DNA from: a virus
Lineage: Duplodnaviria; Caudoviricetes
Reading direction: 5' to 3' (one strand)
IMG/VR virus record: IMGVR_UViG_3300020045_001526
Coordinates: 1-59,105 of that record
Length of the DNA stretch: 59,105 nt
The position numbers and the translations under genes were made by a program. Numbering within the stretch: position 1 is the stretch's first letter; each line of letters opens with the position of its first letter. The notes beneath the pieces are model-generated. The model ran no database searches, was not told where the DNA came from, and saw nothing but the letters and a program-made list of their open reading frames with translations. This document shows, piece by piece, positions 1 through 59,105 of this stretch.

Positions 1-121
1 TCGTATCAGGAGGTTACCAACTAGAAGTTGAGGTATAATTATTTTCGTACCAAATCGATTGGTACATAACTATAGGAGTCAATAACATGAGTTGGAAGAA
101 ATCCCTAGTTGTCGGGAAGCA
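1..121. repeat. 121-bp terminal overlap identical to 58985-59105 (circular assembly)
   Basis: Exact sequence identity of both ends; the ORFs at 58679..59008 and 87..824 read through the junction. Confidence 0.95.
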
Positions 122-824
122 AGAATTGCCGCCGCGTATTTGTATTTATGGTACTCACGGTATCGGCAAGAGCACTATCGCCAGTCTGTTTCCCTCACCT
201 GTCTTCATCTCCACCGAAGACGGCATCGACGGGCTAGACGTGACGAGTTTTCCCAAAGCCACTCACGTGAACGATGTCGCAGATAGCATCAAGACTTTGA
301 TCAAAGAGGAGCACGATTTCCGCACCGTTGTAGTGGATACCGTAGATTGGCTAGTAGAGCCTCTAGTGGTGGAAGACGTCGAAGCCACTCATGACGAAAA
401 AGAACTGGCATATGGTAAGGGTCAAATGTTAGTGGCTGAGAGCTTCCGTGAGATCCTACAAGGTCTGGACGTGTTGCGCCGCAAACGCGACATGAACGTG
501 CTACTGATTGCTCACGCCAGTATCGTAAAGTTCGAGTCTCCAATGACCGAGTCGTATGATCGTTACCAGCCGAAACTGCCTAACCGCTGCAACGCACTGT
601 TGCAAGAGTGGGTGGACGTCCTAGGCTTCGCGGCCTTCAAAGTAATCATCAAGAAAGAAGACGCAGGGTTCAATAAGAAGCTAGCCAAGGGTGTTGGTAC
701 TGGTGAACGACTGCTTCATCTGATTGAAAATCCAGCCTTCGTGGCTAAGAATCGTTACTCGTGTCCGGACAATATCGAGCTGACGTACGAAGAAATCGCT
801 AAACACATCCCCGTAAAGAACTAG
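87..824 (+). CDS. AAA/P-loop ATPase, Sak4-like recombinase (AAA_24-type)
   Basis: Walker A YGTHGIGKST, Walker B VVDTVD, LIAH and AKNR motifs; lies before an SSB-like gene; RBS AGGAG. Confidence 0.85.
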   Translation: MSWKKSLVVGKQELPPRICIYGTHGIGKSTIASLFPSPVFISTEDGIDGLDVTSFPKATHVNDVADSIKTLIKEEHDFRTVVVDTVDWLVEPLVVEDVEATHDEKELAYGKGQMLVAESFREILQGLDVLRRKRDMNVLLIAHASIVKFESPMTESYDRYQPKLPNRCNALLQEWVDVLGFAAFKVIIKKEDAGFNKKLAKGVGTGERLLHLIENPAFVAKNRYSCPDNIELTYEEIAKHIPVKN

Positions 825-834
825 GAGAAACACC

Positions 835-1398
835 ATGGCAAAATTTGGATTCAGTACCGACGATTACGAACCTTCCGACCGCGATTTTGAGGTAATGCCT
901 AAGGCAGAATACACTCTGAAGGCGACCGAAGCCGAAGAGAAAGAAGCCAAGAACGGTAACGGTAGCTACATCGCGGCAGTATTCGAAGTCGTGAAAGGGG
1001 AGCATGCCGGTCGCAAGGTTTGGCAAAACTTCAACATTAACAACTCGAGCGAAAAAGCCGAGAAGATCGGTCGTGAACAGGTGGTCGGTTGGGCACGAGC
1101 GTGTGGCAAGCCGAACGCTCAGGACACGGACGAACTCCTCGAGCGTAATTTTCAGGCCAAGCTGGACATCGAGAAGGGTACCGGAGGGTACGCAGACAAG
1201 AACAAGATCAGCGCGTTCTTGATGCCCGAAAAGGGAAGCGCCCCTGCTTCAAGGCTCGAAGCTAAGAAGACCGTGCCAAAGGTAGATCCAGTGGAAGAGG
1301 AAGTCGAAGAAGAGACCAAGCCTGAGCCGAAGAAAGAGGCTTCTAAGAAAGAAGCGCCGAAGGCTTCTGGCAAAAAGAATCCTTGGGATGACGACTAA
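835..1398 (+). CDS. DUF669-like single-stranded DNA-binding protein
   Basis: MP-x-x-E-Y N-terminus, GRKVWQNFN, acidic tail ending KNPWDDD; follows the Sak4-like gene. Confidence 0.75.
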   Translation: MAKFGFSTDDYEPSDRDFEVMPKAEYTLKATEAEEKEAKNGNGSYIAAVFEVVKGEHAGRKVWQNFNINNSSEKAEKIGREQVVGWARACGKPNAQDTDELLERNFQAKLDIEKGTGGYADKNKISAFLMPEKGSAPASRLEAKKTVPKVDPVEEEVEEETKPEPKKEASKKEAPKASGKKNPWDDD

Positions 1399-1422
1399 TT
1401 AGCATTCACTAATACTTGTCGG

Positions 1423-1643
1423 CTCAGGTTGAACCCTGAGTAAAAGCGGTCCCCGGTGCCGCGACAACGCCGGGACTTACAAAGAATCAGGACGTTAATT
1501 ATCTGTATCGACGCCAGTTCGGAGCGCAATAGAATTAGGGAACCATCGTCCTAGTCGTCGCCGAACCTGATTCTTTGTAAGTTTCCGCCACACCCGCCTG
1601 ACTTTTGAAAGGAATCGCGGCGGGAAACTGCGATGGGTGTGGC
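1423..1643 (+). ncRNA. Putative structured RNA(s) upstream of the tRNAs
   Basis: Perfect 17-bp stem 1475-1491/1566-1582, 9-bp stem 1587-1595/1635-1643, and hairpins at 1423-1440 and 1449-1476 in an ORF-free gap. Confidence 0.55.
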
Positions 1644-1651
1644 ACCCCTTA

Positions 1652-1728
1652 GGGCAGGTAGCTCAGTTGGTTAGAGCTGGCGACTCATAATCGCTAGGTC
1701 AGGGGTTCGAGTCCCTTCCTGCCCACCA
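1652..1728 (+). tRNA. tRNA-Ile2 (CAT anticodon, lysidine type)
   Basis: GGGCAGG/CCTGCCC acceptor stem, encoded CCA, GTTCGA T-loop; anticodon arm GGCGA-CT-CAT-AA-TCGCT matches my recollection of enterobacterial tRNA-Ile2. Confidence 0.9.
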
Positions 1729-1733
1729 TGAAC

Positions 1734-1818
1734 ACGCGAGTGACGGAACAGGTAGACGTTAGGGACTTAAAATCCCTTGCCTTTGGGCGTATGGGTTCGA
1801 GTCCCATCTCGCGTACCA
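1734..1818 (+). tRNA. tRNA-Leu (TAA)
   Basis: ACGCGAG/CTCGCGT acceptor stem, AGGGA-CT-TAA-AA-TCCCT anticodon arm, long variable arm, encoded CCA. Confidence 0.95.
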
Positions 1819-1838
1819 CTAACTGATAGGAGAATAAC

Positions 1839-2093
1839 ATGTTCCACGTAATTCTAGACGCTTTCTGCATAATCCGTAACAAACGTGGTATTTACAAACA
1901 AGCGAAAGTGTATCACTACAAGACGGGACTTTACGTTGGAGTATGTGGAGGATTTAGCCGTCTCTGTAGGAATGGAGATATAGGTACTCCTGACTTGAGT
2001 TATGTAGAGTTAGTATTACCAGAATTTATCACCATTAGTACTGACAATATTGGAAGGCTTGTAATGAACACGATAGGTGCTCATCATGGCTGA
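1839..2093 (+). CDS. Hypothetical protein
   Basis: Strong RBS (GGGAGA); overlaps the next gene. Confidence 0.6.
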   Translation: MFHVILDAFCIIRNKRGIYKQAKVYHYKTGLYVGVCGGFSRLCRNGDIGTPDLSYVELVLPEFITISTDNIGRLVMNTIGAHHG

Positions 2094-2922
2094 AATTCGT
2101 CAAGCTTCAAATGGAATGATCGATCGTATCTACGCTCATTATGCCAAACAAAATGAAAAACCTATCTATCTGGCGCGTATTGGTGCATCTAGCATTGGTG
2201 ATCCTTGCCTTCGCTCCATCTGGCTGTCTTGGCGAGCTTACGACGACAAGAAGTTTGAAGGTCGTATGTTGCGGCTGTTCGCTACCGGTCACATGCAAGA
2301 GGAGCGTATTCAAGATGATTTGAAGAATGCGGGATTCAAGGTTTGGACTCACCAAGAAGACGGTAACCAATTTACTTACACGGACGAAACCGGACACTTT
2401 GTGTGTAAGCTGGACGGCGTGATCAAAGGGGTTATAGGAGCAGAGAAAACAGCACACGACTTGGAGATCAAAACCCATTCCCTGAAGAGTTTTCAAAGTG
2501 TGGTTAGCAAAGGGGTGGAAAAGTCCAAACCTGTACATTTCTGGCAGATGCAAGCGGGCATACTATTCAGTAAACTGAGTCGCGCTCTGTATGTAGCTCT
2601 ATGTAAGAATGATGAATCATATTATATTGAGCGTATCTACCCCGACATAGTTATACAGAAAGAAATCAAGACGCGTATTATCAAACTCGTAGAGGCTCGC
2701 ACACCCCCGGTCGGAATTAGCGATGACGCGGGAGCGTTTGATTGCAAATGGTGCGACATGAAAGAAGTTTGCGTAGGTAAGAAACCTATCAAGACGTGCC
2801 GTTCGTGTGACCACGTTCAAGTTGTAAAGCAGAATGGTGAATGGATTTGCGGTCTTCATGGACATTTGCTAAGTAATGAGGAACAGAAAGTCGCCTGCAA
2901 AGACTACGAGGTAATATCATGA
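2086..2922 (+). CDS. Cas4-like/YqaJ-like PD-(D/E)XK exonuclease with Cys cluster
   Basis: IGASSIGDPC, LDG...DLEIKT, QMQ, C-terminal CKWC..C and CRSC motifs; start placed at MAEIRQ. Confidence 0.8.
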   Translation: MAEIRQASNGMIDRIYAHYAKQNEKPIYLARIGASSIGDPCLRSIWLSWRAYDDKKFEGRMLRLFATGHMQEERIQDDLKNAGFKVWTHQEDGNQFTYTDETGHFVCKLDGVIKGVIGAEKTAHDLEIKTHSLKSFQSVVSKGVEKSKPVHFWQMQAGILFSKLSRALYVALCKNDESYYIERIYPDIVIQKEIKTRIIKLVEARTPPVGISDDAGAFDCKWCDMKEVCVGKKPIKTCRSCDHVQVVKQNGEWICGLHGHLLSNEEQKVACKDYEVIS

Positions 2923-3044
2923 AACTATCATGTTGGTTAATCTGTACGTCGATGGCGCTAATATGTGTCTCATATGGCGACACATCAGCGGCGATGACCT
3001 GGTTAGCAGCTTCTATAGTTATAGCTTCAACGGGAGAAGGGTAA
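2919..3044 (+). CDS. Small hydrophobic protein (41 aa)
   Basis: ATGA overlap with the upstream gene and TAATG overlap with the downstream gene; hydrophobic sequence. Confidence 0.5.
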   Translation: MKLSCWLICTSMALICVSYGDTSAAMTWLAASIVIASTGEG

Positions 3045-3523
3045 TGACTGTTACCGTAGGTATCGATCCGGGCCTAACAGGGGCCGTCGGTGTGTTAAAC
3101 TGTGGAGAATTCGCCCAAGTAGAAGACATCCCTACGACCTTGAAGGGTTCCGGGGTAGTCAAAAACGAAGTGGATCCCCATGGTCTTTACAAGCTAATCC
3201 GATACGTAACCCGGGGTCACGAAGGTGTAGAGATCGCCCTAGAGCGCGTTTCGGCCATGCCTGGCCAGGGTTCGTCTAGCGTGTTCAGTTTCGGGGACAC
3301 CTATGGCTGTTGCCGCTCGGCGGCAACCATCTCGGGTTACCCTATCTTCCTTGTACCTCCGGCGACCTGGAAAAAGCATTTCAAGATTGGGCGTGAAAAA
3401 GAAGAAGCTAGAGCATTGGCTATCCGGTTGTTTCCAGACGCTCCGTTGAATCTAAAAAAGTACGCGGATAGAGCAGAGGCTCTATTGATAGCCAGGTGGT
3501 TGTGGGAAACTCGACACGCGTAA
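3044..3523 (+). CDS. RuvC-like Holliday junction resolvase
   Basis: GIDPGLTG, LERVSAMPGQG, PATWKK and DRAEALLIA motifs. Confidence 0.88.
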   Translation: MTVTVGIDPGLTGAVGVLNCGEFAQVEDIPTTLKGSGVVKNEVDPHGLYKLIRYVTRGHEGVEIALERVSAMPGQGSSSVFSFGDTYGCCRSAATISGYPIFLVPPATWKKHFKIGREKEEARALAIRLFPDAPLNLKKYADRAEALLIARWLWETRHA

Positions 3524-3531
3524 TATCAGCC

Positions 3532-3567
3532 TTTACTTCTACTAAAAGTGCCGCTATAATGGGGGCA
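3532..3567 (+). promoter_or_regulatory. Sigma70-type promoter TTTACT-N17-TATAAT followed by GGGGGCA
   Basis: Exact 17-bp spacing; same architecture at 45891 and 52940. Confidence 0.8.
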
Positions 3568-3590
3568 TCTAACAAATAACGGAGAAAATA

Positions 3591-3755
3591 ATGGACGTAC
3601 TGATTATCTGGATCGCCGCCGAACTCGGATCAGCAATGTGCTATCCTCAAACCTGTTTTGAAAAGATTCAATATTCGGTAGTGGTTGAAGAAGTGAAAGT
3701 AGAAACCGAATATGTAGAAATCAAGGAAGAGGAAGCTATAAATGAAACTGAGTGA
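3591..3755 (+). CDS. Small hypothetical protein
   Basis: RBS CGGAGA; first ORF after the promoter. Confidence 0.5.
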   Translation: MDVLIIWIAAELGSAMCYPQTCFEKIQYSVVVEEVKVETEYVEIKEEEAINETE

Positions 3756-3996
3756 TAAAGTTATATTAGCAAGCGCGTGCGTGGATGGCGCAATAGTAAT
3801 TGCAGTAATGTTATGTTTGTTGAAATTAGTAACGTGGGGGTCGGCGGAAGACATAGAAAGTGCCGTAGACTTTCACAAGAAAGAAGCCACCCGAGTCACC
3901 CACATGTTAGCTGAATGTATGAACGGTAAAGCTCTATACGACAAAACCCATAACGTCGCTTATTTCTGCGGCAAAGTCTTGGAGATGAAACTATGA
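3742..3996 (+). CDS. Hypothetical membrane protein
   Basis: N-terminal hydrophobic helix; overlaps neighbouring genes. Confidence 0.6.
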   Translation: MKLSDKVILASACVDGAIVIAVMLCLLKLVTWGSAEDIESAVDFHKKEATRVTHMLAECMNGKALYDKTHNVAYFCGKVLEMKL

Positions 3997-4076
3997 AAAC
4001 TCTTGTAATCTATCATAAATCCTACGCTGATGGTTTTGAAGTTGGCACACAGATACTTCTAGGGTGGTTTAAATGA
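3993..4076 (+). pseudogene. 27-aa ORF resembling the N-terminus of a phage DHH phosphoesterase
   Basis: MKTLVIYHKSYADGF resembles the 'VIYH..C.DGF' start of DHH proteins; ATGA-coupled at both ends. Confidence 0.4.
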
Positions 4077-4423
4077 GCGCCGCAACCAGTCAAGCCGCCT
4101 GGGACAAGCTGCGTCGGGAGAATGCCGAGCTGCGCGCAGAGCGCGATGAGTTGGCGGCGCAGGTTGAGGCAAAAATCGATGCCATGTCCGATTCAATATG
4201 GACTCCTGGATATCCAAAGCATCCGTGGGACAAAGAGTGGTTCATCGCCATGACGACTTACGGCGACCGTGTTGTGCTGACGGCGCTACCGGAAGAGTAC
4301 ACCTACGATTTCAAGACCGCCGATGAAACCTACATGAAGAAAGAAAGCATCAAGGCGTGGATGCAGTTTCTTGATTCTGAATACGTAGACCCGCGCACAG
4401 AAACGGAGGAAATCCATGGATAA
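4073..4423 (+). CDS. Hypothetical protein (coiled coil plus DUF551-like C-terminus)
   Basis: Coiled-coil start; ends with a KAWMQF-type motif. Confidence 0.55.
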   Translation: MSAATSQAAWDKLRRENAELRAERDELAAQVEAKIDAMSDSIWTPGYPKHPWDKEWFIAMTTYGDRVVLTALPEEYTYDFKTADETYMKKESIKAWMQFLDSEYVDPRTETEEIHG

Positions 4424-4805
4424 GCAACTGATCGAACGGATTAGGAAGTGCGCATCTGCGTCGGCGGCTGAGTGGATTGCAAATTCCCTTGATTCTATTG
4501 CTGATGAACTTGAACGCATCGACGCCGAGCGGGGGAAGGATGCAGTGGCGGAATTTCGTAATGGATTCCTCTATCCTCTAACGATGTCGATACCTAATGG
4601 TTCCAATCTATTCCTCCACCCTGCCCCGACGATCCCGGAAGGCATGGCGCTTGTGCCGATCGATCCTACTAAGGCCATGCTTATCGAGGGCCGACAGGCA
4701 GACACGGACTGGATGAACTCTGACGACCCAGAAGAAGAGTTCGAGCAAGGGCTTGCATATATCTACAACGCAATGATCGTCGCCGCCCAAGGAGAACGCA
4801 AATGA
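4416..4805 (+). CDS. Hypothetical protein, paralogue of 54297..54794
   Basis: Shares LIERI, RIDAERGK, TIPEGMALV and AAQGERK blocks. Confidence 0.7.
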   Translation: MDKQLIERIRKCASASAAEWIANSLDSIADELERIDAERGKDAVAEFRNGFLYPLTMSIPNGSNLFLHPAPTIPEGMALVPIDPTKAMLIEGRQADTDWMNSDDPEEEFEQGLAYIYNAMIVAAQGERK

Positions 4806-4960
4806 GAAAGGTTGAGAATGTATTTGCAATCATCGGTCTGATAAACGTACTTTTCTGGGCTATTAGCACCATTGGGATTGGTGACTATCGACTGTACTAC
4901 GGAGCAGACTTCACTAAATCGCATATGTGTACAATCCAAGGAGAACGCAATGCTGACTGA
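4802..4960 (+). CDS. Small membrane protein between CCAAGGAGAACGCAA repeats
   Basis: ATGA-coupled; hydrophobic stretch; ends QGERNAD like 54791..54982. Confidence 0.55.
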   Translation: MRKVENVFAIIGLINVLFWAISTIGIGDYRLYYGADFTKSHMCTIQGERNAD

Positions 4961-5471
4961 CGAACGTATTGAAGAACTGTGGAAGAACCATACTATAAAG
5001 GCTGACCTGCTCAACAAGACGCTGATAAGCCCTACGGTATTCGCCCGCGCCATCGAGGCCGAGGTCGCAGCGCAGGCGGCGAACTGGCCCGACGGAACGC
5101 CAAGAGCTTTCGATAACTGCGCCCATGATAAGCGGTTTGCTGATGAGAATCCGCCTGTAGCAGCTCAGGCGTGGCAGGAGCCTGTAGCAGATTGGCTGTA
5201 CGGAAGATTCCGGCACTTAAATTACAAAGTTCTAAATCCGAATACACACGTTAATCTATACGCCGCCCCGGTCGCCTGCCCGAAGTGCGGAGATGCCGAG
5301 CAAATGTACTACCGAGATATGACTGAGCGTACTGTGCAGATAACTGCGCTGCAAGCCAAGGTCGCCGAGCTTGAATCTGATCTTATTGCGATGAAAGAAT
5401 GCGCAAAGAACCATGATACGGCACGAACGAAATATTTAATTGAGCTCGATAATCTGCAGGCTAAAGGTTAG
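4950..5471 (+). CDS. Hypothetical protein, paralogue of 54972..56066
   Basis: Shares RAIEAEVAA, PVACPKCGDAEQMYYRDMTER and LQAKVAELE; RBS AGGAG. Confidence 0.7.
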   Translation: MLTDERIEELWKNHTIKADLLNKTLISPTVFARAIEAEVAAQAANWPDGTPRAFDNCAHDKRFADENPPVAAQAWQEPVADWLYGRFRHLNYKVLNPNTHVNLYAAPVACPKCGDAEQMYYRDMTERTVQITALQAKVAELESDLIAMKECAKNHDTARTKYLIELDNLQAKG

Positions 5472-5604
5472 CAAGTGATCCATTTTAAACGAAGCCGTAT
5501 CTGACATCGCCGCATACAAGTAAAGCCAACAAACAATGAAGTCTTACGAATACCACAACCGAACAGTGTAAGTTAGCTATTGAATAACAAACGAAAGGTA
5601 AATC

Positions 5605-5778
5605 ATGACACGAGATGATGCAATACATGCCGCTATTCTAGCTGGATTCAAGCGAACTAATATAGGTGCGGCTCATGTGCGTCTGGCTAGAATTATAGAG
5701 ACCCTAGTTAGTGATAAGTTAGCCGAAGAACATGAGCGAGAAATAACTTCTATTCTTGCCAATGAGGTGTCTAAATGA
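5605..5778 (+). CDS. Small hypothetical protein
   Basis: RBS AAAGG; ATGA overlap with the next ORF. Confidence 0.5.
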   Translation: MTRDDAIHAAILAGFKRTNIGAAHVRLARIIETLVSDKLAEEHEREITSILANEVSK

Positions 5779-5927
5779 CATATGTTCCTAAAAACGCAGT
5801 TCCTCCGCAAGCCGCATACATAAGGTGTATACGTTGCGGGGAAAAGAAACTAAAACAAGAATTTCCTCATACTGAGCTTCGTATCTCTGTAATTTGTATT
5901 AAGTGTTCACATCCGGTAAAGAAATGA
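5775..5927 (+). CDS. Small CxxC..CxxC zinc-finger protein
   Basis: CIRC and CIKC; abuts the stop of the convergent structural gene. Confidence 0.5.
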   Translation: MTYVPKNAVPPQAAYIRCIRCGEKKLKQEFPHTELRISVICIKCSHPVKK

Positions 5928-7796
5928 TTACCGACCTGTTCCGCTCAACCTACGCATTCTTTCGGCCAGAGCCGATTGAGGATACTGACCCAACCCCCAG
6001 GCTGCGCGAGGGAGAGCACCCTGCTTCGGAAGTTCTCTCTCAACCAGCCCCTGAATGCCTTTTTGTTGAAGAGCTAAAAGCGGAGGAACGGTGGAAGGAT
6101 TCTTTCCAGACAAAACATCCTCAGCACCAACCAGCTTATTTGCCCAATTCGATTCAGAAACACCCCTCACTCCCGGAAGCCGACTGGCAACAGTTTCTGC
6201 CGCCGTTAATGGGTGACCCGTTGCTGCCCGTAATACTTGCATCAAACCCCCTCGCGTTTCCGGAACTTGCATATCTCGTGAAAGTGCCGTGGAGCGTACG
6301 TCGGGTAAATTGCGAAGCACGTCCGTCATGTCCTGTCCACGACGAGTCATGGTTGGATACAGACGGTCTACCATCGGGATGCCAGCGTTGCTTGTCGATG
6401 CCGACAGCCCCTCCTGACCGGTCTTGAATCCCCTCGCCTGACTCATAGACTTACGAGCAATAGGGTTGTCTAACACCGTCGGCGCTACCACATCTCTATA
6501 ATATTTAGTAGCGTCCTTATATAGATTCAAGGCTTCATCATTACTCGCATGTTTAGTCGCCCAGGCTTCCGCATCCGAATCCAAAGAAGTCTTGAAATCT
6601 TGTAAGTACTTACGAGCCGCACGGTTCTCCGCAGGTATAGACGTACCCATACGCTCCGCCGTCTCTATGCCGCGATTAAGAGTATTTAAAGCCTTATTGG
6701 CAGCAGTGCGCATTGTGTGGAAATTATCAAAAGTAAGATCCACTTTGGCTAAGTCTGAAGCCTTGGCGCCCTTAGTGGAAGCGGCATCAAAACCATAGCG
6801 ACTTAAGAGATCTGAGGCGACTTCGTATCCCGGATTGTTAGTATTGGTGATAGCTCTTGCCGTATACATCGGCTTGAACCCGCCAAGTCCGTTAGCTGCG
6901 ATATGTTCATCAACCGCCTTGTATTTTTGAGCACCCTGAGCCATACGCTGCTGAGCCGCCGTCGCCAATTCGTCCACATAAGCGCGCCCAACGTCCGATA
7001 CTTCCCCTTCTGGTAACACTATAGGACGATCGAGTACGTTTTTAAGCTCCTTAGCCTGGCTTGTAACACGCTCTCCGTATCCTGGCAAAGCCTTCTCAAC
7101 CGAAGCCATAGGTGACGTCGGGTAAAGCTGACCGAGGCTGGTTGGAGGCAGCCCGAGACGCTGAGCCGCCTCTTTAGTAGATACAGCTTGCTGACCTTCC
7201 GGAGTAAACCGACTAATACTAGCGCCGCCAATCTTACCTAAACTTTGAATACCCTTGCCTATTGCGCCGACGGAGCCCGCGCCAATACCGCCTTGTAAAA
7301 GGGAGTTTACCAATTCCCCACCTATACTGGTAGGTTTTTCGCTACCAGGTTTTATAAAGCTGAGAGCACCTTCTAACGCCATCTGAGCTGGGAGACGAGC
7401 TGGAGCAGCCGCAGCAGTTATAGCTTGACTAGCAAACCGGCCAGCGTTAGCCGAAGGGTTAGAAAACAGCTGTTCATTGATATGCTTACGATCAGCCCTA
7501 TCCGCTTGAATCTGAGAAACTAAGTCCTTACCCGCTTGACCTTCCGGGGCAAAGGCTAGCTGCCCCTTTTCTTTAATACCCTGGTATAGTTCATTTAGAT
7601 CCGAACCCGCTCCAGCTAAGCCTAATTGAATAGGGCTCATGCCGTAACTCATGTCCGGTTTGGAATCTTCAATAACTTGACGACTTTTAGCGGCCGCTAA
7701 CGCCGGAGCAAGTACTGGATTTTCTGCCGCGGGAGGAACAACTCCGTTGATAATATTGTCCAGTTCTTCGTCACTCATTTGCGAATAATCTGCCAT
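5928..7796 (-). CDS. Putative internal virion/ejection protein
   Basis: Large Ala/Gly-rich helical protein at the distal end of a podovirus-type structural operon. Confidence 0.6.
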   Translation of the reverse strand: MADYSQMSDEELDNIINGVVPPAAENPVLAPALAAAKSRQVIEDSKPDMSYGMSPIQLGLAGAGSDLNELYQGIKEKGQLAFAPEGQAGKDLVSQIQADRADRKHINEQLFSNPSANAGRFASQAITAAAAPARLPAQMALEGALSFIKPGSEKPTSIGGELVNSLLQGGIGAGSVGAIGKGIQSLGKIGGASISRFTPEGQQAVSTKEAAQRLGLPPTSLGQLYPTSPMASVEKALPGYGERVTSQAKELKNVLDRPIVLPEGEVSDVGRAYVDELATAAQQRMAQGAQKYKAVDEHIAANGLGGFKPMYTARAITNTNNPGYEVASDLLSRYGFDAASTKGAKASDLAKVDLTFDNFHTMRTAANKALNTLNRGIETAERMGTSIPAENRAARKYLQDFKTSLDSDAEAWATKHASNDEALNLYKDATKYYRDVVAPTVLDNPIARKSMSQARGFKTGQEGLSASTSNAGIPMVDRLYPTMTRRGQDMTDVLRNLPDVRSTALSRDMQVPETRGGLMQVLRAATGHPLTAAETVASRLPGVRGVSESNWANKLVGAEDVLSGKNPSTVPPLLALQQKGIQGLVERELPKQGALPRAAWGLGQYPQSALAERMRRLSGTGR

Positions 7797-9400
7797 TATT
7801 TAGCCCCTTGAAAGCGAGACGCGACTTTAGAGTTCAGTTGAGCTATGCGTGCCATTTCTTCTTTCATAATGCGAGCTTTACGCACGTTCCACTCCGGAGG
7901 TAGAATACCACGGTTTTCCGTCGCCATACGGTTAGCCTCTTCGGCAAAGCGCATACGAGTCTTAGCCATGTTCTGCATAAGATCTATCAGCGCCGTACGA
8001 CCTTCAGCAGTTCCTTCTAGACCTGGTACAAGCCCCCGTAGTATCTTCTGTTCAAAGTCAGACATCGCGCCCGGCATTAGGTTCTTACCTTCCGCTGTAC
8101 GCGTAAGTAATGCCATCTTACCGGCCACAGACGAAGCTAAGTCCGCGGCGCCAACTTCTGGACCTACATCAATACCTGCCGTCTTTAAACCTGAACGAAT
8201 AGATTGAAGCTCTTTAGCTAGCTGACCTTCGGGCATGTTAGGGGTTTGATATAGCTTCTTCAATAAATCTAGCTGACCGATTAGCTGGTTGGAACTTTCT
8301 GAAGCGACGTTCAAATTCTGCTGTTCTTCTCCCAGGGCTTTACCGGCGAGTTTACCTGTTTCTTCTTCCAACGCTCGCTTAGGCTTGTCTAAATAAGTCA
8401 GGGACTTAGCCGAAGGTTTTTCATACTTATTCAAAATACCTTGCAGGGTTTTGGTGTCATTCTCCGTCGCGTTCGGATTAGCCTTGATACGAGATTGCAA
8501 ACGGGCAACAGTAGTCGCGTCCTCTGGAGCTAGTTTAGTCTCAGGAGGAAGCGTGGGCCATTCAGGTAGATTACCCGTAATTTCACCCTTACGAATCCTA
8601 CCCGCTTCCTCATCTCTAGCCGCTTGAACCGACGGCGTAATCTTCATAGAAGGCATTGATGGTTCAGATGAAGATTTGATTCCAGGAATAGCGTTGGTCT
8701 CTCCTTTGACGGTAGTACCGCCAAACTGTTGCAGAGTTTTGTCAGTCTGTTGTTGAGCATAATCTTCCGGGTTGGGAAGTTCAGCGGCAACCGCCTTATT
8801 ATAGAAGTTCTGATAGATGCGAGCCTTGATTTGATCCTGAGAACCGCTAAGCACTTCAGTAGTATAGCTCTGAGTGATAGGGTCAAATTTAGCTGCAATT
8901 AGCTTACCATCTACTACCTTGATAGTAGGTTGACCAGCTTTAGTTCCAGCACCTATAGATCGTAACAGCGCGGCGTTCTGATCTTTAGATTCTAACGCAC
9001 GAACTTCATCCTGTCTCATTTTAGTCAGAGTACCTTGATTCTTTAAATCGCTCTGTTGTTGCGACTCTTGATTCTTACCATAAGCCCCACCGATACGTCC
9101 CAACATAGCGCCTGTATTACCCCATGTAGGTGTGACGTTAGAAGCCGCTTCAGCCATCCCTCCCCACATAGAGGCTTCGTTAGATTCAGGAGAACGGCTT
9201 TGCTCCACCATCTGAGCGTACTTCTCCATGTCTTTATTGTAAGCCGCCTGCTGCTGTTCAAGATAGTTCTGCTTTTGCTGATTACCCGCAAGCATGCTCT
9301 TGAACATGTCCCCTAACATCGGGTTCCCCCCAGAAGCTCCCGGCACCATAGCTTCCGCTGGACTGCTGATTTGACTCAGCGCACCTTGTTGTTCAGCCAT
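7796..9400 (-). CDS. Putative internal virion/ejection protein
   Basis: Gln/Ala-rich; C-terminal PGAMSDFE motif typical of ejection proteins; start MAEQQG with RBS AGGA. Confidence 0.65.
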   Translation of the reverse strand: MAEQQGALSQISSPAEAMVPGASGGNPMLGDMFKSMLAGNQQKQNYLEQQQAAYNKDMEKYAQMVEQSRSPESNEASMWGGMAEAASNVTPTWGNTGAMLGRIGGAYGKNQESQQQSDLKNQGTLTKMRQDEVRALESKDQNAALLRSIGAGTKAGQPTIKVVDGKLIAAKFDPITQSYTTEVLSGSQDQIKARIYQNFYNKAVAAELPNPEDYAQQQTDKTLQQFGGTTVKGETNAIPGIKSSSEPSMPSMKITPSVQAARDEEAGRIRKGEITGNLPEWPTLPPETKLAPEDATTVARLQSRIKANPNATENDTKTLQGILNKYEKPSAKSLTYLDKPKRALEEETGKLAGKALGEEQQNLNVASESSNQLIGQLDLLKKLYQTPNMPEGQLAKELQSIRSGLKTAGIDVGPEVGAADLASSVAGKMALLTRTAEGKNLMPGAMSDFEQKILRGLVPGLEGTAEGRTALIDLMQNMAKTRMRFAEEANRMATENRGILPPEWNVRKARIMKEEMARIAQLNSKVASRFQGAK

Positions 9401-9410
9401 GATATTATCC

Positions 9411-10496
9411 TTATTGAAGCATCTGGTAATGGACTTTGTAGAATCCGTTGTCGTCAATTATAACCGCTTCAGGCTTGACCAGCAACACTTCTTGTGCCAT
9501 TACTCCGATTTCATCGTGGTCACCAATAGTATACGCGTACAGCCCAATACCTAGCGGGTGGGTACCAACACGCTGAACATTGCTCTTCAGTCGAATATCC
9601 GAACTAGAAGTGGTGGTCGGCGTAGTAGAAAGGGTACGCGCACCTAAGAAGCCTTGAGCTGCAGAAGCTAAGGGAGAAAGTTGAGCAGTCGAAGCTGTAG
9701 GATTGGTAACTGCAGCATAGCTCGTAGTGCTCGTCGGCTGACCTCGGATAATGTCTGACAAGAAGGACAGCTGGGTTTTAGGATAGTTCAGCTGGTTCGT
9801 ATAATCCGTTTGAGCAAGGTTCATATTCTGTTGCTGTTGAGCCTGTTGGGTCTGTCCTACCGTTTCCAGTGCTCCCGCTTGCTGTAACCCTAACTGCTGA
9901 GTTGTTTGAGCTAAAGATTGCTGACGTTGTAAGTCGGACAAAGCGGTATTCTGAGCCTGGGTATATCCCGCTTGAAGTGCCGTGGATTGCTGACCCAGTA
10001 TAGATTCATTAGCATCACGCACGGCGCGATTAGTAAAGTCCGCATTACGGGTTGAGCCAAATTGACCAGCCCCGGTAAAGGTACTATTGACCTGGGGTAA
10101 CAAGTTTTCACTAAGATTTCGCTGACCTAACTGAGCGATACGATTAACCACTGAATCCGTATAAGGGCTCATATAAGCGCCTACGGCTTCAGGTACGGTT
10201 TGACTAGCCTTGTCCAAATAAGGTTGATAATTTCCTTGGCTATCTACTATTTGTTGCTGAGCCTGTTGCTGAGCCGGGGTAAATCCAGCGATACGTCCTG
10301 CGTCCTCGCCATAGGTGGTCGAATTAGTTGGGGAGGTATACGGTTGATATGCTTCCCCAGCGACAGCAGTGGCCTGCCCAGCTAACCCTCTCGTATACTC
10401 TTGTAACCATGCTGGTAATTGGACCGCACTATCTGTAAGAGTTTCATTTACTGAAGCCGGGGTAGAACCTCCGAAAAGGTATGAAGTATCAGCCAT
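9411..10496 (-). CDS. Putative ejection/pilot protein with C-terminal peptidase S74 intramolecular chaperone
   Basis: Gln-rich body with YMSPY and GQFGSTR; C-terminal SDIRLKSNV...GVMAQEV...VHY. Confidence 0.7.
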   Translation of the reverse strand: MADTSYLFGGSTPASVNETLTDSAVQLPAWLQEYTRGLAGQATAVAGEAYQPYTSPTNSTTYGEDAGRIAGFTPAQQQAQQQIVDSQGNYQPYLDKASQTVPEAVGAYMSPYTDSVVNRIAQLGQRNLSENLLPQVNSTFTGAGQFGSTRNADFTNRAVRDANESILGQQSTALQAGYTQAQNTALSDLQRQQSLAQTTQQLGLQQAGALETVGQTQQAQQQQNMNLAQTDYTNQLNYPKTQLSFLSDIIRGQPTSTTSYAAVTNPTASTAQLSPLASAAQGFLGARTLSTTPTTTSSSDIRLKSNVQRVGTHPLGIGLYAYTIGDHDEIGVMAQEVLLVKPEAVIIDDNGFYKVHYQMLQ

Positions 10497-11497
10497 TACT
10501 TAGCTCCTTTAGATTTCTTCATATATTCAAGCGGAGACTTAGCTTTAGGAGGAATCTTAGTTGCAGGAGCAGAGCGTTTATGCTCGCGAATACCTTTACG
10601 CATGCTGTCCAACTTTGCAGCTCCCGCCTCGTTGTTTCCGTCACCCAGTGCAGAAACTACGTCCGCGTCCATAACGTATTCTCCATCCGATACCTTAGCG
10701 TTTATTTTGTCAGCTTGACCTGGAGAACCCCCTTTAACATAGCCGATAGCGCCACCTCCACAGTTGCAACTCTGCAGTGGTCCCGTGCGGCCACCTTGTG
10801 CAAAATAGGAAGGGATACGATTATTGCTAAAGAAAGTACTCTCTCCATTACGCGATGTAGGATCCGTAGCCTGACGAGGGTTACTGAGCCGTAAGGGCGC
10901 GCTGTATAAATTGGACGCCGCTTGTCGCGCTGCCAAAAGCTGAGCTTGTTTTTTCTGAGCAGCCTTAGCTAGTGCGTTCTGTTTTAGAGCACCATACGCG
11001 CTAAGCCCCGCCCCACCAAGACCCGTTAGTAATTTGCCACCAGGCGAGGATAACATTGTACCATATTTATCTAGCGTATCCATTATAGACGGACCGGAAG
11101 CATTTGTATACGCGGAGTCTGTGGCGTAGCTCGGCATATTGGTCGTAGAGTTGATAGCGTTATCGGTGAAGTACTTAGATATATCCGCAGACGGAACTTC
11201 TAAAGAATTAGAGGTGGAGTAGTACGACGTTTCAGGAATAGCAGATATAGTATCCAACCAGCTCGTCTCCGGAACACTATACGAAGAAGTTGGTGTGTAG
11301 TTGTCTAAAATACTAGATATGGAATCTCCAGCAAGCCCTGAATAATCAGCACTGCCGGATACTGAATCAAGTAACCCTGCTCCGGAATCAAAATAGGAGG
11401 GTAAATCTGAAGTAGCCACTTCAGAAATGGAATCTCCCCAATCACCCGAAGATGCCGCATCTCCTAGGCTTCCAAACAAATCATCTAACCATCCCAT
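10496..11497 (-). CDS. Putative internal virion protein
   Basis: Ser/Asp-rich N-terminus; C-terminal G..DKINA.VSDGEYV..ADVV..LG.G domain after an FAQGG motif. Confidence 0.6.
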   Translation of the reverse strand: MGWLDDLFGSLGDAASSGDWGDSISEVATSDLPSYFDSGAGLLDSVSGSADYSGLAGDSISSILDNYTPTSSYSVPETSWLDTISAIPETSYYSTSNSLEVPSADISKYFTDNAINSTTNMPSYATDSAYTNASGPSIMDTLDKYGTMLSSPGGKLLTGLGGAGLSAYGALKQNALAKAAQKKQAQLLAARQAASNLYSAPLRLSNPRQATDPTSRNGESTFFSNNRIPSYFAQGGRTGPLQSCNCGGGAIGYVKGGSPGQADKINAKVSDGEYVMDADVVSALGDGNNEAGAAKLDSMRKGIREHKRSAPATKIPPKAKSPLEYMKKSKGAK

Positions 11498-11513
11498 GAT
11501 GCTTCCTTTCTAA

Positions 11514-13058
11514 TCAAGAGCGATTGTCGCCAGGTTCCGTATGAATTATAACCTTTCCAGCCTCATAAAAACCGTTCAGAGTGTTGCTTTCAAATTTTAA
11601 TAATATATGCCGTTTCTGCTCCCGCATATCTACCTTACCTGTAGTGGGGCTAAAGGTATACGAGGTTACCGGCTCTGCCGGAGACTGAGCAAATTCGTAA
11701 CCTATTACCGAAACCGTCATATCCCCTTTTTGTATAAAGTCAGGTTCAACGCGAGTAAGTCTCGTCCATCTACTTACACCCTGGGAGCTATCTCCGACTC
11801 CCCCGGTAGGGTAGCCAAAATTTTGCGTGACGTAATAGCTATCTATTGCCGACTCTACATCACCTACTACCGCATTATATCCAAATTCATGCTGATATAA
11901 TCCGTATTTTCCAGACGGTTCGATTTGAGAATTAGCCCAGATAGGCCACTGAACTATTTGAGAATAGAAACCTGCTGAACGTGATATGGAATTGTCATAC
12001 CAAGTCTTAAGACGTACATTAAATATGATCGTTGCGTTACATTCTAATGAGTCGCCCCGAGGGTAATGCCAAATTATTTCTCCAAACCGAGTTATTTTAC
12101 TAGCCCATATTTTCTGACGCTGAGAATAATTTAGGTTATCAAAGAACCAGTTTTGATTCAGCTCATTAGATAATTCTTTAACGGAGCTGTCGAAATATAA
12201 AAACCTATCAACACCTATCCAGAAATACACCCCGTCGTATTCTATAACGCTATTTTGAGCGAGTATACTAGACTGGGTGGATAGGGTGGAAAACCTCCAA
12301 ATTGCCTGGCCACCTACATAGTCCATACGAATAACAGAATCTAGCGACCACAAAATAGCTGCTATTTGCCCAGAACGTAAGGGCAGACCGGCCACTATCT
12401 TAGCCCCGGTTACCCGGTCTGAACCGGCGTCACCTGGATTAACGCTGGTACTCCACACCTGGGGTTGATTCACATCTGACCAAGCAACTAACCCATCTGA
12501 GCCGTAAAGAATAGTATATGGCGCAACAGATAGTATTCCTCCAGAAACGGCAGGCGCATCTGTTATTTGTGCGAATATCGAAGTAGCTGAATTAGCTAAA
12601 GCCCAATAAGGTTTGCTAGCTCTATCGTCATCTATGTTTCTCAAAGACTTATTACAATGAGCGACTATGATGGTTCCGGCCGTACCTACCGCTTCATCAT
12701 ATTGTGTATCCGCTGTCCACATGTTGTCGGCGTTGGCGGTGAAGCCCACAGGTGTGCGATCACGAATATCATTACCAACTAAACCTGAATCCACTATTAG
12801 AGTTTCTATCTTACTCATGGAAAAACTTATACAGGAGTTTAAATCCTTACGCGACCACAGAATAAACTTACGGATAGGTCCCGTGAGTTGGTCAGTGATG
12901 CGTCGGTATCCACCCATCTTCTTAGCCTTACCGCGTTGAAACCTGACCCATTGTCCTTCAGAACAAAATTCTCCTTCTAAAAGAGTGCCGTCACGTTTTA
13001 TACCCGCTTGAGGTAAAAGGGTAAATACCATCTCATCTGCGTTTTGACCATCAGCCAT
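11514..13058 (-). CDS. Tail tubular/nozzle (DNA stabilisation) protein
   Basis: Size, beta-rich composition and position in the podovirus-type tail module. Confidence 0.55.
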   Translation of the reverse strand: MADGQNADEMVFTLLPQAGIKRDGTLLEGEFCSEGQWVRFQRGKAKKMGGYRRITDQLTGPIRKFILWSRKDLNSCISFSMSKIETLIVDSGLVGNDIRDRTPVGFTANADNMWTADTQYDEAVGTAGTIIVAHCNKSLRNIDDDRASKPYWALANSATSIFAQITDAPAVSGGILSVAPYTILYGSDGLVAWSDVNQPQVWSTSVNPGDAGSDRVTGAKIVAGLPLRSGQIAAILWSLDSVIRMDYVGGQAIWRFSTLSTQSSILAQNSVIEYDGVYFWIGVDRFLYFDSSVKELSNELNQNWFFDNLNYSQRQKIWASKITRFGEIIWHYPRGDSLECNATIIFNVRLKTWYDNSISRSAGFYSQIVQWPIWANSQIEPSGKYGLYQHEFGYNAVVGDVESAIDSYYVTQNFGYPTGGVGDSSQGVSRWTRLTRVEPDFIQKGDMTVSVIGYEFAQSPAEPVTSYTFSPTTGKVDMREQKRHILLKFESNTLNGFYEAGKVIIHTEPGDNRS

Positions 13059-13444
13059 TATGCCACCTTATAGTAATTACCGGATATCGCCTTTAGCTTG
13101 GCTGATGAATAAGCAGCGCTCATTACGTAGGTAGAAGCTCCGTTTATATTTCCAACACTGGTCTGAACAGTTACGGTGTTTAGGGCTGATGTTTTGATTA
13201 TTGTCAGCGCTATCATAGAGGTCGCCGCAGGTATGTTGATTATAGCGTTACCTGAAGACGTATTCACTAGTACAAAATCTATGTCTCCTGGTATACTATG
13301 CGTACCGGCACCTAACGATATAGAGGTTTCATTATGAATCATCTCTCTATAGGCATCGTCAGATATAACTCTATCTAAGGAATGCCAGTGTTCAAAGCAG
13401 TCCCCCGCAGAAGTCAGGTTAGATTCTTGACGTTCAGTTAGCAT
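13058..13444 (-). CDS. Hypothetical virion-associated protein
   Basis: Beta-rich; translationally coupled in the structural operon. Confidence 0.55.
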   Translation of the reverse strand: MLTERQESNLTSAGDCFEHWHSLDRVISDDAYREMIHNETSISLGAGTHSIPGDIDFVLVNTSSGNAIINIPAATSMIALTIIKTSALNTVTVQTSVGNINGASTYVMSAAYSSAKLKAISGNYYKVA

Positions 13445-14463
13445 TAGCGTAAGTGTCCCATGTGTCTAGCGTATCGAACTAATCCACCTTCATACCATCC
13501 ACTACCCGCGTCTCCACCACCGGCTCCGTCGCCGGAGTCCGACCCGCTGCCTGAGTCTCCACCCCCTACGCCGGAACCACTATCACCCGAATCCCCACTA
13601 TCGCCCGAATTACCACTATCGCTAGAATCACCACTATCACTAGAACTATCCCCTCCAATACCTTCGGACGACTGACCTGCCGTGCTGCCGCCAATACCCG
13701 CGCCAGCCATACCACCTATACCTGAGCCAAAAGAATCGGCGGCGGAGTTAGATGCGCCAACACCTACGGAGCCTTCTGTATTACCATCGTATCCGCCTGA
13801 AGTAGCCCCGATACCCGAGCTATCTCCCATACCTAAACCTCCGCTTATACCTTCTCCTAGCCCAGGTTCTCCGAAGAATCCACCTTCAAAGCCTGGAGTC
13901 GGCGTAGATAAACCTAGGGCTTCCGCGAGACCCTGGGCTGGATTAAATCCAAGCATACCTAACGCCGCCATTCCTATACCAGGAACACCCAAAGCGGACA
14001 ACGCGGTATTTATGCCTAAATTCGATAAACTTTGTCCGGTTATACCCTTACCTGCGGCCATGCCCGCTAAGCTGCCGATAGTACCAGCTCCAGGCATACC
14101 TATTGAACCAAGACCTACGCTGGTACCTAGGCCAACGGCGGTGCTTCCCAGCGATCCTAATCCTAACCCTTGCCCAAATCCAAACCCATCTAAACTACCT
14201 AATGAATCAGTCGTACCAAAACCATCAACAGAACTTCCTGAATCATAATATTGCCCGTTCAGAGCTTTAGCATCAGCAGAAGCCTTAGCTAATGCGGCGG
14301 CGTTAGCTTGAGACTGAGCTAAGTCGCTAAGAGGACTAGTGCTGTTACTAGCGGTATTGGATTTGAGCCCACTAAGCCATGCGTTATATAGCTCGGATTT
14401 AGAAGCCAGAGGGGAGGCCAGTCCGCTAAAATAAGGTAAGGCAAAACTATAAGGTGTAGTCAT
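13444..14463 (-). CDS. Gly/Ser-rich low-complexity protein
   Basis: Gly-rich hydrophobic middle, SGD repeats, terminal WYEGG motif. Confidence 0.6.
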   Translation of the reverse strand: MTTPYSFALPYFSGLASPLASKSELYNAWLSGLKSNTASNSTSPLSDLAQSQANAAALAKASADAKALNGQYYDSGSSVDGFGTTDSLGSLDGFGFGQGLGLGSLGSTAVGLGTSVGLGSIGMPGAGTIGSLAGMAAGKGITGQSLSNLGINTALSALGVPGIGMAALGMLGFNPAQGLAEALGLSTPTPGFEGGFFGEPGLGEGISGGLGMGDSSGIGATSGGYDGNTEGSVGVGASNSAADSFGSGIGGMAGAGIGGSTAGQSSEGIGGDSSSDSGDSSDSGNSGDSGDSGDSGSGVGGGDSGSGSDSGDGAGGGDAGSGWYEGGLVRYARHMGHLR

Positions 14464-14569
14464 ACTATTATATCCTAAGGTATGCCAGGTTGAATCTATA
14501 CACTTCTGTAAGATTACATTTAACCCCTATATTATAGGGCTAAATTGAATACAAAGGCTAATATAATGC

Positions 14570-14947
14570 TCACAGCGATTGTGCCTGCTGGAACAATGCG
14601 TGACGTTCCTCATCAGATTTATTTAGGATAGTACACAACCTTATCACGATAGGATCATTCTCTACGAAAGAAGTAGCGTATTGCCACGCATCCTTAGTAT
14701 TCTGGTCCTGGGTTAGAATTGCAGATTCAATATCTTCTCTTAATCCAAGTTCATTTAAGGCTTTACGAATCTGCCAGGGGGTAACCGATATAACCGACTG
14801 CGTAATTGGATCAGCCGGTTCCGGCGTATTACCTTCTGAGACCCAAACTAAATACTGGATATAGTCCTGGTTATCTAGATCCGCAGGTATGCAGGCCATG
14901 TCGGCGGTGCGAAGGATGCTCGTGGAGTTGGTGAGTTTGTATAGCAT
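14570..14947 (-). CDS. Tail fibre assembly/chaperone-like protein
   Basis: CIPADLDNQDY..Y..W...GNTPEPAD motif directly after the tail fibre gene. Confidence 0.65.
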   Translation of the reverse strand: MLYKLTNSTSILRTADMACIPADLDNQDYIQYLVWVSEGNTPEPADPITQSVISVTPWQIRKALNELGLREDIESAILTQDQNTKDAWQYATSFVENDPIVIRLCTILNKSDEERHALFQQAQSL

Positions 14948-14949
14948 GA

Positions 14950-17109
14950 TTATAGCTCCGAGCTTGCTGAATAATGAAATGTAACCCCCGTACCTACAGA
15001 CCAACCTGTTCCCGAGTTGTTTATATATCTAACCCCAGTTGTTCCAATATTGGTAGCAATAGGAACACCTTTATTGGTGTCCGTGTTGTCCCACACCGTA
15101 CCCGCAGTGCCTGACGGTGACCAAAATAGTATGGTAGGTGTTGCTCGCTTTGGCACCAGGAACGTAAATCCCTGAGCGGTCGTAGATGCATATACAATGG
15201 TGTTTTTAGCACCATTGGCGTTTGCAGTACCTGGAGGAACTCCTACAGTATACGAATTCTCATAATACCTCTGGCATAACGCAAGCTCTAAACCAATTTG
15301 GCGATTCTTGAATGGTGTTGCGATTGATCCCAATTCGAACCGTACCTTACTTATTCCTACGGTAACCCCTGCACCAACCGCCCCAAACCCGAATGCGAGT
15401 TCTATACCATTCACCGTATTAGGAACGTTAAACTGCGCAGACATATACCGCCAGCTAGTTGCGGCGGCGGGAGAGGTGGATCCTATCAGCGTAGTTGTCG
15501 AGAAATTATCTATGGTATTTGCATGCGATACTAAAAACCGAATAGTGCGAACATCGCTACTATACACCCAGGCGGAAACCGTGATTGTGCGGTTAGCAAC
15601 ATCTTTACTATTTAAACTTTCAACCCTTTGAGCTAAATAGTAATCAGTGTTTCCTGCTACACCTGTCGCTACAAGGCAGAAATCTAAAGCTAATGGTCCA
15701 ATTGACTTACTTACAGAAGGTACATTCCCCGCAGAGTTCATAAGCCATCTATCTGCGGTGTAATTAGATAAAAGCCCAGTGGTACCTCGTTGCCAAATAT
15801 CAAAACTACCGTTGATAATAAGGTTATCGGTGAGTTGCCCACTCGTATCGCTACCAAAGCGCATAACATCAACACCACTAACCTGCAATGCTCCGTAGGT
15901 GGCGGTGACGTTGTAATACTGAGGGACGGTTAAAGTGCTACCTGAAAATGTAGCAGCTGTCCACTGTGGGATTCCAGCGCCTGCAGACGCTAACAGCTGT
16001 CCCGCCAAACCTGCCACCGTAAATCCGGTAGCCCCTATGCCGGTTTGAACAACTACCGCTCCGGCCAGTCCTCCCACAATATTTGTAGCAGGTAGAGCCG
16101 AAGTTTGAGCAAAAACTACATTTATTCCGTCACAATACGCAATAACTCTATCAGTGCCAATCAAGTCTATAGAGGTAGATCCAGCCGTCACCGTGGTGTG
16201 AAATGCACCGGCATATGAACATTCAATATAATAAATGGCCACTATGGCGGGTAAATTTATAGTAACCGCAGCCGTGGGGGTACCAATAAGTTTTAATAGC
16301 TTATTCTCGGCCTGAGTAGAAGTAAGCGTAAATGGTGATCCGGTAGTGATGTCCATTACCAGTTTAGTAAATTGAAACTGAGTACTACGCCCGTAACCCA
16401 CCGTTACCCAATTTGTACCATCACATATTAGCGTAGTAGATTCTCCTGGAACAAGGGACTTAGTACTTAAACCATCTACGGTTTCACTAGAGTTTGGATC
16501 TATTATTACTGATCCAGTACCCTGGTTAGCTAGATTAATGAAAAATCCATTCCCGGCGGTATTAGCGGCTAAAAGATTACAAGATACCATTCCATTAGGT
16601 TTAAATATATAGGTACTAGCCCTGTCTGTAGAAGTTATAGTCGCGTTACCTGCGGTGGTATGCGTCATGCTATTTTGAGCTAACTCTCCATCTACAACGG
16701 TCAGCCCATAACCCTCAAGCATTGTAGCGTCAGCGCTGGAAGTTCCCGTGCCGAAAGTATATACCCTCCATATACCCGCAACGGTAGTGTTATCTGTAAG
16801 ATAGATGTTTTTAATCTGACCTGCGAATAGGGTTGCTAGCGGGGAGCCAGTAATATCAGTGATAGTTATGGTTGCCGAACCGATATTATTGATAAGTAAG
16901 CTGCGCCCTACAGACACTTGACTAGCGTCCGGCAACGCTAGGGAATACGGCGTATCAGCAAAAACATCCATTATGTCAGAAGCCACTGTATCAGATTGCG
17001 CTAATTCCGGCCAGTACAATATCACGTCTGAAGTAAGTGTAAGACTTGAATAGCTCGACTGTGTCGGAGGTATGGTGTCGTTGCCAAAAACCGAAGTGTA
17101 CGTGGTCAT
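14950..17109 (-). CDS. Tail fibre / receptor-binding protein
   Basis: Thr/Gly-rich; NLIINGSFDIWQRG, YTADRW and ELALCQRYYE motifs common in tail fibres. Confidence 0.8.
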   Translation of the reverse strand: MTTYTSVFGNDTIPPTQSSYSSLTLTSDVILYWPELAQSDTVASDIMDVFADTPYSLALPDASQVSVGRSLLINNIGSATITITDITGSPLATLFAGQIKNIYLTDNTTVAGIWRVYTFGTGTSSADATMLEGYGLTVVDGELAQNSMTHTTAGNATITSTDRASTYIFKPNGMVSCNLLAANTAGNGFFINLANQGTGSVIIDPNSSETVDGLSTKSLVPGESTTLICDGTNWVTVGYGRSTQFQFTKLVMDITTGSPFTLTSTQAENKLLKLIGTPTAAVTINLPAIVAIYYIECSYAGAFHTTVTAGSTSIDLIGTDRVIAYCDGINVVFAQTSALPATNIVGGLAGAVVVQTGIGATGFTVAGLAGQLLASAGAGIPQWTAATFSGSTLTVPQYYNVTATYGALQVSGVDVMRFGSDTSGQLTDNLIINGSFDIWQRGTTGLLSNYTADRWLMNSAGNVPSVSKSIGPLALDFCLVATGVAGNTDYYLAQRVESLNSKDVANRTITVSAWVYSSDVRTIRFLVSHANTIDNFSTTTLIGSTSPAAATSWRYMSAQFNVPNTVNGIELAFGFGAVGAGVTVGISKVRFELGSIATPFKNRQIGLELALCQRYYENSYTVGVPPGTANANGAKNTIVYASTTAQGFTFLVPKRATPTILFWSPSGTAGTVWDNTDTNKGVPIATNIGTTGVRYINNSGTGWSVGTGVTFHYSASSEL

Positions 17110-17112
17110 ACT

Positions 17113-17742
17113 TTATTCTCCAGAACGCGATGACGAAGCTCGGTCGCCGCTAATACGTCGTGATGTTTCTTGCGCAATACCTTGTAACGCTCGGTCATAC
17201 AATGACTGGAATTCAGCAATACGCTCCGGGCGTTTCAAAAACGGTTGAGCTTCCAACAGTGTCGCATATAGCAATAATTGAGGAGCATACTGAGTAAACC
17301 AGTTGGTTTGATTATCAGAACTCAGCGGATCAGGTCTTTCATAATAAGCTAGTTCGAAAGTATAACCTGAATTAGGCGTAGGTACCAAAATAAAATGCTC
17401 GTACTCATAATCAGCATAATACCTAGGTACACCGACGGTAGTCGTGTCTGGGCAAAAGGTGCGACAATAATCGTACGTTCGCGGTTGTAAAAACACCCGC
17501 TCTCCCGCCACCGTTAGATTCAAACTGATTGTCTCGCGCCAACGGTTAGGCTTAGCTATGGTTGGTCCAGAAAGCGTGCTAGTTACGTATTTTTGCGTAC
17601 CTAACCCTCTTACCTCGGAGGCTAATCTATTCTCGGCCATCATTATAAAACGAGGAACCTGAGTTACGAAAGGTGTGTCGGAGCGTTCAGCATAGATAAC
17701 TACGTCAGATAGTAACGAATCATAAGTAAGGGCTTCGCTCAT
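17113..17742 (-). CDS. Head-tail adaptor / tail tubular protein A-like
   Basis: GVPRYYA, PTPNSGY..ELAYY and QTNW...APQLLLYA motifs. Confidence 0.65.
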   Translation of the reverse strand: MSEALTYDSLLSDVVIYAERSDTPFVTQVPRFIMMAENRLASEVRGLGTQKYVTSTLSGPTIAKPNRWRETISLNLTVAGERVFLQPRTYDYCRTFCPDTTTVGVPRYYADYEYEHFILVPTPNSGYTFELAYYERPDPLSSDNQTNWFTQYAPQLLLYATLLEAQPFLKRPERIAEFQSLYDRALQGIAQETSRRISGDRASSSRSGE

Positions 17743-17743
17743 A

Positions 17744-17965
17744 TTATTCCACTTTCGTATCAGGTCTGGGGTGTTGTAGTGAAATATCTTCAGCCTTGCG
17801 AGCCGGTAGTCGCCAAGGATCATAAATATCCACGCATTCAGGACAGTACCAGTTCTGATTATTAGGATCTTTGGTCAATTGATCATAGTAAATCTTCTTC
17901 TGACAGCGTCCGCAGACAGCTATAGCGGCGGTACCTTTAGTTCTTACTGGAAGATATAATCCCAT
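17744..17965 (-). CDS. Small zinc-binding protein
   Basis: CGRC..CPEC.D..DP and terminal HPRPD, in the structural operon. Confidence 0.6.
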   Translation of the reverse strand: MGLYLPVRTKGTAAIAVCGRCQKKIYYDQLTKDPNNQNWYCPECVDIYDPWRLPARKAEDISLQHPRPDTKVE

Positions 17966-17967
17966 GA

Positions 17968-18951
17968 TTAGCGGCTATACACGCCGATGCTTGGCGTAAG
18001 ATAAATCGGAGCGCCATCAGTCTCGCTCTGTTCAGCTTCGAATACCTGCTTGTCCGACATCTGCACTACCATCTGAGCAACCGTAGCATCCACCGTAGGA
18101 AGTTCAAAACAGAGTCTTGCCGCGAGAAGCCAGATTATACCGTCAAGCCACCGTTGAGGAATATCTAATTGTTGAATCAATGTTCCCACATCTTGAGGTT
18201 GCCTATGGATAAACAGCGTTAGGTGATTCGTGTCGCGATCAGGTATAGGCCAAAGAGTAAGTGTAGGCGTCAGCTTCTTCTCAAAGAAATAGTTTATAGC
18301 CGGATGACCCTGTTGAGTCTTAGCATTGATCGCCATATACGTGTCCCGATTCCACTGAGTCATCGGCAAATCATAGAGGGAAATGCACACTAACAGATCA
18401 CTAACTACGGGGAGAGTGGGTAAAAATCCAGTAATGCTATAGAAAGGTTTATTTTCTATTTTAGATAAGTCAAACCAGTAATATTGATTAGCCTGATATA
18501 CTGACGCCTCTATGGAATTTACCGTAGAGAAGGTGACGTTGTCGTCGGAAGTTCCTAGAGTAAGCGCGCCAGAATATGCCGAGCTAAATTTAACCCCTAG
18601 GCGTACCCCTTTTACTACACCTGTAGAAGCCACTCCTCCCGCGGCGGTAACTGAAAAAGAGGAAGTAGCTAAAACCGGCTCCGAGTGCACCACGTTGAGC
18701 ACATCTAAAGTTCCAGGTGGAGTGGTGTAAGTTGCTCTACCAGCCTGAACACCTAGTATTACTTTGTCTACACACCACAGGTTTAAACCTCGATTGCCAA
18801 GGTTCAACAAAAGCATGTATAAACACTCTTTGGCAATCAATACGGTTTCTGGAGTCTGAGCCGAAGGTAATACGCGCACCCGACGGAACGCATGTTCTAT
18901 CAGGGCGCTAGTGTCTATAACCGTTGATGCTACTGTTCCGCTAGTGGTCAT
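17968..18951 (-). CDS. Head-tail connector-type virion protein
   Basis: MTTSGT start, NRGLNLW, LWPIPD and DIPQRW motifs. Confidence 0.6.
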   Translation of the reverse strand: MTTSGTVASTVIDTSALIEHAFRRVRVLPSAQTPETVLIAKECLYMLLLNLGNRGLNLWCVDKVILGVQAGRATYTTPPGTLDVLNVVHSEPVLATSSFSVTAAGGVASTGVVKGVRLGVKFSSAYSGALTLGTSDDNVTFSTVNSIEASVYQANQYYWFDLSKIENKPFYSITGFLPTLPVVSDLLVCISLYDLPMTQWNRDTYMAINAKTQQGHPAINYFFEKKLTPTLTLWPIPDRDTNHLTLFIHRQPQDVGTLIQQLDIPQRWLDGIIWLLAARLCFELPTVDATVAQMVVQMSDKQVFEAEQSETDGAPIYLTPSIGVYSR

Positions 18952-18959
18952 GTTAGACC

Positions 18960-19235
18960 TTACGTATAGAGGACGATAACTGTACCCGTAACAACTATGA
19001 ATAGTCCGTTTTTAGCGGCAATACCAACTCCGCCAATTAGGGGAACCACATCGCCGACGGCTAAGGTTTTGCTATATAGAATAGTCCCGGCAGTGCTAGT
19101 GCCGTCATAAATCACACAAGAGCCTCCGGTTACGGTAGAAACAATACCGTATAGCCCCCGAGGACCAGCCGAGCCTATCTGAGCTCCTACCGTAGTACCC
19201 TGATTCCAGTAGCTAAGTTTTACGCCATTACTCAT
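18960..19235 (-). CDS. Small virion-associated protein
   Basis: Beta-rich with IYDGTS motif; RBS GGAG. Confidence 0.55.
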   Translation of the reverse strand: MSNGVKLSYWNQGTTVGAQIGSAGPRGLYGIVSTVTGGSCVIYDGTSTAGTILYSKTLAVGDVVPLIGGVGIAAKNGLFIVVTGTVIVLYT

Positions 19236-19251
19236 ATCATTACTCCCTATA

Positions 19252-19272
19252 GAGAGGGGTTATACCCCTCTC
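19252..19272. terminator. Intergenic hairpin
   Basis: GAGAGGGGT-TAT-ACCCCTCTC 9-bp stem; no clear U-tract. Confidence 0.4.
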
Positions 19273-19279
19273 ATGATAC

Positions 19280-20011
19280 TTAGACCTGGGTAACCCCACA
19301 GGCTCCAATACGAGTAGCGTTAGGCCCGCACGCAATAGCGGGAAGGCCAATACAAACCACTAGACGCTTAACCCCATCAGCAGCACTAGGTAAGGTGACA
19401 TATCCTCGCACATCCCCCGTACTAACCGTTGCCGGGGAGGTCGTATCCGCTACGGTAAAGGCCGAAAGAGCAACTACTGTAGCGTTAAAGTTAGCAGGGA
19501 GTATATAATCTCGCGAAGTGATACGGTAAGGCAAACCGATAAGATCACTGAATCCCGCATTGATATTAGTACCTGCGGCCGTAGCATTGGCGTTAGTAAT
19601 ACTAGTGACAGACTTGAACATCTTAGTAGAAGTTACCGTACTGGTAGAAGGTGCGGCAAGTGTTTGTGACATCGGTTGTCCGTAGATGTCATACCCACTA
19701 ATCTTGTACGTCGCCGTATTAGCTCCTACCGCCGTTATCGTGACCGAACGGGCCACATCTAGGTTATAACGCAAGGTGCCATCAGCATTTGCTGAAGTAG
19801 TTACGCCAGTGCCTGCGGTTAATACGAGAGACGCACCCGAGGCCACTGCGGCAGTGGTTGATAAACCAGAGGCTTGAAGAGTTACCGGAACTACGTCATA
19901 GACGTAGACTCGACCCATTGGCCCAACGCCGAGTTCCATTTCACTCGGGCCGTCACTATTAACCTTACCAGAATTAACTGGACCCATCATGATATCGTCA
20001 GAAATTTGCAT
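19280..20011 (-). CDS. Putative capsid decoration/minor structural protein
   Basis: Directly after the major capsid gene; Thr/Ala-rich; start MQISDD with RBS GAGGAG. Confidence 0.55.
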   Translation of the reverse strand: MQISDDIMMGPVNSGKVNSDGPSEMELGVGPMGRVYVYDVVPVTLQASGLSTTAAVASGASLVLTAGTGVTTSANADGTLRYNLDVARSVTITAVGANTATYKISGYDIYGQPMSQTLAAPSTSTVTSTKMFKSVTSITNANATAAGTNINAGFSDLIGLPYRITSRDYILPANFNATVVALSAFTVADTTSPATVSTGDVRGYVTLPSAADGVKRLVVCIGLPAIACGPNATRIGACGVTQV

Positions 20012-20048
20012 TTGATTACTCCTCTGTGGCTTGAACCACTCAAGGTGA

Positions 20049-20078
20049 ATAAGAAAACTCCCCGACATCGCCGGGGAG
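20049..20078 (-). terminator. Rho-independent terminator after the major capsid gene
   Basis: CTCCCCG/CGGGGAG stem followed by TTTTCTTAT on the minus strand. Confidence 0.7.
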
Positions 20079-20092
20079 AAAAGACCCGAAGA

Positions 20093-21022
20093 TCAGGTCC
20101 CAGGAGTACCGAACATAGCACGCCAATCAGTCCAGCCCGAACCGAAGCGCATCGTGCTCTTGTAGCGAACGCTGTCGGTCTCGAAGTCACCTTCCATCGA
20201 CTTCTCGATCTTACGACGCCACAGGGTTTTCATACCTTCCGAAGCATCCGTCTGAACAAACCAGGCCGTTGCCGAGGTAAGACGCGAGAGAACTGCAACA
20301 TCGGAGAGCATACCCATCGACTTGACCGGGTTCAGATCGTTGTTGTTGGTACCGGCACGCAGGACACTCTTCAGCAGAACTTCAGCCTGGAGCATATTAC
20401 CCGGAGCAACAACCAGCTTCTTTGGCGTGAGGCGGATCTTCTTACCACGCGGATCAGCAGCTTGGCGAATCTGGATCATCATCTGTTCCAGCGACGTTTG
20501 CGACAGTGCGGCAGAAGTAGCAAGGAGATTGCTAGCCGACGGATCACCAGCCGCAACGGCGAGCGCCGCAGCGTGGTTGTTTACACACAGGGCAGAACCA
20601 TCGCCGCCGGTGTACGAGCCATTGAAAGCGCGATTCAGATGGTTAGCGTGAATAGTCTCGAGCGTCTCAGTCATCGACTGAGCCAGGTGTTTCGAGAAAG
20701 TCGAGCCGATACGGATGTGATCGCCGTCTTCGACCAGAACCTTAGTCAGAGCAAACGCCAGACCATACACTTCGTACGGATAGCGTTTGACGAACAGCTG
20801 ACCACCAGCATCGTACGTAACTGGCGTACTATCCGGGAGAGCCGGTGCCGAACCCATACCGTAGAGCATAGGTTCTTCATGGTAAGCGCGAGCAATGCCC
20901 GGACTTTCCGTGAAGATTTGTTTGTACTCGTCCGCACGTTGGTCGTACACGCCGTCGAAAGCTTGATTCAGAATCGGTTCAACAATTGACCGAAAGTCTG
21001 AGGAACGCATAGGAGTAGCCAT
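20093..21022 (-). CDS. Major capsid protein
   Basis: 309 aa after the scaffold and auxiliary genes; P..LVVAP, TAWF, EGDFETD...YK...R...GWTDWR motifs; biased codon use. Confidence 0.85.
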   Translation of the reverse strand: MATPMRSSDFRSIVEPILNQAFDGVYDQRADEYKQIFTESPGIARAYHEEPMLYGMGSAPALPDSTPVTYDAGGQLFVKRYPYEVYGLAFALTKVLVEDGDHIRIGSTFSKHLAQSMTETLETIHANHLNRAFNGSYTGGDGSALCVNNHAAALAVAAGDPSASNLLATSAALSQTSLEQMMIQIRQAADPRGKKIRLTPKKLVVAPGNMLQAEVLLKSVLRAGTNNNDLNPVKSMGMLSDVAVLSRLTSATAWFVQTDASEGMKTLWRRKIEKSMEGDFETDSVRYKSTMRFGSGWTDWRAMFGTPGT

Positions 21023-21038
21023 TGTCTATTCCCCTTTC

Positions 21039-21608
21039 TTAGATAGAGTTGACTTCGGTCAAGATCTGGTTCTTAGCGATCTGGACTCGAACAATAGTAT
21101 AAGCATCACCCCATGCGTTGTCCGCATATGGAGCCAGGCCGAGAATACGGAAGTTGCCCACCGCAGCCGCGCCCTTGAGCGTGGAGTTCATGTACGAACC
21201 CGTGACACCAGTATTGACGTTACCTGCCGCGATAACAATGTCCGCCGAGTCGCCGATAGCCGTAACAGCAACAGCGCCGCCCGCCTGAATTTCGCATTCC
21301 AGAAGCGGATCAAACGGAATAATATACCATTCGATCTGAGTAACGCCCGACAGAGAAGCCGGCCAGTAAGGTGAGTACGTCGGCTTGCCCGTAGCGTCAT
21401 TGTACTTGCAGCCGTCGAAGATACCGATGGAAGCGTCGTTGGCGGCGATAATAGCCGCAATAGCGCCGTCGCCGGTGAGTTTTACAAGATCACCCTTGTA
21501 AACCGCCGCCGAAGGAATCGAAGTAAAACCGGACAGAACGCGAGTCCGAATCGTCCCAGAGGGATGATAGACTGCACGAACGCCTGAAGGAGAAGCAACA
21601 GTGCTCAT
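21039..21608 (-). CDS. Capsid auxiliary/cement protein
   Basis: VYKGDLV, GIFDGC.Y, DP...EIQ motifs; precedes the capsid gene. Confidence 0.6.
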   Translation of the reverse strand: MSTVASPSGVRAVYHPSGTIRTRVLSGFTSIPSAAVYKGDLVKLTGDGAIAAIIAANDASIGIFDGCKYNDATGKPTYSPYWPASLSGVTQIEWYIIPFDPLLECEIQAGGAVAVTAIGDSADIVIAAGNVNTGVTGSYMNSTLKGAAAVGNFRILGLAPYADNAWGDAYTIVRVQIAKNQILTEVNSI

Positions 21609-21619
21609 GATTTATTCCT

Positions 21620-22189
21620 TTACGAAATGAATGTTGGATTGCGGGAATTACCGCGTCCGAGATTGTTGAAGTCGCCCTCGATTTGCGCAAGCCTACGACC
21701 ATCACTGTCTTCATCATTACGACCTGAAACTTGATCGCGAATGGAAGCCTCTTGTTCCATCGGCATGTCGTGGTGATAAATCATCATCAGATCCTGGTAC
21801 GTTTCTACCGGAATCTTAAACAGCAACATTTCGTTACAGGCGATACACCCATCGAATTCACCACCGTTGGCCATGAATTGTGCGCCGAACGCCGGGACTT
21901 CGGATGCTTTTACCGGAGCATAACCACGCTGAATCCGTTTGTAGACGGGGTCAGTGCTATTGGTTGTGCTCAGCCAGCAACAGTGAAAACCAGGCAGTTT
22001 AGGCGGAGTAGGGAGAACTTCTTGTACCCAGTCCTGCCGCAAGGCGCGTCTGCGCTCTGCCGCCGAGAGGGCACTTCCATCTTGCTGAACGCGATCAATA
22101 TCCGCGCTATCACGTGCGCCGCGAACAGACTGTCCTGCATCCTTCTTAAGGCGTTCGTCGCCGAAGGTGTCTTTGATTGGATTGGCCAT
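21620..22189 (-). CDS. Conserved head-module protein
   Basis: Position between scaffold and capsid genes; LPTPP.LPGFH..W motif. Confidence 0.55.
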   Translation of the reverse strand: MANPIKDTFGDERLKKDAGQSVRGARDSADIDRVQQDGSALSAAERRRALRQDWVQEVLPTPPKLPGFHCCWLSTTNSTDPVYKRIQRGYAPVKASEVPAFGAQFMANGGEFDGCIACNEMLLFKIPVETYQDLMMIYHHDMPMEQEASIRDQVSGRNDEDSDGRRLAQIEGDFNNLGRGNSRNPTFIS

Positions 22190-22201
22190 ATTCGTAGCTC
22201 C

Positions 22202-23188
22202 TTACTTGTTCGAACCGTTTTCACGGTCGTAGATTTGAAATCGTTTAATTGCATCTGCGCGCTTGATAGGATCATCAAAAATCCCGGCATCTTTCAGAGC
22301 TTTAACTCGCTCTGCGGATAGGCGGTATGTCCCCTTGGGCGCAGCGCCCGATTCCTGTCCAGAACCCGCAACCGGAACACGCGGTTTCGACTGTGGATTA
22401 CCTTGAGTCCGATTATACCCTGAAACCGCCCGGTGAGGCAAGTATTTTTTAACACGTGAATCCAACTCTTCCCAGTATTCCGAAGTAGTAGGATTCCAGC
22501 CTTCCTGCACCAGCCGATTGTCGATATTCATAACTAAGCTACTGTCGGCGTCCGAGCCACTAGGATCATACCAAGAGTTCTTCTCAATCCAGGCGTTAGC
22601 GTTCTGAGCCATACGTGGATCCAGCGGCTTGGGTTGCTGGACGGCCTTAGCACCCATGTTCTTCTTGGCGTTCTGCAGCATGTTGAATCGGTTTTGCGCC
22701 GCGAACATTTTCTCCTGAGCATCCACCGCCACCGCGCCGTCGGCAAGTTCAATAGCCTTGCGATTGACGTCTTTGTAATGATTGTAGTAATTCGAGGCTT
22801 CCGTAATGGCCGCATCAAGTTGTGCCGCCTGATTACCAACCGAATGCTGTTCTACCGAAGCAAGACGAGTAGACAACTCATTCAGCATCGTGTCGCGGGA
22901 AGCCAATTCACGTTTCAGCGACTCTACGTATTCCTTACGACTTGCCTTATTCTGAATACGACGCGCGCGATTGCGTTCTCGACGAGCTTCGGCCTCTTCA
23001 GAAGTCTCTTCCGCGTGACCGTCTTCGTCCTCATCGTCGGAAGTTTTACCGGTAGATACCCGGTCGTCATCTTTATCACTGGAATCTTCTTTTTCGATTA
23101 CAGGATCGTCTCCGACCTGGAGCGAGCCGTCATCCAGCTCTTTAACCTTCAAATCCTTCAGGTCGTCTTTCTTGTCTTCATTTTCCAT
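22202..23188 (-). CDS. Capsid scaffolding protein
   Basis: Acidic N-terminus, coiled coil, W...N.W and EYW.ELD.R motifs; upstream of the capsid gene. Confidence 0.7.
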   Translation of the reverse strand: MENEDKKDDLKDLKVKELDDGSLQVGDDPVIEKEDSSDKDDDRVSTGKTSDDEDEDGHAEETSEEAEARRERNRARRIQNKASRKEYVESLKRELASRDTMLNELSTRLASVEQHSVGNQAAQLDAAITEASNYYNHYKDVNRKAIELADGAVAVDAQEKMFAAQNRFNMLQNAKKNMGAKAVQQPKPLDPRMAQNANAWIEKNSWYDPSGSDADSSLVMNIDNRLVQEGWNPTTSEYWEELDSRVKKYLPHRAVSGYNRTQGNPQSKPRVPVAGSGQESGAAPKGTYRLSAERVKALKDAGIFDDPIKRADAIKRFQIYDRENGSNK

Positions 23189-23209
23189 TGTGTATTCCTT
23201 TCACACAAA

Positions 23210-23617
23210 TTAAAGCAATTTAGAATAATACTGATGTTGCCCGGTCACCTTGTCGACTACGTCATAGTCATTATAGGTTGCAAATATTACTGTTTGGTCT
23301 GAGTTTTCTTCTACTGGAATCTCAACCCTATTAAAACCACCATACCTAGGCATAAGAACAATATCTCCAATACCGCACCACGCACCTTCTTTCCAGGTGT
23401 CTCCAGATGACCTATCTCTATAGGCAATTTGACCAATTTTAATAACTCGGCAGACAATAGTAGAGTTTTTGTTGAAGTCCTGCGTGTCGCTGGCAAGTAT
23501 AATGCTACCCTTTTTCTTAGGTACAAGCATCAACTGTACTGTGATCTTGTTGCCGAGCGGCTCACGACCTGGATCAACATAGGGAAAATGTGCGGTTACA
23601 AATTCATCGTGCGTCAT
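23210..23617 (-). CDS. GroES-like co-chaperonin
   Basis: PLGNKITV, GSIIL mobile loop, VIKIG..AY, WC.IGD.V...RYGG. Confidence 0.75.
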   Translation of the reverse strand: MTHDEFVTAHFPYVDPGREPLGNKITVQLMLVPKKKGSIILASDTQDFNKNSTIVCRVIKIGQIAYRDRSSGDTWKEGAWCGIGDIVLMPRYGGFNRVEIPVEENSDQTVIFATYNDYDVVDKVTGQHQYYSKLL

Positions 23618-23640
23618 ATATGCTCCTTGCATAAATACCT

Positions 23641-24255
23641 CTAATCGGAGAGGATTACCGTGTTGCAATCTTCGATACCTTGATGCCTTTTAGCAGATTG
23701 ATGTATAGCCATGTTGCCTTTATTAGCAACCAATCCACAGACCTCACATTTAAATTTTCTTAAAGCAACTATCTTCCCAGCAACGGCACCTCCTTTTGAA
23801 GCTCCAAGCATAGACCATTTTGATAGTTGTTCTGATGAGGCTGAATGAACACCCAATCCTAACTGTTTAGAACGCTTACCAGCCCTAGATCTAACAGCAT
23901 AAGTGTGTACACCTAGTCCAAGTTCGCATGATTTTAATCCACCTAACCGGGCGGGTACTGATCCGCCATCTCCTCCTGGGGTAGAATTATAACCGAATGG
24001 GCCAAATGTATTATCAGTCGCAATGGCTGATATTTCTAATTGAACTGCAATATCTCTACTTATTGTATCGCAAACTACTTCCTTAATAACTTTATCCCAT
24101 GTATATTTACGTATAGCCTTATATACTTGTATCGGGTCTTTAATTGAAGACCTTTCATGTTCTTTCATTCTTCGGTTAAAATCATTACTTATTCCGTAAT
24201 ATTTCTTACCGTTAGGAAAAGTTAGACAATATAGCGAATGCGTATACGCGTTCAC
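23641..24255 (-). CDS. Free-standing GIY-YIG homing endonuclease
   Basis: LYCLT...KKYYGIS...RRMKEH, E, GYN.T.GGDG; C-terminal CEVC..H..H; AT-rich. Confidence 0.8.
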   Translation of the reverse strand: MNAYTHSLYCLTFPNGKKYYGISNDFNRRMKEHERSSIKDPIQVYKAIRKYTWDKVIKEVVCDTISRDIAVQLEISAIATDNTFGPFGYNSTPGGDGGSVPARLGGLKSCELGLGVHTYAVRSRAGKRSKQLGLGVHSASSEQLSKWSMLGASKGGAVAGKIVALRKFKCEVCGLVANKGNMAIHQSAKRHQGIEDCNTVILSD

Positions 24256-24452
24256 TGACGTTGCTCCTCTTCTATAGTATCGCGCAGTAATGAATCAAGA
24301 GTTTCCAGCGCGAGTTGGAGACCCTGATAACGCCCAGCTTGTACCCCATGTTCGAACGGATCGGACTTGGGACGCATCATGGACGCTTCAGCAACACCTT
24401 GTTGTTGATCTTTTATAACACCTATGTACTTACTAATCAGGTTTTGGTTCAC
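24252..24452 (-). CDS. Small conserved head-module protein
   Basis: G.YQGL..A motif typical upstream of phage groES genes; GTG start. Confidence 0.55.
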   Translation of the reverse strand: MNQNLISKYIGVIKDQQQGVAEASMMRPKSDPFEHGVQAGRYQGLQLALETLDSLLRDTIEEEQRQ

Positions 24453-24607
24453 TTGATTTTAAGTTTCTTAGGTAAGTTTTTGACTGATTTAGTCTTGGCT
24501 ACAAACTCTGCCGCAACCGCCTTAGGAATACTCTTCTCCTTAGCTAGTTTCGGATTATTCTTAGCCGCGATCATCAGCTTGAATTGAGCTTTTGACTTAG
24601 CTGGCAT
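24449..24607 (-). CDS. Small basic protein (MPAKSKAQFKLM...)
   Basis: Translated by hand, 52 aa, Lys-rich, coupled to its neighbours. Confidence 0.6.
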   Translation of the reverse strand: MPAKSKAQFKLMIAAKNNPKLAKEKSIPKAVAAEFVAKTKSVKNLPKKLKIK

Positions 24608-24766
24608 TTTTAGCTTTCTTGACTATCTTCTTCACTTCAACTTCTTCAGGTTCTTCACTGATAGGTTGAATGTCGGTAGAAGGCGAAAAGTCCAATGAAA
24701 GGTGAGCAAGGCTCTTTTCGCTTTCAATAACCTTTTGAATACCGGAGGCTTCCGTAACTAGATACT

Positions 24767-24928
24767 TCATTTGCAACGGCCTCCCTTCTTCAAACCTCTC
24801 TTCTTGAGTTCGGCAGCGATGAGTTTCTTGTCTTCCACAATATCATCATGTTTAACCTTACCACCATCTTTATAAGCCTTCAAGCCCGGTTGAGCCTGAC
24901 CGCCAAGTACTTTAGCAAGACGTCCCAT
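24767..24928 (-). CDS. Small basic protein with YKDGG and LKKGG motifs
   Basis: Translated by hand, 53 aa; RBS AGGAG. Confidence 0.6.
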   Translation of the reverse strand: MGRLAKVLGGQAQPGLKAYKDGGKVKHDDIVEDKKLIAAELKKRGLKKGGRCK

Positions 24929-24963
24929 TTAATTCTCCTTTGATTTAGTGATTACGCAGAGGG

Positions 24964-26703
24964 CTAAATATTCTTTACAATTCCACAACGACTCAATCTA
25001 ACAGTAACATTAACAGGGGACCCTCCTAGAAAAGCTAATGCAAAACTAGGTTGAATTGATTTTGTCACTGAGGTCGTCCAGTCGATAGTTCCCCCGCTAC
25101 GTAGTGTCACAGGCTGGCTAAGTATATTCCCGTCGAAAGCAATACCCATCCATCCATCGTCCATTAAGCTCGAGTTGAATAGAGACCCGCTAAATGACGC
25201 CGCGTTTTGCACTACATTGTTTGTTGTATCCGAAGCCGAGATAACAACACCTAGACCAACTAATCCCGTATTACCGGCATCAACGATACAACGGGCAACA
25301 TGTTGAACCACATCTCCGGACACCCCGATTGTCCCGGCAAAATTGAAGTTATTCAGAGTGACGCTAACAATTGCTCCGACCGTACCCGCTGTACCTGTAA
25401 TCGTGATAACCTGCTGGTCAAACCCGTCAGAATCAACATCTTTACTGTAGTCAATTGCGTACCCGGCGGGGACGCTGGGGCCAGTCCACCCTGTTGCTAG
25501 CGACCCGGTGGCTCCTGTTCCTTTCGTCCCGGAAGTTCCGGAGAACATGTTTACTCCTGCAAAAGCAGTGTCTGCAACATATGCCGGAAGACCGTTTCTG
25601 GCAGGGTAACCACCTGCTGCAAAAATTCCGTCGAGTATCGCGCCAATACCGATTCCTAGAGCGCGGTTCCCGGTGAAATTCGGATGTAGGGCGTCAGCGA
25701 CATTAATGTATCCGGCTTTGAACAGGTATGAGGTGGGTGACTGGGCCATCAAGTCATAACTGTTAAACTTGATAACGCTACCGCTATACGGAGTATATGC
25801 GGCAACATCAAGAAATGTCCGTCGAGCTAGATTGTATGACCCAAGATTACTAGAGTTGGAGTTTGGTAACTCGTTCATAACGATAACTATTTTGCCCGCT
25901 GCAACTAAGGCGGCTATGATTTGTTGATAAACCGGACCGTCCGTAGCTACCGGGTTTGTTCCATCATTTACACCACCTAGTAATACGAATACAGACGCCG
26001 TGGAACCCAGCACGTTTGCCCTCTGACCATACCCTGAGATCGCCGTAGATGTTACATTCTGAGCGGGATTCACAATATATGTTCCACCTGCATTTGCGCC
26101 AGTTCCGGTTCCAAGTGCGGTAATATAAGTACCTTGTAGAACATCCGTTCCAAATAATTGCTGACCAACCGCGAATGAACCTGTACCATGGGTCGTGTCC
26201 GTAAACGTGGCCACCCCCGCAGTCGTTGTTATCGTCCCTGCCGTAGATGTTGCTGTGGCGGCAGGGCTAATGCGACTCTGTATCTGTGACAGAGTCTGAG
26301 AGTTAATACCGAAATTACCAACAAATTTCCCACGATAGTTAGATGCATGTTGCGCCCAATTTGCGTATCCGTACGCAGTTAAACGGTCGGCTGAATAGGT
26401 ATTAGAGTTCTCTGTAGATGAAGCCGTACGTGAGTCTCCGATAATAGCCCACTGGTTATTCGTCGGTGTGGGATAAATGGTAGTTGCAACACCAGCAGTT
26501 AAATCAGTTACCCCTGCCGGCAACTTGAGTGTTGCTGATCCGTCTGTAAAACTACTTCCCTCAGTAACCGGATCTAGTACTCCTTCAACTAGACTATTAC
26601 CATTTTGATAGGTTTTAATGTCACCATTGGCTTCCTCCCAAACTTCGAAAGTTTTACCTCCAACAAGGTTACGCAATTCAGTAAGTAAAGTTCTAACGCC
26701 CAT
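24964..26703 (-). CDS. SGNH/GDSL hydrolase-domain protein (putative virion esterase/spike)
   Basis: Blocks IIGDS, FGINS, GGVND and DALHP; beta-rich C-terminus. Confidence 0.75.
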   Translation of the reverse strand: MGVRTLLTELRNLVGGKTFEVWEEANGDIKTYQNGNSLVEGVLDPVTEGSSFTDGSATLKLPAGVTDLTAGVATTIYPTPTNNQWAIIGDSRTASSTENSNTYSADRLTAYGYANWAQHASNYRGKFVGNFGINSQTLSQIQSRISPAATATSTAGTITTTAGVATFTDTTHGTGSFAVGQQLFGTDVLQGTYITALGTGTGANAGGTYIVNPAQNVTSTAISGYGQRANVLGSTASVFVLLGGVNDGTNPVATDGPVYQQIIAALVAAGKIVIVMNELPNSNSSNLGSYNLARRTFLDVAAYTPYSGSVIKFNSYDLMAQSPTSYLFKAGYINVADALHPNFTGNRALGIGIGAILDGIFAAGGYPARNGLPAYVADTAFAGVNMFSGTSGTKGTGATGSLATGWTGPSVPAGYAIDYSKDVDSDGFDQQVITITGTAGTVGAIVSVTLNNFNFAGTIGVSGDVVQHVARCIVDAGNTGLVGLGVVISASDTTNNVVQNAASFSGSLFNSSLMDDGWMGIAFDGNILSQPVTLRSGGTIDWTTSVTKSIQPSFALAFLGGSPVNVTVRLSRCGIVKNI

Positions 26704-26794
26704 GATTATTCTCCAAACTAGGTTTCCAAGGATTTTGCTTACGAGCCTTAGCTCTTTCTCTACGACGTTTCTTTTCCTTACTAGTGCTCATTAG

Positions 26795-27268
26795 TTAGTA
26801 CCCTGGTTGAGATTCAATATCAGTTTGCAACTTGTTAAGCATCAACGTGGTCGTGGCGCATTCGTTGATCGCTGCATCTCCGACGGAAGTAGATACTGGG
26901 TTGGTGCCAACTCCATCAGGCTCTCCGGTGGTCGGTATACGGTTGTCGGTACAGGAATACACTGGGTTGTTGCGCACCCCGCACTTACCAGCAGCAACAC
27001 AACGCTTGAAAACTTCTCCAGTGTCGATAGCTTTTTTGAGATCTGCTTTCGCTTGTATGTAGTCATTAGAAGCCTTCTTTCTTTTCGTGTTAGCTATATC
27101 CGTTTGCCGCTCTATCTCGGCAAGCACGTCAAGCTTATATTCCCGGAAGTCCTGCTCAACCGCCGTAAGTCTGAGTTCTTGAATACCAAAAGCTAAGCTA
27201 AAACCGGCAATCGCCGCGATGAGGTAAGGAATAGCCCCTTTTAGGAAGGTTAGAAATAAAGGATTCAT
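26795..27268 (-). CDS. i-spanin (Rz-like)
   Basis: N-terminal TM helix, coiled coil, lysis-cassette position. Confidence 0.7.
   Translation of the reverse strand: MNPLFLTFLKGAIPYLIAAIAGFSLAFGIQELRLTAVEQDFREYKLDVLAEIERQTDIANTKRKKASNDYIQAKADLKKAIDTGEVFKRCVAAGKCGVRNNPVYSCTDNRIPTTGEPDGVGTNPVSTSVGDAAINECATTTLMLNKLQTDIESQPGY
26842..27066 (-). CDS. o-spanin (Rz1-like) nested in Rz
   Basis: Alternate frame inside Rz; hydrophobic signal and lipobox VSAG-C; Pro-rich mature part; exact start uncertain. Confidence 0.7.
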   Translation of the reverse strand: MTTYKRKQISKKLSTLEKFSSVVLLLVSAGCATTQCIPVPTTVYRPPESLMELAPTQYLLPSEMQRSTNAPRPR

Positions 27269-27489
27269 ATGTTCTTAGTCTCTTGCATTATCTTGAATGC
27301 CCATCCTGCTAAAAATGTGGCAGGGCCGGTTACAGCGGCTATCACAGCGGCAATTCCCAATCCATCTAGAGGGCTGGTCACGGCGAAATGTTTGGCCCAC
27401 ATCTGGCAATCGACAAGCATCCACATGGCGAGAGCCATTATCAAAGTGCTGCGTACCCGATACCGATTGAGCCATGTATTAAACTCCAT
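27265..27489 (-). CDS. Putative holin
   Basis: Two TM segments, 74 aa, between endolysin and spanin. Confidence 0.6.
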   Translation of the reverse strand: MEFNTWLNRYRVRSTLIMALAMWMLVDCQMWAKHFAVTSPLDGLGIAAVIAAVTGPATFLAGWAFKIMQETKNI

Positions 27490-27661
27490 CCGATTTATCC
27501 CTACCGATAGCACGCAATTTTAACTTACATTCATCTGGAAACGGGCATATATTTTCCAGACAACCCTGTTCACTATATTCTCCCCATTCTCTTTGACGTA
27601 AAACTAGACCTTCAGTACATCGAAGTTTATCAGAATGGGTTAGGTATTGTAATGAATCCAT
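27479..27661 (-). CDS. Small hypothetical protein
   Basis: Fills the gap in the lysis cassette. Confidence 0.4.
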   Translation of the reverse strand: MDSLQYLTHSDKLRCTEGLVLRQREWGEYSEQGCLENICPFPDECKLKLRAIGRDKSDGV

Positions 27662-27662
27662 A

Positions 27663-28076
27663 TTAAGGGTAAAACACTCTATTTCCTGAACGTGGAGATT
27701 TAGTGGTCCAATGGCTCCAAGACAAGGTGGCATTTGGATGTTCTATGTATATTCCGCACTCTTTCAAAGATTGTAAGTTCTTCATACACCAGTTATCAAT
27801 CTTACCGTCAGGGTCATATCGATCTACAGCCCTACCTTCTTTATGACTAGACTTGGGAGCACCGATAACGCAATTCTGGGGACGGAAACCTCCATACTGG
27901 GTACCACTAACTCCAGATTTAGTAGTTGGGTTGGTTAGGAAGAGTACTCCGTCGGCGCGAGCCATCTTCTCCAGTTTAGAACAAGCTTCTAAAAGTGCCT
28001 TAGCGTTGTTCATTACTTCTTCAGTTACATCAGGATGTGTTAGGAATTTACCAAAGTACTGTTCGATAGTAATCAT
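27663..28076 (-). CDS. Endolysin, peptidase M15 family
   Basis: GGFRP, SSHKEGRAVD (H..D) and WSH zinc ligands. Confidence 0.8.
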   Translation of the reverse strand: MITIEQYFGKFLTHPDVTEEVMNNAKALLEACSKLEKMARADGVLFLTNPTTKSGVSGTQYGGFRPQNCVIGAPKSSHKEGRAVDRYDPDGKIDNWCMKNLQSLKECGIYIEHPNATLSWSHWTTKSPRSGNRVFYP

Positions 28077-28489
28077 ATCCCTCCTCCCAGTTTTAAACGT
28101 ATAGTGTGTAACACTGTTTCCCAAGTGGATACCAATATAAATCCTATAAACGCTATCAGAGCCCACGCCACGGAAGAAGTCGTGACCTTTTCCATCATTC
28201 TAGTCTTAGCTTCTGCTGATTTGATCGCAGCATCCACATATTTACCCCGGCGAATCATAGCATCCACTCCACCTAAATCCTTAAGCAGATTCTCCATCTC
28301 AGCTTCACGTTCCGTCTCGCGACGAGCCAATGGTATAATAGAGGCCGCTAGGCGATTTAAAGAGAAAAGTATCAAGCGATCCACTTCTCTGCGATCGCCC
28401 TTTAAATACATTTCTATCTCTTCGTCGGATAATATTCTGGGAGCAAATTCATCATTGAGTCTTCTCCCATAAGCGTGGTTAGGTTCCAT
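28073..28489 (-). CDS. Membrane protein (possible holin/antiholin)
   Basis: Single C-terminal TM helix, upstream of the endolysin. Confidence 0.5.
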   Translation of the reverse strand: MEPNHAYGRRLNDEFAPRILSDEEIEMYLKGDRREVDRLILFSLNRLAASIIPLARRETEREAEMENLLKDLGGVDAMIRRGKYVDAAIKSAEAKTRMMEKVTTSSVAWALIAFIGFILVSTWETVLHTIRLKLGGGI

Positions 28490-31226
28490 TATTAGTAATC
28501 ACCTGAGTTTTACGCACACCTACCGTTTCTCCAGTGTGCGGATCTTTAATGAACTCTGTAGGGGCGTTCATATGCGCCATAACAGCCCTGAGACCGTCGA
28601 CGGTGGCGGTCAGAGCGTCCCCCGTTTTAGCCTTTTCTATTTGACCTAACATATCTTGCATCTGCTTAAACATGGGGCTAAAATCCGGTGGCTCCGGGAG
28701 CGCGGAAGGAATATTGGCAACCTGATTCTGTAACTCTATCATCTTCAAACGAAGAGCGGTTTCATTGTCGTCACGGTTCTTCATCAATTCGGTCATTTGA
28801 TGTTGGGCGTTGTCCGCGTCATTGCGCTGATTAGCCATCATCTCGGAGAACTGCTTTTGCTGGTCTTCCCGCTGCATACGCTCTATTTCAAGCTTAGCTT
28901 CAAACTCTCGTTGCATAGCGTCCAACATCGGCTGCATGCCGAACTCTTTTTGTTTCTGTTGAGCCTCGGCCTGTTTTTGTTGTTGATCAAGTTGTAGTTC
29001 TTGCATCTTCAATTGCTGAGTAGATTGATCAACAGCCTTCTTACGTTCTATTTCGGCCATAGCAGCCTCAAACGTTTTCTGAATAGCCGGATCTACCTGC
29101 GGAGGAGGTTGCTTACTCTGCACTATCTTAGAGGCTTCGGCTATGATCGGCAGCAGACCTTCCATAGTTTTAGAGTTAGCCTCTTGGGCCTTCATGGAAG
29201 CTTGTAGAGCCATTTGATCAGGGCTAATGTCTTGACCTTGGGATTCCAACATAACTATCATCTGAGCCGACTGCGCGGCATACCCGTAATCTAAAATCAA
29301 GTGGTCGTTGATGTGAGACATAAGCGCCGCAAGTTTCTGTACCTCTACCTGACCCTGAGCAATCATAGGTTGAAGGATAAACATCAAATGACACTTGATA
29401 TGAGCCAGATGGTCTTGAGGTTCTACAGCCTTCAACATTTTACCTTGCATGATAGAGATGTTCTCCGTCACCGGGTCTGCCGTAACAAGTTCATCAGGCT
29501 TAGGTAAGAGTTCATCAATACCTTCTACGCGTAACAACTCGAGCATACGCCGACGAAGGGCGATCTTGTTCCATGGAACCGAAGGGTCTTGAACATCTGC
29601 AGAAGCCAACTGCATTACGCTCTGCATCTGGGCGAAACGCTGAGTCTCGCTGAAGATGTTAGGGTCGGACACTGGCGCGATATCGCTGCTGTCCAGGAAG
29701 TCTTCCGGTACGAGATCAAACTTACCTAAGTCCGCTAACGCATGTTCTGGATAGTCGGCGATAAGGCGACAGATAATCTTCAGAGCCTTACGCTGAGCGT
29801 CATGGAGACGTGCGTGGATACTAGAGAATACCTGGGAGCCTTGTTCGATAAGCGCCAGTGCCGTACCTACAGGCATGTTAGCGCCCGCATCAGCGATACG
29901 CTCCTCGGCAGTAGCGACGACTCCCTTAGCCTGGTTCGTGATCCAATCCAAGAGTTGGAACAGGACCGCGGATGGCGGGTTGAACGGAACCGGCATCATG
30001 ATTTTACGGATGTCATCCGTGCCTGCCGGTGCTTCAATCTCAGTAACCGCCGTCATATCCAGGGACACGTTCTGTCCTGAAGAGCGACCACCCTTAAGTT
30101 TGATAGCGGTTGGTGCGTTATTGATATGAGCCGAATCTAGGAGAGCACGGAGAGCACCCGTTAGCGCGGCAGCAAGACCACCGATAAGGTGTGGGAAGCC
30201 GATACCATAAGCCCCGCGCCAGGGGATGAACTTGTCCTCTACCCACCAATCCAGGCGCTCTTGACTCTCGTCGCTTTCTTTCCAGTTACGGTAGATAGCG
30301 CAAATGTCACCCGAGGGTTCATCAATATGAATAACGTAAGGTGCGGAACCATTACCTTCTACGTCCCAGTTACAGGTGACTTCATAGATGATACGGCAAC
30401 CGTCTTCATTGTAACCTGAATCTTCCTTACCTTCAATCTTGTCAGTGGCTTCCTGGGACGCCGTTCTTTCTATCTGCGTATCTGCAATGCCGAAAACATC
30501 TTTGTAGAAACCTGATTCTACCAATTCATCTATCTTTTCTTCCGTCAGGTCTTTTTCGTGAGTCACCCGATTGGACGTGTAGAAAGAATTAGCAGCGTAG
30601 GGGAGATAGACCTTGTCTACCGGTACAAACTCCATGCGTACTCGGCGACCGTCAAACCAATACTTCTCGTACTGGGAACCACCTAGCGGAAGTTGAGTGA
30701 GTAGGACTTCTTTCTCGGAGCGATACTCGGGCATACGCTCTACTAGATAGAAGTTCAAGAAGTCGCGCTTCTTGCGAGCCTTCTCTAGTTTAGCCTCGGT
30801 AGTCTCGCCTTGAATTTTAGTACGTACGGGACCATTACTTGGGAACAGTTCCTTGATAGCTCTAGCGGAGAAATCCACACACCCTTCCGCGAGCACCGGG
30901 TGAACAACTTTAGCAGCTCCATCAAAGGTAGCCCCTCCAGGCGCGTCGTCTCCGAGTCCAGTACGTCTTATTCCTTCTTCTTGCTGGAGATCGCGTTCCT
31001 TACGAGCTTCTTTGTCCTTTTCAATCAGCTCTAAAAGAGCCGTAGAAATGGTATTGAGTTCAAAGGTATCAAGCGATTCAGCCAGGTTGGAATAGAAGTC
31101 TTCATCTACTTCTTTACCGTCATCCAAATCTTCAATGATAGCGCTACCGTCATCTAGTTCGGTAACGTCCCCCATAAGTTCTGTTGAGGGAATAGGTTCG
31201 GCGGTTAGGTCTTCAGACTTAGGCAT
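28479..31226 (-). CDS. Portal protein with long C-terminal helical extension
   Basis: VVHPVLAE, ELFP..GPVRT, YG.G..HLIGG and PVGT.LAL.E.G..VFS.IH.RLH motifs; coiled-coil tail. Confidence 0.85.
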   Translation of the reverse strand: MPKSEDLTAEPIPSTELMGDVTELDDGSAIIEDLDDGKEVDEDFYSNLAESLDTFELNTISTALLELIEKDKEARKERDLQQEEGIRRTGLGDDAPGGATFDGAAKVVHPVLAEGCVDFSARAIKELFPSNGPVRTKIQGETTEAKLEKARKKRDFLNFYLVERMPEYRSEKEVLLTQLPLGGSQYEKYWFDGRRVRMEFVPVDKVYLPYAANSFYTSNRVTHEKDLTEEKIDELVESGFYKDVFGIADTQIERTASQEATDKIEGKEDSGYNEDGCRIIYEVTCNWDVEGNGSAPYVIHIDEPSGDICAIYRNWKESDESQERLDWWVEDKFIPWRGAYGIGFPHLIGGLAAALTGALRALLDSAHINNAPTAIKLKGGRSSGQNVSLDMTAVTEIEAPAGTDDIRKIMMPVPFNPPSAVLFQLLDWITNQAKGVVATAEERIADAGANMPVGTALALIEQGSQVFSSIHARLHDAQRKALKIICRLIADYPEHALADLGKFDLVPEDFLDSSDIAPVSDPNIFSETQRFAQMQSVMQLASADVQDPSVPWNKIALRRRMLELLRVEGIDELLPKPDELVTADPVTENISIMQGKMLKAVEPQDHLAHIKCHLMFILQPMIAQGQVEVQKLAALMSHINDHLILDYGYAAQSAQMIVMLESQGQDISPDQMALQASMKAQEANSKTMEGLLPIIAEASKIVQSKQPPPQVDPAIQKTFEAAMAEIERKKAVDQSTQQLKMQELQLDQQQKQAEAQQKQKEFGMQPMLDAMQREFEAKLEIERMQREDQQKQFSEMMANQRNDADNAQHQMTELMKNRDDNETALRLKMIELQNQVANIPSALPEPPDFSPMFKQMQDMLGQIEKAKTGDALTATVDGLRAVMAHMNAPTEFIKDPHTGETVGVRKTQVITNNGT

Positions 31227-31227
31227 A

Positions 31228-33897
31228 TCAGCGTCCCGATTGAATTGCTAGAATTATAGCGCGTAACTGCTCCGGCGTTTCGATTTTGTTTGGTGATACG
31301 CTCCCACCTTGGGCGAAACCTTCAGGAGCCCAGACTTGTTTTTCTATCGCGTCTATTTCATCCTGAGTCATATGTTCAGGAATATCAATACCGGCATTTT
31401 TGATTCTATTCATCTCCGTAGTATTCCAGGCATCACTAGTTCTACGAAGTCCTGTATTCTGCAAGTCACCCACGTCGCTCCACTTACCGGACTTCACAAA
31501 GTCTTGCACGAAAGGCTGATACTCATCGGCGGGTTTGAGATTACCTTTACCTTTGATTTGGACGATACGATTCGGAGGAGTCTCTATTTCTCCATTCACA
31601 TCCCTACCTGGAGTTCCCGGATAAGGTTCAACTTCCACCGTCACATGAGGTTGTCCCTTCGCATCTCTCAGCGAGTAAATACGTGACTTACCTGAAGCCA
31701 CATCCTCGCAGTAGCCTCCCACACAGTGACCCATCGTGTCGCCTTCGTATTTGAGGGCGTCTTGGAGTTCCTTGTCCACCACGTATCTAGGATCTTTTAG
31801 TTCTGCAAAAGCAGCCTCTTCCGTAGCTTGCGGTAGCCCGAGTCTATCTCCATTTGGTGTTCTAAGTTGATATCCAGTTTTACCTAAATAAGTTGAATTA
31901 GGTTCTACCGTGTATCCTTCAGGTACCGTTGTATTTCCCGTGGGTTTAATCTCCACCCATTTCAGCCCTTTCGGATTGGGAGTCGTCTCGCTATGCGGAT
32001 ACTCTTTGTGCAACACGGTTGCCGCGTTGTTAGCCTTCGCCGCATCTGCTTCAGCCTTCAGAGCCGCTCGCCACTTGTTGATAGCATCCACGCGCTCGAC
32101 GGCTTGAGGCACGGACACTTTGTCCAGCCGGTCGGCAGGGAACTGCAAGTGTCTCGGTAGTCCCGATTCAGGATTGATCGCGTTGCTGAGTTCGTCGATG
32201 AGGTGACTGAAGCCGAGGCTTTCCTCCAGCCCTTTAGGTAGAGCGTAGAACGGCGTATTCTGGTCTACCTTTTCCATCCAGGGGTTTGCGGCTCGGTGTC
32301 CGCTCGGCGCATCGCGGACAACGTACTGGTCCAACCCTTGGTCGGTTAGGTCTTCCCAGTCCTGGGCGAGCTTGGTCTTACCCATACGACTGCCCGGACC
32401 GCCCAGCACTGGAGTGCGGACCATGCCGTCAGCGAGCCTTCGGGACAGTTCGCCGTCTGGGATCCAGTCCGGCGTAGTATGCAACACCCCTCGCTCCGCC
32501 AACGCTCGCAACGGATCTTCGGGAGTCGCCATTTCATTCTTGATGTACCGAGTGAGAGGTTTATCGATCCAGTTGTTGAGACGAGCGGCCTGTTGACTAT
32601 TAGCAAAGGCTTTGGGATTCGTCTGTTGATAGGCCTTAATCAGCTCTGGTTGTAATTCAAGAGTTTGCTTGATAGGTTCATGTTTCTTCAACCCCTTCAA
32701 AGCGTCTTCCACCGAACCGCTCAACCAGTTACCACCCTTGTTCTTAATAACGTTCAGCTTACCTTCTACCAGGTCTCCCGGATAGATCATTCCTTGATCA
32801 GCATATAGCGCCCGAGGTACATTGGATGAATAACCTTCTGTGTTTAATAGCTGGTCAAGATAGCTTTCCTGACTCATGCCTTTTCTAGGTATAGTGGGAG
32901 GACTAGCGTCACCGCTTAGCGATTCAAGGTAACGAGTTAATGTTCCGGTTTCAGGATTAGCGTGAGCTACGTGCATGTTCCTACCGTCCGGAGTGTCGGC
33001 TGCTGACAACGGGTTATACGCCCCAGAGGATTGGCGAGGATGGGTATGTACTTCATCGCTAGCCTTGAACAACCCAGATAAGGGTCTAGACACCGAAGTA
33101 TCGTCACCTATCTCTACCGGCCCCACCCAACCTCTAGGTGAAGATGCTGCAGCGCGCTCTACCGGCAACTCATGTCGAGCTATCTCTTCTAACGCAGACT
33201 GTACTGGATCAGACTTGGATATTACCCGGTCCACGTTGCGTAAAGTTCGGCGAGCGGTGGATGTTGGAGTGGCTAGATGTCCAAGACCCCCTATTGCCGA
33301 AGGCATCAAAATCGCCAGAGTATCCATCACTCCCTGATTACGCCCCTGTTTTAATTGAGGCACCAGAGAACCAGTCCCACCACCTACTATCTGTAATGGG
33401 GAATTACCATAGGACCATTCATTTACCTCCTCCGGTATTTTACCGGCCAGTAAGTCTCCCAGACCTTGTCCGCCGATCAGCGGAAGGATATCAGGAGCGT
33501 TATACTGGTTCAGGCTAGACTTACCCTTAGATAGTAAGTCCGCAATAGTACCAATCAAGTAATTTCTAGGGGACTCTTTTATACTACCTCCATCTGCATA
33601 ATTGCGAGATTTCAGTAGTCTGTTGAAGTCAGCACGCTGCTTGTCTTTCAACTGATTAATCGTTATACCCCGGGCCTTGGCTGCATCTTGAGCGGCGGTT
33701 GTACCGGACTTGTAATTAGACGAATCTTGTTTAGGGTTAGCGGACTTCCACCCATAATCCTCAGGCGTAGCGGCCCCAGCATCTATCAAAGCTTTCTGCT
33801 GTAGGACATTCAGAACGTCTGTCTTACCAATGAGCGAATTGATAGACCCACCTTCAGCATAGGATTGATTGAAGGCTTTAGCCCAAGGGTTTGTCAT
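31228..33897 (-). CDS. Large polyvalent protein (JAB-like plus PcfJ-like domains)
   Basis: E...HTHP..SAAD motif; EGDTMGHCVGGY..IYSLRD..PHVTVEV..QIKGKGN (PcfJ-like); three [YF]AxGG motifs. Confidence 0.65.
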   Translation of the reverse strand: MTNPWAKAFNQSYAEGGSINSLIGKTDVLNVLQQKALIDAGAATPEDYGWKSANPKQDSSNYKSGTTAAQDAAKARGITINQLKDKQRADFNRLLKSRNYADGGSIKESPRNYLIGTIADLLSKGKSSLNQYNAPDILPLIGGQGLGDLLAGKIPEEVNEWSYGNSPLQIVGGGTGSLVPQLKQGRNQGVMDTLAILMPSAIGGLGHLATPTSTARRTLRNVDRVISKSDPVQSALEEIARHELPVERAAASSPRGWVGPVEIGDDTSVSRPLSGLFKASDEVHTHPRQSSGAYNPLSAADTPDGRNMHVAHANPETGTLTRYLESLSGDASPPTIPRKGMSQESYLDQLLNTEGYSSNVPRALYADQGMIYPGDLVEGKLNVIKNKGGNWLSGSVEDALKGLKKHEPIKQTLELQPELIKAYQQTNPKAFANSQQAARLNNWIDKPLTRYIKNEMATPEDPLRALAERGVLHTTPDWIPDGELSRRLADGMVRTPVLGGPGSRMGKTKLAQDWEDLTDQGLDQYVVRDAPSGHRAANPWMEKVDQNTPFYALPKGLEESLGFSHLIDELSNAINPESGLPRHLQFPADRLDKVSVPQAVERVDAINKWRAALKAEADAAKANNAATVLHKEYPHSETTPNPKGLKWVEIKPTGNTTVPEGYTVEPNSTYLGKTGYQLRTPNGDRLGLPQATEEAAFAELKDPRYVVDKELQDALKYEGDTMGHCVGGYCEDVASGKSRIYSLRDAKGQPHVTVEVEPYPGTPGRDVNGEIETPPNRIVQIKGKGNLKPADEYQPFVQDFVKSGKWSDVGDLQNTGLRRTSDAWNTTEMNRIKNAGIDIPEHMTQDEIDAIEKQVWAPEGFAQGGSVSPNKIETPEQLRAIILAIQSGR

Positions 33898-33925
33898 GAC
33901 GGAACCTCTGAATAGATTCCGCCTG

Positions 33926-33954
33926 ATTATACGCGCTTAATCGGTAAAAGGCAA
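33926..33954 (-). promoter_or_regulatory. Sigma70-type promoter TTGCCT-N17-TATAAT
   Basis: 17-bp spacing, about 30 bp upstream of the start at 33897. Confidence 0.65.
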
Positions 33955-34212
33955 GTCAACAGCCTTCCTCGGCTTACTGATAGGCCGCACCGGATACAGC
34001 GCACACTTGAATACGGTACAGGCTTCTACTTGCTGACGCCATGATCCGGCTCCACCCTTGTCATCGTAGATACATTCCTTACATGCCGCGTTAATAGCGC
34101 CGCGAAGGCTTAACTTAGTCGACGAGCCGGTAGAAGTTACCGTCTCGCCAGCTTCTTCGGCTTCGTCTTCTTGGTCAATAGCATCTTGTAGGTGTTCTTG
34201 TAAAGTAGTCAT
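33937..34212 (-). CDS. Small Cys-containing hypothetical protein
   Basis: AINAACKEC...C....C.LYP motif; RBS GGAGG. Confidence 0.6.
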   Translation of the reverse strand: MTTLQEHLQDAIDQEDEAEEAGETVTSTGSSTKLSLRGAINAACKECIYDDKGGAGSWRQQVEACTVFKCALYPVRPISKPRKAVDLPFTD

Positions 34213-34244
34213 AAATCCTCCTTGTAAAGCGTTATTATACCTCA

Positions 34245-35813
34245 TTAACAGGCGTAGGGGTTTTGGCGTTCGGCCTTGGATTTGTATTCCATTTCTTCTA
34301 TCTCGTCCTCATCGGTCTCGGGCATCTCCAATTGCCCACCATCTCGCAAGAAAGCCAAAGCTTGAGTGTAGGTATCCACGTAGTCGTCATGCTCAGCGTT
34401 AGGGAATATCTCTACTTGATCAATGAAAGCCTTGGCCCAGGTTATAAACTTACCAGGGTTCTTGTTTGATTCAAGAATGTAGATGTTGTCCAGTTCATGT
34501 ACGGCTGATACCGCATGGGCTCTGGCTATCTTAGACATTCGACCGGGATTATAAGGAATAGCCGGTATCTTAGCACGCCTCAAATCTTGAAGGATACTGA
34601 TACCTGAGGACTTGTTCTCCACTAGAATAGCATCAGCCTTCTTACCCTTACGTTCATTGGTCTGCCCATATAGTGAATGCCAGTCTTCTAACACCTTCTT
34701 ACGGAAGTCTGGATAACCTAAGTGATCGTCCCAGGCGTCTAGTAGAATAGCACCACGGATGCCTCGCTCCTCAAAGATACCCCATACGGTACAAGCACTC
34801 GGGTCATTGCTTGAAGTAGCATCATCATCGTAAGCACCATCATAACTCTGTACTACGTACTCGAACACCGGCAGTTTCCAGGCGGTTGGCCAGAGTTGAA
34901 AGTGTTTGATCTTCAGGATACCGCCACCCGCAGGAGCAGGGCGTTGTTGCATCTGACCGGCATAGGCTTGCTCACCTAGAGTCTTCTTGTATACGTCTAC
35001 GGTGTTGGCTCCAAAGCGTTCAGGGAACATCAGTTCCCCTTCCACCTTACGAGGATCAGTGAAGCCTATAGAGGTGCGACACTTGCGACGCTCCTCATAT
35101 TCCATGGGTAACATCAAGTGTTCATAACCTAGCATCTCTTTCAAGATGATACCGCTAGGATCCTTCTCATGGAGTCGCTGCATGATAACCACGATAGAGG
35201 ACTCATCGTTATTGACGCGAGTAGGTAAGGCTTCACGGAAAGATGATTCACAATCAGCGATAGCTGCATCACTATTAGCATCGGCGACACTCAGTGGGTC
35301 GTCTAGTATCACTCGATCACCACGAGAGCCGGTCATGGACGTGAAGGCCATCGCTTCACGGAATCCAGTCTTGTCATTCTCGAACTTGGATTTACTATTT
35401 TGGTCGGATGTGATTCTAATAGGCCACCGCTCCTGGTACCATTCAGATTGAATTAGACGACGACACTTCATATTATCTCGCACGGCTAGATCCTGTTTGT
35501 GTGCGGTGGATAAGAATCGCATACCGGGCATGTCTAGCGGACCCCATTCAAAGGCAGGCCAGAATACATTAGTGAGGAGGGACTTGCAACTGCCCGGTGG
35601 TACATTCATCAGCAACCTAGTTAAATCACCGTCGGATACAGCTTGAAGATGTAGGCAGATAGCGTCTAGCGCCCATCCCCATTTCATTTCCGTTGAAGGC
35701 TCAAGGATATGCCAGGCGTGCTTAACAAAAGACGCGAGATGCAATTCGCATTCACGTACCTCGCGCTCCCTACGCACCGCATCCAATAGTATGATGGGAG
35801 ATACTTCAGCCAT
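34245..35813 (-). CDS. terL: Terminase large subunit
   Basis: Walker A NVPPGSCKS, Walker B ILDD, MQRLH, nuclease motif HDDYVD. Confidence 0.92.
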   Translation of the reverse strand: MAEVSPIILLDAVRREREVRECELHLASFVKHAWHILEPSTEMKWGWALDAICLHLQAVSDGDLTRLLMNVPPGSCKSLLTNVFWPAFEWGPLDMPGMRFLSTAHKQDLAVRDNMKCRRLIQSEWYQERWPIRITSDQNSKSKFENDKTGFREAMAFTSMTGSRGDRVILDDPLSVADANSDAAIADCESSFREALPTRVNNDESSIVVIMQRLHEKDPSGIILKEMLGYEHLMLPMEYEERRKCRTSIGFTDPRKVEGELMFPERFGANTVDVYKKTLGEQAYAGQMQQRPAPAGGGILKIKHFQLWPTAWKLPVFEYVVQSYDGAYDDDATSSNDPSACTVWGIFEERGIRGAILLDAWDDHLGYPDFRKKVLEDWHSLYGQTNERKGKKADAILVENKSSGISILQDLRRAKIPAIPYNPGRMSKIARAHAVSAVHELDNIYILESNKNPGKFITWAKAFIDQVEIFPNAEHDDYVDTYTQALAFLRDGGQLEMPETDEDEIEEMEYKSKAERQNPYAC

Positions 35814-35828
35814 TGATCTTGCCTCTGT

Positions 35829-35951
35829 TCATAGTAGTATCCAGCTAGTAACCTTGATGAACACGTAAAGACACGCACTGTAGAACATCACAGCGACCGC
35901 CGTATATGCAATCATTACAGGTATCGCTTCAAGCCATTCAAATATACTCAT
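35829..35951 (-). CDS. Small membrane protein
   Basis: 40-aa hydrophobic ORF between the terminase genes. Confidence 0.4.
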   Translation of the reverse strand: MSIFEWLEAIPVMIAYTAVAVMFYSACLYVFIKVTSWILL

Positions 35952-35974
35952 AGGCTCAGGTTTACGATAAGATT

Positions 35975-36952
35975 TCATGGCTTCCCCACCTTCGTCAGTA
36001 GTTGTTCAAGGAGTGCGAGGTCTTTGGCCGACAGACCCTTCAGCAGCTTAGCATCCAACTTCGGTTCAGTCAGGTCCTTGGTCTCCACTTCAGTCTTGGT
36101 CGGTACCTTACGATGAACGAAGTCCAGCATTGCCTTAGCGGCCTGAATACGATCACTAGGCTTCACTTCGTCGTTACGGTAGGTATCAGCCAGGAACTCC
36201 AACGGAGTCTGTCCGGTTTGTTGAATCCACCTTACGGTTGCCGCTTGAGTGTCGTCCAGACCGTCGCTCTGCGCCGGGAAGCCGTTACCGCCGTCGGTTA
36301 GGCCTAGGGCTTGGGATAGCATCTTGCGTTCTGCTTGGATCCTTGGCGCCATCTTCATAATAACGTCTAGCGTGAGGCATTCGGTATACATCCTCGCCCA
36401 TTCACACCAGACTTCAATCACGAAGTCTTCGTCTCCCCGCAATCCATCTTCGCGAGCCTCAGGCAATTCAGGACGATCACCCCAAACATCAGCGACCAAT
36501 TGATATAGCACGTCGGTTTTCTTTACATCCAACACGCCCGGCTGTTTGCTGATTTCAGTTTCAATCGTCTTGCTCAAATGTGGAGGAATATCTGCATACC
36601 AAGAAAGCGCGTTCTGCTCCGAGACGGTATCGTAGAAGTCGGCCTTAGGTAAGGGCTTAGGCAACACCTCTTCGGAGTCCTTACGGCACCGAGACGGGAA
36701 GGCTAAAGCCCAACGTACCGTCTGTTGGTCACCTGTAAGTGTATCCCACCACTTCTTAGTATGCTTCGAGGTTTTCGGTTTAATCCAGGCTTTCGGCTTG
36801 AACCACGAATGTTTGTACTGAACGATCTGTACTTGTTCGTCACGTGGTAATTCAAGCAGGGAAAGTAATCCGGCGCGTTCAACTTCCAACCACGCCACGT
36901 GAGAGGAAATGTTATACTGTTTGTTGAACAAAGGCGGTTTGATTTTGGCCAT
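35975..36952 (-). CDS. Putative terminase small subunit with N-terminal extension
   Basis: C-terminal TPLEFL..YRN....DRIQAAKA...FVH.K motif; upstream of terL. Confidence 0.55.
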   Translation of the reverse strand: MAKIKPPLFNKQYNISSHVAWLEVERAGLLSLLELPRDEQVQIVQYKHSWFKPKAWIKPKTSKHTKKWWDTLTGDQQTVRWALAFPSRCRKDSEEVLPKPLPKADFYDTVSEQNALSWYADIPPHLSKTIETEISKQPGVLDVKKTDVLYQLVADVWGDRPELPEAREDGLRGDEDFVIEVWCEWARMYTECLTLDVIMKMAPRIQAERKMLSQALGLTDGGNGFPAQSDGLDDTQAATVRWIQQTGQTPLEFLADTYRNDEVKPSDRIQAAKAMLDFVHRKVPTKTEVETKDLTEPKLDAKLLKGLSAKDLALLEQLLTKVGKP

Positions 36953-36987
36953 TCTGTTTCTCCTAAGTGCGAATACACTTGAACTAA

Positions 36988-37359
36988 TTATACTCTTTCC
37001 AGCCTATAAGTTTTACATCCGCCACTACTACCTTCTTTTATCGCATATCCGTCCATGTTGTACTTAGCTAAACTGGAAAGTAACTTGCCAAACCTTACTT
37101 CACGACTACCTCCGAAATTAGGTATGTATTTCGCCATTGCTTCCAATTCATCGTCTGCGATATTTATCAACATAAGTATCTCACTTGACTTATACCTTCT
37201 GCCTTCCACTATCCCGCTATTTTTAATTACGTTGAATATGGATTTAAGCGGGGTGTCAAGAATACCTCCAGCTAATCTGGCTCGGTCTTGAACCGCCTCC
37301 ACCAAAGCCTCTTTCATTAGTTCAATCGCCTTATCCATTTTATCAAGATAGTTCATCAT
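36988..37359 (-). CDS. Hypothetical protein
   Basis: RBS AAAGGA; own promoter at 37385-37413. Confidence 0.55.
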   Translation of the reverse strand: MMNYLDKMDKAIELMKEALVEAVQDRARLAGGILDTPLKSIFNVIKNSGIVEGRRYKSSEILMLINIADDELEAMAKYIPNFGGSREVRFGKLLSSLAKYNMDGYAIKEGSSGGCKTYRLERV

Positions 37360-37384
37360 AATTCCTTTAGTTAAGAGCACCCCT

Positions 37385-37413
37385 ATTATACTTGGTACAA
37401 CACCCAAAGTAAA
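37385..37413 (-). promoter_or_regulatory. Promoter TTTACT-N17-TATAAT(AGGGG)
   Basis: Same -35/-10 as the plus-strand promoters; 17-bp spacer. Confidence 0.7.
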
Positions 37414-37715
37414 CCCAGTGGGCCTCAGCACCCAGTGGGCCTCCAAGTGGCCCTAAAATATTTGAGGCCCACTGCCCTCAAAAGAACTATATCTATTAGG
37501 TTTCTTTACTTACTAAGTGGGGTCAGTGGTACAAAAGGAGAGAACTCGCTCTATAAAATAAAACTTAAAATATAGCTCATAGGAGAAAGCCCCACTGACC
37601 CCCCTGGCCCACTGGGCTCCAAACCCTAACTCTCTATAGTGGTTTTAAAACACCTTCTTGCCCCCAACATAAAAGGGCCCACTGGGTTTAGCTCACTTTT
37701 ACCCAGCCCCCATAT
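37413..37715. other. Putative replication origin (CAGTGGG/CCCACTG iteron-like repeats plus AT-rich tract)
   Basis: ACCCAGTGGGCCTC twice (37413, 37430); inverted copies at 37464, 37591, 37606 and 37675; AT-rich 37550-37575; next to the primase gene. Confidence 0.6.
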
Positions 37716-37721
37716 TACCAC

Positions 37722-40277
37722 TCAAATTTCCTCGAAACGGTAAGCCGATTTCCCATTTACCGAATATCCAATTAGCCGCCAAGTTGTCTCCCCACTTTTA
37801 TCCAAAAATGGAAGCTCTTTAACCGAGTTTAGAGCATATCCGCAGCGTGTAGTAAGGTCATTTCTGGGACGCTTACTAAGAATAGTAACCCAGGCTTCTT
37901 CCTCCGAGTCCGGCCCAATGTTCTGAGCTATATCGCTCGCTGCAAAATAGTTACCCGATTTACTCAGTTTATTCCTTACGCCAGAATGCCACAATCCTAA
38001 CGCAAACTCCAAAAAGTTATAGCGAGATTCTTCCGTTGAATCAATAGTACGGTCGGTATCTTCGCTTACCGGAGGCGCGATGTCGATATTCATAGTCAGC
38101 ATTATAGTACGACGCACCATACGATCCCACGTCTTGAAACGATGAGTAGGTTTCCAGTTACCGTCTGGTTGCTCCATAGCCCATTTAATTAGGCTAATCC
38201 CCGCACTAATAATGTCACCTCTTTTACCAAAGGTGTAACCTACAATGTCCATGTGCTTAAATTTACGACTAGGATCCACGGTAGTTCGAGCGAGGCGGAT
38301 AAACACACTACGAGTTTGCAAGTCTAGTGCAGGAGAGGTATTAACTCCGTTCAACAGGAACATGGTCTTGTTAGGTACGCTACGAGTTTCATTCTTACCT
38401 AGGATACGAAACTCCGGATTAGTCGAGGTTAGAGTTTCCGTCAAGGAAGGTGAACGAAACTCCCCGTCATGATTATCCAAAGTAACCACGCGCCGACCTC
38501 TACTGAGAATGGCTGAGAGTTGCTTCTCTTGCTCCTCGTCGTTGCCGCCTCTAGAGAGCTGACCTATAGACGTTTCTACTCCCGCTGAGGCCGCGATAAG
38601 TCCGCTCAGGACGCTTTTACCGTCGCTATATTGGGACGAAGTTATAACATACATCGGACAAATGTCCAGTACCGGGCGAATCCCCGCCGTTAATATAGCC
38701 GACATAGCGGAAGCGCGATAGCGAGGAGACACGAAAGGAAAGTCGGACAGTAGGTCTTCCAGTAGAGGAATAGCTTCATCCCGATACATGTTACGGACTG
38801 AAAACTCCGAGGAAAAGAACAACTTCAAATCTGCGTCGTATCCCCAAGTGTCTTGTATAATCTTTCCCGTAGGAGTAATCAACGGCGTATTACTCACACC
38901 GACCAATACCGGCAGCGTTCCCTTGTAGGTGGAAGGATCTGCTATTTCTAACGCCAAAGACGTAGGACACTTAATGTCATGATCGGTCATCACTCCGGTC
39001 GCTTTATCAATAACCGATTGCGTGAATCGTATTTCTCGAGTAAGCCAAGACGCCGCATTCACGCTCTTGTCCAACGGTACGATAACCGCCGAACCTTCGT
39101 TCTTAGTCACCACGCAGGTTTGCCCGGACATCTGGTAGAACTTTTCCGTCTTAGCCATCGCGTCAATAGTTAAGTCCGCCCATTTAGGTTCGTGCGAACT
39201 GATAATCCTAACTGCCGGACGCTCGTCTAGTTCTCCTTCTCCACCGTACTTTAGGAGTTTGGATAGCCATTTGCACAACTTCTTAGACCACCGATCGGAA
39301 TCCCTAAGATAGCCGATACCCGCTGCCGATCCAGACTTGTCAATATGCGACTGAGTAGTAGTGATAGCATTTAACCGATCATACTCGTCGGTCTGTCCGG
39401 AAGCCCTAACGATATATTTGATAGACTTCTCTACGAGGTCGTTAGGCACTCCGGCGCACATCAGGAAGCCGCACCAATACATCATGTCTTCGTGAAACTT
39501 ACCGGACTTGAAATGCTCTACTGAGTAGTAAGAAGCTAAGGCCACCTTGACGCACAATCGTAGTTCTTTTTCGGTAGTGACCGGCAGTTCCCCCTTAGGG
39601 AGAGTCATCGTGTTACCCACCCAACGCACGCAGTCGATAATGTAACCACGTTTGTGATCAACGATAACGCTGCCCGGAGCCATCGTTTGACTGCCACCGT
39701 CTCCGGTGCGAACCTCTACCGAAGGAGTCTTAGCACCCTTTAACGCTGGGGGAGGGCCATTTTCGTTGAAGCTGCCTCCCTGCGAATCGGTAACTCGGTA
39801 AAGCCAATGTGCTATACGCTGCGTGCCCGTACCGTAGAACCGACCGAACCTAAATGGGGTAGGTGGGAGGAACTGGGGCAAAACGTCTATCATTTCGGGA
39901 ATGTCAATATCAATATCACAAACCCCATCACCCATGACGCCGGTCAGTATACCGATGTTAGAGTAACCTTTGAAGTCTTCTTTTTCCCTAACTTGGTTCT
40001 GCCAATCTTTTACCGTTCCGGGAGACTTAGAAGCGCGCTCAAGAAGTACGGGCTTGAACCCTAGTGAGGACAAGTCGGAAAAAGACTTGCGCACTAAGGC
40101 TTCGTGTTTGCTTTCGTCGTATCCTTCTTTCCTCAATCGGGCACAGGCTTCCGCGGAGGACAGCGCTTTCTCAACCAGAGTGAGCGTTGGTGACTTAGTT
40201 ATAGGTTCTGCGGGTTTTTCTGAAACTTGGACTGAAGTTGAATCTTCGTCTTCTTTATTGAAGGTGATCTTAGCCAT
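37722..40277 (-). CDS. Bifunctional primase-polymerase with C-terminal P-loop domain
   Basis: NIGILTG..DIDID..H.LY..QTMAPGS (prim-pol); SDGKS and LDN in the C-terminal domain. Confidence 0.8.
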   Translation of the reverse strand: MAKITFNKEDEDSTSVQVSEKPAEPITKSPTLTLVEKALSSAEACARLRKEGYDESKHEALVRKSFSDLSSLGFKPVLLERASKSPGTVKDWQNQVREKEDFKGYSNIGILTGVMGDGVCDIDIDIPEMIDVLPQFLPPTPFRFGRFYGTGTQRIAHWLYRVTDSQGGSFNENGPPPALKGAKTPSVEVRTGDGGSQTMAPGSVIVDHKRGYIIDCVRWVGNTMTLPKGELPVTTEKELRLCVKVALASYYSVEHFKSGKFHEDMMYWCGFLMCAGVPNDLVEKSIKYIVRASGQTDEYDRLNAITTTQSHIDKSGSAAGIGYLRDSDRWSKKLCKWLSKLLKYGGEGELDERPAVRIISSHEPKWADLTIDAMAKTEKFYQMSGQTCVVTKNEGSAVIVPLDKSVNAASWLTREIRFTQSVIDKATGVMTDHDIKCPTSLALEIADPSTYKGTLPVLVGVSNTPLITPTGKIIQDTWGYDADLKLFFSSEFSVRNMYRDEAIPLLEDLLSDFPFVSPRYRASAMSAILTAGIRPVLDICPMYVITSSQYSDGKSVLSGLIAASAGVETSIGQLSRGGNDEEQEKQLSAILSRGRRVVTLDNHDGEFRSPSLTETLTSTNPEFRILGKNETRSVPNKTMFLLNGVNTSPALDLQTRSVFIRLARTTVDPSRKFKHMDIVGYTFGKRGDIISAGISLIKWAMEQPDGNWKPTHRFKTWDRMVRRTIMLTMNIDIAPPVSEDTDRTIDSTEESRYNFLEFALGLWHSGVRNKLSKSGNYFAASDIAQNIGPDSEEEAWVTILSKRPRNDLTTRCGYALNSVKELPFLDKSGETTWRLIGYSVNGKSAYRFEEI

Positions 40278-40282
40278 TATTA

Positions 40283-40400
40283 CCCCTGATGTTCTATGAT
40301 TATCCCCTGATGGTAAAAAGGTGCGCCCGTAACTTGACTAATAGACAGGGGAATCCATTATCGTTTTCAAGACTGGATCAGAGCCTCGGTTACGGGCGCA
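40283..40400 (-). ncRNA. Putative antisense/leader RNA controlling primase translation
   Basis: 12-bp stem 40322-40333/40389-40400 enclosing CCCCUG, complementary to two CAGGGG copies before the start codon. Confidence 0.5.
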
Positions 40401-40407
40401 GGGTACA

Positions 40408-40436
40408 ACTATACGCTTTATGTGTTATAAAAGCAA
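40408..40436 (-). promoter_or_regulatory. Promoter TTGCTT-N17-TATAGT
   Basis: 17-bp spacing, just upstream of the structured leader. Confidence 0.55.
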
Positions 40437-40447
40437 CTTCTACTCGG

Positions 40448-41965
40448 TCAGAAGTGCTCCTTCAGTACTTCCGCGTACTTACCTTTCTTGCGAATAGTCA
40501 GAGTGCGCGGCTCCGGCAAACCCCAGCACATAACCTTAGCGCGTTCAGCTGAATACGGAGCTTGAACCCCGCGTAGCGCGAACCATTCTTCGGCCTTCTT
40601 GCGCGCCCATCCGTCGTACTCTACACAAATGAATTGGTTTGCACTAACTAACGCTCCACCCTCTATCTGGCATTCGTAAGCGACCATCAGCAACTGCTTA
40701 CCGGCGATGCTCTTGCTGTTGATTACGATATAGACTATATTGCGCACCAACCCTTCCATACCACTCGGAGAAGCGAGCATGGGATCCAAGTCGGTGATTA
40801 AGTCTCCGTGCTTCACTCCTCGAGGCTTAGGCGCTTTGGGTTTGCGTATCTTTCCTTTTACTAACGAGCCGTCTGCTCGCTCTTGTACAAAATCGGCTTC
40901 GGAACTTATGCCTCCAAGCCTAGATAGATTACCCGCCACATCAATGACTAAGCAGTCCGTCTTACCTGGATAGTTTCTAACCCCACGACCTAGTTTCTGG
41001 ATATGTTTACCTAGAGATTCAGTAGGAGCGCAATCCACTATGCAATCTATCGCTGGATTATCGTAACCTACGGTGAGGATCTGACAGTTAGCCATAATAG
41101 TAAATTCACCCGCCTCCCATCGCTTCAGTCGGTCTTCTCTTTCACTGTCTCCACCATGAACGTATTCCGCCGATATGCCTATTTCTACAGCTAACTTAGC
41201 AACTAACTCAGCAGTGCGAACCGTAGGAGTAAAGATTAATATGGTCTTGCGTCCAGTAGCAAGCCTATTAACGTTAGCTAACACTTCCCGTAACCAGGCT
41301 TCAGTCATACGCTCATCAACTTCTTTGGTGTCGAAGTCACCGTTAGAGCGATGAACCCCTTCCAAATTAAGTTGGACTGCCGCCGCTATACCTTTAAGCG
41401 GAGTGAGGTATCCCAATTCAATCAGTTCTTTAACTGTTATCTCGATAGCCAGATCGTCAAAGTGACATCCTTCGCCTTCGTACACTAATCCTTTGTCTAG
41501 CCTGTAGGGTGTCGCGCTGAGACCAATCTTTCTAGCATTAGGAAAATGGTTCATTAGCGTGTTGTACATCTTAGCTTCAGAACCTTTGTGAGCTACGTTT
41601 TGCACCTCATCAACGATAATAGCGTCCAAGTCGCTAGGCAGCTTATCTAGGTTTCGATACAGGGTCTGTATGGTTCCGTATGTAGAGGATGTTCCCACCG
41701 CACTGTGACCTAGGCCTGAGCAATACACTCCGACCCCCTCTAATCCAGCGTACTTGCGTAAGGATATCATGTTTTGAACTACAAGCTCTTTGCTATTTGT
41801 TAGAACTAGTGACTTACCACCCCGTGAGCGAAACCTATCTACTAGCATAGAAATCAAAAGTGATTTTCCCCCACCTGTAGCAACTGCGGCGGCAGGATTG
41901 TTACCTCTACATAGGGAATCAAGCAACGCCTCGTAAGCTCTCAGTTGATAGTCGCGAGGGATCAT
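40448..41965 (-). CDS. SF2 (RadD/YejH-like) DNA helicase
   Basis: PRDYQ, ATGGGKS, IVDEVQ, SATPYR, TVGYD and QKLGRGVR motifs. Confidence 0.9.
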   Translation of the reverse strand: MIPRDYQLRAYEALLDSLCRGNNPAAAVATGGGKSLLISMLVDRFRSRGGKSLVLTNSKELVVQNMISLRKYAGLEGVGVYCSGLGHSAVGTSSTYGTIQTLYRNLDKLPSDLDAIIVDEVQNVAHKGSEAKMYNTLMNHFPNARKIGLSATPYRLDKGLVYEGEGCHFDDLAIEITVKELIELGYLTPLKGIAAAVQLNLEGVHRSNGDFDTKEVDERMTEAWLREVLANVNRLATGRKTILIFTPTVRTAELVAKLAVEIGISAEYVHGGDSEREDRLKRWEAGEFTIMANCQILTVGYDNPAIDCIVDCAPTESLGKHIQKLGRGVRNYPGKTDCLVIDVAGNLSRLGGISSEADFVQERADGSLVKGKIRKPKAPKPRGVKHGDLITDLDPMLASPSGMEGLVRNIVYIVINSKSIAGKQLLMVAYECQIEGGALVSANQFICVEYDGWARKKAEEWFALRGVQAPYSAERAKVMCWGLPEPRTLTIRKKGKYAEVLKEHF

Positions 41966-42081
41966 AGTTTAGTCTTTCCCGTATGTCCCGTTTTCTTATG
42001 GTGTCGCTCGGTATATCCTTCAGGCTTAGCTCTCGAGCGCGCTTTTGTTATTAAGCTATCGTAGTGCTTCTGGTAATCCAT
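41962..42081 (-). pseudogene. Truncated HNH endonuclease N-terminus
   Basis: MDYQKHYDSLI.KARSR...GYTERHH then an abrupt end. Confidence 0.6.
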
Positions 42082-42097
42082 GTTCTTCTCCAAAAAG

Positions 42098-42202
42098 AAG
42101 GCTTCACCTGACCTCTCATCCTTGCGGAAGTTGGAATAACGAGTTGGCACTCGCCAGAGGTCATGTGAAGCCTTGCCAAGTTAAGTCGGATTCCAAGCCG
42201 AC
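42098..42202 (-). ncRNA. c4/CI-like antisense RNA with upstream target sites
   Basis: 18/19-bp stem 42098-42116/42156-42174 enclosing UGCCAA and UUCCAA, complementary to upstream UUGGCA and UUGGAA; GCAA tetraloop. Confidence 0.6.
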
Positions 42203-42209
42203 AACCTAT

Positions 42210-42297
42210 AGTTTACTCGCTTTCTTTCAACAACGCAAATTATTTTAACTATGGGGGCAAAATAATTGTTGCCTTTTTAAACAATGGGGGCTATACT
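42210..42297. promoter_or_regulatory. Divergent promoter region with two ATGGGGGC boxes
   Basis: Minus strand TTGCGT-N17-TAAACT (42238-42210); plus strand TTGCCT-N17-TATACT (42269-42297); boxes at 42251 and 42284. Confidence 0.6.
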
Positions 42298-42348
42298 GGG
42301 TTCAGCTGCATCGAATAGTATCGATAACTTGATAACTTGGAGACTCAC

Positions 42349-43215
42349 ATGCCTTCCTTCTCGACCCGAACCGCCGCCCTCCGCAGCCTTAAGGACATAT
42401 CGACCGAAGCCGTTATGCATGCCAAACAACTTATCACCGAACAAGACGGCAAGTTCTTCTTCGACGAAGACGCCGCTGAACAGTTCCTTAACACCCAAGA
42501 CAACCTCGCTAACGCAAACCTGGAGAATAACATGACCACCATCACCCTCGAAAACCTGAAGACCGTCACCACCGCCGAACTCGTGACCTTCTACAACGAT
42601 CATGCCGAATCATCCGTCAAGAAGTTCCGTGACCGCGCTACCGCCGAGAAGAAGGTTCAAGTCATCCTGGAAGCTATCGAAGCTGACGAGGCCAACGGTA
42701 ACATGAACGAGGACTTCCCAGACGGCACCGACGTCGAAGAAATGAAGGTTGAAGCTGCCACCAAGTCGGCTCCCAAGATGATGTCCCTGGCTGACACCGA
42801 AGCCTTCGCTCAGAGCCTAGTTGCCAACAAGAACAAGAACGCTCCCAAGTCAATCCTTGGCGATATGCTGAAAGCTGCCACGGTGGTTACTGATGACTTC
42901 GCCAAGGTTACTGAAGCGGAACACAAATTTCATCGTGGCGAGAAAGACGCACCGATGGTCAAGACTACCTCCGAAGGCCGCACGGTTAGCGACACCCAAG
43001 CCGAGACGATGAAGACTACGCTGAAGCTGGACCGTACGATTGTGTGTGGTAATGAAGAATGGAAGAATGCCTTCCAAATGTGGAAAGAGCACACCGACTG
43101 GATGACTTCTGCTCAGCAAGACGGCTTGACTGCCAAACTGTACAAGGCTGCTAAGAATGGTGAGAAGATCGAAGTCACGATCAATGGTCGTACCTTCTAC
43201 CTCAAGAACGTCTAG
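42349..43215 (+). CDS. First early gene, hypothetical protein (possible internal start at 42532)
   Basis: RBS GGAG at both starts; strongly biased codons; hairpin GGAGC-TCCG-GCTCC after the stop. Confidence 0.7.
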   Translation: MPSFSTRTAALRSLKDISTEAVMHAKQLITEQDGKFFFDEDAAEQFLNTQDNLANANLENNMTTITLENLKTVTTAELVTFYNDHAESSVKKFRDRATAEKKVQVILEAIEADEANGNMNEDFPDGTDVEEMKVEAATKSAPKMMSLADTEAFAQSLVANKNKNAPKSILGDMLKAATVVTDDFAKVTEAEHKFHRGEKDAPMVKTTSEGRTVSDTQAETMKTTLKLDRTIVCGNEEWKNAFQMWKEHTDWMTSAQQDGLTAKLYKAAKNGEKIEVTINGRTFYLKNV

Positions 43216-43357
43216 TAAACCCTGGAGCTCCGGCTCCCGTTAATCAATAACGGAGATACACATGAACATTTCTATCAGCTTATTGGCCGTACGATATGCG
43301 ATTCATAGTCGTCGCGCCGTGATCATACCCATTGACGTTTTTCTGTGGATGCTTTAA

Positions 43358-43801
43358 ATGAACATCTTCATCCTAGACCGAGACCCGGTCCTCGCTGCTC
43401 AAATGCAATGTGACAAGCATGTTGTCAAGATGGTGTTGGAGTCAGCTCAGATAATGTCTACTATCAAAGGCGGCCCGTACAAACCCACCCATAAGAACCA
43501 CCCCTGTGTACTGTGGGCAACAAATGAAGACAATTATAACTGGTTGAGCGAACATGGATTAGCTTTGTGTAAAGAGTATACCTATCGCTATGGCAAACGG
43601 CACAAGTGCCAAGACGTCATAGAGAGCCTTGCTCCAGATTATAACTATGATGATGCTATTAACAACTTCGTTCAGTGTATGCCCGACGAGTACAAGTGCG
43701 AAGACCCGGTAGAGGCTTACCGTAACTATTATCGCGGCGCTAAGAGTGGTTTCGCCGTTTGGACTAAACGTGAAGTGCCTTTTTGGTGGAGTACGAAATG
43801 A
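43358..43801 (+). CDS. Pyrimidine-dimer DNA glycosylase-like (DenV/Pyr_excise) protein
   Basis: MNIF.LD.DP..AAQ..CDKHVVKM.LESAQ, HKNHPC..W and EY..RYGK.H motifs. Confidence 0.8.
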   Translation: MNIFILDRDPVLAAQMQCDKHVVKMVLESAQIMSTIKGGPYKPTHKNHPCVLWATNEDNYNWLSEHGLALCKEYTYRYGKRHKCQDVIESLAPDYNYDDAINNFVQCMPDEYKCEDPVEAYRNYYRGAKSGFAVWTKREVPFWWSTK

Positions 43802-44004
43802 CTTTCACTGGGAAACGCTATTCGGCTTCTGAACCAGATCCTCGCGCCCATATTAACCCTCGCACCGGGCAACAAGTTGGCGAGATATCCTACACACCTA
43901 TGAAACGGTGCGACTTCTGCGGTAACCGCGTTAATATGGATACCCTGGACGAGCACAATGCTTGCCCAGACTGCCATCAAGAACCTGAATGGAAAGATCG
44001 ATAA
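43798..44004 (+). CDS. Small zinc-finger protein
   Basis: CDFC..CPDC; ATGA-coupled. Confidence 0.5.
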   Translation: MTFTGKRYSASEPDPRAHINPRTGQQVGEISYTPMKRCDFCGNRVNMDTLDEHNACPDCHQEPEWKDR

Positions 44005-44207
44005 TGAGACTCATCTCAACAACTATCGGCGGTAATTGCCACGAAGCAGTCATCGCTATCAACAAGCTCAACCTCGCGCGCTTCGTCCTCTGTATGGAGC
44101 GTGCTGGGTCAAACTACACGAACGTGGTGTTCCGTACCTGCGGGCCTGATGAGTGGCACTTCGTGCGCAAGGTGCTGGGACAAACCGAACGGGAGTACGA
44201 CGAATGA
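44004..44207 (+). CDS. Hypothetical protein
   Basis: TAATG-coupled ORF. Confidence 0.5.
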   Translation: MRLISTTIGGNCHEAVIAINKLNLARFVLCMERAGSNYTNVVFRTCGPDEWHFVRKVLGQTEREYDE

Positions 44208-44561
44208 AAATCAAAACGTCTGACCGGGCCTGCGCTTGATTTTGCGGTGGCGAAGTGCAATGGTCATGAATGTTCGGAGCAGAGCAACAATCCGTTCATG
44301 TTCAAATGGAGCACCGGAGGACTCCCGCATTGTTCAACTGACTGGGCGCATGGTGGCCCGATCATCGATAAACACATCGTCGAGATGATTCGGATGCAGC
44401 ACGGAACCAATGGCCCAATTGAGTTTGAGGCCCGTGCGGGATTCGAGGACGAGCCTGGACATGCAATTCAATACGGCTCAACGTACCTGATCGCAGCCAT
44501 GCGCTGCTTCGTCGCCTTGAAGCTGGGCGATGAGATTGACATACCGGATGAACTACGATAA
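44204..44561 (+). pseudogene. NinX/DUF2591-like gene with frameshift near the 5' end
   Basis: MKIKTS in one frame; TGPALDFAVAKC..STDWAHGGPII..LIAAMRCFVA.KLG in another. Confidence 0.6.
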
Positions 44562-44613
44562 CTATATTATCAAATCCGTAAACACATAGCACCAACCTAT
44601 CTAGGAGCACTAA

Positions 44614-45147
44614 ATGGAACACAAAAAAGACTACAGCCTGCTGCGCCCGTTTGATTTGGAAGCGGCGAAGCGTGGGGATAAGATTCATTGGTCAAATATC
44701 CCTGACGACGTTGCATATATTGGAGTAACAAGCGCTGGATATATTGCTTATGAGACTGGAAATGAATCAAGTTTTTGCTCATCTTCATCTTTCCGCATGT
44801 CACCACTTGCATGGGTCGAAGGACGGCCGGTTTATAAGGGGGATGTGCTTTACTACAAAAAAGAAGGATTTGGTATCTCTGTTGAAGGCTATAACCCAAA
44901 CATTGAACAAAAAACAGGATTTATTGGAGAAGTTGTAACCGAATCAAAGTTGTATAATAAGGGGCATAAAACATGGGCTCCATTTGATTGTTGGTCCTGG
45001 ACAAAACCAAAACAAAAACGCGAAGGGTGGGTTAATCTTTATCCTAACGACGTAATGGGGAATTATCGTTTTAATTCACGTCAAGATGCTACTGATTGTT
45101 CAAGTTCTGATGTGATTGATACTGTAAAAATCACCTGGGAAGAATAA
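44614..45147 (+). CDS. Hypothetical protein
   Basis: RBS AGGAG; PFDLEAAKRG and REGWVNLY motifs common in phage early proteins. Confidence 0.65.
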   Translation: MEHKKDYSLLRPFDLEAAKRGDKIHWSNIPDDVAYIGVTSAGYIAYETGNESSFCSSSSFRMSPLAWVEGRPVYKGDVLYYKKEGFGISVEGYNPNIEQKTGFIGEVVTESKLYNKGHKTWAPFDCWSWTKPKQKREGWVNLYPNDVMGNYRFNSRQDATDCSSSDVIDTVKITWEE

Positions 45148-45319
45148 TCATGCCAATCGGTAATGGAGAGAAAGTAACCATCTCTGACTGCGGGAAGGCT
45201 CTAGACGAGATTAAGCGAGAAATAGATAGGCTATCCCTGCAACAACGAGAAATAGAGCGTCGCAAGGAGGCTCTGCTTACTCAAGGGCTTATTATTAACG
45301 AACTGGTAAGGAGAATAGC

Positions 45320-45577
45320 ATGAGTACGTTACGTTACAAGATCGAGGTAATGCTAGCCTATGAAGATAGTAGTGACATTGAATCGCGTAACGATAAGGAG
45401 TGGAGTGAAGCACCAACACCAGACTGGAATTGGGAAGACCGAGACTACCGGGTTAAACCCCAAAGGACAAAGATGTACGCTTACATGAATGGTGCCCAAC
45501 TGGTGTGGTATGCATCGCCGAGTATGGGTTATAAGCGCGTACCCGCAGAGGACAAAACTATCGAGGTGGAAGCATGA
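45320..45577 (+). CDS. Hypothetical protein
   Basis: RBS AAGGAG; P.WNW...DYRVKP motif. Confidence 0.6.
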   Translation: MSTLRYKIEVMLAYEDSSDIESRNDKEWSEAPTPDWNWEDRDYRVKPQRTKMYAYMNGAQLVWYASPSMGYKRVPAEDKTIEVEA

Positions 45578-45888
45578 AAAACTTGATGAACAAACGTGGG
45601 ACTCTGAACGTATCCAAGTTCCAAACGAAACCCAATCAACCTCGATTCTACGGCCGCGCCAGCTTGAATGGAGTGATGTACGAACTCAAAGGTTGGGAAA
45701 AGACCTCGCCGTCGGGAGAACCGTGGATCAGTATCCTGTTCGAAGAAGCTGGGGAAGAGTTTGAGAGCGCTAAGGCAACTCCGGCGACTCAATCCTCTAT
45801 GTTCTCTCAAGGAACTATCACGCCGGTACGGAGGCCGATCACCGCAACGCCACACATTTTGGACGACGATGACGATAATCCTTTTTGA
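45574..45888 (+). CDS. Small SSB-like protein (DUF736-type)
   Basis: QP.FYG...NG....L.GW.K motif; acidic DDDDDNPF tail. Confidence 0.55.
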   Translation: MKNLMNKRGTLNVSKFQTKPNQPRFYGRASLNGVMYELKGWEKTSPSGEPWISILFEEAGEEFESAKATPATQSSMFSQGTITPVRRPITATPHILDDDDDNPF

Positions 45889-45890
45889 GC

Positions 45891-45926
45891 TTTACTTTTT
45901 GCCCCCATTGAACTATAATGGGGGCA
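45891..45926 (+). promoter_or_regulatory. Promoter TTTACT-N17-TATAAT-GGGGGCA within the inverted repeat TGCCCCCATT/AATGGGGGCA
   Basis: Read directly; 10-bp inverted repeat 45900-45909/45917-45926. Confidence 0.8.
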
Positions 45927-45994
45927 TTGTAGCAAATAACGCTTGACAGACGCAATAGAACAGTTAGAATCAAGATTCACAAACGGAGGCCAAC

Positions 45995-46210
45995 ATGGCA
46001 AAGATTGACAAGCGTATTGATGAAATTCAAATGGATGAAGGCGAGTATTTTGTTTATCTCAAGCCTGGTTTTAAACTTGACCTTGGCACACCTACAGACT
46101 TTCAGCATTGCTTCGGCGCTCAGTTTAAGAAAGATATTCGAGAGCAAATGAAAGATGTGAAAAAATGCAAGTGCAAGTCTTGCTTAAAGATGCTGCAAAA
46201 TAACGATTGA
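45995..46210 (+). CDS. Hypothetical protein
   Basis: RBS GGAGG; C-terminal C.C..C. Confidence 0.6.
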   Translation: MAKIDKRIDEIQMDEGEYFVYLKPGFKLDLGTPTDFQHCFGAQFKKDIREQMKDVKKCKCKSCLKMLQNND

Positions 46211-46262
46211 CAGCGTTTGTCAGAGTACTAATATATAGTCTTACATCACGGAGACATACCAA

Positions 46263-46634
46263 ATGGACCATAACCCGCTTTATTGCATCGAAGAATCTGT
46301 AGCTGTGGTTGAATGCTATGTTGCCCACGGTTCCAATTGCTGCGCAATCAATCGCACACCATCGTACCGGATGATTCCACACGGAACTCGGCTATTCACG
46401 GAAAAACAGATTATTCAAGCCGTTGATTCGTTTAAATCTGAACTTCGCGAGAAAGGGACGATTGTAGAGGCCGACTTGCAAATCAAGATCGACCAACTTA
46501 AAGAACAGCGCGACGAGTTGCTTGAGGCTTCACAAAAAGCGTTGCAATATTTGCAAGATCGAGGTCTTGCTAATGGGCAGATTGGCGCTTCGCTTCATAA
46601 TGCAATCTCAAAGGCCACCAATCATGGAAACTAA
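46263..46634 (+). CDS. Hypothetical protein
   Basis: RBS CGGAGA; QRDELLEA..AISKAT C-terminus. Confidence 0.6.
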   Translation: MDHNPLYCIEESVAVVECYVAHGSNCCAINRTPSYRMIPHGTRLFTEKQIIQAVDSFKSELREKGTIVEADLQIKIDQLKEQRDELLEASQKALQYLQDRGLANGQIGASLHNAISKATNHGN

Positions 46635-46893
46635 ATTTACGAAGGGGCCGTGGTCAATAGAGTATGACGAAAGAGAAAGATATGGGACTGTTATTGTAAG
46701 CAATAGCACAGTGGCTGATATTTGCTACAGAGTAACATCAGAAGCCAACGCCCGACTAATCGCCGCTGCGCCTGAGTTGCTGGAGGCTTTGATTGAGGCA
46801 AGAGAGCAGTTGCAAGGCTACGCGAGTGCAGCAGGAGAATATTACAACAGCCCAATGATCAACGCAGCAATCGCCAAAGCAACCGGAGAATAG
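46624..46893 (+). CDS. Hypothetical protein
   Basis: FTKGPW...ANARLIAAAPELLEAL, a common phage early family. Confidence 0.65.
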   Translation: METKFTKGPWSIEYDERERYGTVIVSNSTVADICYRVTSEANARLIAAAPELLEALIEAREQLQGYASAAGEYYNSPMINAAIAKATGE

Positions 46894-46895
46894 AA

Positions 46896-47186
46896 ATGGC
46901 CGCCAAACTGACTCAAAAAGCTATCCGCGAACTGATCGACAACTACTTACTCGCCGATGTCGAGCTCAAGAAGATCGAGAAGTACAAAGAAAAGCTGAAA
47001 GCCGATCTCATCGCTCTCGGCGAAGGCGCTCACCTGGGGAACGCAGGGCAAGTTGATGTCTCTACTACCGAAACCTCTCGCTTGAACAACGACCTCCTGA
47101 AAGCGAAGTACGGGGAAGCCCTGGCTGACTGTTACAAGACTTCGAAGTCCGTTACCGTTCGTATCAAACTCTTTGACAAGGAATAG
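46896..47186 (+). CDS. Hypothetical protein
   Basis: RBS GGAG; helical N-terminus. Confidence 0.65.
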   Translation: MAAKLTQKAIRELIDNYLLADVELKKIEKYKEKLKADLIALGEGAHLGNAGQVDVSTTETSRLNNDLLKAKYGEALADCYKTSKSVTVRIKLFDKE

Positions 47187-47188
47187 AG

Positions 47189-47299
47189 ATGACTTTCAAA
47201 CCTTTACTCGCCCATACTATTGACGACACTTCGAAGCTGAAGTATCCGGTGTTGGTGAGTTGCAAACTGGACGGTATCCGTTTTGAAGAGGACAAGTAA
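47189..47299 (+). pseudogene. N-terminal remnant of an ATP-dependent DNA ligase
   Basis: MTFKPLLA...KYPVLVSCKLDGIR contains ligase motif I (KxDGxR), then stops after 36 aa. Confidence 0.7.
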
Positions 47300-48274
47300 A
47301 TGAAACAATCCATTTTCCCCAAGTTTTCCCTTAACCGGGATGACATTCATTGGGAAGACTACCTCAAGGCTTTGACTCCTTGGGAGAATCACCAAGGCAT
47401 TTGGTTCAAACGTGAAGACTTTTTCAGTCCGTTGGGTTACGGTGGTCCGAACGGCTCCAAGTGTCGTCAGCTTATTCACTTGATGAGTAGCACTCGAGCC
47501 GGCAAGACGCACGTACTCTCCGGAGCGAGCGTAAAGTCCCCCCAGCTTTCTATGAGCGCGATTATCGGTAAGCACTACGGACTACCGAGCCGCCTTATCG
47601 TGGGCGCTACGAAACCCGAGACGCTCATGAACCATCCCAACCCTCGTATTGCGGCTGGGTTTGGTGCTAGCTTCGAATACATCAACGTTGCCTACAATCC
47701 AGCGCTGCAGCGCAAGGTAGCCGAGCTGACCAAACCCTCCAGCCTGGTAGTGAAGTACGGTATTACTGTGGAGCACCAAACGTGCTCTGTTGAGGACTTA
47801 CTAGCCTTCCACGCAGTGGGTGCTAATCAAGTTCGAAATATTCCGGAGGAGGTTGAGGTTTTGATCGTTCCTGCCGGTTCGTGCAACTCCCTAGTAAGCG
47901 TGTTGATGGGTCTGAGACATGATCCAAAGAACGTAAGGTTGCTCTATACGCTAGGTATCGGTCCGGACAAGATGGAATGGGTACGTGAGCGTTGCAAAAA
48001 GCTAGGTTTTGATATTGATAACCTTCCGTTCAAGTGGAAGCATCACAGTCTTCACGACACTGGCTTCTCTACTTACCAAGATAACATGCCGGAGACCTTT
48101 GACGGTATTGAATTCCATGGCACTTACGAAGGAAAAATGATTCGCTACCTTAAACAAAACGGGTGGGTTTCCCAAGATGGCTATGTTGGGTTTTGGATCG
48201 TCGGGAGCGAGCCGGACCTGTCGGTCATCGAGCCGTTTTATACTCATCCGGAATACGTCACGGAGGCGGTATGA
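47300..48274 (+). CDS. PLP-dependent (fold type II) enzyme, putative DNA-base decarboxylase of the hypermodification pathway
   Basis: FKRED...GPNGSKCRQ (PLP lysine), SPQ, PAGSCNS and TYEGK motifs; gene context. Confidence 0.8.
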   Translation: MKQSIFPKFSLNRDDIHWEDYLKALTPWENHQGIWFKREDFFSPLGYGGPNGSKCRQLIHLMSSTRAGKTHVLSGASVKSPQLSMSAIIGKHYGLPSRLIVGATKPETLMNHPNPRIAAGFGASFEYINVAYNPALQRKVAELTKPSSLVVKYGITVEHQTCSVEDLLAFHAVGANQVRNIPEEVEVLIVPAGSCNSLVSVLMGLRHDPKNVRLLYTLGIGPDKMEWVRERCKKLGFDIDNLPFKWKHHSLHDTGFSTYQDNMPETFDGIEFHGTYEGKMIRYLKQNGWVSQDGYVGFWIVGSEPDLSVIEPFYTHPEYVTEAV

Positions 48275-48816
48275 GCTACTTGAATCACGATCAAATCGTC
48301 CAGGCTTGCGAAGCTGGAGCGATGGAAAACTGGTCTGCGGATTGTGTCAATGCCGCAAGTCTGGACCTTCGCTTGGGTGAAACTATTTTCATGGAAAATA
48401 CTGAACCTTGTCTTGATTATTTAGATTACCGTGCGCGTGATAAAATGGAAATGTGCAAATGTACCTTTAACAGCAAAGGTATTATTATTCAGCCCGGTCA
48501 GTTCTTCCTAGCTCACACAGTAGAGTATTGTAACTTCCCGGATAACCTCGCTGCTCTGTTCCGTATCAAGTCGAGTATGGGGCGTATTGGGCTGGAGCAC
48601 ATGGATGCCGGGTGGGTAGATCCAGGTTTCCATGGAGCATTGACGCTTGAGTTCAAGAACATGACTCAAAACCACGCTATCCTACTTCGGCCTGGAGACA
48701 AGATTGGACAGCTGATCTTCTTCAGGGGAGACTCGGTGAGCGAAGCTCAGAGCTATCGCACTAAGGGTAACTACAACGGACAATCGGGTGTCATGCAAGC
48801 GGGTTATAAGGAGTAA
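48271..48816 (+). CDS. dcd: dCTP deaminase
   Basis: ASLDLRLG, KSSMGRIGL, AGWVDPGFHG.LTLE, IGQL.F and Y.GQ motifs. Confidence 0.88.
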   Translation: MSYLNHDQIVQACEAGAMENWSADCVNAASLDLRLGETIFMENTEPCLDYLDYRARDKMEMCKCTFNSKGIIIQPGQFFLAHTVEYCNFPDNLAALFRIKSSMGRIGLEHMDAGWVDPGFHGALTLEFKNMTQNHAILLRPGDKIGQLIFFRGDSVSEAQSYRTKGNYNGQSGVMQAGYKE

Positions 48817-48820
48817 CAAC

Positions 48821-49150
48821 ATGACCGACCGAGAATTGCTAGAACTGGCGGCGAAGGCTGCTGGATATGATGTTGCATTCTGGCCTTCACGTAATGATGC
48901 GGGGTTTGAATGTGGATTTTTACATGCTGTGGATGGCGGCATATGGAACCCTCTAACCGACGACGGAGATGCGTTGAGGCTGGCGGTTAAGTTGCAGATG
49001 CAATACAGATTTATAACGACGTACTGCGAAGGTGTTGAGGCATACACTGGATATTCTCAAACGTGCTATGAGAAAATATTAGAAGATCGCGGTCAGTCTT
49101 TGCGCCGCTCCATCGTTCGTGCGGCTGCTGAAATTGGGAAGGGGATGTGA
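48821..49150 (+). CDS. Hypothetical protein
   Basis: MTDRELLELAAKAAG..WNPLTDDGDALRLAV..RAAAEIG family; RBS AAGGAG. Confidence 0.65.
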   Translation: MTDRELLELAAKAAGYDVAFWPSRNDAGFECGFLHAVDGGIWNPLTDDGDALRLAVKLQMQYRFITTYCEGVEAYTGYSQTCYEKILEDRGQSLRRSIVRAAAEIGKGM

Positions 49151-50133
49151 TGGATTATCGACTTAAAGAAAACCGAGAAGCCTACTTTACTCAGCTTTAC
49201 CAGATGAACCTAACCTACGGTATCATGCCGGGATGCGTTTATCTCTACATGCCGGAGTTGGCTAAGAAATATCACTGGGACATGGAACAGAAGCTCTGGT
49301 TCGCGTTCATCAACGGCAACACGCAAAACCCGATTACTTCGATGAGGATCTTCCGCCGGTTCCCTGAGCCTCCGCAAAACAAAGTGGAGCTGCAGGACCT
49401 GACGGATTGGTTCAATGAAGAGTGGGAACGGCTAAGTTTTGATACTGATCGTCGCTACCAGAAGAAAGACTTCCCGGCCGCAGTACAGTCTTACTGTAAA
49501 GCGATGTATGAATTTGGTTCCCAAGAAGTGATGTTGACTGGAACCTTCACGGAACTGTGGGACCGAGTTACTAAGAGCTTCACCAGCTTTGGACGCCTAG
49601 CAACCTTTTCGTACTTGGAATACGTTAAAATAATGGGGGCTGGAGCAGATTGCGACAACCTGTTGTTTGAAGACAAATCCGGTAGCAAGTCTCACCGCAA
49701 TGGGATGTTGTTCCTAATGGGTCACGACGACCTGGTTTGGGACAAGCGTGCTGATAACGGTTTTGACGGTAATTATAACTGGAAGAAGATGGTACCCTGG
49801 CTCAACATGGAAGCGGATAAGTATCTGGCGATGTGTGAGATTACTCACAAAGATGCCGGGTTCTTCACGCTGGAGAGCCAACTGTGTCAGTTCAAGAACG
49901 GTTTCTTCCGTCGCCGCTATCCGGGCGTCTACGCGGATATGGCTTGGGATCGGATCAAGTGGCATGAAGACCGTGATTTGAATGATGTCACCAAGGTGTT
50001 CCGCCAGATACGCGAAGACCACTTACCCGTTTGGCTGCGAGAAGAGTGTGAATCGCCTGTAGTGGATCGTAAAGTCAAAGCTTCACAATTCATGGATACG
50101 GGCGTTCCGTTCCGTGCTGAACATTTTCTTTAG
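49147..50133 (+). CDS. Amino acid:DNA transferase (aGPT-Pplase2 family)
   Basis: DYRL.ENR, TDRRYQK, HhH-like FGRLATFSYLE, SHRNG and ESQLCQFK..RRYPG.Y motifs; context with kinase and TS homologue. Confidence 0.8.
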   Translation: MMDYRLKENREAYFTQLYQMNLTYGIMPGCVYLYMPELAKKYHWDMEQKLWFAFINGNTQNPITSMRIFRRFPEPPQNKVELQDLTDWFNEEWERLSFDTDRRYQKKDFPAAVQSYCKAMYEFGSQEVMLTGTFTELWDRVTKSFTSFGRLATFSYLEYVKIMGAGADCDNLLFEDKSGSKSHRNGMLFLMGHDDLVWDKRADNGFDGNYNWKKMVPWLNMEADKYLAMCEITHKDAGFFTLESQLCQFKNGFFRRRYPGVYADMAWDRIKWHEDRDLNDVTKVFRQIREDHLPVWLREECESPVVDRKVKASQFMDTGVPFRAEHFL

Positions 50134-50299
50134 GAGGATCAAATGGATGATTCGTATTATGGTAAAGGCCGGTGGTCTGGTGGGAGATATTCAATTTATT
50201 CGCATATAAATGATTATGTTCCCATTGGTCCTACCGTAGCAATTTTAGCGGTTATCGCTATTTTAGTTACCGTGATTAAATGTTCTTAGGAGAATACAT

Positions 50300-50878
50300 A
50301 TGAGTAAAAAGATTGTTTCTTTGCGCGGCACGTCCGGTTCAGGTAAATCCACGGTAGCGTTTACCTTCTTGAAGAATTATCCCAATAGCGAGTTGATTGG
50401 AAGCGATAACAAAATAAAAGGATATCGCATTGACGTTCCTGAACTCAAGAATCCAATTTACCTGTTGGGTAAGTATACTACTGTCTGCGGAGGATGTGAC
50501 CAAATTAATCGACAACAAGAGGCCGCTGATCGCGCCGTTCATTATCACCAAGACGGTCACGTGTTGATGGAAGGTCTTCTTGCCTCGGCGGCAGGACCAG
50601 CCGGTGCCGTTACTATGACGATCCAAGCCACCGGAGAGGCCGTTTTCGCCATCCTTACGACACCCGTTGAGCTTTGCATTGAGCGCGTCAAAGCCCGGCG
50701 TCTAGCGCGGGGAGACGAGCGCCCTCTCAACGAGAAAAACACTCGCGATAAGTGGACGCAAACTCGTAGCACGGCCAGCGCCCTGTTCAAACTCGGCTAC
50801 GACGTCCGCCCTATCAATCACGAAAACGCGTTTGAAGACGTACTCGCCATCTTCCAGGAAGCTGAATCAAATGACTAA
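50300..50878 (+). CDS. 5hmdU DNA kinase (P-loop, 5-HMUDK)
   Basis: LRGTSGSGKST, LGKY...CGGCD, EGLL and C.ERV.ARR motifs. Confidence 0.82.
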   Translation: MSKKIVSLRGTSGSGKSTVAFTFLKNYPNSELIGSDNKIKGYRIDVPELKNPIYLLGKYTTVCGGCDQINRQQEAADRAVHYHQDGHVLMEGLLASAAGPAGAVTMTIQATGEAVFAILTTPVELCIERVKARRLARGDERPLNEKNTRDKWTQTRSTASALFKLGYDVRPINHENAFEDVLAIFQEAESND

Positions 50879-51773
50879 TCCATTTGAGCGTCCGCTAGCC
50901 TACGCTCCTAAAATGGAAGACATCCTATATTGGGTGTGGGAGCGCGAGGCTATCCGAGTGTCCAAAGGTTTGAACTTACCGAAGCCTTGGACCGAAGATC
51001 CTATCCTTCATAAGTATCGTTTCTGCAACGTCCGTCGCCGGGACGATCGAATGAGTCAATGGATGATGTCTAACATGTTCCAGCACGTCGCCCATGGTGA
51101 AGAGGACATGTGGTTTATTGCCGCGATAGCTCGATATATCAACTGGCCACCTACGCTGACCGAGCTATTGGTAGAAGGGATGATTCCCGGGTTTGCAGAA
51201 GAGTTTGATCCCCACGGTTTTGTAGAGGTGCTTGACCGAGTAAAATCTACCGAGGTAAAGACCTACGGAAGCGCCTATATGCTCTACCCAGGCCGAGAAA
51301 CTGGCTCTAACAAAGCTGAGACGATCGCTTATCGCTTCCTGCTGCCGTTGGTAGAGGGTCGTAAAGAGATACGAGAGGCGGTGGCTTCTAAGAGTGTCGA
51401 GGCGGTGGTAACCGAGCTTAGTAGGTATTACGGGTGGAACACTTTCTTAGCAGGGCAGGTGGCGGCAGATCTTTCATATTATCCTGAAGAGTTGGGAGAA
51501 GCGGAAGACCTATACGACTGGGCGCCGATGGGTCCAGGGTCTACTCGAGGACTCAATCGCCTACTTGGTCGTAAGATCAACGCGCATTGGCATCAAACCG
51601 AGTTTAATACGGAATTGAAGAAAGTGTGGACCGATATCGCCCATCAGCTCGATATAGATGAATTCACCTTACACGACGCCCAAAACTGCATGTGCGAACT
51701 TGATAAAATGTGGAGGGTTTTGGCAGGCGAAGGTGCTCCCCGTTCTTTGTACAAATCTGAAACCGCGTATTAG
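50871..51773 (+). CDS. aGPT-Pplase1 / 5hmdU-kinase-associated helical-domain protein
   Basis: ERE.IR....PWTEDPIL..YRFCNV.R.DDR, F.A.QV.AD, GPGS.RGL and CELDK motifs. Confidence 0.8.
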   Translation: MTNPFERPLAYAPKMEDILYWVWEREAIRVSKGLNLPKPWTEDPILHKYRFCNVRRRDDRMSQWMMSNMFQHVAHGEEDMWFIAAIARYINWPPTLTELLVEGMIPGFAEEFDPHGFVEVLDRVKSTEVKTYGSAYMLYPGRETGSNKAETIAYRFLLPLVEGRKEIREAVASKSVEAVVTELSRYYGWNTFLAGQVAADLSYYPEELGEAEDLYDWAPMGPGSTRGLNRLLGRKINAHWHQTEFNTELKKVWTDIAHQLDIDEFTLHDAQNCMCELDKMWRVLAGEGAPRSLYKSETAY

Positions 51774-51951
51774 GAGAATAGTATGTCTCTAACTATATTG
51801 ATTATAACTTACTTAATCGGTATTCCTATTGTTACTTTATCTCTCATGGATTACGTAACTGTTAAGGAATTGATATGTAGTTTTATAGCGGCACTATTTT
51901 GGCCTATACTATTACCTGTTAATTTTATCCGAAAACTCATAAGGAGATAAT

Positions 51952-52938
51952 ATGGAACTAACTGTCCGCAATGCTAATGATCTATTCAGTGAAGGACTTT
52001 GGAGGCTGAAGGGGTGTGGGGTAAAATCCGACTCAAGAAACGGAGCGGTTATACGTATAGAAGAGCCGGTTATTATTACCGTAGAAAGGCCTCAGGAGCG
52101 AGTGCTTTTCTTTGAAGGTAGAGATTGCAACCCTATATTCCATATTATGGAATCGATTTGGATTTTATCGGGCAGGAGGGATGTGTCTTTTCTTAAACTA
52201 TTTAACCGTAACATTGATCAGTTCTCCGATGATGGTTATGTATTCAATGCGGCCTACGGCTTCAGAATGCGTAATCATTTCGGACGAGACCAGCTGGTAG
52301 AAGTAATTAACATACTGAAGTCTGACCCATGTAGCCGGCAAGCTGTTATACAGCTTTGGGACTCCGAAGACTTAACAAAGAAAACCCTCGACAAATGTTG
52401 CAATACTCAATTGGTATTTGATATAGTATCAAACCGAGTTAATCTTACAGTTTTTAACAGAAGTAATGATTTCTGGTGGGGGAATGCAGGTAGTAATATA
52501 GTTCACTTCAGCTTTTTGCTTGAATTTGTAGCGGCGGCACTAAGACGACCCGTCGGTAAAATGAGAACCATGATAAACAACTTACATATTTATGACAAGT
52601 CCGTATATGACGCGGCTAAACATCTAGATGCTCCTCCAGATCCATACGAATATGACGCTTATCAACATGGTGTTACCCCCGCGTCAATGCTCACAGATGG
52701 AGCTTCTTGGTCCACTTGGCTTCGCGACGCGGAGGATTATTGCGTTGCGCCGTTTGAGCCTTTGAAATCGGTACATCCCTTCTTCAACGAAGTGGCTTAC
52801 CCTATGGCGATGGTGTCCAAGACGCGTAAAGAGAAGTCCGGAACCGGAGAAGCCTGGGCGATACGTATTCAAGCTGAAGATTGGAAGATAGCCACTCTCG
52901 ACTGGATTCATCGTCGAGAGGAAGCAAAAGTCAAATAG
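51952..52938 (+). CDS. Thymidylate synthase homologue, probable dUMP hydroxymethylase
   Basis: SRNG, AYG.R, SRQAV..LWD, DKCCN, RSND.WWG..GSN (Asn at the dU-specificity position) and NLHIY motifs. Confidence 0.85.
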   Translation: MELTVRNANDLFSEGLWRLKGCGVKSDSRNGAVIRIEEPVIITVERPQERVLFFEGRDCNPIFHIMESIWILSGRRDVSFLKLFNRNIDQFSDDGYVFNAAYGFRMRNHFGRDQLVEVINILKSDPCSRQAVIQLWDSEDLTKKTLDKCCNTQLVFDIVSNRVNLTVFNRSNDFWWGNAGSNIVHFSFLLEFVAAALRRPVGKMRTMINNLHIYDKSVYDAAKHLDAPPDPYEYDAYQHGVTPASMLTDGASWSTWLRDAEDYCVAPFEPLKSVHPFFNEVAYPMAMVSKTRKEKSGTGEAWAIRIQAEDWKIATLDWIHRREEAKVK

Positions 52939-52939
52939 C

Positions 52940-52975
52940 TTTACTTTTAAGAAACCCCCAGCTATAATGGGGGCA
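52940..52975 (+). promoter_or_regulatory. Promoter TTTACT-N17-TATAAT-GGGGGCA
   Basis: Third plus-strand copy; CCCCCA in the spacer is inverted relative to TGGGGG. Confidence 0.8.
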
Positions 52976-53032
52976 CTTGCTAGAGCAAGAGAAGATAAAT
53001 CAGCATCCTCTAACCTATAACAGGAGATAGAC

Positions 53033-53803
53033 ATGAACAAATATGAATTTACCAACGAGACGAAAGTACAATTCGGAGTAACCTTTCGCAGGATTCGAGC
53101 ACTTATTGAGATCGCTGGTGTTGTTTCAGCTGGTGAAGTTGGTGGTTGGGTTGAAGCCGAAAAGTGCCTTTCACAAACTGGCAACGCTTGGGTCTATGGC
53201 AACGCTCTGGTCTATGGCAACGCTCTGGTCTCTGGCAACGCTCAAGTCTATGATGACGCTCTGGTCTATGGCAACGCTCTGATCTCTGGCAACGCTCTGG
53301 TCTCTGGCAACGCTCAAGTCTATGATGACGCTCTGGTCTATGGCAACGCTCTGATCTCTGGCAACGCTCTGGTCTCTGGCAACGCTCAAGTCTATGGCGA
53401 CGCTCTGGTCTATGGCAACGCTTGGGTCTATGGTAACGCTCGGGTCTCTGGCGACGCTCTGGTCTATGGCAACGCTCGGGTCTATGGTGACGCTCTGGTC
53501 TATGGCAACGCTTGGGTCTATGGTAACGCTCGGGTCTATGGTGACGCTCTGGTCTATGGCAACGCTCATATATTGTCGCAAGAATCAATTTGCACTTTTT
53601 CCGGCTTCGGCTCTGAATATAGGACGACTACGGCCTTCACGGATTCCAAACTCGGTATTCGTATTGTCTGTGGGTGTTTCACAGGGACCCTTAAGCAATT
53701 CCGAACGAAAGTTATTGAAACATACGGGGAAAACAGCAAGAATGGAAAGCTCTACCTAGGAATGGCTAATATGATTGAATATCGCTTGGAAGAAGAGAAA
53801 TGA
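53033..53803 (+). CDS. Hexapeptide-repeat (left-handed beta-helix) protein
   Basis: RIRAL...GG.VE.EK.LSQ.GNAW start, about 21 G[ND]AxV[YS] repeats, RTTT.F..CGCF end. Confidence 0.8.
   Translation: MNKYEFTNETKVQFGVTFRRIRALIEIAGVVSAGEVGGWVEAEKCLSQTGNAWVYGNALVYGNALVSGNAQVYDDALVYGNALISGNALVSGNAQVYDDALVYGNALISGNALVSGNAQVYGDALVYGNAWVYGNARVSGDALVYGNARVYGDALVYGNAWVYGNARVYGDALVYGNAHILSQESICTFSGFGSEYRTTTAFTDSKLGIRIVCGCFTGTLKQFRTKVIETYGENSKNGKLYLGMANMIEYRLEEEK
53180..53568 (+). repeat. 18-bp tandem repeat array (GGCAACGCTCTGGTCTAT-like)
   Basis: Visible directly; includes a 72-bp higher-order duplication. Confidence 0.9.
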
Positions 53804-54300
53804 ATAGCCGATTGAATTTCATCATTTCAGGTAGCGAAGTCACTCGCTATCACACTGTTCGCACCCTGACCGAAGAGACAGTAGGTCACCATTCGCACAT
53901 GGTCGCTATGTTGTGTGTTGTACTCTGGGAAGAGGGATATCCCAGTAGTGCGTTGTTGATTGGCGCTTTGGTGCATGACCTGGCAGAGCATCAAACTGGT
54001 GACATTCCGTCTCCCGCGAAACGCGAGTACGGTATTGGCGAACAGGTGTCAGAACTGGAAGAAAGACTACTGAGAAGTGCGTGTTTGGACGTAGAACTGT
54101 CCAAAAAGGAAGCTCGTACCCTGAAAATGGCGGATCTAGCCCAAGGTGCGCTATTTTGCGTGCGGGAACTTCAGTTAGGTAACCAGCTCGCTTCTGTGGT
54201 ATACGATCGCTACCTGTCTTACGCCGAAAGTATGGTGCTAGTAGGTCGTGAGCGAGAGCTGTTCAACACTATTCACCAAATGAGGAAGGAAGTGAAATGA
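53800..54300 (+). CDS. HD-domain phosphohydrolase (YfbR-like 5'-deoxynucleotidase)
   Basis: RYHT...ETVGHHS, LVHDLAE..TGDIPSP.K and KMAD motifs. Confidence 0.85.
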   Translation: MNSRLNFIISGSEVTRYHTVRTLTEETVGHHSHMVAMLCVVLWEEGYPSSALLIGALVHDLAEHQTGDIPSPAKREYGIGEQVSELEERLLRSACLDVELSKKEARTLKMADLAQGALFCVRELQLGNQLASVVYDRYLSYAESMVLVGRERELFNTIHQMRKEVK

Positions 54301-54794
54301 AAAAAGAACTGATCGAACGGATTGCGATGGAAGTTTTGGACAGCTTCAAGTCGGAAGCTAACGACCCGAATCAAACCGACCGCGAGTCCGTAACTGAATT
54401 CGCCGCTCGCTTCCTCGCACGCATCGACGCCGAGCGGGGGAAGGAGGCGGTTGCGATACGCACATTTGATGGAGAAGGCGGTTACGACTATCGCGGAACG
54501 GATGGCGACGACACATATATCGCCGACTTCGATGCCAGAAATCCGAATCATGTCGGATGGGCCGAACCGCTCTTTCTCTCCCAGACGATCCCGGAAGGCA
54601 TGGCGCTGGTGCGAGTTTACCAACTGGAACATGCCGGCCGGCAAGCAAAGATCGCCGCTGATTGTATCGTCGGATTCTCGAAAGCTAAGCCGGGAGGGAT
54701 GTGTGGCTGGCTTGATGACGCCTGCACTGCCGCCGATATTGCAGCTTCCGACATACGCGCCATGCTCGCCGCCGCCCAAGGAGAACGCAAATGA
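54297..54794 (+). CDS. Hypothetical protein, paralogue of 4416..4805
   Basis: Shared blocks with 4416..4805. Confidence 0.7.
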   Translation: MKKELIERIAMEVLDSFKSEANDPNQTDRESVTEFAARFLARIDAERGKEAVAIRTFDGEGGYDYRGTDGDDTYIADFDARNPNHVGWAEPLFLSQTIPEGMALVRVYQLEHAGRQAKIAADCIVGFSKAKPGGMCGWLDDACTAADIAASDIRAMLAAAQGERK

Positions 54795-54982
54795 GCTGCC
54801 AATGTCGTTTGTGTGGGAAAGGGGCGCAGGAGATTGGCGGATACCTAACCCGCGTCAATGAAAAAGGTGTTGAGGGGATTTGGGAGTGTCGCCCTAGCTG
54901 TGATGCCGATCAATCTTTTGAGCAAAACCTACTGGAAGCGCTTGAAACTCCGGAAAGCCAAGGAGAACGCAATGCTGACTGA
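54791..54982 (+). CDS. Small Cys-rich protein between CCAAGGAGAACGCAA repeats
   Basis: CRLC..C..C; ends QGERNAD. Confidence 0.6.
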   Translation: MSCQCRLCGKGAQEIGGYLTRVNEKGVEGIWECRPSCDADQSFEQNLLEALETPESQGERNAD

Positions 54983-56066
54983 AAGTGATGTTTGGAAATC
55001 TAACGGAATTATGGCTGCTAATTGCGAAGCTGAACTTGAAATGTCTGTGCTGATGAAGCTGGTTCGCGCCATCGAGGCCGAGGTCGCAGCGCGGGCGGGG
55101 CAGGAGCCGTTCGCGGTAACCACTGGATACTACGGTGGTCGCGCAGTTATAGAGCCTATAAATAGAGCAATGGTGATCCCTGTTAATTTGGCGCTTTACA
55201 CCACCCCGGTCGCCTGCCCGAAGTGCGGAGATGCCGAGCAAATGTACTACCGAGATATGACTGAGCGCACGGAAGAATGCGTGAAGCTACAAGCCAAGGT
55301 CGCCGAGCTTGAAGCGAAATTGCTTGATCGAGAAGGGATGGTATGTGGCGATTGCGACGATACCGGCTGGCTTGAGAACCGAGAGGAAGGCCGATACCCA
55401 TGTACCTGCATGACCGAGGCCGAGCCTTACCAGTTGCTGCAAGCCAAGGTCGCAGAGGCTGCCCGAGACAACGGCCTTCTGCGCCTGAGGGTAGAGCAGC
55501 GGCGCGAGCAACTTACCAGCGCTGAATCTGCTTTGAGCGAGCGGGATGCCAGGGTCGAAGAGCAGAGCGAGGAGATTGAGCGGCTGACCAATAGGCTGAA
55601 TACTGACTCTCAGGAATTCACAATTATTTGCTCGAAGGAAACGGAAACGCTACTACGCGCTACCATCACGCAGCAGGCCGAGCGCATCGCAGAGCTTGAA
55701 CAAGCGTACAAAGATAAGGATACCGCAGCGACACAGCTAGTTACCGCTATGCGAGACATGGCAACGAAGGTCGCCGAGCTTAATGAAGAGCGTCAAGAAT
55801 TCCTCTCAACGGTCAATAAAATCGGCATGGCGGTTGGTTATGACTTCAGTGGCGGGTTGGCTGACCTTGTTGTCACGCGGCTGACCAATCAATCTTCGCT
55901 GATCGAGAAGTGCGAGAAGGCGCTAAAGGCAATCATTGCGGCATGGGAAAGCTTACCAGAGGGTAAACATGATGCCAGACGTGTTGGGGAGTGGCTGGCC
56001 GGGCCAATGATGCGCGCTATTCGTCAGTGTCGTGAATCTGTATCCGATCACAAAGAAAGGATTTAG
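54972..56066 (+). CDS. Coiled-coil hypothetical protein, paralogue of 4950..5471
   Basis: 64-bp identity block with 5266-5329; repeated LQAKVAE; CxxC motifs. Confidence 0.7.
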   Translation: MLTESDVWKSNGIMAANCEAELEMSVLMKLVRAIEAEVAARAGQEPFAVTTGYYGGRAVIEPINRAMVIPVNLALYTTPVACPKCGDAEQMYYRDMTERTEECVKLQAKVAELEAKLLDREGMVCGDCDDTGWLENREEGRYPCTCMTEAEPYQLLQAKVAEAARDNGLLRLRVEQRREQLTSAESALSERDARVEEQSEEIERLTNRLNTDSQEFTIICSKETETLLRATITQQAERIAELEQAYKDKDTAATQLVTAMRDMATKVAELNEERQEFLSTVNKIGMAVGYDFSGGLADLVVTRLTNQSSLIEKCEKALKAIIAAWESLPEGKHDARRVGEWLAGPMMRAIRQCRESVSDHKERI

Positions 56067-56067
56067 T

Positions 56068-56517
56068 ATGGCCGCAAATGATAAACAGGTAAGCGGTAGT
56101 CATTATAAACCGGCTTTAAAAGGCGAGGTTCAGCATTGGGACTATTGCACCATGACGGATGTACCTAACCTTGAATACGCCGCCTCGAAGTATGTACAGA
56201 GGTGGCGGGACAAGAACGGTTTGGTAGATTTGAACAAGGCTATTCATTACCTTGAAAAACGTATTGAATTGACTTGCGGATATCCAGGTCGTTGGTGTGG
56301 GGCAACTCCAAACAGCTTACTATTTAATAGATATGTTGAAGCTAATAATATTCCTCAGAAAGAATCGCTTATTATTCATCGAATTATGCATTGGGTACAT
56401 AGTGTAGAACTTCAAATTGCTATCGAGGAAATTACTAGTTTGATTCAAAAAGAAGAATACAGAATTATTGAGGAAGAAGGTGGCCCGACCTCAGGTTATG
56501 TTAATCAGGATAGATAA
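56068..56517 (+). CDS. DUF3310 (T7 gp1.7-like) protein, putative nucleotide kinase
   Basis: QVSGSHYK, QHWD and KY..RW.DKNG..DL.KA.HYL motifs. Confidence 0.75.
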   Translation: MAANDKQVSGSHYKPALKGEVQHWDYCTMTDVPNLEYAASKYVQRWRDKNGLVDLNKAIHYLEKRIELTCGYPGRWCGATPNSLLFNRYVEANNIPQKESLIIHRIMHWVHSVELQIAIEEITSLIQKEEYRIIEEEGGPTSGYVNQDR

Positions 56518-56518
56518 C

Positions 56519-56773
56519 ATGTGTATAATTCATAAGATGGCTCAAGGTTTTGGCGGGATGGGCGACGGATACGTTTGTGTTAAATGCGGATATGATACGT
56601 ATCATAGACCATTAAACGCAATAATTATGCGGAAAAGGGATGATCTCATGCACTTCTATACCTACCCCTACATTAGAAAGTTTAAGGATACTATTACATG
56701 GGAAACCGATACAAATAACTGGACTCATCACTATAGTAAAGAAGGAAACCTAGTGGAGCGGGAGCATGTCTAA
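56519..56773 (+). CDS. Hypothetical protein
   Basis: C.H...CVKCG; fills the gap before the polymerase. Confidence 0.45.
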   Translation: MCIIHKMAQGFGGMGDGYVCVKCGYDTYHRPLNAIIMRKRDDLMHFYTYPYIRKFKDTITWETDTNNWTHHYSKEGNLVEREHV

Positions 56774-58682
56774 AACCCTAGTCTTTGATATAGAAGTTTT
56801 TTCGAACGTGCTACTGTTCTGCGGCAGAGTGTTGGAGAATCGTAACATTATTGCTATCTGGCACGACGAGCCGAACGCATTAGCTAAGATTCGCTCAGTA
56901 TTCGAGTCCGGATGTACGCTGGTGTCGTTCAACGGTATTAAATTTGACACGCCGGTGGCTTCCGCATTACTTGCCGGTAAGTCAATTGAAACGGTGAAAA
57001 TGATCGCCAATTCGATTATCGAGCACCAGATGCAACCGTGGGAAGCTCAGCGTCGGTTCGGCATTCCGGACTTAAAGTTTGATCATATTGACTTGATAGA
57101 AGTAGCGCCAAGTTTTGTAGGGCTAAAAGCGTATGGTTCACGTATGCACATGCGCTGGCTGAAAGACCTTCCGTTTGAGCATGACGCCATTATCACCGAC
57201 GAGCAACGCGCCGACGTTCAGGAGTATTGTATCAATGACTTGGACACTACCGAAGAGCTGTATAATAGACTAGAGTTTCAACTCAACTTGCGTCGCCAAA
57301 TGGGAGCCGAGTATGATTGCGACTTCCGTAGTAAGTCTGATACCCAAATGGCGGAGACCGCATTTATCAAGCGTTTGAACCTTCCTCGGGGTAAGAAGAA
57401 AGTTCCTAAGTCTATCGTCTATACCGCGCCGGAGTACATTAGTTTTGACGATCAGAACTTGCAGGACACCTTCGACCGAGTAAAAGAAACAGTGTTCCCT
57501 ATGAATCAGGCTACAGGCCACGTAGAGCTGCCGGACTTCTTAGGTAAGGAACAGATCAAGCTAAATAAAGGTTCGTATCAGCTAGGCGTGGGTGGTATTC
57601 ACTCTACCCACGACAAAAAAGTGTGTCACGTAGCGACTAAAGGTTATATAGTAACCGATATTGACGCGGCTTCTTTTTACCCGTCTATATGGGTTTTGTG
57701 GGGTGAGACGTCGGGAGACTATGATGCTAGACTGACCGAAGAGTACAGCAAGATTTATTATCGTCGATTGAAGGCTAAAGCTGATGGAGATAAAGACGTA
57801 GCCGAAGGATTGAAAGTACCCATCAATGGCAGCTTCGGTAAGCTGTTGTCTAAGTATTCACCTATGTATGGTCCAACTCTGGGATTGTTCATAACGCTTA
57901 CGGGGCAATTTACCCTTTTGATGCTCATAGAGCGTCTAGAGAAGGTGGGGGCAGTGGCGCTCTCGGCCAATACCGACGGTATCGCTATGGGTTACCCGGT
58001 CGAGCTAAAAGAAACCGTAGGGCGCGTCGTCTCGGACTTCGAGAAGCTCACTAAGTTTGACTTCGAGTATACGCCATATCGGGTATTGGCAATGAAGGAC
58101 GTGAACAATTACATTGCCGTGAAGACTAACCGTAAAGTCAAGGCTAAGGGAATATATGGTCCGTTAGAATTGAAGAAGAATCCCACTGCCGGAGTGTGCG
58201 CGTTGGCGGTTTGTGAATGGCTAGCTCATGGAACTCCGTTCATGGATACTATTAAAACTGCTCCTTTCACAGATTTCATCTCAGCGAGGTCAGTTACTGG
58301 GGGAGCGGTTCAAGGGGGTAAAGAATTGTTTCATCGGGTAAGTGATTCAAATTCAGACCGATATAAAGATGCGGTGTGCGGTATAGAAGGAGGAGAATAT
58401 TTAGGTAGAGTTGTTCGTTGGTATCACTCAACTGATTCAAATGTGGAACCGATACGCTATAAAACCAATGGCAATAAAGTCCCCACTACTGATGGAGCTA
58501 AGGCATGTATGGTGATTGAAGACAAGATAAATCACCCTACTGATTTAAATTATGCCTGGTACTACTTAGAAGCGGTTAAAATTGCGGCTAACATCGGTTG
58601 TCAAGACTTCCTGACTCCAGAAGAATTAGTGATGATAACTCCGATATCTAAGACGCGTAAAACTAAAAAGGTGAAAACATGA
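56766..58682 (+). CDS. Family B DNA polymerase with 3'-5' exonuclease
   Basis: Exonuclease FDIE, FNG..FD, YCIND; polymerase DAASFYPS, K..INGSFGK, NTDG. Confidence 0.9.
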   Translation: MSKTLVFDIEVFSNVLLFCGRVLENRNIIAIWHDEPNALAKIRSVFESGCTLVSFNGIKFDTPVASALLAGKSIETVKMIANSIIEHQMQPWEAQRRFGIPDLKFDHIDLIEVAPSFVGLKAYGSRMHMRWLKDLPFEHDAIITDEQRADVQEYCINDLDTTEELYNRLEFQLNLRRQMGAEYDCDFRSKSDTQMAETAFIKRLNLPRGKKKVPKSIVYTAPEYISFDDQNLQDTFDRVKETVFPMNQATGHVELPDFLGKEQIKLNKGSYQLGVGGIHSTHDKKVCHVATKGYIVTDIDAASFYPSIWVLWGETSGDYDARLTEEYSKIYYRRLKAKADGDKDVAEGLKVPINGSFGKLLSKYSPMYGPTLGLFITLTGQFTLLMLIERLEKVGAVALSANTDGIAMGYPVELKETVGRVVSDFEKLTKFDFEYTPYRVLAMKDVNNYIAVKTNRKVKAKGIYGPLELKKNPTAGVCALAVCEWLAHGTPFMDTIKTAPFTDFISARSVTGGAVQGGKELFHRVSDSNSDRYKDAVCGIEGGEYLGRVVRWYHSTDSNVEPIRYKTNGNKVPTTDGAKACMVIEDKINHPTDLNYAWYYLEAVKIAANIGCQDFLTPEELVMITPISKTRKTKKVKT

Positions 58683-59008
58683 GCAATGAAAAGCAAGTAT
58701 TCGTGGTATACAATGATACCCGTAAGAACATGTCCGCTGCCGAGAAGTTCGGTAAGCTGAAAGACGTCTATTCTTCTGTAGGGCGCGTGTACAACGGAGA
58801 CAAGTTGATTGAGCATGCTCGTCGAGTACTGGATAACTGGCAACCTGGTGATTATCTTCTTTTAGTAGGTGATCCAACGCTTTGTGGAATCTGCATGGCA
58901 GTTGCTCTTGAAAGCGAAGAAGAGATCAACGTCCTTCGCTGGGACCGCGTTAATTTCGATTATGTTCCTTTGAGGCTTAATTTTTCGTATCAGGAGGTTA
59001 CCAACTAG
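58679..59008 (+). CDS. Conserved hypothetical protein of the replication cluster
   Basis: AEKFG, DYLLLVGDP and LRWDR motifs; ATGA-coupled to the polymerase. Confidence 0.65.
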   Translation: MSNEKQVFVVYNDTRKNMSAAEKFGKLKDVYSSVGRVYNGDKLIEHARRVLDNWQPGDYLLLVGDPTLCGICMAVALESEEEINVLRWDRVNFDYVPLRLNFSYQEVTN

Positions 59009-59105
59009 AAGTTGAGGTATAATTATTTTCGTACCAAATCGATTGGTACATAACTATAGGAGTCAATAACATGAGTTGGAAGAAATCCCTAGTTGTCGGG
59101 AAGCA

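Follow-up and report, generated by a model that had tools for sequence, protein, structure and literature searches.

The 5-NeOmdU pathway of Salmonella phage ViI employs the 5-HMUDKs gp67 and gp243, the serine:DNA transferase gp247 and the PLP decarboxylase gp226, and proceeds without a radical-SAM, flavin or acetyltransferase step. The last of these enzymes, gp226, decarboxylates O-SerT on DNA (Lee 2021). The 5-NedU pathway of Pseudomonas phage M6/YuA comprises the amino acid:DNA transferase (AADT) gp51, the PLP enzyme gp52, the radical-SAM protein gp53, the kinase gp54, gp55, which is dispensable in vitro (Lee 2021), the thymidylate-synthase (TS) homologue gp58 and the HD protein gp59. Since PLP chemistry requires a primary amine, M6 needs a radical-SAM isomerase, and its gp52 is unreactive with N-alpha-GlyT, a secondary amine (Lee 2021). 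In the 5-AcNmdU pathway of Pseudomonas phage PaMx11, gp46 acts together with the FAD lyase gp47, the GNAT protein gp48 and the kinase gp49. With regard to the AADTs, K159 and K248 of the YuA enzyme bind the glycine carboxylate, two pocket substitutions suffice to switch the donor, and many clusters of the sequence-similarity network are still uncharacterised (Li 2026); the pocket framework of that study was used in our analysis.

The window analysed here, a stretch of 59,105 nucleotides, is the 59-kb genome of an uncultured phage. Direct terminal repeats, exact over 121 bp, and a CheckV value of 100% bear out its preliminary description as an apparently complete genome. This lineage is common in viromes. 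All of the genes previously listed, from the PLP enzyme to the DUF3310-like protein, lie on the + strand where they had been placed; that list omitted a YdcK-type gene, a NinX-like ORF and two ORFs without a family match (54297-54794 and 54858-56066) before the DUF3310 gene. The proposal of a 5hmdU-based thymidine hypermodification cluster which contains a PLP enzyme and lacks radical-SAM, flavin and GNAT steps is supported. On balance, we favour a post-replicative thymine hypermodification that would combine a kinase/AADT/PLP logic of the ViI type with an M6/PaMx11-type backbone for nucleotide metabolism. The observations behind this reading are gene presence, homologies, catalytic residues, folds and PLP-AADT fusions, from which we infer all chemical steps.

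The backbone genes follow the same order (kinase, HMUDK_hel, TS, HD, DUF3310) as in M6 and PaMx11, and the M6 homologues of these five share 28-38% identity with those of the window; the best backbone matches are found in PaMx11. The P-loop kinase (50300..50878, +) carries the P-loop GTSGSGKST and is 32% identical to PaMx11 gp49 (E 6e-23) and 28% identical to M6 gp54 (E 5e-12; both tblastn). It matches AAA_33 with 27.7 bits and HMUDK_HMUD1 with 18.8 bits, below the cut-off of 27, and is probably a 5-hmdU DNA kinase. In this respect the window resembles M6 and PaMx11 instead of ViI, whose gp243 reaches a best E of 0.034. HMUDK_hel, formerly aGPT-Pplase1 (50832/50871..51773, +), matches PF18723 with 140.6 bits and is a homologue of M6 gp55 (32% identity, E 1e-35). 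The TS homologue (51952..52938, +) is 39% identical to PaMx11 gp51 (E 6e-74) and 38% to M6 gp58 (E 3e-65; both tblastn) and scores 78.6 bits with PF00303 and 305 bits with phrog_5131. It remains far under all canonical ThyA equivalog cut-offs (best 64.7 versus 327), and besides RSNDFWWGNAGSN at residue 170 it contains a CCN motif and the RSND..N motif that had been pointed out before; it is probably a dUMP hydroxymethylase.

The dCTP deaminase (48271..48816, +; PF22769 121.8 bits; TIGR02274 127.9 bits, above the cut-off of 92.8) was assigned the role of supplying deoxyuridine nucleotides to this putative hydroxymethylase, whereas M6 carries a dCMP deaminase. Its likely start codon, the ATG at 48271, overlaps the stop codon of the PLP gene, and the deaminase was found in just three of 81 related loci (L011, L012 and L015). 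The YfbR-like HD hydrolase (53800..54300, +), a homologue of M6 gp59 (E 2e-10) with an H..HD motif and 43.8 bits to PF12917, would act as a 5'-deoxynucleotidase that clears thymidine nucleotides from the pool. The DUF3310-like protein (56032..56517, +) scores 17.5 bits with PF11753, below the cut-off of 24, and 92 bits with phrog_5839, and tblastn links it to M6 gp61 and PaMx11 gp53 (E 2.5e-13 and 6.6e-15, respectively). It also resembles part of the PHROG families annotated as 'nucleotide kinase' (phrog_236, E 2e-10). Downstream of the cluster, a DNA polymerase (56766..58682, +; phrog_1252, 516 bits) is present in most related loci; it gave no Pfam match, and M6 gp62 showed no tblastn similarity to it.

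Two further genes lie inside the cluster. The small NinX/ABA-sandwich-like protein encoded between the dCTP deaminase and the AADT (48821..49150, +; phrog_5086, E 2e-25) has NinX (TM 0.73) and Phage_ABA_S (TM 0.66) as structural neighbours in the Atlas and probably stands outside the pathway. The YdcK-type beta-solenoid encoded between TS and HD (53033..53803, +) matches PF18836 with 119.5 bits, has at least 7888 homologues and shows weak, sub-threshold matches to left-handed-beta-helix acyltransferases. As a tblastn query among the 81 related loci, it gave hits only in L015 (syntenic), in L011 (a short match directly preceding HD) and, at another place of the locus, in L040. It is a mobile phage gene, and it is doubtful whether it contributes to the pathway.

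When all six frames of the complete record were searched with PF04055, PF01266 and PF00583, each of them yielded 0 matches, while the same profiles detected M6 gp53 (E 1.1e-6), PaMx11 gp47 (E 3e-10) and PaMx11 gp48 (E 2.6e-16) as positive controls. When these three proteins were used as tblastn queries, the window returned noise or nothing, and a Pfam scan of 60 ORF translations contained no radical-SAM, DAO or GNAT family. Thus, the earlier observation that radical-SAM, flavin oxidoreductase and acetyltransferase genes are missing holds, and the window differs from M6 with its radical-SAM isomerase as well as from PaMx11 with its FAD lyase and GNAT protein.

The PLP enzyme (47300..48274, +) is clearly of the ViI gp226 type. 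The two proteins share long sequence blocks and 35.2% identity over 378 columns (tblastn, E 5e-63), gp226 being around 100 residues longer, while M6 gp52 gave no tblastn match to the window. The family phrog_3650 is matched with 286 bits and Pfam PALP with just 22.5 bits, under its cut-off of 35. K54, which aligns with K92 of the ViI enzyme and K36 of the M6 enzyme, is the predicted Schiff-base lysine. Among the matches tallied from the 349 phage records hit by this enzyme, almost all belong to ViI-like phages of enterobacteria and Vibrio (34-37.5% identity); other listed matches are Glutamicibacter phage Montesquieu and Pseudanabaena phage Pam4. The AF2 model (pLDDT 91.2) adopts fold type II, with 1j0a and D-cysteine desulfhydrase as best Foldseek matches (TM 0.61-0.65). 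Most enzymes of this fold type catalyse beta-elimination or beta-replacement, and no decarboxylase is among the closest solved structures, which are homologues of ACC deaminase, D-cysteine desulfhydrases and cystathionine beta-synthases. The enzyme might accordingly perform such a reaction, or make the donor out of a free metabolite prior to its transfer, instead of decarboxylating a DNA-bound amino acid. An identity to gp226 of just 35% would allow for this, as would the gene content of related phages: the PLP gene is wholly absent from three complete relatives (CheckV 100%) that carry an AADT, so that the PLP step is dispensable in this lineage. We nevertheless consider this explanation improbable, since gp226, a proven decarboxylase on DNA, has the same fold type and likewise gave 1j0a as its Phyre2 template (Lee 2021). 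Moreover, in other phages, fusion proteins join a PLP domain to an AADT of the same group as that of the window (P0265, 41% identical to the PLP enzyme of the window, E 3e-78, and 42% to its AADT) or an HMUD2 kinase to a PLP domain and an AADT (P0269, 38%, E 8e-68 for the PLP domain). Such fusions argue that these enzymes act together on the polymer. The favoured reading is also supported by the conservation of the block of PLP, AADT, kinase, HMUDK_hel and TS genes across the lineage; the PLP gene was seen in 50 of the 81 related loci, within the stretch fetched for each locus.

The AADT (Pplase2; 49147/49150..50133, +) scores 68.5 bits with PF18724 (cut-off 26.2) and keeps the essential Cys/Glu motif, in which motif alignment places the catalytic Cys247 and, at the metal site, E243-S244; pocket mapping gave D101, S155, Q248, Y258 and D264. 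Its AF2 model (pLDDT 81.1) has a single real PDB match, PaMx11 gp46 (8z2m; TM 0.52/0.58), with 12% identity in the structural alignment. The preliminary description had tentatively placed the enzyme in the glycine-using M6/YuA clade. If so, the product would derive from N-linked glycine, with no isomerase taking part in its processing, and the genome does resemble M6 and PaMx11 in its size, the order of its genes and the five backbone genes from kinase to DUF3310. However, neither M6 gp51 nor PaMx11 gp46 gave a significant tblastn match (best E 2.6-3.0), and in the tree both cluster with PhiW-14 gp109 (support 100), beyond a long branch from the AADT of the window. Both carboxylate-binding lysines are replaced (YuA K159/K248 correspond to S155/Q248), and the motifs PGCVY and LWFAFINGNTQNP, on which that impression was based, are present in the sequence but do not align with the M6 residues. 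In addition, PLP chemistry cannot begin on the secondary amine of N-alpha-GlyT (Lee 2021). The glycine reading is contradicted by sequence similarity, tree and pocket residues and is highly improbable.

The closest characterised relative is instead ViI gp247 (30% identity, E 2e-26). In the AADT tree, the enzyme falls into neither the ViI nor the M6 clade: it heads a seven-row clade of its own (support 100) within a 50-row group (support 93) that includes actinophage AADTs, those of Mycobacterium phage Prince and of Montesquieu, and the ViI enzyme belongs to a separate 26-row group (support 87). The AADT is thus a member of an uncharacterised clade by phylogeny. At the positions of donor choice, S155/Q248 matches none of the characterised types (glycine K/K, putrescine K/G, ViI N/W), and as ViI has N189/W288 here, a serine donor cannot simply be assumed. 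A product of the ViI type, 5-NeOmdU, as considered earlier, agrees with the PLP enzyme but not with the clade and pocket of the AADT, even though the latter is nearer to gp247 than to the M6 enzyme.

The same logic might thus operate with another side-chain donor, such as threonine, homoserine, cysteine, ornithine, lysine or 2,4-diaminobutyrate, the last three joined via their distal amine, and decarboxylation would then lead to an undescribed base or to a known polyamine-thymine by a new route. We regard this as possible, if tentative. It would be in line with the clade and pocket described above, with the ease of switching donors and with a conserved GS[KR]SHRNG loop in place of GSESNRNG in ViI. 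Pocket variants also occur within the AADT's own clade, where 120 homologues show the motifs T..H (70), Q..G (32), A..G (seven), T..G (six), Q..H (three), S..S (one) and T..S (one). On the other hand, the sole characterised pair of AADT and PLP enzyme uses serine, the long blocks in common with gp226 are retained, and no particular alternative amino acid is positively supported. Furthermore, PLP-linked AADTs differ at the C+1 position, which can be W, T, Q or C and may not determine the donor in this AADT group.

In the favoured ViI-type scheme, dCTP deaminase and the TS homologue would provide 5hmdUMP, with thymidine nucleotides being drained by the HD hydrolase. The conversion to 5hmdUTP, for incorporation by the phage DNA polymerase, would fall to cellular kinases or perhaps to the DUF3310-like protein. 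The P-loop kinase would convert 5hmdU in DNA to 5-PmdU, and the AADT, through Cys247, would replace the phosphate by an amino acid. This must attach by its side chain because the alpha-amine has to stay free; the gp226-like enzyme (K54) would finally decarboxylate the DNA-bound amino acid and leave a side chain ending in a primary amine. Serine-derived 5-NeOmdU is the simplest product, to which we give slightly less than even chances, and an undescribed analogue is a weaker candidate; the corresponding masses are 345 u for O-SerT and 301 u for 5-NeOmdU (Lee 2021). In this cluster, a backbone of the M6 type is combined with a PLP enzyme of the ViI type and an AADT from an unstudied branch, so that a new base may be made, on grounds other than the presumed M6/YuA affiliation.

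Comparable gene sets occur in other phages. The alpha-dapT pathway of Acinetobacter phage SH-Ab 15599 (Li 2026) shares the kinase and Pplase2 logic, but uses a free diamine donor without a PLP step; its Pplase2, a member of the PhiW-14 cluster, is distant from the AADT of the window. Mycobacterium phages of the Prince/JAMaL type provide the best cultured-phage matches to this AADT (35-36%, E about 1e-51), from within the same group, in a cluster of a ParB-like protein, thymidine hydroxylase, AADT and kinase. There, 5hmdU arises at the DNA level through a T-dioxygenase and not via a TS homologue, and no PLP enzyme lies beside the AADT. Like the window, Montesquieu encodes an AADT (35-37%) of the 50-row group, an adjoining PLP enzyme (35%), a P-loop kinase, aGPT-Pplase1 and a TS/hydroxymethylase, and the 18.8 kb viewed contain no gene for a radical-SAM protein; it differs in being an actinophage of 47.6 kb with the AADT pocket motif LCTYKSWH, and its cluster is known from annotation only. 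M6 and the window, both of around 59 kb, have the order AADT, kinase, HMUDK_hel, small ORF, TS, HD, DUF3310-like protein and DNA polymerase in common. With ViI, the window shares the three enzyme classes of kinase, AADT and PLP enzyme; the ViI genes are scattered over a 157-kb Ackermannviridae genome, whereas those of the window are clustered in 59 kb together with a virion module of the SU10-adaptor type.

The window record of 59,105 bp has direct terminal repeats, with the terminal 121 bases identical at both ends, a CheckV completeness of 100% and a GC content of 47.8%. Among 50,697 phage records there is no close cultured relative of its 9.2-kb hypermodification cluster; the sole megablast match was a stretch of 227 nt inside the YdcK-repeat gene, shared with Streptococcus phage Javan64, and the best cultured terminase match, that of Paracoccus phage vB_PkoS_Pkon1, reached 52% identity. 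ORF, profile and motif evidence confirmed all genes listed in the preliminary description, all of them on the plus strand: the PLP enzyme (47300-48274), a dCTP deaminase (start probably ATG 48271), the amino acid:DNA transferase or AADT (49150-50133), a P-loop kinase (50300-50878) with the P-loop GTSGSGKST, HMUDK_hel (formerly aGPT-Pplase1; 140.6 bits), a thymidylate-synthase (TS) homologue containing RSNDFWWGNAGSN, a YfbR-like HD hydrolase (53800-54300) and a DUF3310-like protein (56032-56517). Missing from that list were a YdcK-type beta-solenoid gene inserted after the TS homologue and ahead of the HD gene, a small NinX-like ORF that separates the dCTP deaminase and AADT genes, and two family-less ORFs which precede the DUF3310 gene. 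The remaining genes encode an AAA_24 ATPase, a DUF669 protein, SU10-adaptor-like virion proteins, a terminase, a primase-polymerase, a helicase, a GIY-YIG protein and a DenV-like pyrimidine-dimer DNA glycosylase (PF03013, E 3.4e-10). The glycosylase gene (43358-43801, plus strand) precedes the cluster by a few kb, and the phage itself is predicted to carry modified thymine. Two adjoining, very large ORFs on the minus strand (28479-33897) comprise 915 residues, with no Pfam family, and 889 residues, with a Pfam match limited to a PcfJ-like segment (E 1.6e-7).

Direct comparison of the reference phage genomes with the window genes revealed that the backbone follows M6 and PaMx11, including its gene order. 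The kinase matches PaMx11 gp49 (32%, E 6e-23) and M6 gp54 (28%, E 5e-12) and scores 18.8 bits against PF18748, below the cut-off of 27; its P-loop and its homology to these two proven kinases point to a 5-HMUDK. The best reference match of HMUDK_hel is M6 gp55 (32%, E 1e-35), that of the HD hydrolase M6 gp59 (E 2e-10). The TS homologue (PF00303, 78.6 bits) carries the CCN and RSND..N motifs and shares 38-39% identity with PaMx11 gp51 and M6 gp58 (E 1e-65 to 1e-74); all ThyA equivalog models score far under their cut-offs on it, and hydroxymethylation and methylation are inseparable by sequence alone in this case. Directly ahead of the TS homologue lies a hydrophobic ORF of 55 residues (51783-51950, plus strand), and the equivalent position in M6 is taken by the 37-codon ORF gp57. 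The DUF3310-like protein matches M6 gp61 and PaMx11 gp53 (E about 1e-13 to 1e-15). In M6, in PaMx11 and across the window lineage its gene keeps a place beside the polymerase gene, and the protein resembles segments of PHROG families labelled “nucleotide kinase”. As a lead only, it could be a candidate for the missing 5hmdUMP kinase. The DNA polymerase itself (56766-58682, plus strand; phrog_1252, 516 bits, no Pfam match) is not similar by BLAST to that of M6, yet it occupies the same position after the cluster.

The PLP enzyme represents the other known system. It is homologous over its full length to ViI gp226 (35.2% identity over 378 columns, E 5e-63), and tblastn with M6 gp52 gave no match to it. 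Matches to the enzyme were found in 349 phage records. In the matches listed and the organism tallies, nearly all belong to ViI-like phages that infect enterobacteria and Vibrio; also represented are Glutamicibacter phage Montesquieu and Pseudanabaena phage Pam4. Blocks common to the window enzyme and gp226 include LSLNRD.IHWEDYL, WFKRED, NGSK.RQ, PAGSCNS, GIGP, YEGK and FWIVGS. Lys54, in the motif NGSKCRQL, aligns with the predicted PLP lysines K92 of ViI gp226 and K36 of M6 gp52 and is invariant in all 30 aligned relatives. Pfam PALP scores 22.5 on the protein, under its cut-off of 35, and its AlphaFold (AF2) model (pLDDT 91.2) matches fold-type-II, tryptophan synthase beta-like enzymes, best 1j0a (E 1.4e-11, TM 0.65), which is the template given for gp226 by Lee 2021 (PMC8989533). 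Homology, lysine and fold together argue for a gp226-type enzyme, predicted to decarboxylate a DNA-bound amino acid.

The AADT scores 68.5 bits against PF18724 (cut-off 26.2). Its motif TLESQLCQFK aligns with EVETVLCKWK of M6 and NFETSGACWLK of ViI, with C247 and E243 conserved; the catalytic cysteine and a nearby glutamate of the family are essential (Lee 2021, PMC8989533), and in PaMx11 gp46 the catalytic cysteine is Cys247. The top Foldseek matches of its AF2 model (pLDDT 81.1) are 8z2m and 8z2n, at a probability of 1.00 and a TM of 0.50-0.58, with weak E-values (6.5e-3 to 3.2e-2). The single real fold match in the PDB is thereby PaMx11 gp46 (TM 0.52-0.58, 12% identity); all other matches have a TM of at most 0.20. 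For both the PLP enzyme and the AADT profile, sequence searches of solved structures gave nothing meaningful, and only the fold comparison gave matches. Profile, Cys/Glu motif and fold place the protein in the AADT family, as a predicted transferase of an amine or amino acid onto 5-PmdU in DNA.

The preliminary description suspected an AADT of the glycine-using M6/YuA clade, and the comparisons contradict this. The best reference matches are to ViI gp247 (30%, E 2e-26), Prince (35%, E 1e-46 to 4e-54) and Montesquieu (35-37%), and M6 gp51 and PaMx11 gp46 gave no tblastn match in the window better than E 2.6. A search of the whole library gave 236 AADT matches with E ≤0.001, 150 of them listed; from these 150 we took 75 representatives of 270-460 residues, leaving out fused and fragmentary ones, and built a quick IQ-TREE phylogeny with the window protein and six reference proteins. 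A separate, distant clade (support 100) unites M6, PaMx11 and PhiW-14. The seven-row clade that holds ViI gp247 (100) lies within a group of 26 rows (87); that of the window, a different clade of seven rows (100), lies within a group of 50 (93), together with Prince and Montesquieu. Because of this placement, the window AADT is, by sequence, nearer to ViI than to M6 and belongs to neither characterised clade. In this tree the protein lies outside the gp247 clade, and its donor-pocket residues differ as well.

YuA Pplase2 has been solved with DNA and glycine; its pocket comprises D24, E96, K159, K248, Y257 and D262, K159 and K248 form salt bridges to the glycine carboxylate, and two pocket substitutions switch the donor (Li 2026, PMC13458397). 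We transferred these positions through an L-INS-i alignment of 82 rows, which is secure near the cysteine and less certain around position 159. With this reservation for position 159, both lysines are replaced in the window, by S155 and Q248. Position 159 is K in the glycine type and PhiW-14, N in the ViI clade, and S in the window, the rest of its clade, Prince and Montesquieu. Position 248, directly after the cysteine, is K in the glycine type, G in PhiW-14, W in the ViI clade, Q in the window and mostly T in the rest of its clade, Prince and Montesquieu. The N/W pair is seen in ViI and its two clade members shown, and the S155/Q248 pair of the window differs from it. Position 96 is D in the ViI and window groups, and Y257 is kept throughout.

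Of the 120 closest homologues, 70 have the post-cysteine class T..H and 32 have Q..G, the type of the window; rarer classes are A..G (7), T..G (6), Q..H (3), S..S (1) and T..S (1). In the same homologues (P0001-P0120), AADT residues 243-258 (window 49885-49935) take two main post-cysteine forms, ESNLCTFKNHFFGRRYPG in 66 of the 120 and ESQ[LC]CQFKNGFFRRRYPG, that of the window, in 20. The first variable position of this motif is, according to Li 2026 (PMC13458397), one that helps to set donor choice. No link between pocket variant and PLP gene was visible, since both Q..G and T..H occur with and without the gene.

Absence of radical-SAM, flavin and acetyltransferase genes, as proposed in the preliminary description, was upheld by each search. 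Six-frame profile searches of the whole window record with Radical_SAM (PF04055), DAO (PF01266) and Acetyltransf_1 (PF00583) gave no match to any of the three, and the same searches recovered M6 gp53, PaMx11 gp47 and PaMx11 gp48 in their own genomes. These three proteins found nothing by tblastn in the window or in 81 related loci, and Pfam assigned none of 60 window ORF translations to a radical-SAM, DAO or GNAT family. Moreover, whole-record searches of five complete relatives revealed no radical-SAM gene.

We also considered the YdcK-type solenoid (53033-53803, plus strand) as a hidden acetyltransferase or pathway member. In the protein, a conserved N-terminal domain is followed by GNAxVYGNAxV repeats, variable in count, and by a CGCF domain that is conserved at the C-terminus. 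Its NCBIfam matches are to left-handed-beta-helix acyltransferases of the LpxD, NeuD and PaaY type (E 4.6e-5 to 1e-2), all far below cut-offs. Its family, huge and mobile among phages, counts at least 7888 homologues with variable repeat number, and the 227-nt stretch of its gene is 83.7% identical to that of Javan64. As a tblastn query it matched only three of the 81 loci: L015, where the match is syntenic and falls between the TS and HD genes; L011, with a short match; and L040, a more distant locus with the match elsewhere. Given the sub-threshold matches, the mobility of the family and its presence in so few loci, we rejected it as a pathway member, with low confidence; an N-acyltransferase role on the modified base is a possibility. 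A search for papers on phage YdcK solenoids turned up nothing of use.

The cluster belongs to a widespread lineage. The AADT has 914 matching proteins and the PLP enzyme 580 at an E of 1e-5 or lower, many of them on contigs of 54-64 kb, and IMG/VR holds at least 558 related stretches. The 81 fetched loci have in common a block of AADT, kinase, HMUDK_hel, TS, in part HD, DUF3310, DNA polymerase and a Pam3-gp32-like protein. The PLP gene was seen in 50 of them and was absent over at least 8 kb upstream in five, the other 26 being too short to tell. Whole-record searches found no PLP gene anywhere in the records of loci L026, L053 and L054 (G001-G003), each 100% complete, and all three have genes for the AADT, the kinase, HMUDK_hel and the TS homologue. 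In the AADT tree, genomes that lack the PLP gene sit in between others that bear it; the PLP step has therefore been lost more than once, and the pathway can end with what the AADT makes. Judged by gene content, this predicted tailoring step is optional in the lineage. The dCTP deaminase was found in three of the 81 loci only, the nearest relatives of the window. The deaminase gene and the small NinX-like ORF (together 48271-49150, plus strand) separate the PLP gene from that of the AADT in the window, L011, L012 and L015 alone; these two genes adjoin in most other PLP-bearing loci.

Natural fusions suggest joint action of the PLP enzyme and AADTs of this group. In protein P0265, a PLP domain (41% identity to that of the window, E 3e-78) is followed by an AADT (42%), and in P0269 an HMUD2 kinase precedes the PLP domain (38%, E 8e-68) and the AADT. 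Metavirome fusions of such a kind were mentioned by Lee 2021 (PMC8989533). Altogether, the same-group fusions (P0249, P0261, P0250, P0251, P0265, P0269 and P0270) join the AADT to a Tet_JBP dioxygenase, a P-loop kinase, a PLP enzyme, or a kinase plus a PLP enzyme, and one of these proteins contains an intein with an HNH endonuclease.

We infer all chemistry of the pathway from sequence and model evidence. A free primary amine is a prerequisite of PLP chemistry: gp52 of M6 is inert on N-alpha-GlyT until the radical-SAM isomerisation, and ViI can dispense with an isomerase, since its serine is attached via the oxygen (Lee 2021, PMC8989533). Since a gp226-type enzyme is present and an isomerase absent in the window, the AADT would most likely attach its amino acid through the side chain, and the PLP enzyme would then remove CO2 from the attached amino acid. 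By analogy with the only precedent, our leading guess, held tentatively, is serine as donor and 5-NeOmdU as product. The distinct clade and pocket of the AADT leave room for another donor and an undescribed base. A more doubtful reading is that this clade uses a non-serine donor, from which the PLP step would yield an undescribed thymine derivative or a polyamine-thymine, the latter by decarboxylation on DNA of a diamino acid attached through its side chain. Were a non-serine donor the case, it would occur among uncultured phages whose lineage is very abundant, the final modification of the PLP-less relatives would be an undecarboxylated amino-acid base, and the Q..G and T..H variants would mark different donors. 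To our knowledge, AADT donors are known for only a handful of enzymes, namely glycine, serine, putrescine and 1,3-diaminopropane. Many AADT-family clusters are still described as uncharacterised by Li 2026 (PMC13458397).

Among the papers listed by our text-based literature search, none dealt with the window lineage or its AADT clade, and the IMG/VR metavirome clusters in Fig. 2 of Lee 2021 may include a relative. The comparison also drew on PMC11472151, PMC13229309 and PMC11955845; a paper on an SP15-type DNA polymerase (PMC13697223) concerns another phage group and was set aside as not relevant.

Either product, a new base or serine-derived 5-NeOmdU from a phage outside the Ackermannviridae, would be useful for restriction-resistant DNA chemistry and for the reading of viromes, the latter because sequencing can under-represent hypermodified DNA. 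The natural PLP “knock-outs” and the pocket variants could serve as a comparative set for the evolution of donor choice and tailoring. The complete, compact genome, from a very common environmental lineage, pairs an AADT of new pocket signature with a gp226-type PLP enzyme. Compared by sequence with the characterised pathways, the window cluster is a mosaic of two known systems, with the backbone of M6 and PaMx11 and a PLP enzyme of the ViI type.
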